Assembly (NCBI GenBank): GCA_002269645.1
Contig: NIVC01002999.1
Location: 1 to 64,000 of the forward strand
Origin: Macrostomum lignano
Lineage: Eukaryota
Reading direction: 5' to 3'
Length of the DNA stretch: 64,000 bases
Part shown: piece by piece, positions 1 to 64,000 of the stretch
Layout of the letters: every line of letters starts with the position of its first letter
Position numbering within the stretch: the first letter of the stretch is position 1
Notes under the pieces: model-generated
What the model was told of the DNA's origin: nothing
The model's input: only the letters and a program-made list of their open reading frames with translations
Database searches by the model: none
Program-made: the position numbers and the translations under genes

Positions 1-32
1 TCAAACAACGGGCGCAAATGAGTAAGGCTTAC

Positions 33-227
33 CGCAAGAACTCGACCGAGCCTCTGTATAGGAAGTCTTCGTATTGCTTCCTCTTCGGAGCTTCTCCTTC
101 TGGAGTCTTGTTGTTGGCTCCGGGTCCGCTTCGGACCACTTGTATTTATAGGCAAACGGACCCTCGCGAGGTCGTCCATCACATTTTCGTAAATGTCAAA
201 GGTCGCGCTTTGGTGGCTGTCAAGCAT
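33..227 (-). CDS. Possible first exon (or start of an ORF running off the window) of an unidentified gene
   Basis: ATG at 227 follows an in-frame stop and opens MLDSHQSATFDIYENVMDDLARVRLPINTSGPKRTRSQQQDSRRRSSEEEAIRRLPIQRLGRVLA. A GTAAGC donor follows at 32, and the frame also stays open to the window edge. No recognisable domain. Confidence 0.25.
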
Positions 228-267
228 GACAGGGTAGAAGGTTAAGCAACTGGTCTAGTGTAGCGCG

Positions 268-435
268 CATGATTGGTTACCGTAGCTGGGTTAATTGAGG
301 CTTTCTTTGATAGGTTCACCCGGTGCAGGCCGGATGATGAATCGCAGGTGGGGTTTAAACTTGACAATTGTAGGTCACACGTGATTGGTCGGCTGCTAAA
401 ATAGCATGTTCGAATTTTCTTTCTTGTGATTGGTT
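268..435. promoter_or_regulatory. Cluster of three GATTGG (CCAAT-box) motifs, promoter-like
   Basis: GATTGG at 271, 383 and 428, just upstream of the - strand ATG at 227. Could equally belong to a transposon end. Confidence 0.3.
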
Positions 436-614
436 GATTAAAATATATCTGTGATTCAGTACTTGTTATTATACATGCTACTTACTATACTACTGAATAA
501 AACTTATAAGTAGTATTTTAACTGTTTTATGTCTTTTTTACGAGAGGTAGAAAACTCTACAAAACTTCACAGTAGCAACTCGGCCCGCTAAAGGTTTGTG
601 TCGCTTTTAAGCTT

Positions 615-730
615 TCTTCTCTCCCGCTCTCTCTTTTTATCTCTCATCTCATCTATCTTGTTAATCTCTATCTATTGAATTGTATTGTATTCTATCTATC
701 TATTGATCTCTATCTATCTCTATCTCTTTC
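615..730. repeat. CT/CTAT-rich low-complexity tract
   Basis: Runs of ctct/ctat/tctatc. Confidence 0.7.
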
Positions 731-1156
731 ATTGAGTTGTATCTTTTACCTGACGTTTGAGCCAAGAAAGCTCGTCAAGCCCTGTCCAAGATATTACTTA
801 AACACCGGTAGGGTTCAGAGTAGCCCGAATCAGTGGAATCCTGGCGGAATCTTGCGTCTAAAGTACGCCCTGTTTATGACCCACTACATGCCTGATAGCT
901 AAAAACCAAGCCCGTTGTACACAACCCTGTACGAGTGTTGTGTTATCCTATGATAGTCATGGGTCAACAGGATGAACAGAGTTGCTTACATCCTCGCTAC
1001 CTTGGTGTTGACTGTCGTCTTCTCGATTTTCAGCAATGCTATCCACCTCGAGAATGAACTAACTAGCAAACGACAACAATAACGGAGGTTTCAACATAGC
1101 TTATCTAAACAATATGAATTAGCTTTGTTAAAATCCTGTTTTTTTACATATTGCAG

Positions 1157-4100
1157 GCAATCACTGCCGTGTTTCGGTACCTGGCCATGCTTCGAAAGCT
1201 TGGACCGCAAGAGTGGTTGTTCGAGGAAGCTCGCCTAGAAGGCCAAAAAGCCCTCGATGTCGGTCTAAACGACTGGGAATACTATCCATTTGTTCGCAGC
1301 AATATCTGCCTTCAGCGATATCCGATGCAGGATCTGCTGAGAGCGCATCGAGTGCCGTGCGACTACTCGCCAACAATAATATCCGACTTCTTGAATTTGC
1401 TGACTCCCGACAGATGCAAAGTGTACGTTTTCGAAGCTGGCGTCAACAAAAACTGTCCAAGTAAGTGCTTGAGTTAATACGGTACAGAAATATTTTGCTA
1501 AGTATTCAGACTTGAAGGGAACAGATGAATGAAACAGCATGTTTTTTACAAACTAGGAACTTTTAGCTTTTGTTTAAATCTTCATCTTTTTAGATAAAAA
1601 GGTTAATTTTGACACAGTTCACACGTACAATGTATGTTGAGTGATCATGTCGATAATTTCGTGAAAGTGCATCAGGCTGCACTATTTTCAAGCACAAATA
1701 TTTGAAAGTATAGGTATTAAGAAATCTAAGCGTCCACGTCCCCTCAAAAGGCTTCTTTCTAAAATCATTCCTTATTATAGCGTAGACCAACGATCATATA
1801 TACAGATCTATCAAAGATCTATGGCGTAGACTTGTAAAACTCTTCGCAAAAGCGTCTGCTTATCCGAATTTTTTTGCTAACGTCCATCTGTATGTAGCTG
1901 TCTATGGCCAGTCCTGCCCACACTCCGGCGCGGTGCCGCACAGCGTCAAGAAGCTGGATCCCGACCTGCTGGCAGTCTGTAAAGCCGATTGGCCTTCACC
2001 AAGCATTGAATTCGACGCTGATCTGGGCTTTCCTCAGCCAACGCCTGTGGATTGCTTAGTAAGCTGGGTGCTTGTCTGAGGACTGAGGACTGATGACTGA
2101 GAACTTTTCGTCGATTAGTTAAAGTTATATAGATCACTTGTAGTATTTTTATTCCTCCAACATGTTTTTAGGCGGAGTCAGTGTCAATAAGTCAACAAGA
2201 CGACAGTTCGGCATTGTCGCGCATTGCTCGCCGTCATGAAAAACTCCTAGCCTTGCCGTCATCTGACTGCTCATTCCGCGTCATTGAGCTGACAAACGGT
2301 GTCCAAGCTATCCTGGCCAGTCGAAACAGTTTCGGAGGCCAGGAGAGTAACGAAAAATCGCTTGTGTGCACCACCCTGGGCATTGGGAGACTACACGATC
2401 CGACTGACTTTCGAGGCTTAGCAGAGCTGTGCCATCGCCTCACACTGGTTGGATCAAATCGACGCCTCAAACATTCGATGGCTTGAACGACCTGCTGCTA
2501 GACAATAGTTGTGAAGAGAATGTTGAATATGCCATGGGGGTACACGATGACCAATCAGTGTACAAGTTTACTGTTCCAGCGAGTCTAATTCCGGAAAGCC
2601 TGTTTCGCCTAGGCTGTGGATTGGTCAATCCCGAAATTAGCAACGAAAGCGTCGAACGCGAGCTGCTGTCTGGTCAGTTCAGGCGCCAGATTCCAGCCCA
2701 GGACTGGTTGGAGCGCTGCTCGGGAAATCTCACCCATCCCTACAATCGAATGGCGAAAGGTGCCCAGAAAACTATTCGATCCTACACATCCGAGGAACTA
2801 AAAACTCGCTTGATTGCATTTTTCAATGAAAACTACTCTGCGAACTTGTTGAAGCTGGCTATAGTGGACAGCAGGTCTCTTGACGAGTTGGAGGTTAGTT
2901 TGCGAGCCGTATAAAAAAATCCTATTGGAAGTAGGCACACTAATACTCGCAAGTTAATAACGAAGCCTTCAGATATGCGTGGTTTAATAACTTTGTACTC
3001 ATTGCAGAAACTGGTGGCAGCTCATTTTGGAAGCATGCGGAATTTGTCAATCAACCAGTTGAAGATTTCAACGCATCCGTACGAAGGAACATTGATGGGC
3101 GTAAAGGTAGGTGCTTCAGACTTTATGTGTGTATTTTTGTGTACGTTTAATAGCAGCAGACAAGGAGTATAGACTCGCAAATTAGAATGTCACATTAGAG
3201 AGCGTTCTTCTTGTTCAGCTTACATTGGTTCCCCGACCAGAAGTAGAACCCGAGGACGCTCTAACCTATGAACTCCTGCCTAAAATTACACAATAGCTTA
3301 CATTGGTTCCCGACCACAAAAGTAGAACCCGAGGACGATCTAACCTATGAACCCCTGCCTAAAATTACACAATAGCTTACATTGGTTCCCGAACACAAAA
3401 GTAGAACCCGAGGACGCTCTAACCTATGAACTCCTGCCTAAAATTACACAATAGCTTACATTGGTTCCCGACCACAAAAGTAGAACCCGAGGACGCTCTA
3501 ACCTATGAACCCCTGCCTAAAATTACACAATAGCTTACATTGGTTCCCGACCACAAAAGTAGAACCCGAGGACGCTCTAACCTATGAACCCCTGCCTAAA
3601 ATTACACAATAGCTTACATTGGTTCCCGAACACAAAAGTAGAACCCGAGGACGCTCTAACCTATGAACCCCTGCCTAAAATTACACAATACACTTAACTA
3701 ATCTAGGTTCGCAGCAACTGTCTGAGTTTAGGTCGAAAACTTTACATGGTTTTCCCCTTGCCGGAGCAAACAAAACTGCACTTGACTTCGCCGGACATGC
3801 TCGTGAGCTACTTGATCAACAACCGGTGCAAGGGGAGCATTAGCGACTGTCTCGAGCGGCGTCATTTAAGTACAAACGTGTTTGGACAACTGGTCAACAG
3901 AGGTTCTGTAGGCTTCGACTCCTACTGCGTGACTGTTTTCCACCAGAATAAAGAGTTGGAGATGGCAGAGAGTGAGAACAAGGTGTGTACGAATAGCGAT
4001 TTACATGCGTTTGTTGCGTATACATTGTTGCGTATATCACACGCTGTTCTTTCTAGAGAAGTCGTGCGTCCGACGCTCTCATGTCACTCACGACTTGAAG

Positions 4101-7100
4101 GTCGGGGTTCGATTCCCGATCATACTGGAACAATTTTTGTCCTTTAGCAAGACACTTAACTCTGCATTGTTTCAAGTTCACCCAGCTGTAAAATGGGTGC
4201 CAGCATTAGGAGGAGCAATTAAGGGTGGTGTGTTGCGATCCCAAAGTTCTTGGACTGAACAGCCGTACGCAGCCTTCAGATGCGCCGCCCCAAAGCTTCG
4301 GCTGAGCTGTCGGTTGCACATAGCCCAATTAGGGAAGGTTTAATGAATTATTATGTTTTTATCCTCTTTAAGAAGAATCTGACTGTAAAAAAGTTTTCAC
4401 AATGATCGACAACCTTCAATAAACTTCAATAAAAATCAGACGTACGCGTCTATTGGTTAAGATACCTTTAAAAAAATTTCACTATCGCAAGCTTTTAAGC
4501 TCATATTTTACAGACTCAGTAAAATACCACACTTATCTTCAGATAATCACAATAGTATTTCGCTATCTCGCAATGCTGCGCCAAATTGGTCCACTGGAGT
4601 GGCTCTACAACACTTTCCGCGTAGAAAGACGCAAGGGTCAGACATTTGACGACGAAAATTCTTCTACTGGGCCTCGTTGGAAGCTGAACCCGTTGCAGTA
4701 CTACTGCGACCAGCTGCTAGAGTGCCACATGCAGCGCTACCCTCTGGAGAGCTTGTTCACTGCTCGGTACGCGTTGCCTGAATACTCGCCTCGGGCCATT
4801 ACTGACTTTCTGGAATTTTTGAAGCCCGATAATTGCAAGGTGTTCGTTTCAGGCTTTGGCACAGACGAGTCTCATATGTGCACCTTTCTGTGTAAGTTGT
4901 CCTTTAATCTACAAAATGGTTACTAATTAAGTATCGGATAATTTAAAATCACTTATGACGTGATCTTCTTCGTTAGATTACTGATTATTCCATCCTTTCA
5001 CCCGCAGCTCCTGATGGCAAGCTCTGCTGCGAGCCGGATGGCCCAAATTTCTGCAGTATGGAAAAGCTCAAACCGGAACTGATTGCCACCTGCTCAGCTG
5101 CTTGGCCTTCTTCATCGTGCGAGTTCGATACTGAGCTGAAGCTGCCAAAACAGAATCTGTTTTTGTGCTCCGATTTTAGTCTGAGGCCCGACGAGACAAC
5201 TGATCAGGTCGGTATGGATTCCTAGCGGTGATGCGGTGGTCCAGATCTGTGTTAGGGTAGGTTAGGTTAGGGTAGTCGGATAGCTATAGTTCTAAGAGGG
5301 GCTTTTAGTGCTGCAGCTAATCAAGTCGACCGTTGAATCGCAGACAGAGTGGAAGCACACGCTCACACATGGTGTACAATGCCTATGACTTCATGGCTGA
5401 ATATGAATTGCAAGAATTGTACGGAGGAGTAGTTGTGTTATTGTGTCGACTTTTTTAAATTTCAGCAACCACAAGGACCGCGGCTGCTACGATTCGAAGC
5501 CGGGCCGCACACACCAGCCGCTCGCTTCTGGTTCCAGCAGGATAACAGGCTCCAGACTCCGATTGTCTTCATCTCAGTCGATTTGGTGACTTCGCCTGAG
5601 CCGCTTGTGACCGACTGCGCCTCGTCCGTCATGCTGGATATTTTTGTCGTGCTCCTAGTCGACCAGCTCAACAGCCTTGAAAGCCAAGCCAAGCAGGTTG
5701 ATCTACGTTTAAAAGTGTCGCGCAGCAAACAGGGCATTCAGGTGTGCTGCAGCGGCTACAGGCAGCCCCTGCCAAGTCTTGTGGCTGCCGCTCTGAGTCG
5801 GATTTTTGAGCTGAAGATTACGGAACATGCATTTCGTAAGGTGAGCTGTGCACAGTGTCTAACTAGAATTTTCCCGCCGACGAATATTTCCTGACGAGTT
5901 TGGCCTTGGGGATTCTTCTTAACTGCTCTGAACATATTTTTAAACGAGGCCAGCTGTTGAGGGGGCGCCAGCTACAGAGGGGGTGCCAGCAAACAGAGGG
6001 GACGTCAGCTACAGAGGGGACGCCAGCTACAGAGGGGACGCCAGCAAACAGAGGGGACGCCAGCTACAGAAGGGACGCCCAGCTACAGAGGGGGTGCCAG
6101 CTACAGAGGGGTGCCAGCTACAGAGGGGGTGCCAGCTACAGAGGGGGTGCCAGCTACAGAGGGGACGCCCAGCTACAGAGGGGGTGCCAGCTACAGAAGG
6201 GACGCCCAGCTACAGAGGGGGTGCCAGCTACAGAGGGGCGCCAGCTACAGAGGGGGTGCCAGCTACAGAGGGGACGCCAGCTACAGAGGGGACGCCAGCT
6301 ACAGAGGGGTGCCAGCTACAGAGGGGACGCCAGCTACAGAGGGGACGCCAGCTACAGAGGGGGTGCCAGCTACAGAGGGGACGCCAGCTACAGAGGGGAC
6401 GTCAGCTAGAGAGGGGACGTCAGCTACAGAGGGGACGCCAGCAAACAGAGGGGACGCCAGCTACAGAGGGGACGCCCAGCTACAGAGGGGACGCCAGCTA
6501 CAGAGGGGGTGCCAGCTACAGAGGGGACGCCAGCTACAGAGGGGGTGCCAGCTACAGAGGGGGCGCCAGCTACAGAGGGGGCGCCAGCTACAGAGGGGAC
6601 GCCAGCTACAGAGGGGACGCCAGCTACAGAGGGGACGTCAGCTACAGAGGGGACGCCAGCAAACAGAGGGGACGCCAGCTACCGAAGGGACGCCCAGCTA
6701 CAGAGGGGACGCCAGCTACAGAGGGGGTGCCAGCTACAGAGGGGGCGCCAGCTACAGAGGAGGTGCCAGCTACAGAGGGGACGCCAGCTACAGAGGGGGT
6801 GCCAGCTACAGAGGGGGTGCCAGCTACAGAGGGGGCGCCAGCTACAGAGGGGGCGCCAGCAAACAGAGGGGGCGCCAGCTACATTGGGATGCATTAATTG
6901 CCTACATGGATCATCGGCTCAGCAAATATAAATTAATGGGTTATCAATCTCCTCATTGTTTCAGGCTCGACGGAAAATATCTGCCCTGGAGGCGCAGAAA
7001 ACGCACAAAACGGACTTGTGCAAGTCGCAGCTTGCTATGCTACTAAATAGCGCCTGCTCTTGGCACTGGTCGTATCAGGATAAAAGAGTCGCTATTAACG

Positions 7101-8885
7101 GTATGTTTGCTAATATCTAAATATTCAATACAAAAATTCCAGACGAACTCTCTTCTCTACAAACCTTCACTTCAGAAACAACTCTGGAGAGCTTCATGAT
7201 ATTTGTCCAGCGATTCAGCAGTCAGATTCAGCTATCGTCGCAACCGCAACGTCTGGTCAGCGAGGACGAGGACGAAGAGGACAAACGAACTGACGCGGCT
7301 GTTGCCGTCATGAGCCTTTGGTCACGAATCTCCCTAGCCGAGGACGAAGAAGTCGTAGAGGAGAGCTCCGCGCTGCAGCAGACACTTCAGGAGGAGCAAG
7401 ACCAGCAGCAGAAGCAGCAGATTCCGCGCCAACTGTTTGCCGAGATTCTCGTTTATGGCAACGCTACAGCTAAAGATGCTGAAGCAGCCAGTCAAATCAT
7501 TTTGAACGCGCTGCCATCACCGACTCAGCGTACCACTGAGACAACATTTGAAGCAGTGAGGCGTCGAGTGTATCTACTCCCCAGCGGCAGCCATCACGTG
7601 CTCAGCTGACAATATCTGCTAATTATCAGAGGAAATCAGGGTGCGCTGTAGTACTTCAGGTGCCAAAACCGGTGCCAACTGCCGACACAAATATGGGCTT
7701 TGAAGACGCGATTAGACAAGACTGTTTGTTTTATCTGCTAATCGAGGTTTTGCAATGCCGCGGCGAGATGATCAATGACCCGTTGGATCGAGCTATAAAG
7801 ATACTAATACAGAGAAATTATCACGCCTATGTTGTTACATTTGACGTTGTGGATTCACAGCACCCGACAAAGGTAGGCCTATGTGTGAGAGTAGTGAATT
7901 AACAATGTCACTGAACCGAAAGGGTAGGCCGATGTGTGAGAGTAGTGAATTAACAATGTCACTGAACCGAAAAGGTAGGCCGATGTGTGAGAGTAGTGAA
8001 TGAACAATGTCACTGAACCGAAAGGGTAGGCCGATGTGTGAGAGTAGTGAATTAACAATGTCACTGAACCGAAAAGGTAGGCCGATGTGTGAGAGTAGTG
8101 AATTAACAATGTCACTGAACCGAAAAGGTAGGCCGATGTGTGAGAGTAGTGAATGAACAATGTCACTGGATCGAATCAGCTGCTTGTTTCCTATCGCTCT
8201 TTTTTCCAGATTGAAGAACAAGTGGAAAATTATATCGAAAAAATTGGCGATTACATTTCCTCTCTGTCAGAGGAGTCATTCCGATACTGCTTATCAAGCA
8301 TGGAGAAATCGATGCGCAAAGAAATTCCTACTACTGTCCAGGAGCAGCACGATTCCCATTGGCGCAGCATCACTCACGGTGTGCTGCGCTTCGACCGGGA
8401 CGCAAATTTGGCCAAGTGTTTAGACGCAGTGGTTGGAGGCATCAAGAAGGATTGTCTGCTTGAACTATGGCGGGTAAGTAGCAAAGTAGCAAAGTACCAA
8501 TTTTTTACCAGCGTTTATCAGATTCAACTTGAACTTAAGTTGGAGCTTATATAATTAGTCTTGTATAATATATACCGTTCGCGCCGCTTCCAGTCCTGCT
8601 TAAAGCGGGGATCTCCGAACCGGCGCAAGCTGTGCATCCATCGAATCTCCAGGGCGGCTTTCCCCGACGGCATCAGCGAGGCTGACTACGCTGATTACCC
8701 GGTGAGTCCTGAAGCCATACGCACTTGTTGACTCTTGTAGCGTTGGATGCGTTCTCCTTAATTAATTCTCTAAAAAACTCTATTTCCAGGGAACCATCAT
8801 ACGTAACAGAAATCTTTTCAAGCAAAGCCTGCTGCTAAGTCCCTTGCCATCGGTACAGAATTTGCGTCCGAACTCTGATGTCTAA
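1157..8885 (+). CDS. Insulysin/IDE-like (M16A) pseudo-peptidase, paralogue 1 (5' part not in window; two frameshifts)
   Basis: GT-AG exons with matching phases: 1157-1460, 1898-2058, 2172-2893, 3008-3106, 3707-3982, 4543-4891, 5008-5207, 5466-5840, 6965-7100, 7176-7872, 8210-8473, 8594-8701, 8790-8885 (TAA; AATAAA at ~8927). IDE-like blocks: FRYLAMLRKLGPQEWLFEE, RVIELTNGVQAIL, GIGRLHDP, NENYSANLL, FWFQQDNRLQTP, RFDRD, RRKLCIH, IIRNRNLFKQSL. One-base deficits at ~2465 and ~7602. Confidence 0.85.
3217..3689. repeat. 79-bp intronic tandem repeat, 6 copies
   Basis: agcttacattggttcccgaccacaaaagtagaacccgaggacg... starts at 3217, 3295, 3374, 3453, 3532 and 3611. Confidence 0.95.
4060..4350 (+). mobile_element. 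tRNA-derived SINE copy
   Basis: B-box GGTTCGATTCC at 4106-4116. Body (gcaagacacttaactctgcattg...cacccagctgtaaaatgggtgccagcattag...ttggactgaacagccgta) is shared with copies at 10.9-11.2, 22.2 and 32.0 kb. Confidence 0.8.
5950..6882. repeat. ~18-bp GC-rich intronic minisatellite, ~50 copies
   Basis: Unit gccagctacagagggg(g/a)(t/c), with occasional 1-bp length variants; lies between exons 5466-5840 and 6965-7100. Confidence 0.95.
7870..8168. repeat. 51-bp tandem repeat (~6 copies) beginning at a splice donor
   Basis: aggtaggcc(g/t)atgtgtgagagtagtgaat(t/g)aacaatgtcactgaaccgaaa at 51-bp period; the first copy overlaps the donor at 7873. Confidence 0.95.
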
Positions 8886-10126
8886 GCGAGACGCCATCGA
8901 GTTTCTTGGAATTTTGAATTTGCAGCAATAAATAAACAGGACTCAGTTCAACCTCAATAAAATATCGGTAGTTATACACTAATATTTACCGGTGAAAACA
9001 TGCACGAACAACTTTGTCAATGTTTAATATGAGAATGGTTTTGCTCAAGAAAGCTCTTGTTTTCGGTTACCCTTGGTGTACTTACTTGTGCAGAAGACTA
9101 GCAAAGACCAATTATCAGATGGTAAAAGAATAAACCTATTTGTTCATTTTTACATAAATACGCTGTAGCCTTCGTTCACGGTGTAAAATTATTTTGACGA
9201 TTTTTTTTTACAAATTTTGCTTTTTAAATCATTTTGTAACACAAAGATCCGTTAGAAGCTCCCCAGAAACGCCAGATCGTCAGTTAAAAAACTGAATTTA
9301 AGTATTCATGCTCATAACTAGCATCTGCAAAGTTATAGATACACAGATACTAGCATCGTAGATAGGACAGTACACCACATGTAGATGTAGAAGTGTTTGG
9401 TCTTACTCTAACGATCACCAAAGGAAAGGTTGTTAAATTTTTGTTCTATAATGTTGCCGATCCTCGTGGACATAAAGAGATGAATAAACTCCTATGTCTG
9501 CGCCAACAGGTCAACTCAACAGTGTCCAATGCTCTTTGTCGTATGGGTATTAAACAAGCCAAGCAAAAACTAAAATAATAATGAAGCCAAACAGTAGCCT
9601 GTAGCTGTAGTACTCTTCTCTTGACTTAACTGAATCAACTGCTGTAGAGGACGCAATGTGAAGATGAGAGCGAAAGGCAAAAGGTTGGCTTTCCTCGATT
9701 ATTTTGTTGCTCCCTGTTTAGTGCTGTGAAGGCAGCAGGTAACAATTAAGGTAATTTGAGCGTAAATGCAAGGTTTAAATTTATTTTATTCTGAATACGT
9801 CATAAACTGGTGTTGAGCATGCAGCTCTAGTTCAAGAAAAAATCGGAGAGAAGTTTTCATTAGTCGCGTTATATCCTATCTAAACTGTACAAAGGTCTAG
9901 TTTAGTTTTAGGTCAGTTTTGGTGATAGATGTTTAATAAATTCTGTTGAAGCTAAAAACCAAAACTCAACATTCTCGATGTCTCCTAACCAACAAACATC
10001 TACTTGTGGTCCGAAGGGACAGCTAATACACTATTTTTTCACCTTGATATGATTGTCTATGGGCATAACTTGAAAAAACCGCATAGTCTTTCAATTCTTG
10101 CATAGCTTCAATTCTTAGAGCTCAAG

Positions 10127-13100
10127 ATGCAACAGAGCCTAAAGCTTCCACAGCAGCAGTCGCCATCCCAGTCCAAGCAGCCTGAATCGGTAAATCAGCG
10201 ACCAAGTGTCACAATGTCCATAAAAGTTCGCGACAACAATGTACCCTTAGTAAAAGGAATCGAAGCTTACAAGCACACAAAACGACGATGCCTGGAGCTG
10301 TCGAACGGTGCCAGTGTTCTTCTTATTAGCTGGTCAAACTTGGAGCAGATTCAGGGCTTCTTCGATCCCTACAGCGTGTTTCTTTGCGTGAACCTCAACA
10401 TTGGCCGGCTTCACGACCCACCCGATTGTGTAGGCCTTGCCGAGTTGTGCCAACGACTGACGCTCTGCGGCTCCAAAAAATATCCGAACGACGAGCAGGC
10501 TGGTAAGTCAGTCAGTCCGTCTGAATCTGCTTGGCTAATTTCGCGGTGCGCTGTGGCTTTTTAAAATGGAACAGCATTTCAGCTACTAGCTGAAAGACCT
10601 AGTAGGGACGATTGACAATTCACCTGAACACCAAAATCTCGTTAACCGCTTGGTGATCAGGATGCTAGCACACCACCGGTACAGTATACGATCGCTACTC
10701 GTACGACGTACACGTTGCTCTGGTGCATCTATAACTGGTTAAAATGCCACGACGATTGATGGTTCAAGTTATTGAATCACTCTAATCGCAGTCTGTGCAG
10801 CATAACGGCGCCAATTTAGGCCCTCAAGCAAGGCTGACTGCTGTATGGGGTTTGTACGCTCTTAATTATAATAGGAATCATGATCGAAAGGACTGCAGTT
10901 ATCATTATTTAATAAGAATTGATTGCACCTGTCCCGATTGGGCCGGTTGTGCAACTGACAGCTCACCCGCAGCTATTGCGTGGCGCATCTGAAGGCTGCG
11001 TAATGGCTGTTTAGTCCAAGGACTGGGAGGTAGCCACACACCCTCAATAACCCCAGCTAATGCTGGGTACCCATTTTACAGCTGGGCGAACTGAAGCAAT
11101 GTAGAGTTAAGTGTCTTGCTCATTGCTCAAGGACACAAATTGTTCTAGTGGGATCTGGAATCGAACCCCGGACCTTTCATTAGGGAGTCCAATGTTCTAA
11201 CCACTAGGCTGCAATCCAGTTAACATTTAGTAATGTTAATAAACATTGTTTAGTATAATATCCGTGTTTGTTTTGTACATTGTTCTGAAAAAAAGTTTTG
11301 GTGTATAAGAGATCCCTAGGGAAATCGAAATTTGGTTCTTACTCAAGAAAAAATGCGAGTTGCTGACAAAACTGCGCCTAATTTGCAGGTCTGCTCACGA
11401 AAGTTCAGAGAGAAAGCAGCTCATACTCAGAAGAGATCACAATCGGGCAGCCGCAACAAGAAAGCCATAGCAACTCAATATTGTCCGAATCATTCGATTT
11501 CGACCCGCTCGCTCGAATTGAGGTCACCGAGGATCAGACAATTTACACTTTTACCCTGGAAACCAACTATCAGTTGGAGATGTTTCTGGACCATCTCTGC
11601 GCCGGGTTGCAGTGTCCGCTGTTTAACAAGACGGCAGTGGAGCGGCAGGTGCAAATCTGGCAGGCAGTCTCTAAGACGAATGCGCCCTCCCTAATAGACC
11701 AGTTAGAGCACTGCTCGGGTGACGCCAAGCATCCCTACAACCGGCTGCACCGTCAAAGTGGCCGAACTGTTGATAAATTATCTACCGATGAGCTAATTAA
11801 CCAACTGAAAGAATTTCACTCGAAAAACTATTCCGCTAATCTGTTGCGATTGGTGCTGTCGTATGCGAAGACACTGGACGAAATGGAGGTTGGTAAAAGT
11901 CGTTAATATGTGGTTGTAAAGATTACCATGGCTATAAATAAATTATGCACCAAATACTCGAATTGACAGGCAATGGTGCTGGAGTCTCTGGGTGGAATGC
12001 AAAATTTATCGCTTCCACGTATTCGCTTTCCTCGTCACCCGTACGATGGTACGGAAATGGCAGTAAAGGTAAAATTGTGCCGTAAGCCTGAAGCCAATTC
12101 TTTCAAAGTATTTCAATTTTTATTGCGCCAAGAGACACAAAAAGTTTATTAAAATAAAATGGCAACACACTAAAATTCAGCCACAAGCAAAGCTAGCGTT
12201 TTAAGATAGCGATAAACGCTACTGCAAAGAAGGGCGTCGTATGTTTTGGGCAGCCAATTTTGGGGTCATGTCCCCTTGACCAAAGATCATATATACACAA
12301 GATAGGCGACTTTTCATTAACCACTGGCCATAGAAGCTAATGTGAAAAATTTTGCTACTCGCGATAGCGCGAAGATCAACTACTGAACTCCATTTCGTCA
12401 GTAGTTTCTGCAGTGCGTGCGTCGTTATTAGTTTGATTGAGTAGTAGCTTTTATTTAATTTATGAGAAACAGCTAGGGAACCAGGAGCAGAGACTTTTGC
12501 ATAGTATTGGATTAAAATTTGACCTTTTTAGAACATCCATTATGCATTGGTGTGTTTAAGAAGCTTTAAATGCTGGCTAATCAATTTTACCCTTTTGAGT
12601 ATAACGCACGTCAGTAAAACAGTTTCAAAGTCCAGTGTTTACTATCGAAATGTCTATAAATAGCAACAGTACTTTACGTTTGCAGAAGGTCTTGATTGTT
12701 TATTATTACACTAATTACAATATTTCAGATATAATTGGCCTTATGACACATATTTAATTTTGCTAATTTTTACGTTTTCCCAGACATCGGAAGTCGTTTC
12801 CTTTTACGAGTATTTCATTGAACCCAAAAACAGATCCAATGAAAAAATTAAAGCAACAACATTAACCAAGTAATTATTCGAATAGAAAAGTTTTAATAGT
12901 ACTACCAATAGTCGTTCAGAATGAATAATATTACTATTAATAAGCCAAATAATTAGCAAAGTTAAATCCGTGGGCTTTATTATATAATCTACGTGGTACT
13001 ACTCACAAACATAATATATTAACGGTTTGATAGTACAATGTAGTAAAAACTGTTTTACTGCCGTGTACAGCTGATTTATAAGAAAATCTAGTATAGCGTC

Positions 13101-16100
13101 TTTCTACGTGTTCTTCATTCCTCTGTGCCCCCATGGCTACATGTACGCCACCACCAACAAATTCTAGGAGAAATGGTGATAAGACATTGAAAACCTATCA
13201 ACTCATTCTCTAGGTTCGCATCAAAGGTAAATCTCTCGGTGGAATTTACATTGTGTTCGCACTGCCCGACCAGTCTACTAAGTATCTGTCGTCGCCAGAT
13301 TTATTCTTAACCTTTCTGATGCACGTTGACGAGCGCGGCGGGTTGCAAGACTGTCTGCACAGATTCGGACTGGGCTATTGTCAGTGCCGACTGTTGCCTA
13401 GCGGCAATCTAGGCTTTGATTCGTACTGCATCGCCATCAAAGGCATGTGTAAAGTTCGCGATGCGGAGAACAGAGTGAGTAGATCTATATGTGCTCAGAT
13501 TATATAAAGATTGGTCAAAATGCATATTAAATAGTCTCGCTGTAGAACGGAGAGGTGAACTTAGGTACGCGGAGTGGGGCTCAAAGTAAAGCTCGAATCA
13601 CTGTGGAAATCTTACCAGACCAGTTCGGGACACTCGGCAGGGTTTCATGGTAGGAAGTTTATCAGACACATCACGAACTAGCTGGGACACTTACGAACAA
13701 CTATGCGCTATCGTGAAAGGGGTTGTCTTGCGATTCAGAGCCATGAGGCTAATCCCCAAGGTACAGAACGTGTACATAACCTGACAAATAAAATATCAGG
13801 GCCGATGTACACCCTGTGTGAGAGCGTTTATGAGTTCCCAGTGCCTGCTTACAGTATTGGTACACTTGTATGGGATCAGGAGTCTGCAGAGTGGGCTGAA
13901 TTGCTAAACGGCTGGTTGTAGGACGATGTAGCCAAACGCGTTGCACCATAATTAATGAATAATTAACAATAAATATATGCACTTGTTTCTGACCCGTGTA
14001 ACGAATCAATACTAGACTTCCACGTATTATACATTTTCATGTACACCTGTTATATTTAGCGCTCCATTTGCCAACACGCAGGCAATTACAGCAGTGTTCC
14101 GCTACCTGGCCTTACTGCGCGCCGTTGGCATTAACGAGCTTCAACGTAGAGAAATTTGTAAAACGCACGAATTGACTTATAATCCATTTAGTTTGACCGA
14201 GTTCGGTCCGCCGCCCGAGTGCCTGCCGCGGCGCATGCAGCGATATCCGCTCAGAGACCTGCTGGTAGCTCGTTTTAAAATGTCAAACACCGGGTCCGGC
14301 GTGCTCGTGGAATTCCTTAGTAGCTTATCACCGGATCGCTGCAAAGTTTTTGTTTCCGATACCAATGCCAGCAATAGGGAAGGTGCAACCAGTCAGTGTA
14401 AGTGTGCATTTTTACCCAGTGAACCGACACACTTTACCAGCGTAATATTTTGCCATTACAGTTTGGAAGTGACAAAAACAATTTGAAAAACGTTGGCCAT
14501 ATATATTATACTTCAGTTGGTTGATCAGATGTTGTCAGCACTCATTTTAGCGCCGCAGGCACTCATTTTGGCGCGGCGGGCACTCATTTTAGCGCCGCAG
14601 GCACTCATTTTGGCGCGGCGGGCACTCATTTTAGCGCCGCGGGCACTCATTTTGGCGCCGCGGGCACTCATTTTGACGCCGCGGGCACTCATTTTGGCGC
14701 CGCAGGCACTCATTTTGGTGCCGCGGGCACTCATTTTGGCGCCGCGGGCACTCATTTTAGCGCTGCAGGCACTCATTTTAGCGCCGCAGGCACTCATTTT
14801 GGCGCCGCGGGCACTCATTTTGGTGCCGCGGGCACTCATTTTGGCGCCGCGGGCACTCATTTTGGCGCCGCCGGCACTCATTTTGGCGCCGCAGGCACTC
14901 ATTTTAGCGCCGCGGGCACTCATTTTGGCGCCGCAGGCACTCATTTTAGCGCCTCGGGCACTCATTTTGGCGCCGCCGGCACTCATTTTGGCGCCGCCGG
15001 CACTCATTTTGGCGCCGCAGGCACTCATTTTAGCGCCGCAGGCACTCATTTTAGCGCCGCGGGCACTCATTTTGGCGCCGCAGGCACTCATTTTAGCGCC
15101 GCAGGCACTCATTTTAGCGCCGCCGGCACTCATTTTAGCACTCATTTTAGCGCCGCAGGCACTCATTTTGGCGCCGCAAGCACTCATTTTGGCGCCGCGG
15201 GCAATCATTTTGGCGCCGCAAGCACTCATTTTGGCGCCGCGGGCAATCATTTTAGCGCCGCGGGCAGTCATTTTGGCGCCGCGGGCACTCATTTTGGCGC
15301 CGCGGGCACTCACTTTGGCGCCTCGGGCACTAATTTTGGCGCCGCGGGCAATCATTTTGGCGCCGCGGGCACTCATTTTAGCGCCGCGGGCACTCATTTT
15401 GGCGCCGCGGGCACTCACTTTAGCACTCATTTTAGCGCCGCAGGCACTCATTTTGGCGCCGCAAGCACTCATTTTGGCGCCGCGGGCAATCATTTTGGCG
15501 CCGCAAGCACTCATTTTGGCGCCGCGGGCAATCATTTTAGCGCCGCGGGCACTCATTTTGGCGCCGCAAGCACTCATTTTAGCGCCGCGGGCACTCATTT
15601 TGGCGCCCCAGGCACTCATTTAAGCACCCGTTGGCGACGCCCCTGCCCCCTGCCCTTCATCTGACCCCACCCCCAACTAGAGATTAAAAGCTTTGTAATA
15701 CATCGGTATTGGCGCAAAAGTAGAGAACTTTATAATCAATATCAATATACTGTAAATATTCGTAAACAAAGTAGACATCGTCATAAATATATAGATGATG
15801 TCAAGACACAAAAATGGAGTCAGAACACAGATTTTGGGGGACGCAAAGAGGTACATTTACGTGGGCATAAATAATAAAGAAAAAAGGGTAAAATTTAAAA
15901 GCAACGAAGAATACACTGCAAAAACTTTTTTACTTTTTTTACAAAGGGTCTAAGTGTATTCGGCCAAGTACTATTAGATTAGCTTCTTGCCACATAACTA
16001 AGTTTAGGTTTTCACGAGCGTGAATGACAGAATCATAAGGCCAGTTGAAGTGTCAGTTATCGATAGTATCATTTTTTTCACAGCCCCAGACAGCAGCAAG

Positions 16101-19100
16101 CCGGGAGAGCGCGTCAAGTTTACAGTGGAGAAAATTCCATCGGAGCTCCTGTCGGCTTGGGCCGCCAGCTGGCCGTCGAAGTCGGAGTTCGATGCCGACT
16201 TTATTCTGACACCGATCGGTCCCAATCCGACGCTGCCTCGTCCGCATCGATTTTTGCCCTGGAAAATTCCCTCGGAGGTGAGTGCGAGTTTAGCAATGAA
16301 AAATGTCTTGCTGGAAATTTTTATGCTGCCATAAATAAAATCAATAGACACATCGATTAGCAGAAGGATCGTGTTCATCCTAACGCAACGCCTTCGGCGA
16401 CATCGTCTCATACCCAAGTCTGCCCATTTCGCTGACTCCTGGGCACATACAAGCGTGCAAACACTCATACACACGCTCACACAGGGTTTACATCGGTTCT
16501 AACTTTCCAATCGTCAGGCATGTAGACTCTCTGGGCCTTAAGTTAATGCGAGTCGCATACGAGCGTAAAAACCTCCCCAGCCAATTTTCGTGTGCACAAT
16601 CCCTTATTTAATGTGGCGTTCGGGAATGGGACGTGTTTACACTCTGCTCTCATTTATAATTACGTGTATACTTTGATATCTTAAGTAAGATGCCTCTTTA
16701 AAGTCGCTCATAATAATCCGTTTCTCTACCCTACAGTTCTCTACTATTCGATCAGAGTCTTCAACGTTGATAAAATCTCGTTGCAACGATCTCGGGGCAC
16801 CGGTGTCGCTCGAATACGCTACGACAAGGTGCAACTGCTTGGAGTTAACGAACGGCGCCCAAGCCATTCTGCTGCACAGCGAAGGTCTTGAAAATAAATC
16901 ATTCGTCTGCGTCAGCCTTGGCGTCGGTCGGTTGCACGACCCACCGGACTGTGCGGGACTGGCTCAGCTGTGCCAGCGCCTGACTCTGCTTGAGTCGAAG
17001 AAGTATCCAAACATAACCGAGTGCTTGCACAATCTTCTCTATATAAACAGCTATCAAGGGTCGCCGTACTACGCGACGAGCGTTTCCGACGACCAGACAA
17101 CTTACCGGTTCGAAATCGACAATTCATTCTTACATGAAAGTCTAGACCGTCTTAGTGCGGGTATCCTGAGCCCTGAATTTACCGAGTCTAGTCTTACCCG
17201 TGAGCAACATCAGAACTTCTACAGTTGCAAGATTTCTGCCTTGGATTGCCTACAGCGCAGCTCGGGAAATTCAACTCATCCGATCAATCACCTGATACAG
17301 GGCAATAATAAGACCGTGGGTTTGCTTGAGTTCAAAGAGCTGCACAAGCATCTAACTAGCTTTCATTCGCGGTACTACAGCGCTAATCTGCTGCGTGTAG
17401 CAGTGTCTAGCAGCCACAGCATGGAAGACATAGAGGCAAGAGATCATTTTTATGTCACTTTTTTAATTGAGTCAGGGGTGCTAAACAAACAGTTTAATGT
17501 TTCAACAGGCAATGGTTCTCACAGCATTCGGTGGAATGCCGAATCTGTCAGTATCGCCGCTGTCCTGCTATACTCACCCGTTCGAGGGCTCTAAGTTGGG
17601 CGTCAAGGTAAGCTTTATCTCTCTCATGGTCTCAATTACCAGGACCACTAGAAATTGTGTCGTATCAGAATTTAGCACTTACCGTCTATGAAAAAATCTA
17701 ATTGAAGGCTAAATTTCGCTCAAAATTTGCGATCGTCGTAATATCGATCGTAGGAGGTAAGAAATTGTCGAATAAGTGATTGAAGACGATAGAACGTAAC
17801 TGCTACGTCCTGATGCAAACTAAGCTTCTAGTGATCATTCAAGATTTTTACAGGGCTTATAAATAATAACTTTGCATTACCTAACTTGTCCAGATTCGAG
17901 GAAAGTCATTAAGCCTCGGCGGAGCGCTGCACATCGTGTTTCCTCTGCCCGACCAGACGGAGTTGTACAAAACCTCACCCGATCTGTACGTTAGTTACTT
18001 TCTCAACAGTGACTGCGGCGGCAGTTTAAACGCCTGTCAGGATCAGCTCAATATTGCAACAGTATCCGCCGGGATGCAGAACTCCGGTTCGCTAGGATTC
18101 GATTCGTATTGTGTGACAGTGTTATTATCGAATACTACTGATCTAAGTAAAGCTGATCTGATTAAAACTGAGAACAATGTGAGTACTTTATAAACAGAGC
18201 AGGATTATTTACAAAAAACAAGTTAGTCGGGCCTTTGGACACTGCCGAAAATAAAGGTGGCAGTCTCTCTAGCCATGACAGATGAAGGCAGTGCAGGTAA
18301 AGGCCGGTTCACATTACCACTAATTGCTATGCTGGTCAAAGATTGCCCAAACCAACAATGCACAGTCGATTCAGGTTCATTTAAAAAATAAATTTGAGCA
18401 ATATTTTGTCCCCAGAGTTACTGATGGTACTACGAAGTGGTCTTCTAATAATATTGTAACTTTAAATTTCTTACATTCTTCGGACGTCCAATACTTAAGC
18501 TTATAACTTATTTTGCTTTTTAACTGTGTAGATAGACACTTTCAACAACCTTCACCTATCAAACCATTTTAAAATCTGTAATAAATACTCGTGCTATTGC
18601 TAGCTATATTTTATTGATGTTAACGTGGACGAATCTCAACATTTTTAGGCAATAACAGCCGTATTCCGGTACCTAACAATGCTGCGACAGCTGGAGCCTC
18701 GGGAGTGTCTGTTCAACATGGTCCGTCTTGCTCAAAGAAGGCTGTTCAATTTCGACCGCGAAGGCGAGTGCATGGCGCCGGGCAGTGAAAAACTCGACCC
18801 GTTGCAGCGGTTCTGCGATGAGTCGCTGCAGGTGCATTTGCAACGGTATCCAGTTAAGGAGCTGCTTACTGCTAGAAGTGGCGCCAAGCTTGAATACTCG
18901 GCACAGGATATCGCGGCATTCCTTCGCTTGCTTGTTCCAACCAACTGCAAGATTTTCGTCTCCGATTTTGGAGCAGATGCCGATCACGAGTGCTCGTTGT
19001 TAAGTGAGAATTATTTCTGTTTCTTATGGTGTATTTTTACCGCAGCACCAATCTGCTCATCTTTCCTGGTGTGATAAACGCAAGGGCGTTGCCAGAATTC

Positions 19101-22100
19101 TTCTTTGGGAGGCTGAGTCGTCTGGGGGCTTTAGCACAAAGGGCTTTAGCACCAGGGGCTTTAGCACAAAGGGCTTTAGCACCAGGGGCTTTAGCACTCT
19201 AGGGGCGCCAGCACCAGGGGCACCAGCACCAGGGGCGCCAGCACCAGGGGCGCCAGCACCAGGGGCGCCAGCACCAGGGGCGCCAGCACCAGGGGCGCCA
19301 GCACCAGGGGCGCCAGCACCAGGGGCGCCAGCACCAGGGGCGCCAGCACCAGGGGCGCCAGCACCAGGGGCGCCAGCACCAGGGGCGCCAGCACCAGGGG
19401 CGCCAGCACCAGGGGCGCCAGCACCAGGGGCGCCAGCACCAGGGGCGCCAGCACCAGGGGCGCCAGCACCAGGGGCGCCAGCACCAGGGGCGCCAGCACC
19501 AGGGGCGCCAGCAACAGGGGCGCCAGCAACAGGGGCACCAGCACCAGGGGCTTTAGCACCAGGGGCTTTAGCACCAGGGGCGCCAGTACCAGGGGCGCCA
19601 GCACCAGGGGCGCCAGTACCAGGGGCGCCAGCACCAGGGGCGCCAGCACCAGTGTGTAAAGTACATTGCCATAAAAAATCCGTCGTATTTTCGTCCGTCA
19701 CTCCCCAGCACCTGGCGGCAGTCTCTGCTGCAAGCCGAAGAAGGCAAACGAGCTGCACACGCTGGAAAAGCTGCCATCGGATCTTCTCACCGCCTGCTCA
19801 GCCAGCTGGCCAACTGCCTCCATCATGGCGGACACTTTGATCAAGCCGCCAAGGGAAAACTTGTTTATCAGTGCCGATTTTCAACTTAAATCGAGAGAGA
19901 AAAAATTTGAGGTATTCAATAATCTTTATTTATGTTTTACTATGCTTCTGCAAGGGAAACTAGCAAGTAGGTAGTGGTTTGTCGTGCAACCAGGGCCAGA
20001 TCCTGATCCAGATCCTACCAGACAAAATCAAGTAGAAATCTCTATGTATTAGTTCAGTACATGTACCTTGATTATGTGCTATTTGATATCTTTGCACTCA
20101 AAGCAGTCTTGTTTAGATCATAGTTTCTAAGAAACCAAAGAGACGGCAGTCCTTGCTCCTTTCCACGTCTAATTTTAGTCGTCCGGTCCTCAGCAGCTGC
20201 TGATCAAACAGTTTCCCAACGGCACCAGCATTTCTGGTGCTCGACTCTGGTTCTGTCAGGACGGCCTGCAGTCGTTCAAAACTCCTCATTGTTTTATCGC
20301 AATTGATCTGCTGACGTCGCCTGGATCGATTGTCACAGATTGCAGGTCTTCCATCCATCTGGACTATCTGGTGCAGCTGATTGAACTTCACATTCAGGAG
20401 TTAAAGGAACTGGCTTTAGAAGCCGAACTAGATTTGGAAATTTCCCGTAGCGACAGTGGAATTCAGATCTGCGCTGCAGGCTACAGTCAGCCTCTGCCCC
20501 TGCTGATTTCGACTGTGATGCAGAAGATTACAGAGCTGGATATTACTGAAACTTCGTTTTCAAGGGTAAGAATTGCTTTGACACGTACGGGGGGAATTGT
20601 CCGCAGTTTCTGACACTTTTAATTCCATTTTTATACAAATTTGCTGTCATGGTAAAGTGCATGGCACATTACTTATTTCTGATAAATTTAATCCCGGATG
20701 TGTTGGTCTGTTCATTAAAAATTTGAGCTTTTAAGCAAATTTGAGCCTGTTTCGCAACCTCCACACTCGCCGGAACTCGCGCCAGCCGATTTCATTATTT
20801 TTCCGCAGCTGAAGGGGCGAGCCGTTCGATGGGGTGAGTTGATGCCAGCAAGGATCATTTGGAAGACAAGATCTGGTGCAGACTCCCCAAGGTATTTCAG
20901 GACAGTGCTGTTTTAAAGCGATTGACGGGATGCTCAAGCCATAGAGGAAGTGTGTTGCTACAGGTGGAGAGGATGCTCAAGCCGTGGAAGAAGTGAGTTG
21001 CTACAGGTGGAGAGGATGCTCAAGCCGTGGGAAAAGTGAGTTGCTACAGGTGGAGAGGATGCTCAAGCCGTGGGAGAAGTGAGTTGCTACAGGTGGAGAG
21101 GATGCTCAAGCCGTGGGAGAAGTGAGTTGCTACAGGTGGAGAAGATGCTCAAGCCGTGGAAGAAGTGAGTTGCTACAGGTGGAGAGGATGCTCAAGCCGT
21201 GGGAGAAGTGAGTCGCTACAGGTGGAGAAGATGCTCAAGCCGTGGGAGAAGTGAGTTGCTACAGGTGGAGAGGATGCTCAAGCCGTGGGAGAAGTGAGTT
21301 GCTACAGGTGGAGAGGATGCTCAAGCCGTGGGAGAAGTGAGTTGCTACAGGTGGAGAAGATGCTCAAGCCGTGGGAGAAGTGAGTTGTTACAGGTGAAGA
21401 GAATGCTCAAGCCGTGGGAGAAGTGAGTTGCTACAGGTGGAGACTGTGTTGAGAAGGATGTCTTAATTAAAAGGCGATTATGATAATTTAAGCCAATGAT
21501 CTGTTTATATAAGGACAAACCATCGCCTTTTATATCCGTTGTCACAGTCACTGCTAAGACTATTAGTGGCATCGCGACGCTTTCTCAAGCATAAATTTCC
21601 AACGCACATGACCATAATACGAGATTGAATTTATCAGAAGAAAGAAATGTACCGCTTTAATACTCGTATGGCACCAACAAATTTGTGTTTGCAGCCGCTT
21701 CCAAAAGTGTCCGAACTTTCCGGACAACCCTCTTCCATGCATTGACTGTGATGAGTTGAATTTTACTACTAGTTCTGAACAACTCTACTAGTAGTAGCGC
21801 AGCAGAGTTTCGCCGATTTTTTCAGGCTCGTTTATCAGTGAAGTCCTCTCTGAAGAACGACGAGGACGCTGATTCTTCGGAGGCACTGCAATGCTTGACG
21901 CTCATTCTGGGGACGCCGGCTGCGATGAACTGGCCGCACCGGGACAAGAGCTCAGAAGCGAAGAGTAAGAAGAGCTCAAAGATAATAATTATTTCATGCT
22001 TAAATAAGAAAGCGTCATTCAAAGAGAGTTGAGGTATAGTAGAGTTCAGTGCGGAAATGCATATTAGAAAAATTAACAATGATAAATTTCCCAACGGTTT

Positions 22101-25100
22101 CCTGCAAACAGACACCTATGAATTATCCAGTAATAATAAATACACCTGCCACAATGGGGGGGGCACACAGCCTCAATTACCCCAGCCAATGCTGGCACCC
22201 ATTTTACAGCTGGGTGAACTGAAGCAATGCAGCTAGGCTACAACCGCAACACTAGGCTACAACCCCAACACTAGGCTACAACCCCAACACTAGGCTACAA
22301 CCGCAACACTAGGCTACAACCCTAACACTAGGCTACAACCCAGGGTTTTTTTTACCCCAATTAGTACCCCATGGGGTATTAGTCAACTGATTTGGGGTAC
22401 TATTTTGCCCATTAATACCCCAGAATGGGGTACTATTTTTTCGACTTTAATTCAAACAAGTTAAGCTTTTTTCTAAAATTTGCTGTTCAATTAAAATTCT
22501 GACTGGGCTGGTATGGGTCTTTGTACTAAGGTATATCCACTCGTGTGGTGAGTCAGACTGTCAGGCTAAAACTCTAAAAGTGAGAGAGGGTTGGAATTGG
22601 AAACTGATCTAATTGGAATTAGATTTAGATTAGATTGCGATACTGCAACGCCATCTAATTTACTTGAAATTTCGAAATCTAGCTTGTTCAGCCTTCAACG
22701 AAAGACACAAGAATGCAGTCAAACATTAGCAGCTGTGTTTTAACTCTAAATATAGTCTTGATTAAGTTATTTGACTGCGCCAGAATCAATTTTTATAAGA
22801 ATTCAAGTAAACTACAGAGGCAAAATTAGAAATTTCATGGGGTATTACTCCTCCAAAATGGGGTACTACTCAGAGGCTTGATACCCCAATTCGGGTACTA
22901 ATCAATAGCGAAAAAAAACACTGCTACAACCCCAACACTAGGCTACAACCCTAACACTAGGCTACAACCCAACACTAGGCTACAACCCCAATACTAGGCT
23001 ACAACCCCAATACTAGGCTACAACCCCAACACTAGGCTACAACCCCAACACTAGGCTACAACCCCAACACTAGGCTACAACCCCAATACTAGGCTACAAC
23101 CCCAACACTAGGCTACAACCGTAACACTAGGCTACAACCGTAACACTAGGCTACAACCGCAACACTAGGCTACAACCGCAACACTAGGCTACAACCCTAA
23201 CACTAGGTTACAACCCCAACACTAGGCTACAACCCCAATACTAGGCTACAACCCCAATACTAGGCTACAACCGCAACACTAGGCTACAACCCCAACACTA
23301 GGCTACAACCCCAACACTAGGCTACAACCCCAACACTAGGCCACAGAAAGGATCGAGAAAGGGCCAGTGACAGCAGAGGCAAAGAAACTCAGCGCCAAAC
23401 ATGTCCGACTCTCGCACCACACGATCCCCTTGGTTCGATTCGGTGTGCAGCCCCATTTATCGTAATTGTGAACAAAAATATTGGTCTGACCGTTGTCGCA
23501 CGATTCACACAGAGTGTACATGCCCGATGATTAGAAAGTCATGGCTGCTGTACACCTTGTATGAGCGTGTGGATGAGTGCGTGTCTGAGTACAATATCTG
23601 GAAGAATGCCCCCCTGTGCTGATTGTGGAACAATTTCGCCGATATTCAGAGCAAACTCTCCTGCAAATATCTATTAATAAGTGACAAAATTGATTCCCTA
23701 ACATTCGATTATTTGTCTATTTCGTTTAAGACAAAACAAGAAATAATATTTTTGCAGAGGCAACCTATGAAAGCGTACTGAAGTTTGCCCAGGACAACTA
23801 CGGTCCATTGTTCACTCGTTTACAAAAGCAGCAGCAGCAGCAAAAGTCACCGCAGCCACAGCAGTCTCCGCCCCGACAGCTGTTTATAGAGGTGCTTGTT
23901 TATGGCAATGCCAAAGCAAAAGAAGCAGTGGCCGCGGCAAAGAAAATCCTGGACAAAGTCTCTTCGCAACAGTCTCCAGCAGCAGCAGCAAAAGCTTTGT
24001 CACCTTCATCTTGGGAGTCGCTGAAGAGCCGAGGCGTCCTACTTCCACCGGGAAGTCACTATCTGCTTAAATTGCCGAGTAGCACAAAATCAGGCATGGC
24101 GTCGAGTTGCGTGGTCGTCTTTCAGTTCGTTACGCCTCTTTCTCTTAAAACTGGTGAAAAAATTGCCCAGGATTTTCTTTTTGATTTGCTTCTGCGGATT
24201 CTTCGTCTGAACATTGAACAGAGCGACGTACCCGGTTGTGCTCAGGTCCAACTGGAGCAGATACCCGGCCATCACGGAAATATTCTTGTGATCGATGCCG
24301 CGTCTATCACTCAGCACCCAACTGTGGTACGTGCAGCGTTATGAAATGCTCATTTTATTATTAGGATTTATTATATAAATAATCAGGGATGTCATGTATC
24401 AGAAATCAAGGATGCATCAGGGATTCCAGGATCAGGGATGCCAGCATCAAGGATGCCAGCATCAAGGATGCCAGCATCAAGGATGCCAGCATCAAGGATG
24501 CCAGCATCAAGGATGCCAGCATCAAGGATGCCAGCATCAAGGATGCCAGCATCAAGGATGCCAGCATCAAGGATGCCAGCATCAAGGATGCCAGCATCAA
24601 GGATGCCAGCATCAAGGATGCCAGCATCAAGGATGCCAGCATCAAGGATGCCAGCATCAAGGATGCCAGCATCAAGGATGCCAGCATCAAGGATGCCAGC
24701 ATCAAGGATGCCAGCATCAAGGATGCCAGCATCAAGGATGCCAGCATCAAGGATGCCAGCATCAAGGATGCCAGCATCAAGGATGCCAGCATCAAGGATG
24801 CCAGCATCAAGGATGCCAGCATCAAGGATGCCAGCATCAAGGATGCCAGCATCAAGGATGCCAGCATCAAGGATGCCAGCATCAAGGATGCCAGCATCAA
24901 GGATGCCAGCATCAAGGATGCCAGCATCAAGGATGCCAGCATCAAGGATGCCAGCATCAAGGATGCCAGCATCAAGGATGCCAGCATCAAGGATGCCAGC
25001 ATCAAGATCAGGGATGTCAGGGATCAGGGATCAGGGACGCCAAAGCTAACTCCAATAGTGCTGCATACTTGTACATGTATACTTTTGATATTCATTTGTT

Positions 25101-26650
25101 AAAAGGGCTGCAACCACGTCTACACACGGGGTATTTATTCACAAGCTACTTCTTCGAAATGTTTTTTGTTATACTTGCAATTTTGATCCCAGATTGAAGA
25201 TCAAATTGAATCTTTCATCGGACGTACTGAAGCAATGATCAATACAGCTCTGGCCAACCCGGCATTCGATTGGAGACAGGGTTGTAAAGAAATGATTGAG
25301 ACAAAGACTTGCCGGAACGTTACTCAGCAGGGCGGCTTCTATTGGAAAGCTATCACTGGCTCGGCATACCGATTCGCCTGGGACACTAGCTCCGGAGCCT
25401 ACCAGAACCTGCCGGAAAACTTTGACAAAACAGTCAACAAAGAGTTGATCGCTCTGTGTCAGGTACCGACTGTCGAGTATGGGTTGAGTTAAAGTGGGTG
25501 TTCCCAACCAGTTTTATTAACTCCTCTTCGACACCCTTACGTCCCGATCTCTAGGCTACGCTACATACCGACAGAAAACGTCATTGGAAATGGCTTCCGG
25601 CCATGAACAAAAATCTCAATAAGTATGGACGATAGATCTTTTATTCCCTAGATAGGCCACTTTGTATTGCGGCAATAGGGAAAGAGCGATCGTTGTTTAT
25701 CGGTTGCTTAAATTTTGAGTTCAATAGCTTAGGGACATACATGTAGGCGCTATTTTTTTGAGAATTTGATAGAACTTGTGGAACGAACATTTCCACAAAG
25801 GAGGTAAATAAATTCTACTATTCAAACTAAGAATTATGCATGCAGAGACTACTGACGAAATTGAGTTCAGTAGTTGATGGTAAAGTTTTAAAGTTGTTGA
25901 GTTGTAAAGTTTTCAAATTAGCTTATATGGTCACTATAGTGGTTGATGAGTGGCCCATCTTGTGTATATATAATCTTTGGTGTGGACTTTTGAATAAGCT
26001 ATCTTGATTATATATGGCCAGAAGCCATACTCCCGACCACAGATCCTAAAAACACTAGATATGTCAACTCAATATGAACGCAATGGAGTCGGAGTTGGGC
26101 GTAGTTCAGACAGACTCGATCACATAGCTCGTAGACTTCATCATTGTGTGACCACATTTTTTTCATTTGGTTGACAAATCTCATGTTCTTAGGATCTGTG
26201 CTACCGACTTTTTAAACTCGGTTGGCAATCTATTTTTACGCTCTGGATAAGATAAATGCACGTCAACTATATCCATCAGGTCCCTTAAGTCGTTATATTT
26301 GCTAACTTCAAGCTCGCTAGTCTCAATGTTTTAATTCCAGAAATTTTTAAAACCTGAATCGCCTGAACGTCGAAAACTGTCAATTCACAAGGAGTCGAAA
26401 TTGAAGTTCGACGGAGCAACGGAAAACTTTTACTCCAAATACCAGGTGCGGATTTTTATAAAAATCGCACACTGAATTGATGACATATCACAAACACTAA
26501 ATGAATAGCTTTGAGTTTTCGATCTTGATTTTTCTGTCTTTCTCAAAATTTCAGGGCAAGACGATTAAAAATCTGTTGGAGTTTCGTCAGAGCCTGAAGC
26601 AGTGCCCTCCAGTACCGTCTGAAATTCTCGACTGCGTTCACGAACTTTGA
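10127..26650 (+). CDS. Insulysin/IDE-like (M16A) pseudo-peptidase, paralogue 2, ~1650 aa, domain order D1-D2-D1-D2-D3-D4
   Basis: 17 phase-compatible exons: 10127-10502, 11389-11888, 11970-12068, 13214-13474, 14082-14397, 16084-16277, 16737-17435 (GC donor), 17509-17607, 17894-18178, 18649-19003, 19709-19911, 20179-20565, 21826-21964, 23758-24326, 25193-25462, 26341-26445, 26555-26650. Total 4953 nt = 1650 aa + TGA. IDE-like motifs LELSNG/LELTNG, GRLHDPPDC, GSKKYP, YSANLLR, QRYPL, LWFCQD, ERRKLSIH. Confidence 0.88.
10905..11217 (-). mobile_element. tRNA-derived SINE, near full length
   Basis: Minus strand reads ggattgcagcctagtggttagaac (A-box-like) ... ggttcgattcc (B-box), followed by the same body as the 4.1-kb copy. 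Confidence 0.85.
12607..13065. mobile_element. Possible MITE with 19-bp imperfect TIRs
   Basis: cacgtcagtaaaacagttt (12607) versus aaactgttttactgccgtg (ends 13065), one mismatch; AT-rich non-coding interior; no TSD found. Confidence 0.45.
14535..15622. repeat. 21-bp intronic minisatellite, ~50 copies
   Basis: Unit gcactcatttt(g/a)gcgccgc(g/a)g. Confidence 0.97.
19125..19652. repeat. 15-bp intronic minisatellite, ~35 copies
   Basis: Unit agcaccaggggcgcc, with variant agcaccaggggcttt at the edges. Confidence 0.97.
20588..21733 (+). mobile_element. Decayed, internally deleted mariner/Tc1 element
   Basis: Transposase remnant QPPHSPELAPADFIIFPQLK (20755-20815), matching the YSPDLAPxD motif. C-terminal ...KCVATGG...GDCVEK. 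Degenerate long TIRs (ttgtcc...gacactttt...acaaatttg...ttctgataaatt) at both ends; TA at the left flank. Confidence 0.8.
20929..21443. repeat. 43-bp tandem repeat, 12 copies, inside the mariner relic
   Basis: gatgctcaagccgtgggagaagtgagttgctacaggtggagag at 43-bp period. Confidence 0.95.
22155..22235 (-). mobile_element. SINE fragment
   Basis: cacacagcctcaattaccccagccaatgctggcacccattttacagctgggtgaactgaagcaatgcag is the reverse complement of the SINE body at 32.0 kb. Confidence 0.8.
22235..23342. repeat. 19-bp minisatellite (22235-22340 and 22924-23342), split by a MITE
   Basis: Unit aacactaggctacaacccc. Confidence 0.95.
22341..22923. mobile_element. hAT-type non-autonomous element (583 bp)
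   Basis: TIRs CAGGGTTTTTTTT / AAAAAAAACACTG; 8-bp TSD CTACAACC (22333-22340 and 22924-22931); subterminal ggggta/tacccc repeats. Confidence 0.85.
24425..25010. repeat. Near-perfect 15-bp minisatellite, ~38 copies
   Basis: Unit caaggatgccagcat, containing the inverted pair gatgc/gcatc. Confidence 0.97.
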
Positions 26651-28016
26651 ACTTGTAGGCAGGTGCAGTCTCAACTGTTCGAGTTAGCAATGGAATAACT
26701 CCCTTATATATTTATTCTGGATTATTAAAGTACTTTTTTACACAATACAAACTTCCCTAACTGTTTTTGTAACTCTGAAATCGAAGTGAATTATTAAGTA
26801 GCAATATGAGCATTTCTTACGTAAACTTTAATAGCTTACTAGATAGAGGGAGCATAAACGCTTTTCCTTTCAGCCCATACTTACCTGTTGAATTGCTAGT
26901 AGTAAGGAATTGAGCTCTCTCACACCGACCAGTTATAAAGATACTTATTCTCTCCCGAGAAGAGCTCGCTTAGTCCATATTAGACGGTTTGCTCATTTTC
27001 TGCCAGTGCATATTTAATATTTCAATAACATTTTCAATCTTATTTTTTCACCAAGCAGGCAAGTTTTTTATTTCGTGGGAATCATAAAAAACTGCAGTTT
27101 TATGGCCATCCCGCGCTGTTTAATTTCTAATAAAGAGAAGCAGCTTTGTGCAATGCTTTATTATGAGTCTGAATTTGGAGTTTGAGTCTTTTTCTTGACA
27201 CAAGTACGAACTCTGGCCCAGTAAGACACTCTGTAGACATTTACTATGGACACGGTCGTACTATACATATGCTAAACTGCTCTCTCATCGTATCTGGAGT
27301 GTCTGTGTAGCGTCTTCAAGTATTCGGGGTCTTTAACTAGTGAGCATAGTCTCGTAGTCTCTGTGAAGAGACTCACCTTGATAAACACAAGCCGAGAGTA
27401 TATCAAGCCAAGCGAACAATACCTGTTGTTTGGGGGGAGTTGAGGGCCATTAATTTCAATCTTCTCTGTTCTGTAGCAGCGACAGCCCCAACAGTATCTC
27501 TTTTTAAGCACTTGAAGTTTGCCATTAAGCACTAGTTTTTATCTAGTCTTAAGAATCTGCTCGCAGGACATTGCGTTGGTAAGTCTCAATAATAGTATAG
27601 ATGTTGTCCATTAAATTCTTCCTTCAGATAGGCCTAGTTTATCCTTAATGCGTTCCATAATGCCAAACGTATGGGAGCAAACAGCTGGATAAACCGGAGG
27701 TGGGCTGATTAAGCAAACAATAAAAACTGCCAACGCACACGGGGAAGCAGACAGGGGGACACGGACGTATGGGGATCGCGGGTTGAGCTGACTAGCTATA
27801 GGAATATCCTATCTGTTGCCTCAGTATACTATATACAGTTCCGCATTATGTGGGCTGTCAGAACTTCCTGAGACTGCACTGCGGGGCTGAAATATGACAG
27901 TTTGATGGGGAAGAGAGAACAGACAGACCAGGGCCGTGTATATAGCTGGTGGGCGGCCATTCGTGCGTATTCAGACTCTAAGCCCTGTGTAACTCAACTT
28001 CCCTATAGCAACCCGT

Positions 28017-29888
28017 ATGCGTCGACGAGTCTCAAATCGTCCAATCTGGAATCCTAGCGCCGACGCGGCGGCCGAATCTCAGCTGCTGTCCGGCCTGGTG
28101 ACATTCCGCAGGAGAGCGGCCAAGCCGGGGCTGCTCAACACTCCGGCTGCTACGTTGGACTTGGACTTTGCCCGACAGCTCCAATCGCTGCGACTGTTGA
28201 ACAGCGATACGCTTCGCGAGGAAAATCCTCCTGGCTCTAGTGAAGCATCGAATAATTTGGATTCTAATGACGAATTTACGGCCATCAGTACCGATCTGCT
28301 GGTCACGGCTGCTGATGGCCAGCTGGAACAGAGCCTTCGCTGGCAGCAGCAGAGGCAACGGCAGCAGAGGCAGCAGCAGCAGCATCAGCACTTGACCTTG
28401 TCGCTGCCTCTTCTTGGCGGTCGGCTGAACTATTTTCTACGGGGGGCTGTCGATTCGCCTACGCCGGATCCTTCGGCATCACCATCGGTTGCTGCCAGAT
28501 CGGTCAATCAGCCAGGACGTCTTGCTTACCGAACGAGTCTGCCTGGGGAAGAGGGAGTTTCTCCCGACGAAGAAATCGCTCTCCTGCTGAGGTCGCGCTC
28601 ACCAACACGGGTTAAAATAGAGCAACGACAGCTGCTGAGTCCAGCGGATGCGTCATCGAAAACGTTGAAAACCCAATCAACCTTTGAGATAGAAAAACCT
28701 CCGATACAACCATCAAATTCTCCCACGGTTTCCATGGAGCCTCACCCAGTGGTATCCGCTTCAACAGGAACCATCGATCAGGGTGATTATAAAGGTCGTT
28801 TGTTTGTTCGCGGCGAACTAGCAATCTCAGCTGATGCTCAAGCGCAAGACAACAAACAGAAAGACGGTGAGAAGCAGAGGGAAAGTCCTGAAGCAAATGA
28901 CTTCAGTGAAAATATGCAAAATCGTAAGAGACGTGATGTAACGAAGAAATCGCTGAGAAATCATCGTGGAAAAGTTAACGAACAGCACATGCTCAGCAGC
29001 ATCGATGCCAAACCTCAGAGGCCTCCACAAACGGCACATCAAACTCCCCAGACGCATCAGCCTACATTGAACGGGAGAACAGCTGAATCAGAGGCACCGG
29101 AAATCCCAATAGCAACTGTTATAAGTCGACGAAAGCGAAAAGTTCAGAAGCAGCCAGTGGAACCGTATGCTCTTGATCGAGAGTCTCATAATCCCGAGCG
29201 GCACAGAGATGCCAGCTTCAGCCGAACTTGCAGCTGCCTGAGTCACTCTGATCAAAACTCCAGCCAGCAATTTGTAGACCAAGGTTTTCATCAGCCAGGC
29301 AACATCATTCCGTCAGAAAAAATCAGTCATCCACTGCATCGCCCGGCTCAAATGGAACCTACCGCCAAGCAGTCTCAAAATCCCGTTCCCGACTCAACAC
29401 AGCGGGTAGAGCGGCAAGAGACTCATCAGAACCAACTTGAAGCTCTCCATCTGGCAGAGGTTGCCAGCACGGAACTGCAGAGACGGCCGGTGCCGGACCA
29501 GTACCGCACAGCTCACCGCTTGGCCAAGGCGGCAAGCCAAGACGCCCAGTTTTCCGCATGGCTGCAAGCCGGCCGCGAGCCTGCAGACTTTTTCAGCTGT
29601 CGGACGAGCCCCAACGGCTACTATTCGTACTTCCATCGGCTGCCGCGCTACGACCGCGGCCTGCAGCCCTTTGCCGAGTTCCCGCCGACTCAGAGTCAAG
29701 CGTTGCAGCCGGGCAGCAGCAGTAAGAGAGGCGCCAAAACTTCGGCAATGCTTGCCTACGGCGGAAAAAATCCGGACAACTATTTGCCGCCGCCAATTCT
29801 GGTGCGCGTTCGGAGACCGTTGGAGAACCGGCGGGCCAAGCCGACACGAATTTCTGCTTTAGAAGAGTTGGAAACGAGCCAATATTAA
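28017..29888 (+). CDS. Single-exon hypothetical protein, 623 aa, largely low-complexity/disordered
   Basis: Uninterrupted 1.87-kb ORF with ATG and TAA, not repeat-derived; Q/S/P-rich; aromatic-rich C-terminal block (FSAWLQAG...YYSYFHRLPRYD); AG acceptor-like site just upstream of the ATG. Confidence 0.65.
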   Translation: MRRRVSNRPIWNPSADAAAESQLLSGLVTFRRRAAKPGLLNTPAATLDLDFARQLQSLRLLNSDTLREENPPGSSEASNNLDSNDEFTAISTDLLVTAADGQLEQSLRWQQQRQRQQRQQQQHQHLTLSLPLLGGRLNYFLRGAVDSPTPDPSASPSVAARSVNQPGRLAYRTSLPGEEGVSPDEEIALLLRSRSPTRVKIEQRQLLSPADASSKTLKTQSTFEIEKPPIQPSNSPTVSMEPHPVVSASTGTIDQGDYKGRLFVRGELAISADAQAQDNKQKDGEKQRESPEANDFSENMQNRKRRDVTKKSLRNHRGKVNEQHMLSSIDAKPQRPPQTAHQTPQTHQPTLNGRTAESEAPEIPIATVISRRKRKVQKQPVEPYALDRESHNPERHRDASFSRTCSCLSHSDQNSSQQFVDQGFHQPGNIIPSEKISHPLHRPAQMEPTAKQSQNPVPDSTQRVERQETHQNQLEALHLAEVASTELQRRPVPDQYRTAHRLAKAASQDAQFSAWLQAGREPADFFSCRTSPNGYYSYFHRLPRYDRGLQPFAEFPPTQSQALQPGSSSKRGAKTSAMLAYGGKNPDNYLPPPILVRVRRPLENRRAKPTRISALEELETSQY

Positions 29889-30390
29889 AACTGCGATGAT
29901 ATGGTTTTGTAAATCATTACTGACCATTTGAACTTTGTTTGCAGTTTCCGTAAAAATACATACATTTTCCGAAGCAAAAGTCTTACCAGAGACTTATTTT
30001 TTGTGACATATTTTATGAAAAACTTTTGCAAATTGCCTATCCATTTAACTTCAGATAAAAACTTTTTTGCTTCGTAAGCATCGCTGAAGTAATCAAAAGT
30101 TTCAATTGAATGCAAGCTTTTATTTTAAAAAAATAGTTTTGCGTGACATTTATTATGCCACTTGACTGCAGCAACTGAGGATCATTGTTGCTCTTAGTTA
30201 GAATCCAAATTTAATTGAAACAACTTGATGAACAGAAAACTCTCGAAACTGCCTTTTTGCTGCCACTTATTGAGAAGAATGCTCCGCTACAAATAATGAT
30301 ATAATCTGGGCTGAGAGGGGCTCTACGTTGTCGTTAATGTGTTAAATGTCGCACATCCAAGCAGGAGAAGCGAATTTTTCATTTTTCTAG

Positions 30391-31210
30391 CAACAGCAGT
30401 TGGCTCCGAACTGCCAGAGGTGCACAGCAGCAGCTGGTCGGGCGGTCAAATCCGCCACTTCTTCGTCTCCTCCATCAACCAAGCCAGCGATGTGCTGCAG
30501 TGCGCTGCACAGGCTGCCAAGCACCTGCTCGCTCACCAGCTGCTGGTCTTCATCCCTCGAGACGGTGCTCAGCAGCCCCAGTGCATCGTGGGTGAGTGAG
30601 TCCTGGCTGCATGCTCGATGCCTTAAACCTGATGAAGCTGCTCACCCAGCTGAGCTCATTCGCATTCCAGCAAACCGAAGTGGCGCTGTGTGTCGCAGAC
30701 TGACGCCTCACACTCACCAGTCTCCGTGCTGCATCAGGGTGAGTAGCAAGCGTGCACTGACTCACCTGACAGCCAGGTAACTGACAGCACTTGCCTGACC
30801 GCAGCTCTCAATGCCTCACTGCAGGTGTTTGTGACGTCACTCAGCGACTGCTGGATCAGCATCCAGCGTCGGGTAGACAACTCGACAGACTTCTATCGCA
30901 ACTGGACCGAGTACGCAGCCGGCTTCGGAGAGGGAGCCCACACGAACCACTGGCTCGGTGAGTGCAGTGCAGTGCGGTCATGACGGTATTGATGCACTTT
31001 TTGATAGCGCTGGCCTCCTGTGGCTGTGAGCTGCTCAGCATTGAGCTGTGCTTGACAACTGCAGGTCTGCGAGCTGTGCACTCTCTGACCTGGCCGTCTG
31101 GTCGAGCACTTCGCATGCGAATGAGGCTGTGGAATGGCACGGAGTTCTGGGCCGACTACTCCAGCTTCTCCGTGGCCAGCGAGGCCGACAAGTTTCGGCT
31201 GAGCATCTAG
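30391..31210 (+). pseudogene. Fibrinogen-related domain (FReD) gene, truncated by a stop
   Basis: Exons 30391-30591, 30671-30738, 30825-30957 and 31065-31210 encode WISIQRRVDNSTDFYRNWTEYAAGFG...HWLGLRAVHSLT...WADYSSFSVASEADKFRLSI*GFS. The C-terminal part of the domain is not found. Confidence 0.8.
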
Positions 31211-31533
31211 GGGTTCTCTGCGAGATGTTATGTTTTTTGATGGGCAACTTCAGTATATTTTATTAATAAACTAATACGTAATAGATTTTACTTAGCTCTT
31301 TTATGAAGATTACATTAGACAAGAAAACGTTGGCAATACTTGAAGAAACAAGAAAATCACTTAAGAACACAAAATGAACTGTTAAGATTTGTTGATACGA
31401 TGATAATCAATCGGTAAAGCCGAATTACTATTACCGAAACTTCAACGAGAACATGCCAACATAGTTTTTTAATTATGTTGAAAAAAGGTAAAACAAAACA
31501 GTTTTTAATAGTGAATCTTGTCTTATATAATTA

Positions 31534-34500
31534 TTAATCGGTTTTAAAGACAGTCTTATAGCTGAGCCGGTGGTAAGCCAGCATCTGGTGAGTGTGAGCC
31601 CGCTCTCGCACGGCCAAGTCAAGCAGGTCTCGGTCGCATTTCAGCGCCACAGACAGGAAGCACTGGCAGGTGAACAGACAGCCTAGACCGATGGCCGTGG
31701 CAATGGCCAAGGCTGCCAGCATCTGCCGTAGCACCATGGCGGTGCGCCAGCGATCAGTCCGATAGGGCCCGAGCCTTTCCGGTACGCCGCAGTCGGTGCC
31801 GCCACCGTGGCACCAGTCCGACTCAAAGCCGTGGCCGAGGCATTCCAGGCCCAAGCAAGCACTGCGAGTTGAGACGCGAGTGAGACTCAGGTTTTAACTA
31901 TGTATTTGCGCCATATCCACATGCGTATTGATGAAATACGAATTGCCCACTTTGCTTAACCTTTGCTTATCGAGAAAGGCTGTAGCCTAGTGGTTAGAGC
32001 GACTGATAGGTCGCACTCAGAGCAATTTGTCTCCTTGAGCAAGACACTGAACTCTGCATTGCTTCAGTTCACCCAGCTGTAAAATGGGTGCCAGCATTAG
32101 CTGGGGTAATTGAGGCTGTGTGTGGCGACCTCTCAGTCCTTGGACTGAACAGCCGTAGGCAGCTTTCAGACGGCCGCGAAATTTAGGTGCATGGTTAGGG
32201 ATGCATACACCCTGAAAGTACTCCGAAAGGAATGGAACCTTGGGTACTTTGGTTGTCACAGTTGTTTGGTTGTTACAGTTGGACTGTAACAATAACAACA
32301 TACAATATTCCAGACGCCCGCCAACTTTACCAACGTGCATGTACCCGACGTTGATAGACGCTTATGGCAAATTGGTACTGTAGTATCGACGTATGGGACA
32401 TACAAAAACTTTTCACTTTTCCTCATTTACAAACTATTTGTTTTTTAGCCGTCTAAAATACTCAATTTGGGCCAAAAATTGCTCAAATCAATGCACGGCT
32501 GGTTCAGACCAATTTTAAATGACCCGTGAGCTTCTAACGGTGATTTGAACCGGCCTTAACAACATGCATCTCCCAATGGAAGTGTGTAAAAGAAATAGGT
32601 AGTTTAACTTGAAGCTCGTTCTTACCGACATAAAATCACAAAAGTCGGCTCTTAGCAAGCGACAATCATTCAACCGCCCTTAGACCTAAATCACCGATGT
32701 ACAAGCCGTATGATCACACGATCAATCTCTTGATCGTGATGTGCACTGTGAATGAGCCCATATAGTTCGACCCACAGCCGAAAAGAGGCGACATCAATTA
32801 CGAGCGTACCTGGGAATTACCCTCTTTGCGCACACGCACTCGCGCGGTAACCAAGGATGAATTCCTGACTGAAGACTACAATGGAGCATGACTAAGCTTC
32901 AAAAATGTGGCCAAGTAGTTTGAACAAAGTATTCGAGATTCGAATCTTAAATAACATACGTAGTATTATTGCATAGAACTAGAAAACATGGAAAAAAGGA
33001 GGGAATTCGAAACAGCGTAATGCTCACGTAGGTTTTCTACGAAGACTTTTTGAACCTTGGCGGTTGGCCAAGAATTCAAAAAAGCCGCAGAAAAGTCACT
33101 GCTTTCAATAAAAAAATAATTTCAATAACAACCCACCGACTGCGATGCCGCTCGCGTCGGTCTCCGCAGTCCGGATCGCAGGAGCTCCACGGTCCCCAAA
33201 CTGACCAGAGCCCGCGATGGAACTGGCACTTTGGGCCGTAGTGCGTAGCTGGGCACTGGCAGATGGCCTTGCCCCTGCTTGATACGCAGTCTCCGACTTC
33301 GCAAGGCAAAGACATGCACGGATCGTGGCGAAGCTGACAGTTGGGATCTCGTTCCTCAACGGACTGTTATGTAATGACGATCGAGCATAACTTTGAGACC
33401 GGTTGGTGATTAGGAGATGACGCGCAGGGTCCCTTTCAGCCATCGAAGCCTTTCTACCCGACCCTCGGAACTTTTAAAACTTCAATCCGGCCCGGTAATG
33501 TTTTATGTCTCTTCTCAGCTCTCTTCTCTCCTCTCACTTTCCCCCCGCTTCTTTTTACCTTCTCTCCCTCTCTCTATCTTTCCTCTCTCCCCGTCTTGCC
33601 TCCTCCCTCTCCTCTCTCCACTCTCTCCACTTTCTTCTCTCTCTCCTCTCTTCCCTCTTCTTTCCTCTTATCTTTTCTCGTATATTTTTCTCTCATCTCT
33701 CACCTCTCCTCTCTTCTGATCTCTCATCTTCCATTCTCTCCATTTTCCCCTCTCATCTGGCCCTTCATCATGATAAGCTAGATTCTCTATCTGGCCCTTG
33801 TGTTAGAAAGTCTGTCGACTCGTGCAATGAAGCTTTGGCGCCCCTGACGATGCCTTTTGCAGTTTGCAGTTTGCATATTTCTAACTTTTTCACACGGTAC
33901 GAGTAACTATTGCATCACCTACGACACACCTTAACATCTGTTGACTGTAAACACGTAACTCTTCAAACATATTTTACAAGGTAAAATAAGATCAAATATT
34001 AATGAGAATACATTCTTAATAAAGATTGCTCTTACCCCCGCACGTCTGCCACCAGTATCGATCAGCCAGCCGTTTTTGCACTGGCAGACGAAGAGATCTG
34101 TGCCTATCACTGGCGAGCACTCGCCTCCAGCATCCACATTGCAGGCTTGATTGCCAGTAGGCAGCCTGCCCTTTTCTGTTAACTGTCGTTCGAAGCAAGC
34201 ATTTCTTTCCGTATCGCATCTTGGGCCCATAAAGCCGGATTTGCAAAAGCATCGCAATTCGTTTGTTAGCGGGTCATATTGGCAGCTTTTTGTTCCAAAC
34301 ATTGAGCAGGGGTTGTCCATCTGTTCGAGAGAAGTGCGCATATGCAATGGGAATCGAGAAACCTTTGGGTACAATCTAGATATTATGTAACTAATCTTAT
34401 ATGGGCAACTTTGAAACTACCCCAAAGTTTATATAACTCAAGTCTGTTTTCACTCACTAAAAAAAGACAAGAAAGTTTCAAATCACTGTCAAAATTTCAA

Positions 34501-37500
34501 ATCGAGTGAGCTTAAAAATATTAACTATAGCATACAGTTATATCAAAAAGCAGTATAATGCATGAGGGGGCTTCTGGGACAAATTTTTTCACGTCCTCCA
34601 TAATCCCATTAAATCCATCCATATTATCCCCGACAGAATCAGAGCATAACAGGTGTCCTACTTGTTCCGAAAACTTCGAACGTAATCCCATTAAATCCAT
34701 CCATATTATCCCTGAATCAGAAAAAAGGGGTCACACTTGTTCCGAAAACTTCGAACATAATCCTCCTAACCTATCCTTCTTCCTCCACGACAGAATCAGA
34801 GCATAACATGTGTCCTACATAATCCACTGACATCCACTCATAGCAGCTTCGAAACAATCAGAAAAAAATCTGCATTCTTCTGCCCACATTCAATTCGCGA
34901 AACCAGATCCCAAAGACTTTAAATCATCAACGCAGGGTCCTTACCTTTTGAAAAAAAATTAAATTCTTAATAAAAATCTTTCCAGTTGTCTCTCCAGGTT
35001 CTTATTATACTCAGCCTCATCCATTGTACAAATCCAAATACCGATGCAATCTAGAATGCAGCGAGTACATAAGAAAATATTGGCCCGGCGTTGATATCAA
35101 TGCCCCTAATATTAATCAAGCACTTAAATATCACTGGTTTGAAAAACACGGAGCAGTCATTAACGATTTTGATAGCTATTATAACTTTGCTGAAGTTATA
35201 AGGCAGTTGTAGTAGCCAACTACAAGGTTGTACCTGGTGGCTTATATCGTAATTTTACAAGCCCGAAGACGACTCACATTCTCTCAATAATAATTGTTAG
35301 CACAAACTCCTCCCCGTTAAAATCGACACCAACTCCATCCTCTGTCTCAAACTGCAGAACGATTTCATGTATCTCTCTATTACTCAGAATCACTCTTTTC
35401 ACGGGATTTGGCTTTTGCACCAGCATTTGGCCACCAGCAACAGAGTTTGAAATGTTAAAAAGTATGTTGGTTCGTTTGCCCTTGAATATCCAATCAAGGC
35501 TCAGATTGCTGCGAATTAATATATTCAAGCCTTTGACAATATCTGCGATATTTGGCGCCAAGTACATACCGGATATTGGCCAGGACACAGCAACAGTGCC
35601 AGGCGCCTGCGGCGGGCTTTGGTCTGTGGCGCCACCATAAACTCTCTTTACAAATGCCAACTCGCGATACCAAGTGCCATCTCTAAACTCTGCCTCTGCG
35701 TCCTGATGAACTTGCAAGACAACTCTCATGACAGTTAGATAATAAGTTAATCTAACAGGAAACAGTTTACTTTCTGGTTTGCTTTCATCCGGTATCTCAA
35801 AATGCTTTCGTTTAGTGAAGACGTTCTCCAAGAAGTAATTATAAGTATCCACGCTCTGTGTGCTGACAGGAAATATCACAACCTCTGTTGTAGTACGCTT
35901 CCATTTGTAATAAAACTTGTTATTTTCCGCTGTCACATTGGGAACATTTGACCACCCAGTGAAATCATTGAGATAGACGTGGTAATTCGCCTCGGGATCC
36001 AAACGAAGTGGTTGCTCCAATTTTTGAATGAAGATTCCATTTGACTCAGTAATGCGACCCGCTACAGTGATTGGAATGCTCTCCTTAGAGTGTGAAACAA
36101 TGTTGTTTAGTCTTTCGGCTATGGCTTCTATTTTTTATTGAAAAAATTATTCAAACTTTACTAGACGAGTTATTGATCATATTGACCTTGATTTTCCTCT
36201 CAAATGCATAAATAATAAACAGATCAACAGCCGTTGCGGCACCAAATTTTTTCCGCTCGATATTAGTCACAATGTTAACAGGGCTATTGTCTGTAGGCAT
36301 TTGTCTTGCTGACACGTCAACTCCGAAAATTGGGTACAACTCTTTATGCTGCAGAGCAGTGGTAGCCATTCCATTATTCTCTTTTACAGCCAGGTCCACC
36401 AGTTCATTGAAAAATTTACTAATCTTGTTCTCCGGGAAATCTCCATTCTGTGGGCAATGCAGGGTATAAATTGTCACTGATCTCATGTTGAATCGATCGA
36501 ACGTTTCCATGTAGATATCTACCTACATTAGTCGTACTCCTCATGGTGACAAACAATAATGTACCTTGGATTGCTACAGGAGCCTTCTTTAATGCAAATA
36601 TTGTGTCTTGCGTCATTCCGCTCATCTCAGCACATATAAGCTGTATAAGCAACATCAATGTCTTTCTCAATCGCCTTCAAGTATTCAGCTTTGAGTGCAG
36701 TCTTGGGTTCAATAATTTCTAAGTACAGCTCCACGCCAGTTAGCTTTGGCCTTCGACTAAATTCCTCTGTTCCGATCATATCTAGTCAGTCTAAATGTGT
36801 AGCTAAAGTTGCTTGTTAACCGATTGAAACTATTACAGAAACTATTCATAAACCTCAAAGGTACAAAAATATCTACAGACCTAAACAGCGGATTCTTAGC
36901 AGCATCGTTCTCGCCAGCAAGAGCATAGTTGTATCTCTCCTTTTTCTTTTTGTAACCGGGGTCATCCACACCCCCTTTGTGCTCATTGGGAATAAAGTCA
37001 GCTCCACTCCCCAACTGGATGAAATCCGGGTTCTCAATCAAACACTGCGTGTCATAGACAATGCCAAAGTTGGCTATTCTCTCCAACTCTGTGCTTCCAT
37101 TAGACACGCTAATCTCTTTGAACATGTACGCCCAGAAGTTACTGATCAATGCCACATTTGCTTTGTGCTATCGTCATTTGCATGAGCAGCATCGTCTCCA
37201 CCTTTTGTCTTGAATTGGAAAGTCATGTAGCATCCACTTCTTAGACTGTGGACACTGACCAATGACGAGAAACCATTGTATGTGAAAGTCAGTGTCTGAC
37301 CTGGACCCAAATTAGTTTCATTTTGGTTCTCGTGACTCGGAACTCTAACTTGTGACGCTTTAATGGTGCTGTCACCTGTCATCGCTTAAAATTGGTTTGT
37401 TAATCTTGTAGAAAACTGGTGTCAGTGGGTCGTTCATTTTTTAACTAAAAATAAAATAAAATAAGAAATGAAGCAGAAAAGTTCATATCATATCTCTGAA

Positions 37501-49500: not shown

Positions 49501-50915
49501 TTTAAAGTCTTAGGGATCTGGTTTCGCGAATTGAATGTGGGCAGAAGAATGCGGATTATTATCTGTTTGTTTCGAAGATGCTATGGGTGGATGTCAGTGG
49601 ATTATGTAGGACACCTGTTATGCTCTGATTCTGTCAGAGATAATATGGATGGATTTAGGAGGATTATGGATGACGTTTTCGGAGCAAGTGCGGCCCCTTT
49701 TTTCTGATTAAGGGATAATACGGATGGATTTAATGGGATTATGTTCGAAGTTTTCGGAGCAAGTAAGACACCTGTTATTCTCTGATTCTGTCAGGGATAA
49801 TATGGATGGATTTAATGGGATTATGGAGGACGTGAAAAATTTTGTCCCAGAGGCCCCCTCATGCATTCTACTAAAAGCTGACTTACTTTGCATCTGTCAT
49901 AAATGACACAGGCTCGCTTGCTGAATGACCAGGTGGCGGTTTCGATGCACGTGCACTTGAAGTCTTTGTCGTACATGCCGTCGAGGTAAACCTCGCAGTT
50001 GTCAGTCATCGTATACGCCATGTCTACGCAAGGATTGTTCCGACATGGGTTTGGGCAATAGTGATCAATGACGTCTCCTTTTAGTGACATTTTGTGCAGC
50101 ATTCGGCAATACGAGAGCCAGAATGCGACACCGACAGAGTCAGCGCGAGTGTATAGGTCTTGGTCGACAACTGGCCTGCGTAGAGTCGTGCTGTCGTACG
50201 TGTTTATCTTGGTTGACATAAGTATAAGAATAAAACGCCTCCAAAAACATGCTACATCAAGCGGTTCTCTGCAGTGTAATGGACGCGATGTCCAGACTTT
50301 TTCTTCTTGATGAAATACTTTATCTTGTCGCATTGACTCCCAAGTTCCAACGAGAAATTCGCGAATATGATCCCGGTAAAAATAATTTTCCGTAATTTTC
50401 GCATCATCATCGCGAATTTCGTTGCCCAATAGATTCAGTAAATCTCGATTTAAGTCGAAATCAACGCTGAGAAGTTTATTGAAAGACAGTCTAACAGGTT
50501 CTCCAAGCGAGTTTTTTTCTGGCCGATTGAACATCCAGGAGTCAAACTTTCTTGTGGCTTCACGGTGGGCTAAAGACGATCCTGGGTACGTCGGCTTCAC
50601 AAAACTTTTAGTTGCATGCTTGTAGAATACGACCTCGGTAGCAACCTCTCTACTCAAGCCGGTGCGCAGTACTTGGGGAAAGCCGAACTGATAGGACCGT
50701 TTAGTGGGGTGCAGCATGTCGCCGAACGACAGCACGTGCGGATACATTCGATTCAGCTTGCCCATCGGGCGAGGCCGGAACAGCAAATTGGCCAGCTCGT
50801 AGGTTTTTTCTGCGTCTTTCGGGTCTCGATAGATACGTCTGGCCTGCTCGGTAGCTCCTGTTGTGTCCAATGCAGTTGCTAGCATATAAAATAGCAGAGG
50901 TACTAGCCTGATCAT
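31534..50915 (-). CDS. Type I membrane protein: signal peptide, uncharacterised ~270-aa domain, 4 EGF-like repeats, TSP1 repeat, TM, short tail (~622 aa)
   Basis: Exons 50915-49887, 34320-34036, 33363-33137 and 31861-31534 with phases 0, 0, 2. Joins read YDRCK|MDNPC, RAG|SVEERDPNC and HRSR|ACLG. TSP1 motif WSVWGPWSSCDPDCG; TM LAALAIATAIGLGCLFTC. Confidence 0.85.
31977..32195 (+). mobile_element. tRNA-derived SINE copy (head partly deleted)
   Basis: tgtagcctagtggttagagc head followed by ccttgagcaagacactgaactctgcattgcttcagttcacccagctgtaaaatggg. Confidence 0.8.
33505..33765. repeat. CT-rich low-complexity tract
   Basis: Polypyrimidine ctct runs; gives rise to spurious S/L/P-rich ORFs. Confidence 0.85.
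35274..36131 (-). CDS. Polinton minor capsid protein (penton-like); start codon apparently mutated ATG>ATA
   Basis: WSNVPNVTAENNKFYY and C-terminal IHEIVLQFETEDGVGVDFNGEEFVLTIII, typical of Polinton minor capsid; the frame is open upstream to AAAAA-ATA at 36131. Confidence 0.7.
   Translation of the reverse strand: MEAIAERLNNIVSHSKESIPITVAGRITESNGIFIQKLEQPLRLDPEANYHVYLNDFTGWSNVPNVTAENNKFYYKWKRTTTEVVIFPVSTQSVDTYNYFLENVFTKRKHFEIPDESKPESKLFPVRLTYYLTVMRVVLQVHQDAEAEFRDGTWYRELAFVKRVYGGATDQSPPQAPGTVAVSWPISGMYLAPNIADIVKGLNILIRSNLSLDWIFKGKRTNILFNISNSVAGGQMLVQKPNPVKRVILSNREIHEIVLQFETEDGVGVDFNGEEFVLTIIIERM
36151..37382 (-). pseudogene. Polinton major capsid protein (double jelly-roll type), frameshifted
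   Basis: Fragments 37382-37146, 37155-36757, 36670-36419 and 36510-36151 in different frames; motifs FVPLRFMNSFC and ELYPIFGVDVS; located next to the minor capsid gene. Confidence 0.7.
37468..37821 (+). CDS. Polinton hypothetical protein (coiled-coil-like)
   Basis: 117-aa ORF with an A-rich ATG context, divergent from the major capsid gene; may continue by frameshift into 37857-38096. Confidence 0.5.
   Translation: MKQKSSYHISELEKLAQAEKQVTALINKEQQSYNEFVQAATEFHKPGYTEAKKNIDTVKEAVDDIQESHLQNTLGKIPSSPGQPQAQQPGQPEAQPVQMKVTDNFFGPVLDDGKYIF
38143..38751 (+). CDS. Polinton hypothetical protein with a CAA/poly-Q-P tract
   Basis: Q/P-rich (CAA)n at 38170-38290; C-terminal LVVLLGAAKTG...EFVHILSKMLERKYI resembles a recurrent Polinton small protein. 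Confidence 0.45.
   Translation: MPDQEKVIRQQPQQQQPQQQLQQPQQQQQQPQQPQQQPQQQQPQQPPPPQQQKTQVEQILDQLDAVDPILVSQYKDRNPDTWRQLEQLSPERMKRINDRVFTPRLQQPSPGTSSSDQSFESPPSSSGKGMPEVYKRLVVLLGAAKTGMKDENRKEFVHILSKMLERKYIEQRARELLLSRFNKKIISSKNGTYFRKRRGQIL
38711..39087 (+). pseudogene. Small basic Polinton protein with GxG motifs (putative virion core protein), one frameshift
   Basis: MALIFEK...KRGSGL...RSGNGL...(frameshift ~38860)...KKGSGFKFD*. Confidence 0.5.
39112..39218. repeat. 21-bp tandem repeat, 5 copies, upstream of the ATPase
   Basis: aagtcccaaaatgacacatct. Confidence 0.9.
39259..39575 (+). pseudogene. Packaging ATPase (A32/FtsK-like), N-terminal part only
   Basis: FRCIVVGSGKT (shortened Walker A) and LHIYSPTLYQDEY; no Walker B follows. 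Confidence 0.75.
39572..39940 (+). pseudogene. 3' part of a Polinton hydrophobic-helix protein (possibly the so-called GasderminX-type adintovirus gene)
   Basis: LGSVGAACGLISAITGAVA...KK...ISRAIEDKFISEDEFKTI; 5' end absent. Family name is from recall of motif pattern, not from a search. Confidence 0.45.
39918..40317 (-). pseudogene. Adenain-like (adenovirus-type) cysteine maturation protease, frameshifted
   Basis: Manual translation gives GSHWVCW, YYFDSYG and LQGLSSDICGELC (His/Asp/Gln/Cys catalytic set); two frameshifts. Confidence 0.85.
40357..46201 (-). pseudogene. Protein-primed family B DNA polymerase (pPolB), interrupted by Gypsy and frameshifted
   Basis: SGW...SSYIELP...KACINVKNKDN; VVY|ADFEC split by the insertion; CHIC...VRDHCHYTGKFRGAAHNTCNL (endonuclease VII-like); YLDANNLY; KLANNSVYGKT; YTDTDS. 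Frameshifts near 45880, 41240 and 40995. Confidence 0.93.
42798..44799 (+). mobile_element. Rearranged, truncated Ty3/Gypsy element inserted in polB
   Basis: 4-bp TSD ATAT (42794-42797 and 44800-44803). Inverted gag start + PBS + LTR 3' end at 42798-42972. RNase H end (TDHKPL, DNPVADALSR), zinc finger and rve integrase (HIDLVGP, SDRGSQF, VERFHR). G-run PPT, then a 200-bp LTR TGTGGCG...CGCCACA at 44600-44799. Confidence 0.92.
46478..46804 (-). CDS. Small Polinton protein with a Gly/Ala-rich hydrophobic segment (putative core/membrane-active protein)
   Basis: KSGGILPLAALIPIIAGAVSAAGGVAGGIATAVK; A-rich ATG context. Confidence 0.6.
   Translation of the reverse strand: MTKIETRTINKLNKIIESKKPGLISIKGAKVKIDPIQQILQCNEQTHSITDEKSGGILPLAALIPIIAGAVSAAGGVAGGIATAVKAGNDRAHQLELQKDCKRQRYNN
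46821..47826 (-). CDS. Retroviral-like (rve) integrase of the Polinton; one frameshift in an A-run near the start
   Basis: HQADLLFLP...YALTVIDIASRY, TDPGKEF, QAFVERFN: DDE triad intact. ATG at 47826 is out of frame by one base at the A6 run (~47808). Confidence 0.9.
47856..48311 (+). pseudogene. Parvovirus-like phospholipase A2 domain protein
   Basis: IPGYKYFGPLNPL...PVNELDSVCMWRNVKY...WDKEML...KAKLGLG; in-frame TAG at codon 16; catalytic HD reads RN. Confidence 0.8.
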
Positions 50916-51337
50916 ACTTTTTTCAGTTGAGCTTACGTACTCTAAGGCAAAATTGTTGATAACGCGACGAGTGTAAAGCTTAGTATAAGTTTTTTAATCT
51001 TCTATTTGCTTTATTTCATTTTTACTCAAAGCATGACCATAGACGAATCATGCCCACAGCGAAATCCGCTTTCCAGCAAAAATGCTGCAACTAAAAATCT
51101 TTTTGTTGAACTATCTATGGCCTTCTATGAAAGACTTGTAAAGCTCAATAATGACCGTTGCATGTACATGCAATAAATTAGATTTACAAATAAACGACCC
51201 AGTTAAGCTGCATCTGCGTTGTACATGCGCGTAATTATTGGCAATAATTAGACCTAAAGAGATAATGTATCCCCCACTTGCCCCGGGCGAACGTCTATGG
51301 TCTCAGTGTGAATTTCATTTATTTGCTTCGGTGCAAA

Positions 51338-54034
51338 TCTAAATATACTAAATCTCTAATGTTTGTATGCTTGAATGAATGTCCATAATCTTCTATCTTA
51401 TATACTAAATCTGAAAATGTTTGTAACTTTGTTTATAAGTTTCGCATCTCCTCTTGAACCACTTGGTAGATTTTCGTCAAATTTGTTTCATTCGATGTGG
51501 AATTCTACTGGGACCATGTGGTCTAATTTTCATTTTGATGTCGTAGTGTGAAGCCTCTCAAATTGGAGAAATACTGTATTTCGCCTATCTAATTAGTGTA
51601 TTTTTCTCGCAGTCAGAGTTAAATTTTCAATTTTATATCTATGGTGGTCCGTGAAGTTGACTACGCGGCCGCAGCATCAGCAGCAGCAGCAGCGGCGGCT
51701 CGAGTCTAAATAAAGTCTTTCAATATATAAAGCTAATTATATAGTGTATTTTTCTCGCATTGATTTTATAACCTTGAAGTTCTTTAAGGTGAGTTCAACC
51801 GGTGAGTTCAACCGGTGAGTCTGTTCAACTTCGATTCATTCGTATTCGTGCTGGATTGGAGTGATTTGTCTGATCTTCTGTTTGTTTGTTTGTCGGCCTG
51901 AACCGGTCGACCTGTCTGAATTTCTGTTTGTTGTTCGATTATTTGTCGGCCTGAACCGGTTGACCGGTCTCAACAATTTCATGTGAATGTGTCTCTTAGT
52001 TTTTGATACCTGGGCGCGGGTGTGCTGTCGCTCATGCCGAAGAGTGAGTTAGTAAAGAGTCGGGAAGCAAAATTGCGTCGTCGGCAGGAAACAGCGGAGG
52101 AGCGTAATTCGCGGCTTGAGAAACAACTAGAGTATAGTCGGAAGCGTATACAGAACGAATCCATAAGTGCACGGTCTGACAGGTTAGATGCCGCGCGTGT
52201 TCGCGCGGCTGAAAGGCGAGCTAATGAGTCAGACGCAGGGCGTGTCTCTCGATTGAACGCCGCACGTGCCCACGACGCCGATATGCGAGCTACTGAGACA
52301 GACGCAGCACGCGCCTCAAGATTGGATGCTGCGCGTGTTCGCGCTTCGAAACAACGTGCCACAGAGACTGACGCAGTGCGCGCAGACAGACGGGACGCAA
52401 TTGGTATTCATGTCGCTAATAAACGCGCTACAGAGACTGATGTTGTACGGCATATCCGACTCGCGAACAATCGGAAGCGCGCAGACCTAAGACGCATTAA
52501 TATTCAAGGCTCAGGTGATGCTTCCATTAAGGAAAATGTTCCATTTCTACTGAAAGATGGGGTAAAAATCACTCCTATCAGAGGCGATGGCAATTGCTTT
52601 TTTCGGGCAGTATCTGATCAGTTTGCAGGAACGCCGTTGCAATATCTTGATCATCGCAAAATTCGAAGCTTAATGGCTACTGGTGCGTCCAGTTTGTTGA
52701 AGGGGCAGACCGAGCTACTGCAGTCACAAGGCCTCACAGTTAACGAGATTGTTTTTGAAACACGACAAGATCAAATCTATGTGAACAATTTCGTAGTGCC
52801 TCTACTCGACAGAATCTTTGATGTAGACTTTGAAATTTATCAACTTGACGATTGCGACACCAACAAGATGAACCTTTTTCAGGGTTCACTATCAGCCACC
52901 AGGCCACCTCTTGCCACTGTGAGGCTGCTCTATAATCGGCATATGGAGCATTATGAGTCATTGCGTCTGAATGACGATCAGGTCAATTTGATTGAAGCTT
53001 CTCGGCCTGATTCTCCTGTTATGATATCAATAGACTTCGACGAACCTGAGGAAGAACTCTGTCCAAATGCTAATACTCTTCATGATCAAAAAACAGTTCA
53101 CGATCTTGGACGCATGAACATACAGTGTGAATGGTGCTCTGGCCTTCGTTGGAAATCTGAGTCGATCGGAATTTGCTGCGCCAAAAATAAAGTACATCTC
53201 GATTCACGGACAGTTCCACAACTTTTAGTAGATCTGTATAACGGCAGTCATAGGCTAAGCAAAGAATTTTTGTCTCATGTTCGCACTTACAACTTTGCTC
53301 TTCATCTGACCTCATTTGGTGCGCGGCTTAACCAAATGAAAGGCTGGAATCCAAGTTTAATCATCAATGGCCAAGTGCATCACCATATCCGACCATTAAT
53401 TCCCGATGACTCCACGAGGTCTGATGGATGGCAAGTGTACTTCTTGGACAAGGAGTTGGACACGCGCCTACAATTTCATCGAGGCTTGAAACCAGAGCTG
53501 TTGCAGATTTTACAGACACTACTTCATGAAACGAACAATTATGCTCGCAGTCTCAAGGCAACGTTCGATATGTTAAGCTTCTTCGAGATTACGTTAAGAT
53601 TCAATGCTGCTGAAAATTTCAATTTGCTAGATCAAACTTTTGTTCTCAAACTTTCAAGCAAATTAACTACTACTTAAATTTGTCCCAGAATTTTTAATCG
53701 AATAAAACTAAACTAACCCAACTAACTAAACTATACTAACTAACTAAATTCACCCGCAAAAATACAATTGTAACCTTATGCCACATGCTAAAAGTAATAA
53801 TTAAAAGCGAGTCTCTGAAATAAAAAGTGATAAGTTTGCCCGCAATAACTTCAACATGTCCATGGTCGGATGCTTTTCTTACTTGTTCTGTATATCAGCA
53901 TACTTTTGAGTACAAAATGGACGTCGGTTTTATTTGATTGTTAATTTAGGCCTTAAAAATCCAATGGAAGATTGCGTCTAATCCAAAGAGAACTGTACAG
54001 TCTCCCCCCGAAGGGGGGGGGGCAAATTCTCTAG
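51338..54034 (+). mobile_element. Non-autonomous Helitron carrying a truncated Rep-Hel ORF
   Basis: 5' TCTAAATATAC/TCTATC starts at 51338 and 51392; 3' hairpin CCCCCCGAAGGGGGG then CTAG at 54031-54034. Confidence 0.8.
52022..53677 (+). CDS. Helitron ORF N-terminus: charged R/E/A repeats, OTU cysteine protease, zinc finger, Helitron N-terminal domain; Rep and helicase absent
   Basis: IRGDGNCFFRAVSDQ ... EHYESL (OTU); CEWC...ICC; SKEFLSHVRTYNFALHLTSFGA...INGQVHH...QVYFLD. Confidence 0.85.
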   Translation: MLSLMPKSELVKSREAKLRRRQETAEERNSRLEKQLEYSRKRIQNESISARSDRLDAARVRAAERRANESDAGRVSRLNAARAHDADMRATETDAARASRLDAARVRASKQRATETDAVRADRRDAIGIHVANKRATETDVVRHIRLANNRKRADLRRINIQGSGDASIKENVPFLLKDGVKITPIRGDGNCFFRAVSDQFAGTPLQYLDHRKIRSLMATGASSLLKGQTELLQSQGLTVNEIVFETRQDQIYVNNFVVPLLDRIFDVDFEIYQLDDCDTNKMNLFQGSLSATRPPLATVRLLYNRHMEHYESLRLNDDQVNLIEASRPDSPVMISIDFDEPEEELCPNANTLHDQKTVHDLGRMNIQCEWCSGLRWKSESIGICCAKNKVHLDSRTVPQLLVDLYNGSHRLSKEFLSHVRTYNFALHLTSFGARLNQMKGWNPSLIINGQVHHHIRPLIPDDSTRSDGWQVYFLDKELDTRLQFHRGLKPELLQILQTLLHETNNYARSLKATFDMLSFFEITLRFNAAENFNLLDQTFVLKLSSKLTTT

Positions 54035-55100
54035 TCTAAATATACTAAATCTCTAAGGTTTGTTTGTTTGAATGAATGTCCATAACGCTCTAGAGATTGC
54101 AATTCTTCACCGATTTTGATCGTGTTTTCGCCAAAAGATTCAAAATTGTCTGGAAAGAAGACGGTTAAAATTTCTTGTATCTGCTTCAATGCTAAAGGGA
54201 TTAAATATTCGAAAAACTGTTTTAAATGGCCTTTTCAATGCAAATTTTATCAGCCAGAAACTTCACTGCCAATTTTAATTGATTGCGCCAGAGCCAACTG
54301 ATAAGAAAACTCACTCCGCTCCACTTAAAGGGGGGCAATAAAAAATTATTCTGGCTGCTGGCAGCCAGCTCTAATTAGCTAGTCTAAATATACTAAATCT
54401 CTAAGTCTAATATACTAAATCTCTAATATTTGTATGTCCATAATCTAAATATACTAAATCTCTAAGGTTTGTATGCTTGAATGTCCATAACGCTCTAGAG
54501 ATTGCAATCTAAATATACTAAATCTCTAAGGTTTGTTTGTATGAATGTCCATAACGCTCTAGAGATCGCAATTCTCGACCGATTTCGATCGCGTTTTCGC
54601 CAAAAGATGCAAAATTGTCTGGAAAGAAGACAGTTAAAATTTCTTGTATCTGCTTCAATGCTAAAGGGATTAAATATTCGAAAAACTGTTTTAAATGGCC
54701 TTTTTCAATGCAAATTTTATCAGCCAGAAACTTCACTGCCAATTTTAATTGATTGCGCCAGAGCCAACTGATAAGAAAACTCACTCCGCTCCACTTAAAG
54801 GGGGGCAATAAAAATATTATTCTGGCTGCTGGCAGCCAGCTCTAATTAGCTATCTAAATATACTAAATCTCTAAGGTTTGTATGCTTGCTTGCTTGAATG
54901 TCCATAACGCTCTAGTCTTCTAAATATACTAAATCTCTAAGGTTTGTTTGTATGTTTGTCCATAACGCTCTAGAGATTGCAATTCTTCACCGATTTTAAT
55001 TGCGTTTTCGCCAAAAGATTTGTAATCAGCCTGGGATTGTATGGTTAAAATTTATTGTATCTGCTTCAATGCTAAAGGGATTAGATATTCGAAAAACATG
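54035..55100 (+). mobile_element. Head-to-tail array of short Helitron units and stacked 5' ends
   Basis: tctaaatatactaaatctctaag recurs at 54035, 54383, 54406, 54444, 54508, 54853 and 54919. The ~345-bp units 54035-54382 and 54508-54852 end in hairpin ctggctgctggcagccag plus CTAG/CTA. Confidence 0.85.
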
Positions 55101-55712
55101 CTTTTTTGCAAAGGTCAAGCAGCTCTTTCGACTTGAAATGCATTGTAAAAATGCTAGCAGATAAAAAACTGACTGACTGAATTCTGATTCTGATAAAGAT
55201 TGCATCACAACAAGTTGAAAACACTGCGCCAAGTTAAAAGACAGAAATTGCGTAACCATATTGCTAACTTTAATTGAGACTGATGCTGACTGCCTGAGTA
55301 TTTGATTATGTCATAGCTGCTTCGTGTGACTTTCACTCGAACGGCCTTGGAGTTAGTATTCGTGTAACGTTCTAGAGATTGAACCAATTGACCAATTTTA
55401 ATCGCTTTTTCGCCAAAAGATGCAAAATTGTCTGGAAAGAAGACAGTTAAAATTTCTTTAATCGGCTTAAATGCTAAAGGTATTAAATATTCGAAAAACG
55501 AGTTTTCCCAATGCTTTTAATGGGAGGGCAAACTAGGTTGAATTCTTGACTGGCTGAATTCCAATTCCAATTATGATTGCGCCATAACTTTTCTCTCTCC
55601 ACTGTATATGCTTCAATACTGGCTGCAGTGTGCAAGGAGAAAAAATGCTCAGTGGCTGCGTGTGTACATTCTGACCCTGGCTCTGACTGGCGGACTCCAT
55701 AGAAAATTGCTA

Positions 55713-56930
55713 TTTATAGATTTCACTCAATCAACTGTGCATTGGCTCCGCCTGCACGCCTACACACTGAGCAGCCTATCACTGCTATGTATTTAACTGA
55801 AGTTCTGAAGGATATATGGCTGATTTTGTTGTCCTCCCATCAATAGGCGGAGTAGCCGCACTGTAGGCACTAGGACTAGGTTTAGGCTAGGCGTAAGTTC
55901 CAAGGTTCGAGTCTGCCTCCCCGGCGGATAATTAAAATTAAAATAATTCAATAATTTATAGCTTGCGCCTCGACTAATTGGAACATTTTTTGATTAATTT
56001 CAATTGAAACATATTTCATTAATTCGCAATTCATTTTTTGCTACTCGGCACAAGCCGCTAATCAAATTTGATTTGTTAAAACTGCTTCGAGTATAACTGA
56101 TCCCATCAAGGGTATTGTCTATCTCCATAAAAGTACGAAATTACTAAACTGCAGACAAAATTGCTTAAAGGTATTGCTAAATGCAGAGCTGCCGATATGT
56201 ATCGAAAATTGATTAGTGAGCCGTACAATTCTGAGCAAATTGCAGTTTTCTGAGGGGACTGAGGTGCCGGCCAGAGAAGAACTGCAGACTGTGAAGTAGT
56301 TCCTCCAGACTTAAATCTAATTTATAGATTTCACTTAACTGTGCATTGGCTCTGCCTGCATGCAACCCGTGCACTAAGCAGCCTATCACTGCTGTGTATT
56401 TCACTGCAGTGCCAAAGCATATATGGCTGATTTTGTCGCCCTCCGATCAATAGGCGGAGTAGCCGCACTGTAGGCACTAGGACCAGGTTTAGGATAGGCG
56501 TAAGGTCCCAGGTTAGAGTCTGGCTCGCAGCGGACAATTGAAATTGAGCTAATTATTATTTCATTTTAGCTTGTGCTTCGACTAATTGGAAGTTTTATGC
56601 TTAATTAACAAGGCACACTAAATGAACTACATGTATTTTTGCTATTTAGCACAAGTCGCTAAGCAAATTTGATTTGTAAAAACTGCTTCGAGTACATGTA
56701 TTACGAGCGTACTGATCCCATCAATGGGTATATGGCGTAGTTCCATGAAAGTATGAAATTGCTAAACTGCAGACCATTCTGAAAAAAACTTCTGACGGTA
56801 TTGCAAAATGCTGAGTTTTGCAAGACTGCCGATGTGTATCGAAAATTTATTAGTGAGCCGTAAAATTCTGAGCAAATTGCAGTTTCCTGAGGAGCTGAGG
56901 TGCCGGCTGAAAGAAGAACTGCAGGCTGCT
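55713..56930. repeat. Diverged ~608-bp tandem duplication
   Basis: tttatagatttcac...actgtgcattggctc at 55713 and 56321, collinear through ggtgccggc..agaagaactgcag. Confidence 0.8.
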
Positions 56931-57638
56931 GAGAGGATTAATGAAAATTGTTAATTGAACACTTGTAGACTGCAAATGGAATGACTGCAGACTGCTTAGG
57001 GAAACTGCAGACTGTCGAAGGGATCATTGCAGATTGCAAAGGGGAAACAACTGCAAACTGCTGAGGTAGTTCCTCCAGACGTATGAGCGTATAGCTGCAG
57101 ACTGCTGAGAGGGAAAACTGCCGACTAATAGGGGGATAATGGCAGACTTCTGAGGGTAATAACTAACTATTGAGCTTTGAGTGGATATTAACTGTGGAAT
57201 ATTAAGTACAAGTTGTTGAGGGGATTACTGCAGGCTGCTAAGTGAAATATTTTTTGCTAAGAGGACAATTCTATGAGCTGAGGGTATACATGCTTAATTT
57301 TAGTAAAAGTTGTAGAATGCAAAGTGGATGATAAATGCCGGCTGCTAAGAAATAACTGCAGTCTTTTTGCGGGATTAGATGCAGGGATAATTTCAGGTTG
57401 TTGTAGGGATAAATGCCGATTTCTGGGGGTTAACTTCAAACGGCTGAAGTTGCTAAACTAGATTATTTCGACCACATGTCAATAGGCACAACAGCCGCAG
57501 TAGGCAGGCAGTATCCGGCAGAAGCTAAGCAGAATGCTTTGATGTCAGCAGTTCGAGCCTGCATTGAAGCAGCGAATTTATCTTTGTGACCTGTGACAAT
57601 AATGATTGTATCCTTTGCAGATTTTGCGGAACAGTGCC

Positions 57639-57836
57639 GGTGAACCATTGCTAAACTGCTGGTGAACCATTGCTAAACTGCTGCTGGTGAAATTGCTAAA
57701 GTGATGGTAAACCATTGCTAAAGTGATGGTGAACCATTGCTAAACTACTGGTGAACCATTGCTAAACTGCTGGTGAACTATTGCTAAAGTGATGGTAAAC
57801 CATTGCTAAAGTGATGGTAAACCATTGCTAAAGTGT
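57639..57836. repeat. 22-bp tandem repeat, ~9 copies
   Basis: ggt(g/a)aaccattgctaaa(c/g)tg(c/a)t. Confidence 0.9.
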
Positions 57837-57964
57837 TTAATAATTTTAATAATTTTAATAAATGCTACTTTAAACAGAAGAAAACTCAACACAAGACAAA
57901 GCGAGAAAAGAATCACCATGTCAACCATAAAAAAAGCAGTCTGTCGAGAATAAAATACTCAATG

Positions 57965-59300
57965 TGAATTGCTAAGATTTCAAGGCTGGTATGGGAAATT
58001 TCTGTGATATCAAGACTCATGGGAGAATTTCTAAGATCTCAAGGCTCAGTGGTAATTGCTATAATGATGTGATTCTGGGGAGAATTGCTTTGATTTCAAA
58101 GCTTGAGTTCAATTGCTGCGATGTCGATCTTAATGAGGGAATTTCTGAGATGTCAAGGCTTACTGAGGAATTATTGAGATTTCAAGGCTTACTGGGCCAT
58201 GGGCCAGATCAAGGCCCATGGGAGAAATTCGGAGATGTCTTGTCAAGGCTCAGAGGGAAATTCCTATACTGATGTGATTCTGGGCAGAATTGCTTTGATT
58301 TCAAAGTTCATTTGAGAAATTGCTGAGGTATCAAGGCTCATTAAAATTATTTGCTGTCACGGCTCATGGAGATAATTTCTGGAATGCTGTGGCTCTTGGG
58401 GGAATTGCCGACATTTTTAGGGTAAGAGTAAGACGTAAACCATATAAATGAATAGGCCTGTCTAACATTAAATACTTATTGGGAATTGCTAAGTTGTCAA
58501 GGCTCATGGGGGATATCCGAATTATAATGTGGCTCAATGCTCAGGGGGATTGTTGTGATTGCAGCACCTGCTCATATTGCCGAAATTTTTTGTCTCAAAT
58601 AGGAGTTGCTGAGATATCAAGGCTCATTGGGGAATAGCTGAGATTTCAAAGCTCACGGGGGATCCCTGTAATGCTGTGGGCTGTGACTCTTGGGTATTGC
58701 TGAGATACTAAGGTTCACAGGGGAATGGCTGAGATTTCAAAGGCTCCTAAAGGGAATAGCTGAAATTCAGGAAATGTCAAGGTTCATTGGGTAATTGTTG
58801 AAATGCTGTGGTTCATAGTGGGAATAGCTGAAATGCTGTGACTTGGCAGGGTTAGGGTTCAATCATAAGACCCGTGTGAAAGTGCCAAGATATCAAAAGG
58901 TTAGTCGCTCAATTTTCAGGCTCCTGGGAAAATTGCTAAGATTTCAAAAGCTCCTTGGGGAATTTTTGAAATTCTTGGGCTGAGAAGGAGTTGCTGAAAT
59001 GCTGTGACTCGGCTGCAGATAAAGGGTTATGGTTTGGGTTCAATTATAGAGCCATCGTCGTGTCAATCATAAATGATTCATTAAGGAATTTCTAAGATTA
59101 AAGGCTCTTGGCGCAAATTAGTTATATGCTTTGGCTCTTCGGAAATTGCTGACAGTTTAAGGCTTTCGGTGAAATTTAGATTTCAAAGCTTATGAGGAAG
59201 TTACTTAAATTCTCAGGCTCAAGGCTCACGGGGGAGATTGCTAACATGCCAAGACTCACTTATGGGTTAGGGTTAGGGGCTTAGGGTCAGTTTTGGTTCA
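57965..59300. repeat. Highly degenerate satellite-like region
   Basis: Recurrent attgct(g/a)agat(t/a)tcaaggctc(a/t)...ggg motif, with a few ggttagggtt motifs. Confidence 0.6.
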
Positions 59301-59712
59301 ATCATAGAATAACCACTCTGTTAACCATCAACTAAAGACTTGCCATCAACTAAATGTAATAGGGTCGATCTTTTATTCTTACTAATAGTAGTTTTAAGCG
59401 GGTTTAATGAGCTATTTTTACTCAGCCAATCAGTAAATTTCCTTGTTTAAATCCCTTAATTATTTTGTTTTAACTAACTTCAGCCAATGGAGTTTAATAA
59501 TTTGTTATAATTTCGTAAGCTATTTTGTTATAATTAATTTCATCCAATCAAATTAAGTTTTATCCTCTATATAAACGGAACGATTGACCAAGAATAAAAT
59601 TAACTGGCTCTTCCGCGAATTTTCGCGAGCTCGCTCTCAACCGGAGAGGAAGCGTTTTTGCCATCCAAACCAAAACGTGAGTTGAAACTTGCGAGTCTTA
59701 GTTCTTTGTAGG

Positions 59713-60020
59713 AATAGGGAGAAATCAGAGGTCGTGGAGACCCAGAACTAGGGATCTGAATAGGGAGAAATCAGAGGTCGTGGAGACCCAGAACTAAGGA
59801 TCTGAATAGGGAGAAATCAGAGGTCGTGGAGACCCAGAACTAAGGATCTGAATAGGGAGAAATCAGAGGTCGTGGAGACCCAGAACTAGGGATCTAAATA
59901 GGGAGAAATCAGAGGTCGTGGAGACCCAGAACTAGGATCTAAATAGGGAGAAATCAGAGGTCGTGGAGACCCAGAACTAGGATCTAAATAGGGGGAAATC
60001 AGAGGTCGTGGAGACCCAAG
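59713..60020. repeat. 46-bp tandem repeat (~7 copies) inside the LTR
   Basis: aatagggagaaatcagaggtcgtggagacccagaacta(g/a)ggatct. Confidence 0.93.
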
Positions 60021-60504
60021 ACAGAGGTCTAAAATTAAGGAGAAATTTAAGGTCGTGCAGACTCTAAGGAAGCCGTACTGGCTAATAATAGGTATTAGGC
60101 GCTAGGAAATTAGGCATTAGAGGAGTGAATTAGCTACTGCTGGACACCCTTGATCCTCGGAAAACGCTAGACTTTCGGACTAAAATTAGGAAATTAGACA
60201 GTGTCTTACCGCTCGGGCACTACACGCTATCACAAGGTTTCCAAGAAATCGTGTGAAATTAGAGAAGGGTCATAGTTCAGAGGCAGCCAATACTACTAGA
60301 AGTAGACAGCTTAGGGACAGGAACCAGAAAGTCTGTGAAAGGCTCAGTAGCTTTAAGGTGGAATTGCAGTTAGAACGAGTACGTCTGCGACAACTTGGTG
60401 ACATCTAGTGGGATCTAGAAGAAGGAGGAAACAAATCTGTAACAACTTGGTGGCAGCGTTAAGGGATCAAGAAACCAGCGGAAAGCTAACTAGATAAGTG
60501 AAAA

Positions 60505-61449
60505 ATGGCAGGAATTAATGACGCATTAGCGCTACTAGCTGAAGAGCTTAGGAATCGTTTAGAAATAGGACCAGCAAGGCATGTGAGAATTCAGAAGTAC
60601 ACGCCAAGCCAAGACATTAGGATCTGGTTGACAGCTTTTGATCAGAGGTGTGAATCAGAAGGAATCGAGGAGAATCATAGGAAAACTGAGCTATTAGCTA
60701 ATCTAGACTTAGCAACAGCGTTCGCCGCTGTACAACGACTTAATCTGCCAGAAGATCTAGGGTATGAAGAATTCAAGGAGCACTTGATCGAGAGATTTGG
60801 TAGGATAGGAAACGCGTCAGAGTTTAGGGAAGAGTTTAGAGGCAGAATGCAAGGAAGGAATGAGACGAAGGACGCTTATGCTGATGCGCTGATTGAGCTA
60901 TCAGATAGAGCCTTCCCGAACATGAATGCAGAACAGCGAGAGGAAGAGATAGTTGAGCAGTTTATCAAAGGAGTTAGGATTCCGCCAGATACTAGGGAGA
61001 AGTTAATCTTTGCTCAGCCAGCGAATTTGCAGGAAGCTAGGCGAATGCTAAGGCGAATTGAAGCCGCATGGCAACTATCGCACAAAGGAGGTGTTAGGAT
61101 GATGAAAGAGGGAGAAGGAGAGCAAGAGAAGAAGCTCCAAGATTTAGTTCAGCAGCAGAAGAATGAGTTAGAGCAACAGAAAAAGCTGATTCAGGAGCTG
61201 ATGGCGCACAAGCCACCACCTATGGCTAGACCGCAGCCATGCCCAGCTCAGATGCCGCGACAGAATTATCAGCAGCAACCGGCATTTCAGCCGAGAGTTT
61301 CGGCATATTATCAGCCTAGACCTAGGAGAGAGTTTCCGATTCGCTCTTATTCGCCGCAGCCAGGAAGGTGTGCAATTTGCCAGCAACCCGGCTCAATAAG
61401 GCCTGGTATAGGTCACCAGTGCCGCGTGAATCGCAAACAGGGAAACTAG
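60505..61449 (+). CDS. Gypsy Gag
   Basis: WLTAFDQRC, RMQGRNET..AYADAL, EQFIKGV, C-terminal CAIC...HQC knuckle-like motif. Confidence 0.9.
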   Translation: MAGINDALALLAEELRNRLEIGPARHVRIQKYTPSQDIRIWLTAFDQRCESEGIEENHRKTELLANLDLATAFAAVQRLNLPEDLGYEEFKEHLIERFGRIGNASEFREEFRGRMQGRNETKDAYADALIELSDRAFPNMNAEQREEEIVEQFIKGVRIPPDTREKLIFAQPANLQEARRMLRRIEAAWQLSHKGGVRMMKEGEGEQEKKLQDLVQQQKNELEQQKKLIQELMAHKPPPMARPQPCPAQMPRQNYQQQPAFQPRVSAYYQPRPRREFPIRSYSPQPGRCAICQQPGSIRPGIGHQCRVNRKQGN

Positions 61450-61483
61450 AATACAGAGGGTGGCATGAGAGGCCACGACCCTC
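61440..61483 (+). promoter_or_regulatory. -1 ribosomal frameshift signal
   Basis: G GGA AAC heptamer immediately before the gag TAG, a 9-nt spacer, then hairpin gagggtggc...gccacgaccctc. Confidence 0.8.
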
Positions 61484-64000
61484 TAGGAGAAATGAGTACA
61501 AAATGAAGGCCTCTAATTGTAAATATAGTGTAGATAGTGAAGGTTGGCGAACTGTCCCAATGCGAAAAAGACACATAGGTGGTGTGCATGTAAATAATGC
61601 GTTTGCACCAGCACCAATTTCCACTTATTCTGCGTCAGCACCTCATGCGTATGCACCAGCCGCATCATCATGTGTCAATCCTGCTTATGCTACTGAAAAC
61701 TTAGCACCAGTAGTAGAAGAAGAGTCCGAATCCGATTTTCGCCAGCCAAAGTTTAAGAAAATAGTTAAGCAAAAGGTTTTTCCGAAACCAAAAGTTGAAT
61801 TAGTAAACCAGACAGGCTATGAAGCAATAGTAGTAGGCAATATCGATAATCAAGAAGTAGACTTTCTAATAGACACAGGCGCTCAAAATAATTTTCTAAG
61901 TAGATCAGTTTGGTCAAAAGTATTCGAGCCGAGTCAGATTAGAGAAACAAGTAGGAGAGTTTCCACATTTGATGGAACTACAGTGAAACTAGAAGGAGAA
62001 GCGAGTACTTTAGTGCAGTTCGGAGATTTAGAATTAGAAATAGAATTCCTACTCTGCAGCCACGATTGTGACAACATACTAGGCATGGAATTCTTTAAAA
62101 ATCGCTGTGAAAGCATTCAATTAGCAAAAGGCATGTTAATTTTAAAAGAGGGGACTTGTATTCCCATGCAGTATACTCATTTGCCAGTAAAAGTTTGCCG
62201 AGTATATACTCAGGAGAGGGCAGTAGTTCCGCCTAATAGCGCACTGCGAATCCCAGTGAGATTAGCCAAAAATTCAGAAGCCAATTATGGCACGCCAATG
62301 ACTATTGAGACTATTGGAAGTAGTATTAGGACTAAGACAGAGACAGTAGAAATGAATCCGACTTTAGTTACTATGCGCGATGGCGTAGCCATAGTAGAAG
62401 TAGTGAATCAAAGCACGGTAGAAGTGAAATTGCCGAAATCAACCTTAGTAGGTTTAGCTAAGCCAATCAGGGCTAGAGAGCTCACTTACATGAATAATGA
62501 AGTAGATCAAACCGTGCCGTCAGATCAGCCAATCACCGGACGTGTCAATCAAACGCAATCTACAAGTGAAACTTGGATTAGCGAAATAGATATTAGTGAA
62601 GATTTGACAGCAGAACAGAGAGATAGGGTGATTCAGCTCGTAAAAGAGCATAGAGAGGCCTTTTCTCAACATGGTCTAGATATGGGCTTAACATCACTAG
62701 TCACGCATGAGATCTCGCTAAGGGATGAGACACCTGTTAGGATTCCGACTAGAAGGATTCCCCCTCATCTGCAGAAACAGGTAGATGCTCAGCTAGATGA
62801 CATGTTAGCTAAGAACTTAATTAGGCCATGCTATTCGACCTATTCAACACCTTTAGTGATCGTGCCGAAGAAAGATGGTACTATTCGAATAGTCAGTGAT
62901 TTTAGAGTGCTGAATTCACGAGTGAACTACTTTCCGTATCCGCTGCCAAATATTCAGGAGACATTTTCAAACTTAACAGGCAGTCAGTATTTTAGTAGCC
63001 TTGACCTGAATTCTGGTTATTGGCAAGTTCCGATAAAAGAGGAACACAAGTTTATGACTGCATTTTCAACATTAACAAGAGGTCAGTTTGAGTATCAAGT
63101 TATGGCTCAGGGCTTATCTAATGCCCCAGGTACTTTTCAAAGGCTTATGAATCTAGTGTTAGCAGGCATTCAGCATAAATATGCCATGTCATACATAGAT
63201 GATATAGTGACCTATTCTAAGCAGTTCGAAGATCATTTAGAACACCTTAAGGAGGTATTTAAAAGACTAATTAGTGCAGGACTGAAACTAAGAGCTAAAA
63301 AGTGCAACCTATTTCATAGCGAACTAAAATATTTAGGCCATGTAATTGGAAGAGAAGGAATTAGGACTGATGAAGCTAAGATAGAAGCCATTAGGAGCTG
63401 GCCAAAGCCAAAGGATGTAAAAGAGCTAAGAAGTTTCTTAGGATTATGCAATTATTATAGTCGCTTTGTTAAGAATTATGCTGAGGCTGCACATCCGTTA
63501 TTTCAACTAACTAGGAAAGGAGTGCAGAACTTTCAGGCAAAGTGGACTAGAGCTCATGATGAAGCATTTGAAGAGCTTAAGAAAAGAATGATGTCAACAG
63601 AAGTGTTAGCCTATCCAGAGTTTGTAGACGATGAGAATGTTAGAATGGTCTTAGACACTGATGCTAGTGATGGACGCATAGGGGCCTGCCTAGGCCAAAT
63701 CCAGTCAGATGGCATCGAGAGGCCTATAGCATATTTCAGTCGGGCTATGAAAGAAACAGAGAAGCGCTATCCAATAACTAGAAAAGAGTTGCTAGCGTTA
63801 GTAGACGCAATGAAGCATTTTAGATTTTATCTGATAGGAAAGCGATTTTTAGCGCGCACAGATCATAAGGCGATTTTATGGTTGTTAAGGCAAACAGAGG
63901 CCCAAGGGATTCTAGGACGTTGGGTGGAACGCTTAAATGAATTTCAATTCGATATTGAGCATAGAAGCGGTGCCAAACATTCCAACGCGGACAGTTTGTC
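61446..64000 (+). CDS. Gypsy Pol (protease, RT, RNase H) in the -1 frame, open to the window end
   Basis: Manual translation has no stop from 61446 to 64000: FLIDTGA, ILGMEF, LDLNSGYWQ, YIDD (63192-63203), YLGH, FLGLCNYY, LDTDASD, RTDHK. Missed by the ORF track because it runs off the window. Confidence 0.95.

Follow-up and report, generated by a model that had tools for sequence, protein, structure and literature searches.

Three short motifs at the start of the Macrostomum lignano contig NIVC01002999.1 stand where an M16 peptidase would carry its zinc site, and they raise the question of whether the genes around them are decaying copies, peptidases with a rebuilt metal site or proteins that are kept for a task other than catalysis. 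A sequence-only reading of the window, which is the whole stretch of 64,000 nucleotides analysed here, had proposed a conserved family of M16 pseudo-peptidases and implied three paralogous copies. All coordinates given below refer to the forward (+) strand.

Gene structure at the locus

The three dead sites fall in two tandem, intron-rich genes. As the locus is eukaryotic and contains introns, a bacterial-style listing of open reading frames returned fragments only, and a homologue search with a raw 275-aa frame gave no match, the full spliced protein being required. The genes were rebuilt by BLAST between paralogues and a splice-site search, and the sister contigs were reached through cluster members. 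Gene 1 (Mlig028065 type; 1157..8885, placed by splice-site search and paralogue alignment) is present with its 3' part only, as the contig start truncates it and leaves its first dead site (ELCLR, unit A) outside the window. The last two exons of unit A, the first N-lobe, are found at 1157-1460 and 1898-2058, followed by those of unit B, which comprises the second N-lobe plus the C-lobe (2172-2893, 3008-3106, 3707-3982, 4543-4891, 5008-5207, 5466-5840, 6965-7100, 7176-7872, 8210-8473, 8594-8701 and 8790-8885, ending in TAA). These exons are 98–100% identical to intact copies on the sister contigs L002 and L003 and match the UniRef entry A0A1I8JA03 (P0002, 1653 aa); the contig annotation calls no gene at this position. 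Gene 2 (10127..26650) is BOX15_Mlig000040g5 (PAA53923.1), with 17 exons and 1650 aa, and the coordinates of the annotated record equal those of the window. Its exons are 10127-10502, 11389-11888, 11970-12068, 13214-13474, 14082-14397 and 16084-16277 for unit C and 16737-17435 (with a GC donor), 17509-17607, 17894-18178, 18649-19003, 19709-19911, 20179-20565, 21826-21964, 23758-24326, 25193-25462, 26341-26445 and 26555-26650 (ending in TGA) for unit D. The spliced translation runs through all 17 exons without interruption and equals PAA53923.1, our P0001, residue for residue. The paralogous units are 33–47% identical, yet all exon junctions are retained.

Each gene leads to a protein of about 1650 aa with the order N-lobe, N-lobe, C-lobe, corresponding to six M16 domains with two dead sites. 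Compared with the four-domain M16A chain of about 1000 aa, the chains of 1650 aa (gene 2) and 1653 aa (P0002, gene 1 type) thus possess two N-lobes each, and in P0001 the domain-1 HMM matches at residues 52-304 and again at 613-827. In front of the IDE-like unit stands the extra N-lobe, about 550–580 aa long and made up of domains 1-2 plus linker, and a third tandem gene just upstream of the window, gene 0, shows the same build. Unit A is joined to unit B by an in-frame phase-0 intron of 113 nt (2059..2171; donor TTA/GTAAGC, acceptor TTTTTAG/G) and unit C to unit D by an in-frame phase-0 intron of 459 nt (16278..16736; donor GAG/GTGAGT, acceptor CTACCCTACAG/T), both with good splice sites, so that the three dead sites belong to two genes and not to three. 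The copies of the earlier reading are N-lobe units and not three paralogous genes; they are spread over two genes, both with an N-half that is duplicated internally.

M16A ancestry and zinc sites

Judged from alignments and profile matches, the likeness of these proteins to M16A is true homology and no chance match. The exon with the third site aligns to human insulin-degrading enzyme (IDE) over about 200 residues (E=1e-22) with QLCQR under HFC(E/Q)H, as the earlier reading had implied, and a full-length alignment to IDE was also obtained, which places the proteins in the M16A fold family. The Pfam families Peptidase_M16, M16_C and M16_M match the exons as well as the full proteins P0001 and P0002 above the curated cut-offs, and gene 2 shows two stretches of each.

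The absence of HxxEH from all three sites held up on translation and family alignment. The motifs ELCHR (unit B, 2424..2438), ELCQR (unit C, 10442..10456) and QLCQR (unit D, 16965..16979, also by the human IDE alignment) are in frame within GLAELCHRL, GLAELCQRL and GLAQLCQRL and occupy the exact place of HFCEH in IDE, so that together with ELCLR of unit A none of the four units of the two genes has the HxxEH of an active M16A enzyme. At the position of the general base Glu111 the eight dead units carry L, H, Q, Q, N, Q, A and A, and in six of them Arg stands at the His112 position. The third zinc ligand of IDE, Glu189, is located about 76 residues downstream of HxxEH. Its loss had likewise been claimed, and in the family alignment no dead unit (n=8) has Glu in this column, which shows either a gap (as in units A, B and D) or V/R/G (V in unit C), while both intact M. 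lignano IDEs possess E; a 6-residue deletion over the Glu189 segment is common to five of the eight. The equivalent of IDE Glu182..Glu189 lies at 2648..2680 in unit B (SVERELLSGQF, Glu182 equivalent retained and Glu189 column deleted), at 11634..11672 in unit C (AVERQVQIWQAVS, ligand column without Glu) and at 17193..17219 in unit D (LTREQHQNF, Glu182 equivalent retained, with the 6-residue deletion taking the Glu189 segment). An R/Y pair in domain 4 completes the M16 active site (PMC12731061). Its motif LRTxxQLGY appears degenerate in units B and D in a region of unreliable alignment, where unit D reads VQLEQIPGHHGN (24246..24281; Q for Arg, H for Tyr) and unit B reads AIKILIQRNYHAY (7792..7830; K for Arg, Tyr retained). 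At the level of the predicted proteins the loss of all zinc ligands and of the catalytic Glu is confirmed. An AlphaFold2 model of unit D, based on a 6-sequence alignment, was too poor to use (mean pLDDT 50.5, pTM 0.35).

In the phylogenetic tree the eight dead units form one clade with 100% bootstrap support, and this clade joins the two intact HFCEH IDEs of M. lignano, again with 100%, the dead proteins being about 28% identical to the active IDEs. The proposal that the zinc site was lost before duplication is the parsimonious one, because the dead units are monophyletic and share the Arg (6/8) and the deletion over Glu189 (5/8). The inner branches of the eight-unit tree lack resolution, and the neighbour-joining groups (A,C) with 56% and (B,D) with 51% support fit an internal duplication that came first, without deciding the matter. 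In other species we found no relative closer than ordinary IDE and no orthologue, and the term conserved family therefore holds only within one species, for its paralogues and its redundant genomic copies. The literature on Macrostomum searched with IDE, M16 or insulinase contained no description of these genes.

Selection, expression and alternative explanations

Both genes are under purifying selection. We determined dN/dS from near-identical genomic copies with 62 substitutions in all, as values between paralogous units had to be set aside because their synonymous sites are saturated, and obtained 0.18 for gene 1 (24 synonymous and 15 non-synonymous; p=2.5e-7) and 0.19 for gene 2 (14 and 9; p=1e-4), in agreement with the selective maintenance suggested before. 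Between copies the exons differ by 0.76% and the introns by 1.9%, the introns thus diverging 2.5 times faster, and indels are many in introns, the only two in exons being those in gene 1 of NIVC01002999.1. The first of these is a 1-nt deletion at 2456..2456 (GGATC-AAATCG here, GGATCGAAATCG in L002 and L003), about 20 nt past the dead site at 2424, which breaks the frame of gene 1, and the second a 1-nt deletion at 7603..7604 (GTGCT-CAGCTG here, GTGCTCCAGCTG in L002, GTGCTTCAACTG in L003). The overlapping contig NIVC01004151.1 (L004) has both frameshifts, L002 and L003 have neither. A retained M16 fold, lost catalytic and zinc residues, selection and an intact 17-exon frame are found together here, as is characteristic of a pseudo-peptidase.

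Of the genes in the cluster, gene 2 alone yielded expression data. In the available part of a positional RNA-seq study (PMC7336406 Tables S6, S8) Mlig000040.g2 has read counts of 6, 724, 876 and 592 in the head, +testis, +ovary and whole-worm fragments and is listed in the class Testes with the flag germline_FACS. This Mlig_37v3 name was matched to the GenBank gene 2 by the cluster name common to both and by a listed length that agrees exactly (4953 nt, equal to 1650 codons plus stop), without sequence comparison. According to its published class gene 2 is transcribed in the testis region and belongs to the germline class; a look-up in the supplements of PMC5816591 gave no match.

The frameshifts of gene 1, shared with L004, and the missing gene call would agree with a cluster made up entirely of decaying, functionless pseudogenes whose dead motifs are part of the decay, the more so as duplicated blocks account for 180 Mb of the redundant M. 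lignano genome and spare copies would be free to decay. We regard this as very improbable, since two other contigs carry gene 1 in intact form, gene 2 has an uninterrupted reading frame and testis-region expression, dN/dS is significantly below 1 with exons 2.5 times less diverged than introns, and units with only 33–47% identity have retained all exon junctions. There is equally little reason to expect metallopeptidases that use substitute ligands, either His, Asp and Cys of RLHDPPDCxGLAxLC or residues from another lobe. The segment GxGRLHDPPDC in front of the dead motif does contain His and Cys and is more uniform in the dead units than in true IDEs, but two units have Q in place of the His, unit B has F for the first Cys and P0020 has L for the second. 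A metal site built from the His and Cys of this segment was rejected because no candidate residue is common to all units, and the replaced general base, the deleted Glu189 helix segment in five units and the apparently degenerate R/Y motif also speak against an active enzyme.

A somewhat less remote but still unlikely arrangement is an operon-like array of four separate genes, in which A and C would each give an N-lobe protein on its own, ended by read-through and polyadenylation, and B and D would be four-domain proteins that are SL trans-spliced and start at the leader AUG. In M. lignano, where trans-splicing affects about 30% of the genes, the spliced leader has ...TTGCATG at its end, and this ATG would be in frame, the acceptors of both second units being phase 0. 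Read-through of the unspliced intron 16278..16736 reaches a stop (TAA, 16332-16334) that is directly followed by AATAAA (16334-16339), and shorter separate products may be possible because of these signals after unit C and the in-frame leader ATG. Behind unit A, however, there is no AATAAA, and the first exons of units B and D contain no in-frame ATG before the conserved domain, the sole one in frame lying far inside it. The junction peptide of units A and B (PVDCLAESVSIS) is found in P0002, P0013, P0014, P0016, P0017 and P0018 and that of units C and D (WKIPSEFSTIRSE) in P0001, P0008, P0009, P0010 and P0011, and all eleven of these gene models run across the lobe junction, none starting at 2172 or 16737; two assemblies and two annotation pipelines contributed to them. 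The GenBank annotation is derived from RNA-seq and cuts transcripts at trans-splice and poly(A) evidence, and still its models are fused, as is the reading frame to which the listed Mlig_37v3 length corresponds. Only slightly better are the chances that the proteins are regulators of the two active IDEs of the worm, forming mixed dimers through the retained C-lobe without binding cargo of their own. The two HFCEH IDEs (P0022 and P0023 types) are the nearest relatives of the dead clade, and pseudo-peptidases often regulate or complete active relatives, as does alpha-MPP (PMC11266112), but the dead proteins share only some 28% identity with these active enzymes. Taken from gene structures, alignments and substitution patterns, we are dealing with a lineage-specific, selected M16A pseudo-peptidase family of unusual three-lobed build.

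Origin, role and known relatives

We favour as the probable explanation that the two tandem genes represent a Macrostomum-specific offshoot of IDE (M16A), with dead clamshells that would bind peptides or unfolded segments or act as scaffolds in the male germline. In the order that we infer, a duplicate of an ancestral IDE would have lost its zinc site (His108, Glu111, His112, Glu189), the N-terminal half (domains 1-2 plus linker, five exons) would then have duplicated within the gene between two phase-0 introns, giving N-lobe, N-lobe, C-lobe proteins of about 1650 aa, and tandem copying of the three-lobed gene would have come last. The proteins should bind no catalytic zinc and activate no water and would thus not be peptidases. 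The retained clamshell fold most likely binds or encloses peptides or unfolded protein segments, or scaffolds partners, and the extra N-lobe may serve as a further half-chamber or as a competitor for the only C-lobe. Non-proteolytic roles are reported for IDE itself (PMC8998118). More tentatively, the N-N-C chain without active site might be a distinct functional design, with one C-lobe shared by two alternative dead N-lobes or lobes swapped between subunits, and hence a non-catalytic peptide or protein cage that evolved and multiplied for Macrostomum spermatogenesis. The reviews on M16 and pseudo-peptidases PMC11266112 and PMC12731061 make no mention of an N-N-C architecture.

The second unit aligns to human IDE (M16A; e.g. 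PDB 2g47) over all four domains, domain 1 by itself reaching E=1e-22, with an equal Pfam domain set, and the flatworm proteins carry no signal peptide, as is the case for cytosolic IDE. In contrast to IDE, they have His108, Glu111, His112 and Glu189 all replaced or deleted, a degenerate R/Y motif (in the unreliably aligned region), no C-terminal SKL-like ending and six domains instead of four, with the N-lobe of about 550–580 aa added in front. The alpha-MPP and cytochrome bc1 core proteins (M16B) also combine the M16 fold with a lost HxxEH and are non-catalytic, serving as substrate-binding clamshell half or structural subunit (PMC11266112, PMC12731061), but they are single-lobe subunits of about 500 aa that pair with another subunit, whereas the flatworm lobes are all in one chain, none with an active site, and descend from M16A. 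The INS family of Cryptosporidium parvum is likewise a lineage-specific M16 expansion, with HXXEH in only 10 of 22 members (PMC8092296), although it arose independently in a protist and its characterised members are secreted or vesicular with four domains, while the three-lobed flatworm proteins lack a signal peptide and their clade branches with the worm's own IDEs. Another animal M16A protein, XP_014469183.1 (P0055) from the ant Dinoponera quadriceps, shows HLCQH and HLCQR, with the catalytic Glu replaced and His112 changed to Arg in one unit, in a gene model with two M16 N-domains. These are 943 aa apart, which indicates two complete four-domain units and not N-N-C, its His108 is retained and it is not near the flatworm clade (E=1e-33, like any IDE).

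Most of what is known about M16 pseudo-peptidases concerns half-enzymes, alpha-MPP and the bc1 core proteins among them, which make an active partner complete. What is found here is a whole IDE-type clamshell predicted to lack its zinc site, with a second dead N-lobe added, tandem copies, selection and at least one gene transcribed in the testis region. Practical consequences are modest, as a single species is the only one so far known to carry these genes. If peptides are indeed bound or caged and left uncut, these proteins would be a natural experiment on the non-proteolytic, chaperone-like activities that have long been proposed for IDE, in an animal that is transgenic and amenable to RNAi. 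The family is also one more example of the rapidly evolving, lineage-specific genes of reproduction in Macrostomum.

Two genes with two N-lobes and one C-lobe

The window is eukaryotic with short, interrupted stop-free stretches, and a spliced model of the region matched PAA53923.1 (1650 aa, 'hypothetical protein BOX15_Mlig000040g5') with 98% identity and full coverage. Over 127–36650 every base is the same in NIVC01002999.1 (GCA_002269645.1) and, as BOX15_Mlig000040g5 is located at 10127–26650 in record coordinates, the window is the opening 64 kb of this contig. Using BLAST of stop-free fragments against each other we recognised four M16 N-half units in a row, namely the partial unit A ending at 2058, unit B (2172–8885), unit C (10127–16277) and unit D (16737–26650). 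Among them only B and D run on into domains 3 and 4, and A and C end precisely at the intron that precedes the first domain-3 exon in B and D. The first exons of B and D have no in-frame ATG upstream of the conserved domain. At the junction of C and D a consensus donor (GAG/GTGAGT at 16278) and a strong acceptor at 16736 join the units in phase 0 and in frame, and the same holds for A and B (2059 to 2171). The junction peptides were found in 11 gene models, taken from the RNA-seq-based GenBank annotation and from UniRef entries of the ML2 assembly. The former derives from a genome-guided transcriptome that was split wherever trans-splicing or polyadenylation was evident (PMC5730564). C and D joined form a single unbroken 17-exon frame from the ATG at 10127 to the TGA at 26650 with a translation identical to PAA53923.1 (gene 2), and the product of A and B (gene 1) matches UniRef A0A1I8JA03 (1653 aa). 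Pfam and a domain-1 HMM place two N-lobes about 550 residues apart in each protein. Thus, the three dead sites that the sequence-only reading had taken as three copies belong to two genes, each encoding an N-lobe, a second N-lobe and a C-lobe, so that each protein has six M16 domains, two of them with a dead site. ELCLR, the first dead site of gene 1, is located before the contig start and outside the window.

Gene 2 also contains a 73 nt intron with a GC donor (GAG/GCAAGA, 17436–17508), the equivalent introns of B and C using GT; it is present on sister contigs, with 98.6% identity on L002. If the intron between C and D is left unspliced, a TAA at 16332–16334 closes the frame and AATAAA follows directly (to 16339), which could provide an alternative 3' end for an N-lobe-only product.

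Zinc sites, family and selection

Translation gave ELCHR (2424–2438, unit B), ELCQR (10442–10456, unit C) and QLCQR (16965–16979, unit D) in place of HxxEH, each within the flanking residues quoted by the sequence-only reading. Pfam detected Peptidase_M16 and Peptidase_M16_M on the exons, and the exon of the third site aligned to human insulin-degrading enzyme (IDE) chains with E=1e-22, QLCQR lying beneath HFC(E/Q)H. With IDE numbering, which we take to be the chain index + 29, the dead motif falls on His108, Glu111 and His112, in agreement with the alignment. In a family alignment these three residues and the downstream ligand Glu189 are all missing in 8/8 dead units, five of which have a 6-residue deletion over Glu189 in common, and all four are present in both intact M. 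lignano IDEs. The loss of both the motif and the downstream Glu ligand, as read from the window before, is therefore confirmed. The stretch GxGRLHDPPDCxGLA before the motif (e.g. 16929–16964) is more uniform in the dead units than the same stretch in active IDEs and may thus be under a new constraint. None of its His or Cys residues is invariant among the dead units.

To place these units we used unit D as an HMMER query and scanned 1.84 billion representative proteins exhaustively. The top eight matches were all from M. lignano, followed by ordinary IDEs of other organisms at ~1e-42. The M. lignano relatives include a third six-domain gene, Mlig021631/Mlig015450 (1602 aa), with the dead N-lobe motifs QLCNE and RLCQR, located directly upstream of gene 1 on sister contigs (L002, 1329–2946; NIVC01004151.1, 1–2399) and thus upstream of the contig start of the window, which brings the dead zinc sites of the whole cluster to at least six. 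Two shorter M. lignano models carry ELCAE (P0019) and ELLAG (P0020), and two intact M. lignano IDEs (P0022 and P0023) have kept HFCEH. In neighbour-joining trees the eight dead units form one clade with 100% bootstrap, which groups with the two intact M. lignano IDEs at 100%, and within genes 1 and 2 the pairs (A,C) and (B,D) are weakly favoured with 56% and 51%. The conservation proposed for the family is so far one within a single species. As the junction design is also identical in the three genes, zinc-site loss followed by N-lobe duplication and then tandem gene duplication would be the parsimonious order; the suggested loss before duplication agrees with this, the order being inferred and not proven.

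Selection on the copies, which had also been proposed, was found by comparing genomic copies (sister contig L003 or the window against L002; binomial p for the excess of synonymous changes). Gene 1 showed 24 synonymous and 15 non-synonymous changes (dN/dS 0.18, p 2.5e-7) and gene 2 14 and nine (dN/dS 0.19, p 1.1e-4). Divergence is 0.76% in exons and 1.9% in aligned introns, many indels are found in introns and none in exons except for two deletions in gene 1, and all intron positions and phases are preserved between units that are only 33–47% identical. These M16 genes are thus maintained and not decaying.

The two deletions, each of 1 nt in a conserved exon (at 2456 and 7603), are absent from L003 (~100% identical) and L002 (98–99% identical) but also present in the overlapping contig NIVC01004151.1, whose annotated product covers only the 742 aa from one deletion to the other; for the gene 1 stretch of NIVC01002999.1 no gene is called in the record. 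The underlying PacBio assembly was polished with Pilon and has a high redundancy (PMC5730564), and the deletions may reflect either a truly broken spare copy or an uncorrected assembly error.

Other features of the window

The introns of both M16 genes harbour large minisatellite arrays (3217–3690, 5959–6883, 7864–8175, 14538–15621, 19148–19652, 20928–21443, 22923–23345 and 24414–25006) with periods of 15–79 nt and 6–51 copies, which produce long spurious ORFs. Their length varies strongly among genomic copies, the intron at 5841–6964 being 1124 nt long in the window but 289 nt in L002. Domain matches identified ORFs at 41225–42772 (−), 43300–44694 (+) and 46821–47606 (−) with protein-primed type B DNA polymerase plus endonuclease VII domains and with integrase (rve, H2C2) domains, which look like Polinton/Maverick-type and/or retroelement remains and have no relation to the M16 genes. 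An LTR-retrotransposon pol ORF (61326–63998, +; aspartyl protease, reverse transcriptase, RNase H) extends past the window end. Two further plus-strand ORFs are found at 52022–53677 (551 aa; STPR repeat domain, weak matches to OTU/peptidase C65) and at 28017–29888 (623 aa in a single exon; no Pfam match), the latter being an annotated gene of the contig.

A proposed non-catalytic role in the male germline

Pseudo-peptidases are established in the M16 family with alpha-MPP and the bc1 core proteins (PMC11266112, PMC12731061), Cryptosporidium parvum has kept HXXEH in only 10 of its 22 insulinase-like genes (PMC8092296), and an ant M16A paralogue (Dinoponera quadriceps XP_014469183.1) shows HLCQH and HLCQR and has thus lost the catalytic Glu. 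Therefore, motif loss in an expanded M16A family is not new in kind. In the M16 reviews PMC11266112 and PMC12731061 we found no description of a protein chain that combines one C-lobe with two dead N-lobes, and a literature search gave no paper linking Macrostomum to IDE, M16 or insulinase. Among the best 150 scan matches and further proteins, only two ant models outside Macrostomum have two long N-domain matches, the Dinoponera paralogue and Trachymyrmex cornetzi KYN15627.1, but neither has the N-N-C design. The latter, an M16A model with near-identical internal repeats, may be an annotation artefact.

Lacking the His pair, the Glu ligand as well as the general base, the dead units cannot form a catalytic zinc site, as judged from their sequences. 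Residual catalysis using substitute ligands is very improbable, as no substitute ligand set is conserved among the dead units compared. The R/Y motif of domain 4 completes the IDE active site; here it is degenerate and reads K/Y (unit B) or Q/H (unit D) in an uncertain alignment. Simple decay of the whole cluster is hardly credible either, given the low dN/dS and an exon divergence below that of the introns, and selection still maintains the segments that define the fold in all lobes. Separate products might arise by spliced-leader trans-splicing, as the spliced leader ends in ATG and is in frame at both second-unit acceptors; beside the junction peptides in the gene models we regard this as unlikely. 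That the dead proteins regulate active IDEs through mixed dimers is a doubtful alternative as well. The pseudo-peptidase reading is largely right.

Brand et al. 2020 (PMC7336406, Tables S6 and S8) list Mlig000040.g2 with 4953 nt, which equals 1650 codons plus stop and hence the length of the gene 2 frame. Assigned to gene 2 solely through its cluster name and this exact length, it is classed as 'Testes' with the flag 'germline_FACS', its reads being 6 (head), 724 (+testis), 876 (+ovary) and 592 (whole-worm) in the respective fragments, and the copies g3 and g9 behave in the same way. Our best inference is that these proteins would have a non-catalytic role in the male germline by binding, caging or scaffolding. 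This would agree with the abstract of PMC8998118, where non-proteolytic functions are ascribed to IDE. As a speculation, the second N-lobe might serve as an alternative half-chamber or as a modulator of closure.

Follow-up and report, generated by a model that had tools for sequence, protein, structure and literature searches.

The locus and gene model

The window analyzed is the first 64 kb (64,000 nucleotides) of Macrostomum lignano contig NIVC01002999.1. It contains gene A (Mlig000040.g5) and its paralog B (Mlig028065 family), which encode homologues of the insulysin-type (M16A) metalloproteases; their features are listed in Table 1, where D1 to D4 are domains 1 to 4 and the two copies of the N-terminal half are distinguished as a and b. 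Paralog B has lost its 5' end at the contig start, and its last coding codon ends at 8882. An independent rebuild of gene A gave 17 coding exons with a sum of 4953 nt, that is, 1650 codons and a stop, with no internal stops. This model matched GenBank PAA53923.1 (BOX15_Mlig000040g5, hypothetical protein) with 100% identity over 100% of the length, and the CDS in that record occupies record positions 10127-26650, in agreement with the window coordinates. The rebuild and this identity bear out the clean 1650-aa frame of 17 exons proposed in the preliminary description. We conclude that 10127-26650 is very likely one cis-spliced gene, whose main product is a cytosolic protein of 1650 aa with six M16 domains; we infer the predominance of the six-domain mRNA from the public annotation. 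The donor of exon 7, at 17436, is GC instead of GT and is kept in the homeologous copy; the preliminary description passes over it.

Table 1. Coordinates of gene A, paralog B and their junction features in the window
Feature	Position	Strand	Description
Paralog B (Mlig028065 family)	1157..8885	+	second half of domain 2a, then D1b-D2b-D3-D4 and stop
Paralog B junction intron	2059..2171	+	113 nt; donor TTA/gtaagc, acceptor tttttag/, both phase 0
Gene A (Mlig000040.g5) exon 1	10127..10502	+	start ATG and first part of domain 1a; phase 1 end
D1a degenerate active-site motif	10433..10459	+	GLAELCQRL, vs GLAHFCEHM of active IDEs; HxxEH lost
Gene A exon 2	11389..11888	+	remainder of domain 1a; disordered insert aa 135-164
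Gene A exon 3	11970..12068	+	99 nt; counterpart of exon 8
Gene A exon 4	13214..13474	+	domain 2a; counterpart of exon 9
Gene A exon 5	14082..14397	+	domain 2a, AITAVFRYL...; phase 1 end; counterpart of exon 10
Gene A exon 6	16084..16277	+	domain 2a end and linker start; phase-0 donor GAG/gtgagt; counterpart of exon 11
Gene A junction intron	16278..16736	+	459 nt, between first and second N-halves
Read-through stop TAA and AATAAA	16332..16339	+	in gene A junction intron; hexamer at 16334-16339
Gene A exon 7	16737..17435	+	entire domain 1b, without own ATG; phase-0 acceptor ctacag/; GC donor GAG/gcaaga
D1b degenerate active-site motif	16956..16982	+	GLAQLCQRL; HxxEH lost
Gene A exon 8	17509..17607	+	99 nt
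Gene A exon 9	17894..18178	+	domain 2b
Gene A exon 10	18649..19003	+	domain 2b; phase 1 end
Gene A exon 11	19709..19911	+	domain 2b end and linker; phase-0 donor
Gene A exon 12	20179..20565	+	domain 3, Peptidase_M16_M; phase-0 acceptor
Gene A exon 13	21826..21964	+	domain 3
Gene A exon 14	23758..24326	+	domains 3 and 4
Gene A exon 15	25193..25462	+	domain 4
Gene A exon 16	26341..26445	+	domain 4
Gene A exon 17	26555..26650	+	stop TGA at 26648-26650

Domain content and loss of the zinc site

The domain order D1-D2-D1-D2-D3-D4 that had been assigned to the product is in line with a Pfam scan. Residues 1-582 matched Peptidase_M16, M16_C and the start of M16_M, and residues 583-1650 matched M16 (E=2e-11), M16_C (E=2e-7) and the full M16_M (E=5e-28). 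When residues 583-1650 were compared with human IDE chains by phmmer, E was 1.5e-46 and the alignment extended over D1-D3 and weakly over D4. The protein would thus consist of an extra IDE-N-like module, D1a-D2a (aa 1-582), in front of a four-domain IDE-like body, D1b-D2b-D3-D4 (aa 583-1650).

None of the eight D1 units in the M. lignano clade, D1a and D1b of gene A included, has the active-site motif HxxEH. In the alignment, a six-residue stretch of the (R)EVxAVxSEHxKN segment, which includes the distal zinc-ligand Glu (E189 in human IDE), was deleted in 7 of the 8 units, and in the a-half of paralog C it was replaced by unrelated sequence. Two canonical M. lignano IDEs (P0019 and P0020), encoded by separate genes, have both HFCEH and the AVxSEH segment intact. 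With neither HxxEH nor the distal Glu present in either D1 copy, the gene A product is predicted to be no peptidase, and the A/B/C family comprises predicted non-peptidase homologues of M16A. More speculatively, binding is presumed to be the family's mode of action, whether it serves as a cage for peptides or proteins or as a scaffold. The preliminary description did not mention the zinc site.

The D2a-D1b junction

Exon 6 closes on a phase-0 GT donor, and exon 7 opens at a phase-0 AG, preceded by ttctctaccctacag, directly into an ATG-less second domain 1; both boundaries had been placed correctly to the base. Across the junction of gene A (GAG/gtgagt ... ctacag/TTC, phase 0/0) the ORF is uninterrupted for its 1650 aa, and the peptide spanning it is FLPWKIPSEFSTIR. 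In the second half, Met first occurs 229 residues into the sequence. Compared with its homeolog, the junction intron of gene A has approximately 2.6% substitutions and an 8-bp indel, and both splice sites are kept; the intron is non-coding. Reading through the exon 6 donor leads after 18 codons to the TAA at 16332, which overlaps the only AATAAA of the intron.

The tandem paralogs A, B, and C are diverged, and all have the order D1-D2-D1-D2-D3-D4 with a phase-0/phase-0 junction; B and C keep this arrangement at only 31-46% identity. Their junction introns measure 459 nt (A), 113 nt (B) and 544 nt (C). Consensus donors occupy the homologous position in all three (GTGAGT in A, GTAAGC in B, and GTTAGT in C), and no ATG was found ahead of the D1b core in any of them.

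The M. lignano annotation was built from StringTie/TACO assemblies of RNA-seq, which TBONE then cut at mapped spliced-leader and poly(A) peaks (PMC5730564). No cut by this pipeline was found at the 16277/16737 position in any copy. Seven RNA-seq-derived GenBank models, from three paralogous genes and several homeologous copies, read through the junction; they include P0005 and P0006 (copies of A), P0010 and P0011 (B), and P0016 and P0164 (C), the last of which extends from D1a through D3 in a single ORF. Two independent annotations agree on the junction, namely the BOX15 models and the UniProt A0A1I8... models, which we take to be WormBase ParaSite predictions. D1a was found in the same ORF as the rest in only one A copy (g5, the one in the window) and one C model. 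Annotation of the A copies g1 and g4 begins only at Met294, in exon 3, and that of the B models within D2a. Since the upstream exons of the models without D1a are intact in the genome, the 5' ends of these mRNAs are either heterogeneous or poorly assembled.

The agreement of the two annotations is also relevant to a very improbable explanation, in which a truncated D1-D2 gene and a full gene, lying as tandem neighbours, were wrongly merged by transcript assembly or gene prediction. In its favour, the genes of the array resemble one another, the polyploid assembly is redundant and rich in repeats, reads that map to several places could link copies, and doubtful multi-unit M16A predictions exist elsewhere, such as the Dinoponera and Trachymyrmex models described below. 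However, the a- and b-halves within one gene have only approximately 35-39% protein identity, a divergence that rules out cross-mapping of reads between them. Moreover, the second D1 exon has no start codon, the 113-nt intron of B leaves no room for a promoter, and the junction is kept in three paralogs and their homeologs with conserved splice sites.

Predicted fold of and selection on the extra half

Structure prediction for the a-half alone was confident (pLDDT 82, pTM 0.84), and the best structural match of the model was human IDE (E=2.7e-32; TM-score 0.65-0.69, normalised to the query). The extra half is therefore predicted to fold as a complete IDE N-half. In a comparison of homeologous copies, 12 synonymous and 3 non-synonymous differences were counted in the a-half (pN/pS 0.08, binomial P=5e-6), which demonstrates that the extra half is under purifying selection.

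These results bear directly on the idea that the first D1-D2 block is a decaying relic in a four-domain gene, reduced to leader exons without function or to 5'UTR, with its open frame incidental. The Pfam scores of the a-half are below those of the b-half, a-halves evolve faster than b-halves between paralogs, and D1a is missing from several annotated models, all as expected of a relic. Against this, the low pN/pS and the confident IDE-like prediction are accompanied by an a-half ORF that is intact over approximately 1.7 kb in A, B, and C despite approximately 65% amino-acid divergence; in addition, removal of the a-half would leave the rest of the ORF without a start codon, leader AUG aside. 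The relic reading is thus largely refuted, and we regard it as extremely improbable. The proposal that the two blocks form a single gene joined in frame at 16277/16737 is supported by the annotation, the paralogs, the purifying selection and the IDE-N-half model.

Possible spliced-leader trans-splicing at the junction

In M. lignano approximately 30% of genes undergo trans-splicing and 15% belong to operons, with a modal intergenic distance of approximately 100 bp; the spliced leader is CGGTCTCTTACTGCGAAGACTCAATTTATTGCATG, with ATG at its 3' end, and the reported trans-splice acceptor motif is [T/C]TNCAG (PMC8629364). The AUG of flatworm leaders has been put forward as a possible initiator (Cheng et al. 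2006, as cited in PMC12582326). Because the M. lignano leader ends in ATG, a trans-spliced start at 16737 is biologically realistic. The locus could in that case be operon-like, with two cistrons in one transcription unit, either as the main outcome or as a minor isoform beside the six-domain mRNA. The upstream mRNA would encode D1a-D2a (approximately 600 aa), end at the TAA at 16332 and be polyadenylated after the AATAAA at 16334; the downstream mRNA would receive the leader at 16737 and, with the leader AUG as Met, encode an ordinary four-domain protein of 1069 aa (M-FSTIRS...).

Several features fit such an arrangement. The D1b acceptors of A, B, and C are in phase 0 and their exons lack an ATG, as a leader-AUG start needs; the gene A acceptor CTACAG matches the reported motif, a stop and an AATAAA lie downstream of the exon 6 donor in A, and the junction introns, at 113-544 nt, are within the operon spacer range. 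Nevertheless, we consider two cistrons unlikely. TBONE cuts at leader and poly(A) peaks, yet the seven models from three genes are uncut across the junction. In addition, each of the three diverged paralogs has a strong consensus donor at the homologous position, and it is such an upstream donor in cis that makes an intron of an outron (Conrad et al. 1993, as cited in PMC8629364). No A[AT]TAAA was found in the B junction intron and no AATAAA was seen in that of C, whereas the single AATAAA in the 459 nt of A is close to chance expectation (about 0.2, estimated from base composition). An upstream cistron with its own stop and poly(A) signal and without a paired cis donor was not found, the hexamer being present in A only.

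A related reading combines both modes of splicing. The junction intron may, though this is unlikely, be a former outron captured as an intron at the D1-D2 duplication. Since all block boundaries are in phase 0, three in-frame proteins sharing the C-half are possible from gene A: the six-domain a-b-C could arise by cis-splicing, a four-domain b-C from a leader-AUG start at 16737, and a four-domain a-C of 1103 aa by skipping exons 7-11. If true, gene A would in effect choose among different "lids" for a single pseudo-protease cage.

Origin of the duplication

In a neighbour-joining tree all eight D1-D2 units formed a clade with 100% bootstrap, apart from the canonical M. lignano IDEs, and none of the a/b pairs from the same gene clustered together. 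The b-halves of A and B were 45-46% identical to each other, and each was 31-39% identical to any a-half. Among the a-halves, those of B and C grouped with 56% bootstrap and that of A was unplaced; because the tree did not resolve a single clade of the three a-halves, a single ancestral duplication is likely but not proven.

The exon structure is common to both halves: exons 3 and 8 are 99 nt each, exons 4 and 9 correspond, exons 5 and 10 end in phase 1, and exons 6 and 11 end in phase 0. An extra intron splits D1 in the a-halves only, at positions that differ among A, B, and C. Most likely a single tandem duplication of the D1-D2 exon block gave rise to the architecture. In such an event the phase-0 donor otherwise used to connect D2 with D3 would have come to precede the acceptor of the second D1 exon, and with this pairing splicing would have stayed in frame. 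The duplication probably predates the multiplication of the gene into the tandem paralogs A, B, and C.

Discussion

The six-domain gene is a real, lineage-specific variant of the M16A architecture, so far confined to one flatworm. We found no close relatives of the A/B/C family outside M. lignano and, in the searchable literature, no paper on the family. The suggestion that the architecture was undescribed therefore holds for that literature, although the sequence itself was already public as PAA53923.1. To our knowledge, M16 metalloproteases have been described as paired two-domain halves that close round a substrate, in two chains (M16B) or in one four-domain chain (M16A and M16C). Three halves in one selected, expressed chain would raise the question of whether the third half caps a second chamber, competes for the C-half or drives oligomerisation. 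With its zinc site gone, the family is a naturally occurring case of an IDE-type cage retained for a role other than catalysis, and such a dead cage is relevant to the debate over protease-independent (chaperone-like) roles of IDE. The locus also illustrates neatly how an exon-block duplication stays in frame in an organism with spliced-leader trans-splicing.

Residues 583-1650 have the same Pfam order as insulysin (MEROPS M16A; human IDE, PDB 2G47 and 3E4Z; E. coli pitrilysin, 1Q2L). The gene A product differs from IDE and pitrilysin in having six domains and approximately 1650 aa instead of four homologous alpha/beta domains and approximately 1000 aa, and ELCQR and QLCQR in place of the HxxEH of IDE; the exon boundary in the D2-D3 linker is reused as the a-to-b junction.

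Non-catalytic M16 proteins are known among the M16B binding and structural subunits, namely alpha-MPP and the core 1 and core 2 proteins of cytochrome bc1. These have the M16 fold but no working zinc site, are maintained by selection, and illustrate possible uses of a dead M16 module, which can hold substrates or provide a scaffold. The parallel with gene A is limited in that they are two-domain chains that pair as heterodimers, whereas the gene A product has three two-domain modules in one chain and M16A ancestry.

More than four M16 domains are also present in two ant models, Dinoponera quadriceps XP_014469183.1 (P0028, 1835 aa) and Trachymyrmex cornetzi "nardilysin" KYN15627.1 (P0138, 1349 aa). 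Unlike gene A, the former has two complete four-domain units head to tail, with degenerate motifs HLCQH and HLCQR, and the latter is a mosaic of near-identical repeated segments. The Dinoponera entry is labelled PREDICTED, and from its mosaic we take the Trachymyrmex entry to be a computational prediction; both probably result from the merging of tandem genes. Neither is related to the flatworm clade, with 22-29% identity.

Finally, gene A has in common with genes started by a flatworm leader AUG, as far as these are portrayed in the sources cited (Cheng et al. 2006; PMC8629364), a phase-0 acceptor before an ATG-less ORF. It differs from them in having a consensus donor upstream in cis and annotated mRNAs that are cis-spliced across the site.

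Structure of gene A

Gene A (Mlig000040.g5) was rebuilt from the raw sequence as 17 exons spanning 10127–26650, with 4953 nt giving 1650 codons plus a stop. The 1650-aa product is identical over its full length (100%) to GenBank PAA53923.1, "hypothetical protein BOX15_Mlig000040g5", from the free-living flatworm Macrostomum lignano. Its CDS is 10127–26650 on NIVC01002999.1 (assembly GCA_002269645.1), which makes the window the initial 64 kb of this contig; the independent rebuild and this identical CDS bear out the 17-exon, 1650-aa frame proposed in the preliminary description. All acceptors are AG, and all donors except that of exon 7 are GT. The exception is a GC donor at 17436 (GAG/gcaaga), which is kept in the homeologous copy of gene A.

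Exon 6 closes at 16277 on a phase-0 consensus donor (GAG/gtgagt), and exon 7 begins at 16737, also in phase 0, immediately after a good pyrimidine tract (ttctctaccctacag). Exon 7 leads directly into a second domain 1 (D1b) without an ATG; a Met first occurs 229 residues into the second half. The phase-0 GT and AG and the ATG-less second domain 1, first read from the sequence alone, were thus all recovered in the rebuilt model. In the Pfam scan, residues 1–582 matched Peptidase_M16, M16_C and the start of M16_M, and residues 583–1650 matched M16, M16_C and M16_M over its whole length. The latter residues matched human insulin-degrading enzyme (IDE) chains with E=1.5e-46 over D1–D3 and weakly over D4. 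The duplicated blocks share exon traits, in agreement with duplication of a genomic block: exons 3 and 8 have the same length (99 nt), and the closing phase is 1 for the pair 5 and 10 and 0 for the pair 6 and 11. The reading of a single gene of order D1-D2-D1-D2-D3-D4, joined in frame, is supported, and the family also keeps the junction.

Features of the window
Feature	Position	Strand	Sequence
Predicted junction peptide of the six-domain gene A product, roughly estimated at ~187 kDa			FLPWKIPSEFSTIR
Minisatellites, introns of both IDE-like genes	3217–3690, 5959–6883, 7864–8175, 14538–15621, 19148–19652, 20928–21443, 22923–23345, 24414–25006
Degenerate motif of D1a	10433–10459		GLAELCQRL
Degenerate motif of D1b	16956–16982		GLAQLCQRL
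Single-exon gene for 623-aa low-complexity Q-rich protein, no Pfam hit on record	28017–29888	+
Long ORFs, by eye like protein-primed family-B DNA polymerase and rve-type integrase	40360–47822	-
Putative GC-rich retrotransposon integrase ORF	42943–44691	+
46-bp tandem repeat, just upstream of the gag-pol-like ORF pair	59712–60062
LTR-retrotransposon gag-pol-like ORF pair, continuing past the window end	60502–63998

Conservation and predicted fold of the extra half

Comparison of the homeologous copies g5 (in the window) and g4 (L002) showed no damage to any of the 17 exons or to the splice sites, the GC donor included. In the first N-terminal half (the a-half, aa 1–582), the copies differ by 12 synonymous and 3 non-synonymous changes (pN/pS 0.08; binomial P=5e-6), whereas the junction intron has ~2.6% substitutions and an 8-bp indel. 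The extra half is judged to be functional sequence under purifying selection. Synonymous divergence between the two copies (10127–26650 against L002) is itself uneven, with pS of 0.030 in the a-half and 0.005 in the rest of the gene (~6-fold), which suggests gene conversion or differing coalescence depth along the gene.

The structure of the a-half was predicted alone from a 95-sequence alignment. The model (pLDDT 82, pTM 0.84) has a single large disordered stretch, the insert at aa 135–164, and human IDE chains rank as its closest structural matches (E=2.7e-32; TM-score 0.65–0.69 over ~540 columns); this portion of the proposed protein therefore models as an IDE N-terminal half. AlphaFold2 on the joint N-terminal halves (aa 1–1129), for which just three sequences cover both halves, gave pLDDT 35.7 and pTM 0.28, values too low for the model to bear on the speculative second chamber of a "one-and-a-half clamshell".

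Transcript-level support for the junction

The M. lignano annotation is not ab initio; it combines StringTie/TACO RNA-seq assemblies with a mapped de novo transcriptome, and its TBONE pipeline splits transcription units where spliced-leader or poly(A) reads mark mRNA ends (PMC5730564). Because this annotation left the CDS uncut at 16277/16737, it provides indirect RNA-level support for cis-splicing. The junction is read through by seven transcript-based GenBank models, three of A (P0001, P0005 and P0006), two of its tandem relative B (P0010 and P0011) and two of the further relative C (P0016 and P0164); P0164 runs from D1a to D3 inside one ORF. A search of the protein collection for sequences from public run assemblies returned no Logan-derived or other gene A fragment; the clusters consist of NCBI and UniProt entries only. 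In copies g1 and g4 of A the annotated start is Met294 in exon 3, and in the B models it falls within D2a; the exons upstream of these late starts are intact in the contigs of g1, g4 and B. Possible reasons for the late starts are heterogeneous 5' ends, leader sites within the gene or an incomplete assembly.

About 30% of M. lignano genes are trans-spliced, operon spacers are ~100 bp, and the spliced leader ends in ATG (PMC8629364); Cheng et al. 2006, as quoted in PMC12582326, present the flatworm leader AUG as a possible initiator. A leader-initiated mRNA needs exactly what is found at 16737, a phase-0 acceptor opening an ATG-less ORF, and in gene A the frame beyond the exon 6 donor ends after 18 codons at a stop overlapped by AATAAA. 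These features make separate D1a-D2a and leader-started four-domain mRNAs conceivable, perhaps as a minor isoform. As the main product such a pair is improbable: TBONE left all seven models uncut at the junction, strong cis donors are retained in all three diverged paralogs, and the B junction intron is just 113 nt. That intron lacks A[AT]TAAA, and no AATAAA was seen in that of C; as by our own estimate ~0.2 such hexamers would also arise by chance, the AATAAA of gene A was rejected as weak evidence for a separate 3' end. Cis-splicing across the junction is thus the preferred reading. The phase-0 logic of leader and acceptor would also suggest how the fusion survived in frame: the duplicated D1 exon may have carried a trans-splice acceptor, which the upstream D2 donor would then have used in cis.

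Loss of the zinc site

Active IDEs, including the canonical M. lignano IDEs P0019 and P0020, have the active-site motif GLAHFCEHM. In gene A the motif is degenerate in both D1a and D1b (see table), and the downstream AVxSEH segment with the distal zinc-binding Glu is missing from both. By alignment, the loss extends to each of the eight D1 units in the family, which has its own conserved signatures (GxGRLHDPPDC and LxRCSGN). By its motifs, the gene A family is classed as predicted non-peptidase homologues, or pseudo-proteases. Neither a signal peptide nor a C-terminal targeting motif was evident by eye, so a cytosolic location is assumed for the gene A protein.

A tandem family and the age of the duplication

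Gene order on the homeologous contigs is X (P0017, a further relative), C, B, A, and then the gene for the 623-aa protein. For B (1653/1655 aa) and C (1602 aa), too, the full-length models show the six-domain order of A. In the window, B (Mlig028065 family) lies upstream of A at 1157–8885, with its 5' end lost at the contig start. Its D2a-to-D1b junction is phase 0/0 (intron at 2059–2171), as is that of C (donor CAG/gttagt, intron 544 nt).

A neighbor-joining tree was built from the eight D1-D2 units of the family and the two canonical M. lignano IDEs. All eight units formed one clade apart from the canonical IDEs (100% bootstrap), the second-half units of A and B paired (81%), and a- and b-halves of the same gene never grouped together; the tree left monophyly of the a-halves unsettled. 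Identity between the A and B second-half units is 45–46%, and that between any a-half and any other unit is 31–39%; at this divergence the paralogs are old. The simplest history, beyond proof with the present tree, would be one exon-block duplication earlier than the A/B/C split. Use of the extra D1 intron of the a-halves as a synapomorphy was rejected, since its positions differ and its phase is 1 in A, 0 in B and 2 in C; the intron is thus weak evidence.

Relative to the homeologous B on NIVC01002566.1, the window copy has two 1-bp deletions, at 2456 (GGATC-AAATCG) and 7603 (GTGCT-CAGCTG). Both disrupt the frame. In NIVC01004151.1, which shares the first, the 742-aa protein P0012 is the annotated product of the ORF bounded by the two frameshifts. 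The window copy of B is either a young pseudogene or affected by assembly indel errors.

Other features of the window

Almost all long introns of A and B carry a minisatellite (units of 15–79 bp, up to ~50 copies, 87–99% identity); these arrays make up much of the intron length and explain the fluctuating GC content along the composition profile. Intron 12/13 of A contains a short ORF at 20719–20913 (…PELAPADFIIFPQLKGR…), resembling by eye a mariner-type transposase remnant. The UniProt model P0008 (2104 aa), presumably from WormBase ParaSite predictions, joins the 623-aa gene to gene A in error. The long minus-strand ORFs, judged by eye, suggest a Maverick/Polinton-like element, which appears to be interrupted by the plus-strand integrase ORF.

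Comparison with other M16 proteins

An exhaustive HMMER scan with residues 1–1129 was performed against 1.84 billion cluster representatives. The close relatives were all from M. lignano (A, B, C, X, P0018 and fragments), and the remaining matches were ordinary IDEs with identity ≤33%. Among the longer matches examined, no D1-D2-D1-D2-D3-D4 protein with transcript support was found outside M. lignano. A full-text literature search returned no paper on these genes, on a Macrostomum IDE or on six-domain M16 proteins, and a search for expression or function found the gene identifiers neither in indexed papers nor in the PMC5816591 supplement. The architecture, suspected from the start to be new, thus appears undescribed in the full-text literature, the sequence itself being public as PAA53923.1. 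Added here to the preliminary description is that the gene encodes a predicted pseudo-protease of a Macrostomum-specific tandem family, deposited but uncharacterized.

Two other long M16A matches, Trichinella P0086 and metagenomic P0097, owe their length to fused trypsin or carbonic anhydrase domains rather than to extra M16 halves. Ants have predicted multi-unit IDE-like proteins, probably derived from tandem arrays. Unlike the six-domain A, Dinoponera quadriceps P0028 is a doubled full-length unit, its units carrying the degenerate motifs HLCQH and HLCQR, and Trachymyrmex cornetzi P0138 is a mosaic prediction. The motifs hint that tandem IDE-like expansion with altered active sites may have occurred more than once in animals.

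Follow-up and report, generated by a model that had tools for sequence, protein, structure and literature searches.

A broken Polinton beside the splice donor of the only open copy of a Macrostomum lignano gene

The alpha adintoviruses are the described viruses that the element reported here most resembles, and the sections of Starrett et al. used here (PMC8502044) list for them a gene set of PolB, rve integrase, ATPase, adenain, hexon and penton, PLA2 and pX. In vertebrate genomes 96% of Maverick loci are eroded, according to the parts of Barreat and Katzourakis on which we draw (PMC8097293). Polinton DNA lying inside a gene that is still spliced is described in the available extract on C. 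elegans eri-6-7 (10.1101/2024.01.15.575659), and an extract of another study mentions Orthopolintovirales insertions in Rhabditophora in passing (10.1101/2025.04.19.649669). No published account of the present locus was found in the literature on Polintons in the genus or in flatworms, and the papers retrieved on intronic insertions near splice sites were mostly on human splicing.

The window analysed in this study is a stretch of 64,000 nt of the Macrostomum lignano assembly GCA_002269645.1 (contig NIVC01002999.1, positions 1 to 64,000 of the forward strand). It holds a broken Polinton/Maverick of the alpha-adintovirus-like kind within the first intron of a host gene, and the features of both are as follows.

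31534..31861, minus strand: host exon 4, end of the TSP1-like repeat, hydrophobic segment and stop (joint inferred from frame, AG acceptor and homologue alignment)
33137..33363, minus strand: host exon 3, EGF and start of the TSP1-like repeat
34036..34320, minus strand: host exon 2, EGF repeats (PF00008)
34546..34551, plus strand: left target-site duplication AAAAGC, exact; empty-site copies have one AAACGC
34552..35009 (end approximate), plus strand: left terminal inverted repeat (TIR), about 450 nt, with inner tandem subrepeats
35274..36131, minus strand: penton or minor capsid protein, open, 285 aa; its predicted model resembles the mavirus penton (E 8.3e-5)
36151..37437, minus strand: major capsid protein (double jelly roll), broken by five frameshifting indels and two stops
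37468..39087, plus strand: two unnamed family ORFs (about 400 and about 170 aa in sisters), broken
39259..39576, plus strand: remnant of the packaging ATPase with 109 of 266 aa and a shortened P-loop, stopping at a deletion at about 39575
39918..40317, minus strand: adenain-type protease with two frameshifting indels
40357..46201, minus strand: protein-primed DNA polymerase B (pPolB), frameshifted and split by a nested insert (PF03175, E 3e-10)
42798..44799, plus strand: nested Gypsy LTR-retrotransposon fragment, 2,002 nt, GC-rich (PF17917, PF17921, PF00665)
46339..46804, minus strand: Protein-X-domain ORF with one frameshifting indel (Adeno_PX PF05829, E 3e-6)
46821..47822, minus strand: Polinton rve integrase, open over 333 codons (PF00665, E 6e-10)
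47856..48311, plus strand: parvovirus-type phospholipase A2 ORF, broken (PF08398, E 5.7e-10)
49416..49872 (start approximate), minus strand: right TIR
49873..49878, plus strand: right target-site duplication AAAAGC, equal to intron positions +9 to +14
49881..49886, minus strand: intact splice donor GTAAGT of host intron 1
49887..50915, minus strand: first coding exon of the host, with a signal-peptide-like start, the N-terminal domain of the family and the first EGF repeat

The element spans 34552-49872 (15,321 nt) with the termini AGTATAATGC at the 5' end and GCATTCTACT at the 3' end, the end letters being AGTAT.. and ..CTACT (AG..CT), and has the TIRs of several hundred bases and the 6-bp target-site duplication that characterize Polintons/Mavericks. 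Two other copies of the host gene, on contigs C2566 and C1996 of the same assembly (G000), carry at the insertion point a single AAACGC, identical to AAAAGC in five of six letters, and the insertion with 6-bp duplication is thereby proven; an exact duplication of this length would arise by chance at a fixed place with a probability of about 6e-4. Read on the minus strand, the element starts at intron position +15, 14 nt behind the start of the donor, and host intron 1 is 239 nt without it and 15,566 nt with it. The initial annotation was accurate in describing two TIRs, AG…CT termini, an exact 6-bp duplication, a GTAAGT donor (49886-49881) only 14 nt away and an intron enlarged from roughly 240 nt to 15.6 kb, and the empty-site alleles that it proposed as a check have now been found in the form of the two empty-site gene copies. 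Its coordinates (34546..49886) pointed to the right locus, but they took in the left duplication and ran on to the donor. In six sister elements with both ends found, the duplication was exact in four, matched in five of six letters in one and was absent from one.

The gene content identifies the element as a Polinton/Maverick, with a protein-primed PolB, its own rve integrase, which is distinct from that of the nested Gypsy fragment, and a double-jelly-roll major capsid protein. The polymerase and integrase assignments of the initial annotation were borne out by the PF03175 and PF00665 matches, and the jelly-roll matches removed the ground on which it would have been downgraded to a non-viral transposon, namely a lack of capsid folds. 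The capsid fold was scored on a sister's 431-aa ORF, as the gene here is in pieces; this ORF matches PF21738 (E 6e-9), its fold matches the Sputnik and PBCV-1 capsid proteins (E 1e-13 to 1e-11, best 1.3e-13), and all of its 431 residues are covered piecewise by the DNA of the present element. The single-jelly-roll fold was confirmed on the penton's own ORF, which is 94.7% identical to that of one sister without any break; the model (mean pLDDT 63.6) has Sputnik and adenovirus chains as its next matches after the mavirus penton. The packaging ATPase and the adenain are remnants here and were assigned by the sisters' ORFs, which match Pox_A32 (PF04665, E 7.5e-7) and Peptidase_C5 (PF00770, 21.9 bits against a cut-off of 21.3), respectively. 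The "full morphogenesis module" claimed before thus stands as far as homologues of capsid, penton, ATPase and adenain are concerned, but the ATPase is truncated and the capsid and protease genes are frameshifted. The pPolB piece gave no PDB sequence match at E 0.1, the two unnamed family ORFs matched no Pfam family above cut-off, and a search with Rfam at the gathering threshold returned no match over 30000-54000 and hence no group I intron there. For the OTU-like domain expected at the PolB N-terminus of alpha adintoviruses, Pfam gave no match on 44770-45876; a Cys..His pattern in this stretch may resemble vOTU. About 1 kb inside the element (48365-49415) was matched by none of 29 other loci and is a variable accessory region, and contigs in two of four RNA-like runs partly skip this stretch (48540/49375).

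Compared with the alpha adintoviruses of the Mayetiola class, as far as the sections of PMC8502044 used here describe them, the element shares a pfam03175-type PolB, an rve integrase, an FtsK/A32 ATPase, adenain, the hexon and penton folds, PLA2 and pX domains (here PF03175, PF08398 and PF05829), inverted terminal repeats and an animal host. The fusion of PLA2 and pX is absent: both here and in the sisters they form two ORFs on opposite strands, whereas those sections describe one PLA2X gene (PMC8502044). The capsid is only 7-13% identical to named viral models; in BFVD an Adintovirus sp. model ranked second at 10% identity. Unlike them, the present element is a fossil copy. With the degraded vertebrate Mavericks, as portrayed in the parts of PMC8097293 used here, it shares 6-bp duplications, AG..CT TIRs, two gene modules, secondary insertions and erosion, whereas its end motif is AGTAG..CTACT rather than (AGT)2 or (AG)3, and its accessory genes are of invertebrate type (PMC8097293).

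The locus had been presented as a complete 15.3-kb virus, and this reading was rejected on account of a deletion of 1.6-1.8 kb, the frameshifted capsid, protease and pPolB genes, and a 2-kb nested Gypsy piece that had gone unmentioned. Ten sister loci were fetched; the DNA missing at 39575 is present in all eight that span this place, the other two being truncated themselves. The deletion removed 157 of 266 residues of the ATPase, left none of the 269 residues of a coiled-coil ORF, and left 127 of 242 residues of the next ORF. The pPolB gene has several frameshifting breaks, pX and PLA2 are broken as well, and only the penton and the integrase are still open, so that the element falls outside the "intact" Mavericks of the consulted parts of PMC8097293, in which all core genes are uninterrupted ORFs. 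The Polinton's own DNA amounts to 13.3 kb, against 14.9-16.7 kb in six sisters. The erosion of TIRs and viral genes noted initially agrees with these breaks and with the TIR mismatches given below.

The Gypsy fragment and its 4-bp duplication (ATAT) make up 2,006 of the 15,321 bases. It was assigned to the Gypsy LTR retrotransposons by an RNase H lying before the integrase, a purine tract, a TG..CA LTR and a primer site. Its layout is an inverted block of LTR end, primer site and gag start (42804-42972), followed by RNase H, integrase, purine tract and a 200-nt 3' LTR (44600-44799); what we take to be the primer site and the gag start were named from the letters. The piece is absent from eight of eight sister Polintons and 92-100% identical to other genomic Gypsy copies, and is therefore younger than the Polinton. 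Its build is odd, with one true LTR end, an internal inversion, six extra bases at the other end and a clean 4-bp duplication, and none of 39 other scored matches spans the inverted join; this looks like an aberrant, one-ended integration. A Ginger-type transposon, considered for a perfect inverted repeat of 52 nt (42921/44748), was rejected, as the repeat consists of two copies of the LTR end.

The family is large: the genome yielded 650 TIR candidates and 348 capsid-gene candidates, 40 of each being scored. Nineteen young sisters have 97-100% mutual capsid-gene identity, and the capsid is open in 13 of them, while the capsid gene here is 87-88% identical to all scored sisters. Against the sisters the capsid has a dS of 0.45 and a dN of 0.047, and the adjoining genes have dS values of 0.07 (penton), 0.40 (integrase) and 0.04-0.10 (pPolB). 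These values suggest that the element is a mosaic and that much of the capsid distance is a subfamily difference. The dS contrast between the adjoining capsid (36151-37437) and penton (35274-36131) genes was noted as gene-scale mosaicism within the Polinton family. The penton has a dN of 0.023 here versus 0.004-0.009 between sisters, the central pPolB has a dN of 0.033, and the TIR pair differs by 9.5-10.3% over its whole length and by eight mismatches (5.3%) in the outer 150 nt. From dN and the outer TIR mismatches, we estimate the private decay of the element at about 2-3% per site. This is of the same order as the divergence of the host introns between the Polinton-bearing and the empty copies (5.6-6.8%), and the insertion would thus be about as old as their split; the whole-TIR value of 10%, taken alone, would place it before the split. 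In five of six sisters the TIR pairs are 0-2.2% apart; the remaining pair, L051/L052 on contig C66 of G000, is that without a matching duplication, and with TIRs 13.4% apart it is either a recombinant or a chimeric contig. Contigs of sister Polintons also occur in four of four RNA-like runs (39574-48300), including pPolB free of the Gypsy insert (joint 42793/44800), and the family appears to be transcribed.

The four host exons together encode an open protein of 622 aa, in line with the earlier statement that the host exons show no decay. The product is predicted from its sequence to be an EGF/TSP1 cell-surface membrane protein of a flatworm family. A search of proteins clustered at 50% found eight relatives, among them tapeworm, fluke and monogenean proteins at E 1e-5 to 1e-3. 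The EGF-like domain proteins UniRef100_A0A4S2LJA3, A0ABD2QFC5 and A0A0R3U4E8 are 23-39% identical over the matched stretches, and the host protein shares with its flatworm relatives a layout of a hydrophobic start, an N-terminal domain of about 280 aa, EGF repeats, a TSP1-like repeat and a C-terminal hydrophobic segment; the records of these relatives give no function. Exon 1 had no match among longer proteins in a sequence search and no usable match in the ESM Atlas. The M. lignano protein A0A1I8IR78 (95%) agrees in its residues with the broken copies and has no N-terminal part.

DNA and protein searches found only three copies of the host gene in the assembly, and among them only the Polinton-bearing one is open. 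The two others, which are new here, are both empty-site and frameshifted. C2566 and C1996, which are 99.8% alike, have three defects in common: a 2-bp indel that brings a stop four codons behind the start, a frameshift of 8 bp in exon 1, and a TGA codon in exon 2. A further TGA occurs in C1996. A profile of nine flatworm homologues, found through the downstream part of the protein, matches residues 52-85 (15.3 bits; none for the reversed control), which lie upstream of the frameshift, and the frame of the Polinton-bearing copy is therefore ancestral. Three copies fit the three-subgenome model of M. lignano in the parts of PMC10733133 used here. The depths of the two exon types were 12:23.8, 17.8:26.1 and 9.2:14.9 in run X13, 137:203 and 107:149 in X17, and 13.9:9.1 and 8.5:14.7 in X2, ratios that would suit one diploid versus two further subgenomes as outlined there (PMC10733133). 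We assigned no subgenome, because the local divergences (3.2-6.8% and 0.2%) differ from the averages stated in those parts of PMC10733133.

Sequencing runs, all in the form of assembled contigs, were aligned with 32500-51500, which leaves the exon 4 joint outside. None of them is recorded as RNA, and they were taken as RNA-like solely because intron cover is missing. The joint 34320/49887, proposed initially as an RNA-seq check, was found with GT-AG ends in four of four runs from four studies, and the joint 33363/34036 in two of the four. The absence of spliced host transcripts, named before as the sign of an inactivated gene, is thus not what the runs show. On the two sides of the joint, the contigs differ from the Polinton-bearing copy by 0+1 letters in X1, 0+0 in X16 and 0+4 in X7 (plus three gaps in X7), and from C2566 by 9+17, 5+13 and 9+39 letters, respectively; in X18 the short side has only 21 letters. 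The runs have no cover at 32500-33133, X1 has none in intron 1 and the depth near exon 2 is about the value expected from the exon alone, all of which is RNA-like. X1 also holds the frameshifted exon type, and the broken copies are therefore transcribed too. The DNA run X13 has the left host-TIR junction with the intron letters of this copy at a depth of 12, the empty site having a depth of 23.8. The right junction is missing from the loose contig ends of this run, and its support may not be independent, since the assembly may have been made from X13. In none of the runs are exon letters and the element joined on one RNA molecule; the animals behind the RNA-like runs likely carry the insertion.

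The best explanation, which we consider probable, is that a broken Polinton sits at +15 of a short intron and that the resulting 15.6-kb intron is spliced out through the original, untouched sites. Most likely the element is an old intronic fossil which the host tolerates passively and which happened to miss the donor. Its rve integrase would have produced the 6-bp duplication, and the insertion would have been harmless because it disrupted neither the U1-binding donor (+1 to +6) nor the 231-nt acceptor side. Since the duplication covers +9 to +14 and leaves donor and acceptor side untouched, ordinary splicing of a long intron may suffice. The element would then have decayed neutrally by some 2-3% per site, and with the loss of frame in the other two copies the worm would have come to depend on the Polinton-bearing one, from which the relic could be removed only by deletions sparing the donor. 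The family has hundreds of copies, and with so many, one that lands 14 nt from a donor calls for no particular cause; the short distance probably came about by chance. On its host-sense strand the intron contains 12 AATAAA words and six viral genes, and some transcript may possibly be lost to these words. Tolerance by the host gene, proposed at the outset, accords with the spliced joint in all four runs and the open exons, and the "long time" attached to it is a moderate one, with a decay of about 2-3% per site.

An unlikely alternative is that the insertion is polymorphic and damaging, the spliced RNA coming from an empty allele in other lines and the assembled allele being silent or weak. 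DNA runs X17 and X2 contain the exon letters of this copy with the junction in none of six contigs each, which would suit this reading and leaves an empty allele of the Polinton-bearing copy possible, but such branches are pruned from contigs. The X7 allele with its four letters and three gaps would suit it as well, as would the eri-6-7 case, in which, according to the extract used, large Polinton remnants lower downstream-exon expression (10.1101/2024.01.15.575659). On the other side, X16 has no difference from the Polinton-bearing copy and X1 has one, no contig in the four runs carries this copy's intron letters across the empty site, and the four exons stayed open through about 2-3% of element decay while both empty copies broke.

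Assisted splicing, to which we give little probability, would have the TIRs of about 450 nt pair in the pre-mRNA, loop out 14.4 kb and restore the old distance between donor and acceptor, making tolerance TIR-dependent. The predicted TIR duplex (-684 kcal/mol) begins just behind the donor, both TIRs survive although 1.7 kb inside was lost, and TIR-derived repeats enable trans-splicing at eri-6/7 in C. elegans according to the extract (10.1101/2024.01.15.575659). However, divergence in the TIRs here has been no slower than in coding DNA, and their changes (10 G.U-compatible versus 14 A.C) have no G.U bias and give no indication of selection for pairing. Long introns in general need no such help to be spliced. 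In its boldest form, equally doubtful to us, the only working copy of a surface-protein gene found throughout flatworms would be locked to a 15-kb provirus fossil that masks itself beside splice sites by such looping. The eri-6/7 elements caused inversions and trans-splicing through direct repeats according to the extract used (10.1101/2024.01.15.575659), whereas the present locus has a single element with the usual inverted layout, is not rearranged, and has dead other copies of the gene. A Polinton contig wrongly joined into the intron is hardly credible, for although assembling the three-copy genomes of this species is difficult and yields many chimeric scaffolds according to the parts of PMC10733133 used here, and the right junction is absent from the loose contig ends, the 6-bp duplication is exact and agrees in five of six letters with the empty site, the X13 left junction carries this copy's intron letters, and the element is unlike every scored sister (best 88%, capsid gene) and hence no collapsed repeat.

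The element itself is ordinary, degraded Polintons being the rule and hundreds being present in the genome. The striking point is that the copy with the giant intron is the survivor of three, a natural experiment in which two short-intron copies are broken and the copy with a 65-fold longer intron is open and spliced. The locus permits allele-resolved tests in a polyploid worm of a giant intronic insert beside a donor and of the role of TIR pairing, and it shows that the real protein escapes gene models based on the empty copies.

Upstream of the host gene, the likeness to the empty copies ends at 51338, about 420 nt before the start codon, and 51338-53677 contains an ORF of 556 aa with STPR repeats and a weak OTU match, presumably Helitron-like; a second large insert thus seems to lie close to the promoter of the open gene copy. 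An ORF of 631 aa at 27993-29888, which has no Pfam match, converges on the host gene and is 95% conserved in C2566, and an ORF of 315 aa at 60502-61449, likewise lacking a Pfam match, is in our assumption gag-like. A tandem array of M16 (insulinase-like) peptidase genes occupies 1100-24400, with several long, simple tandem repeats lying between the genes or within them.
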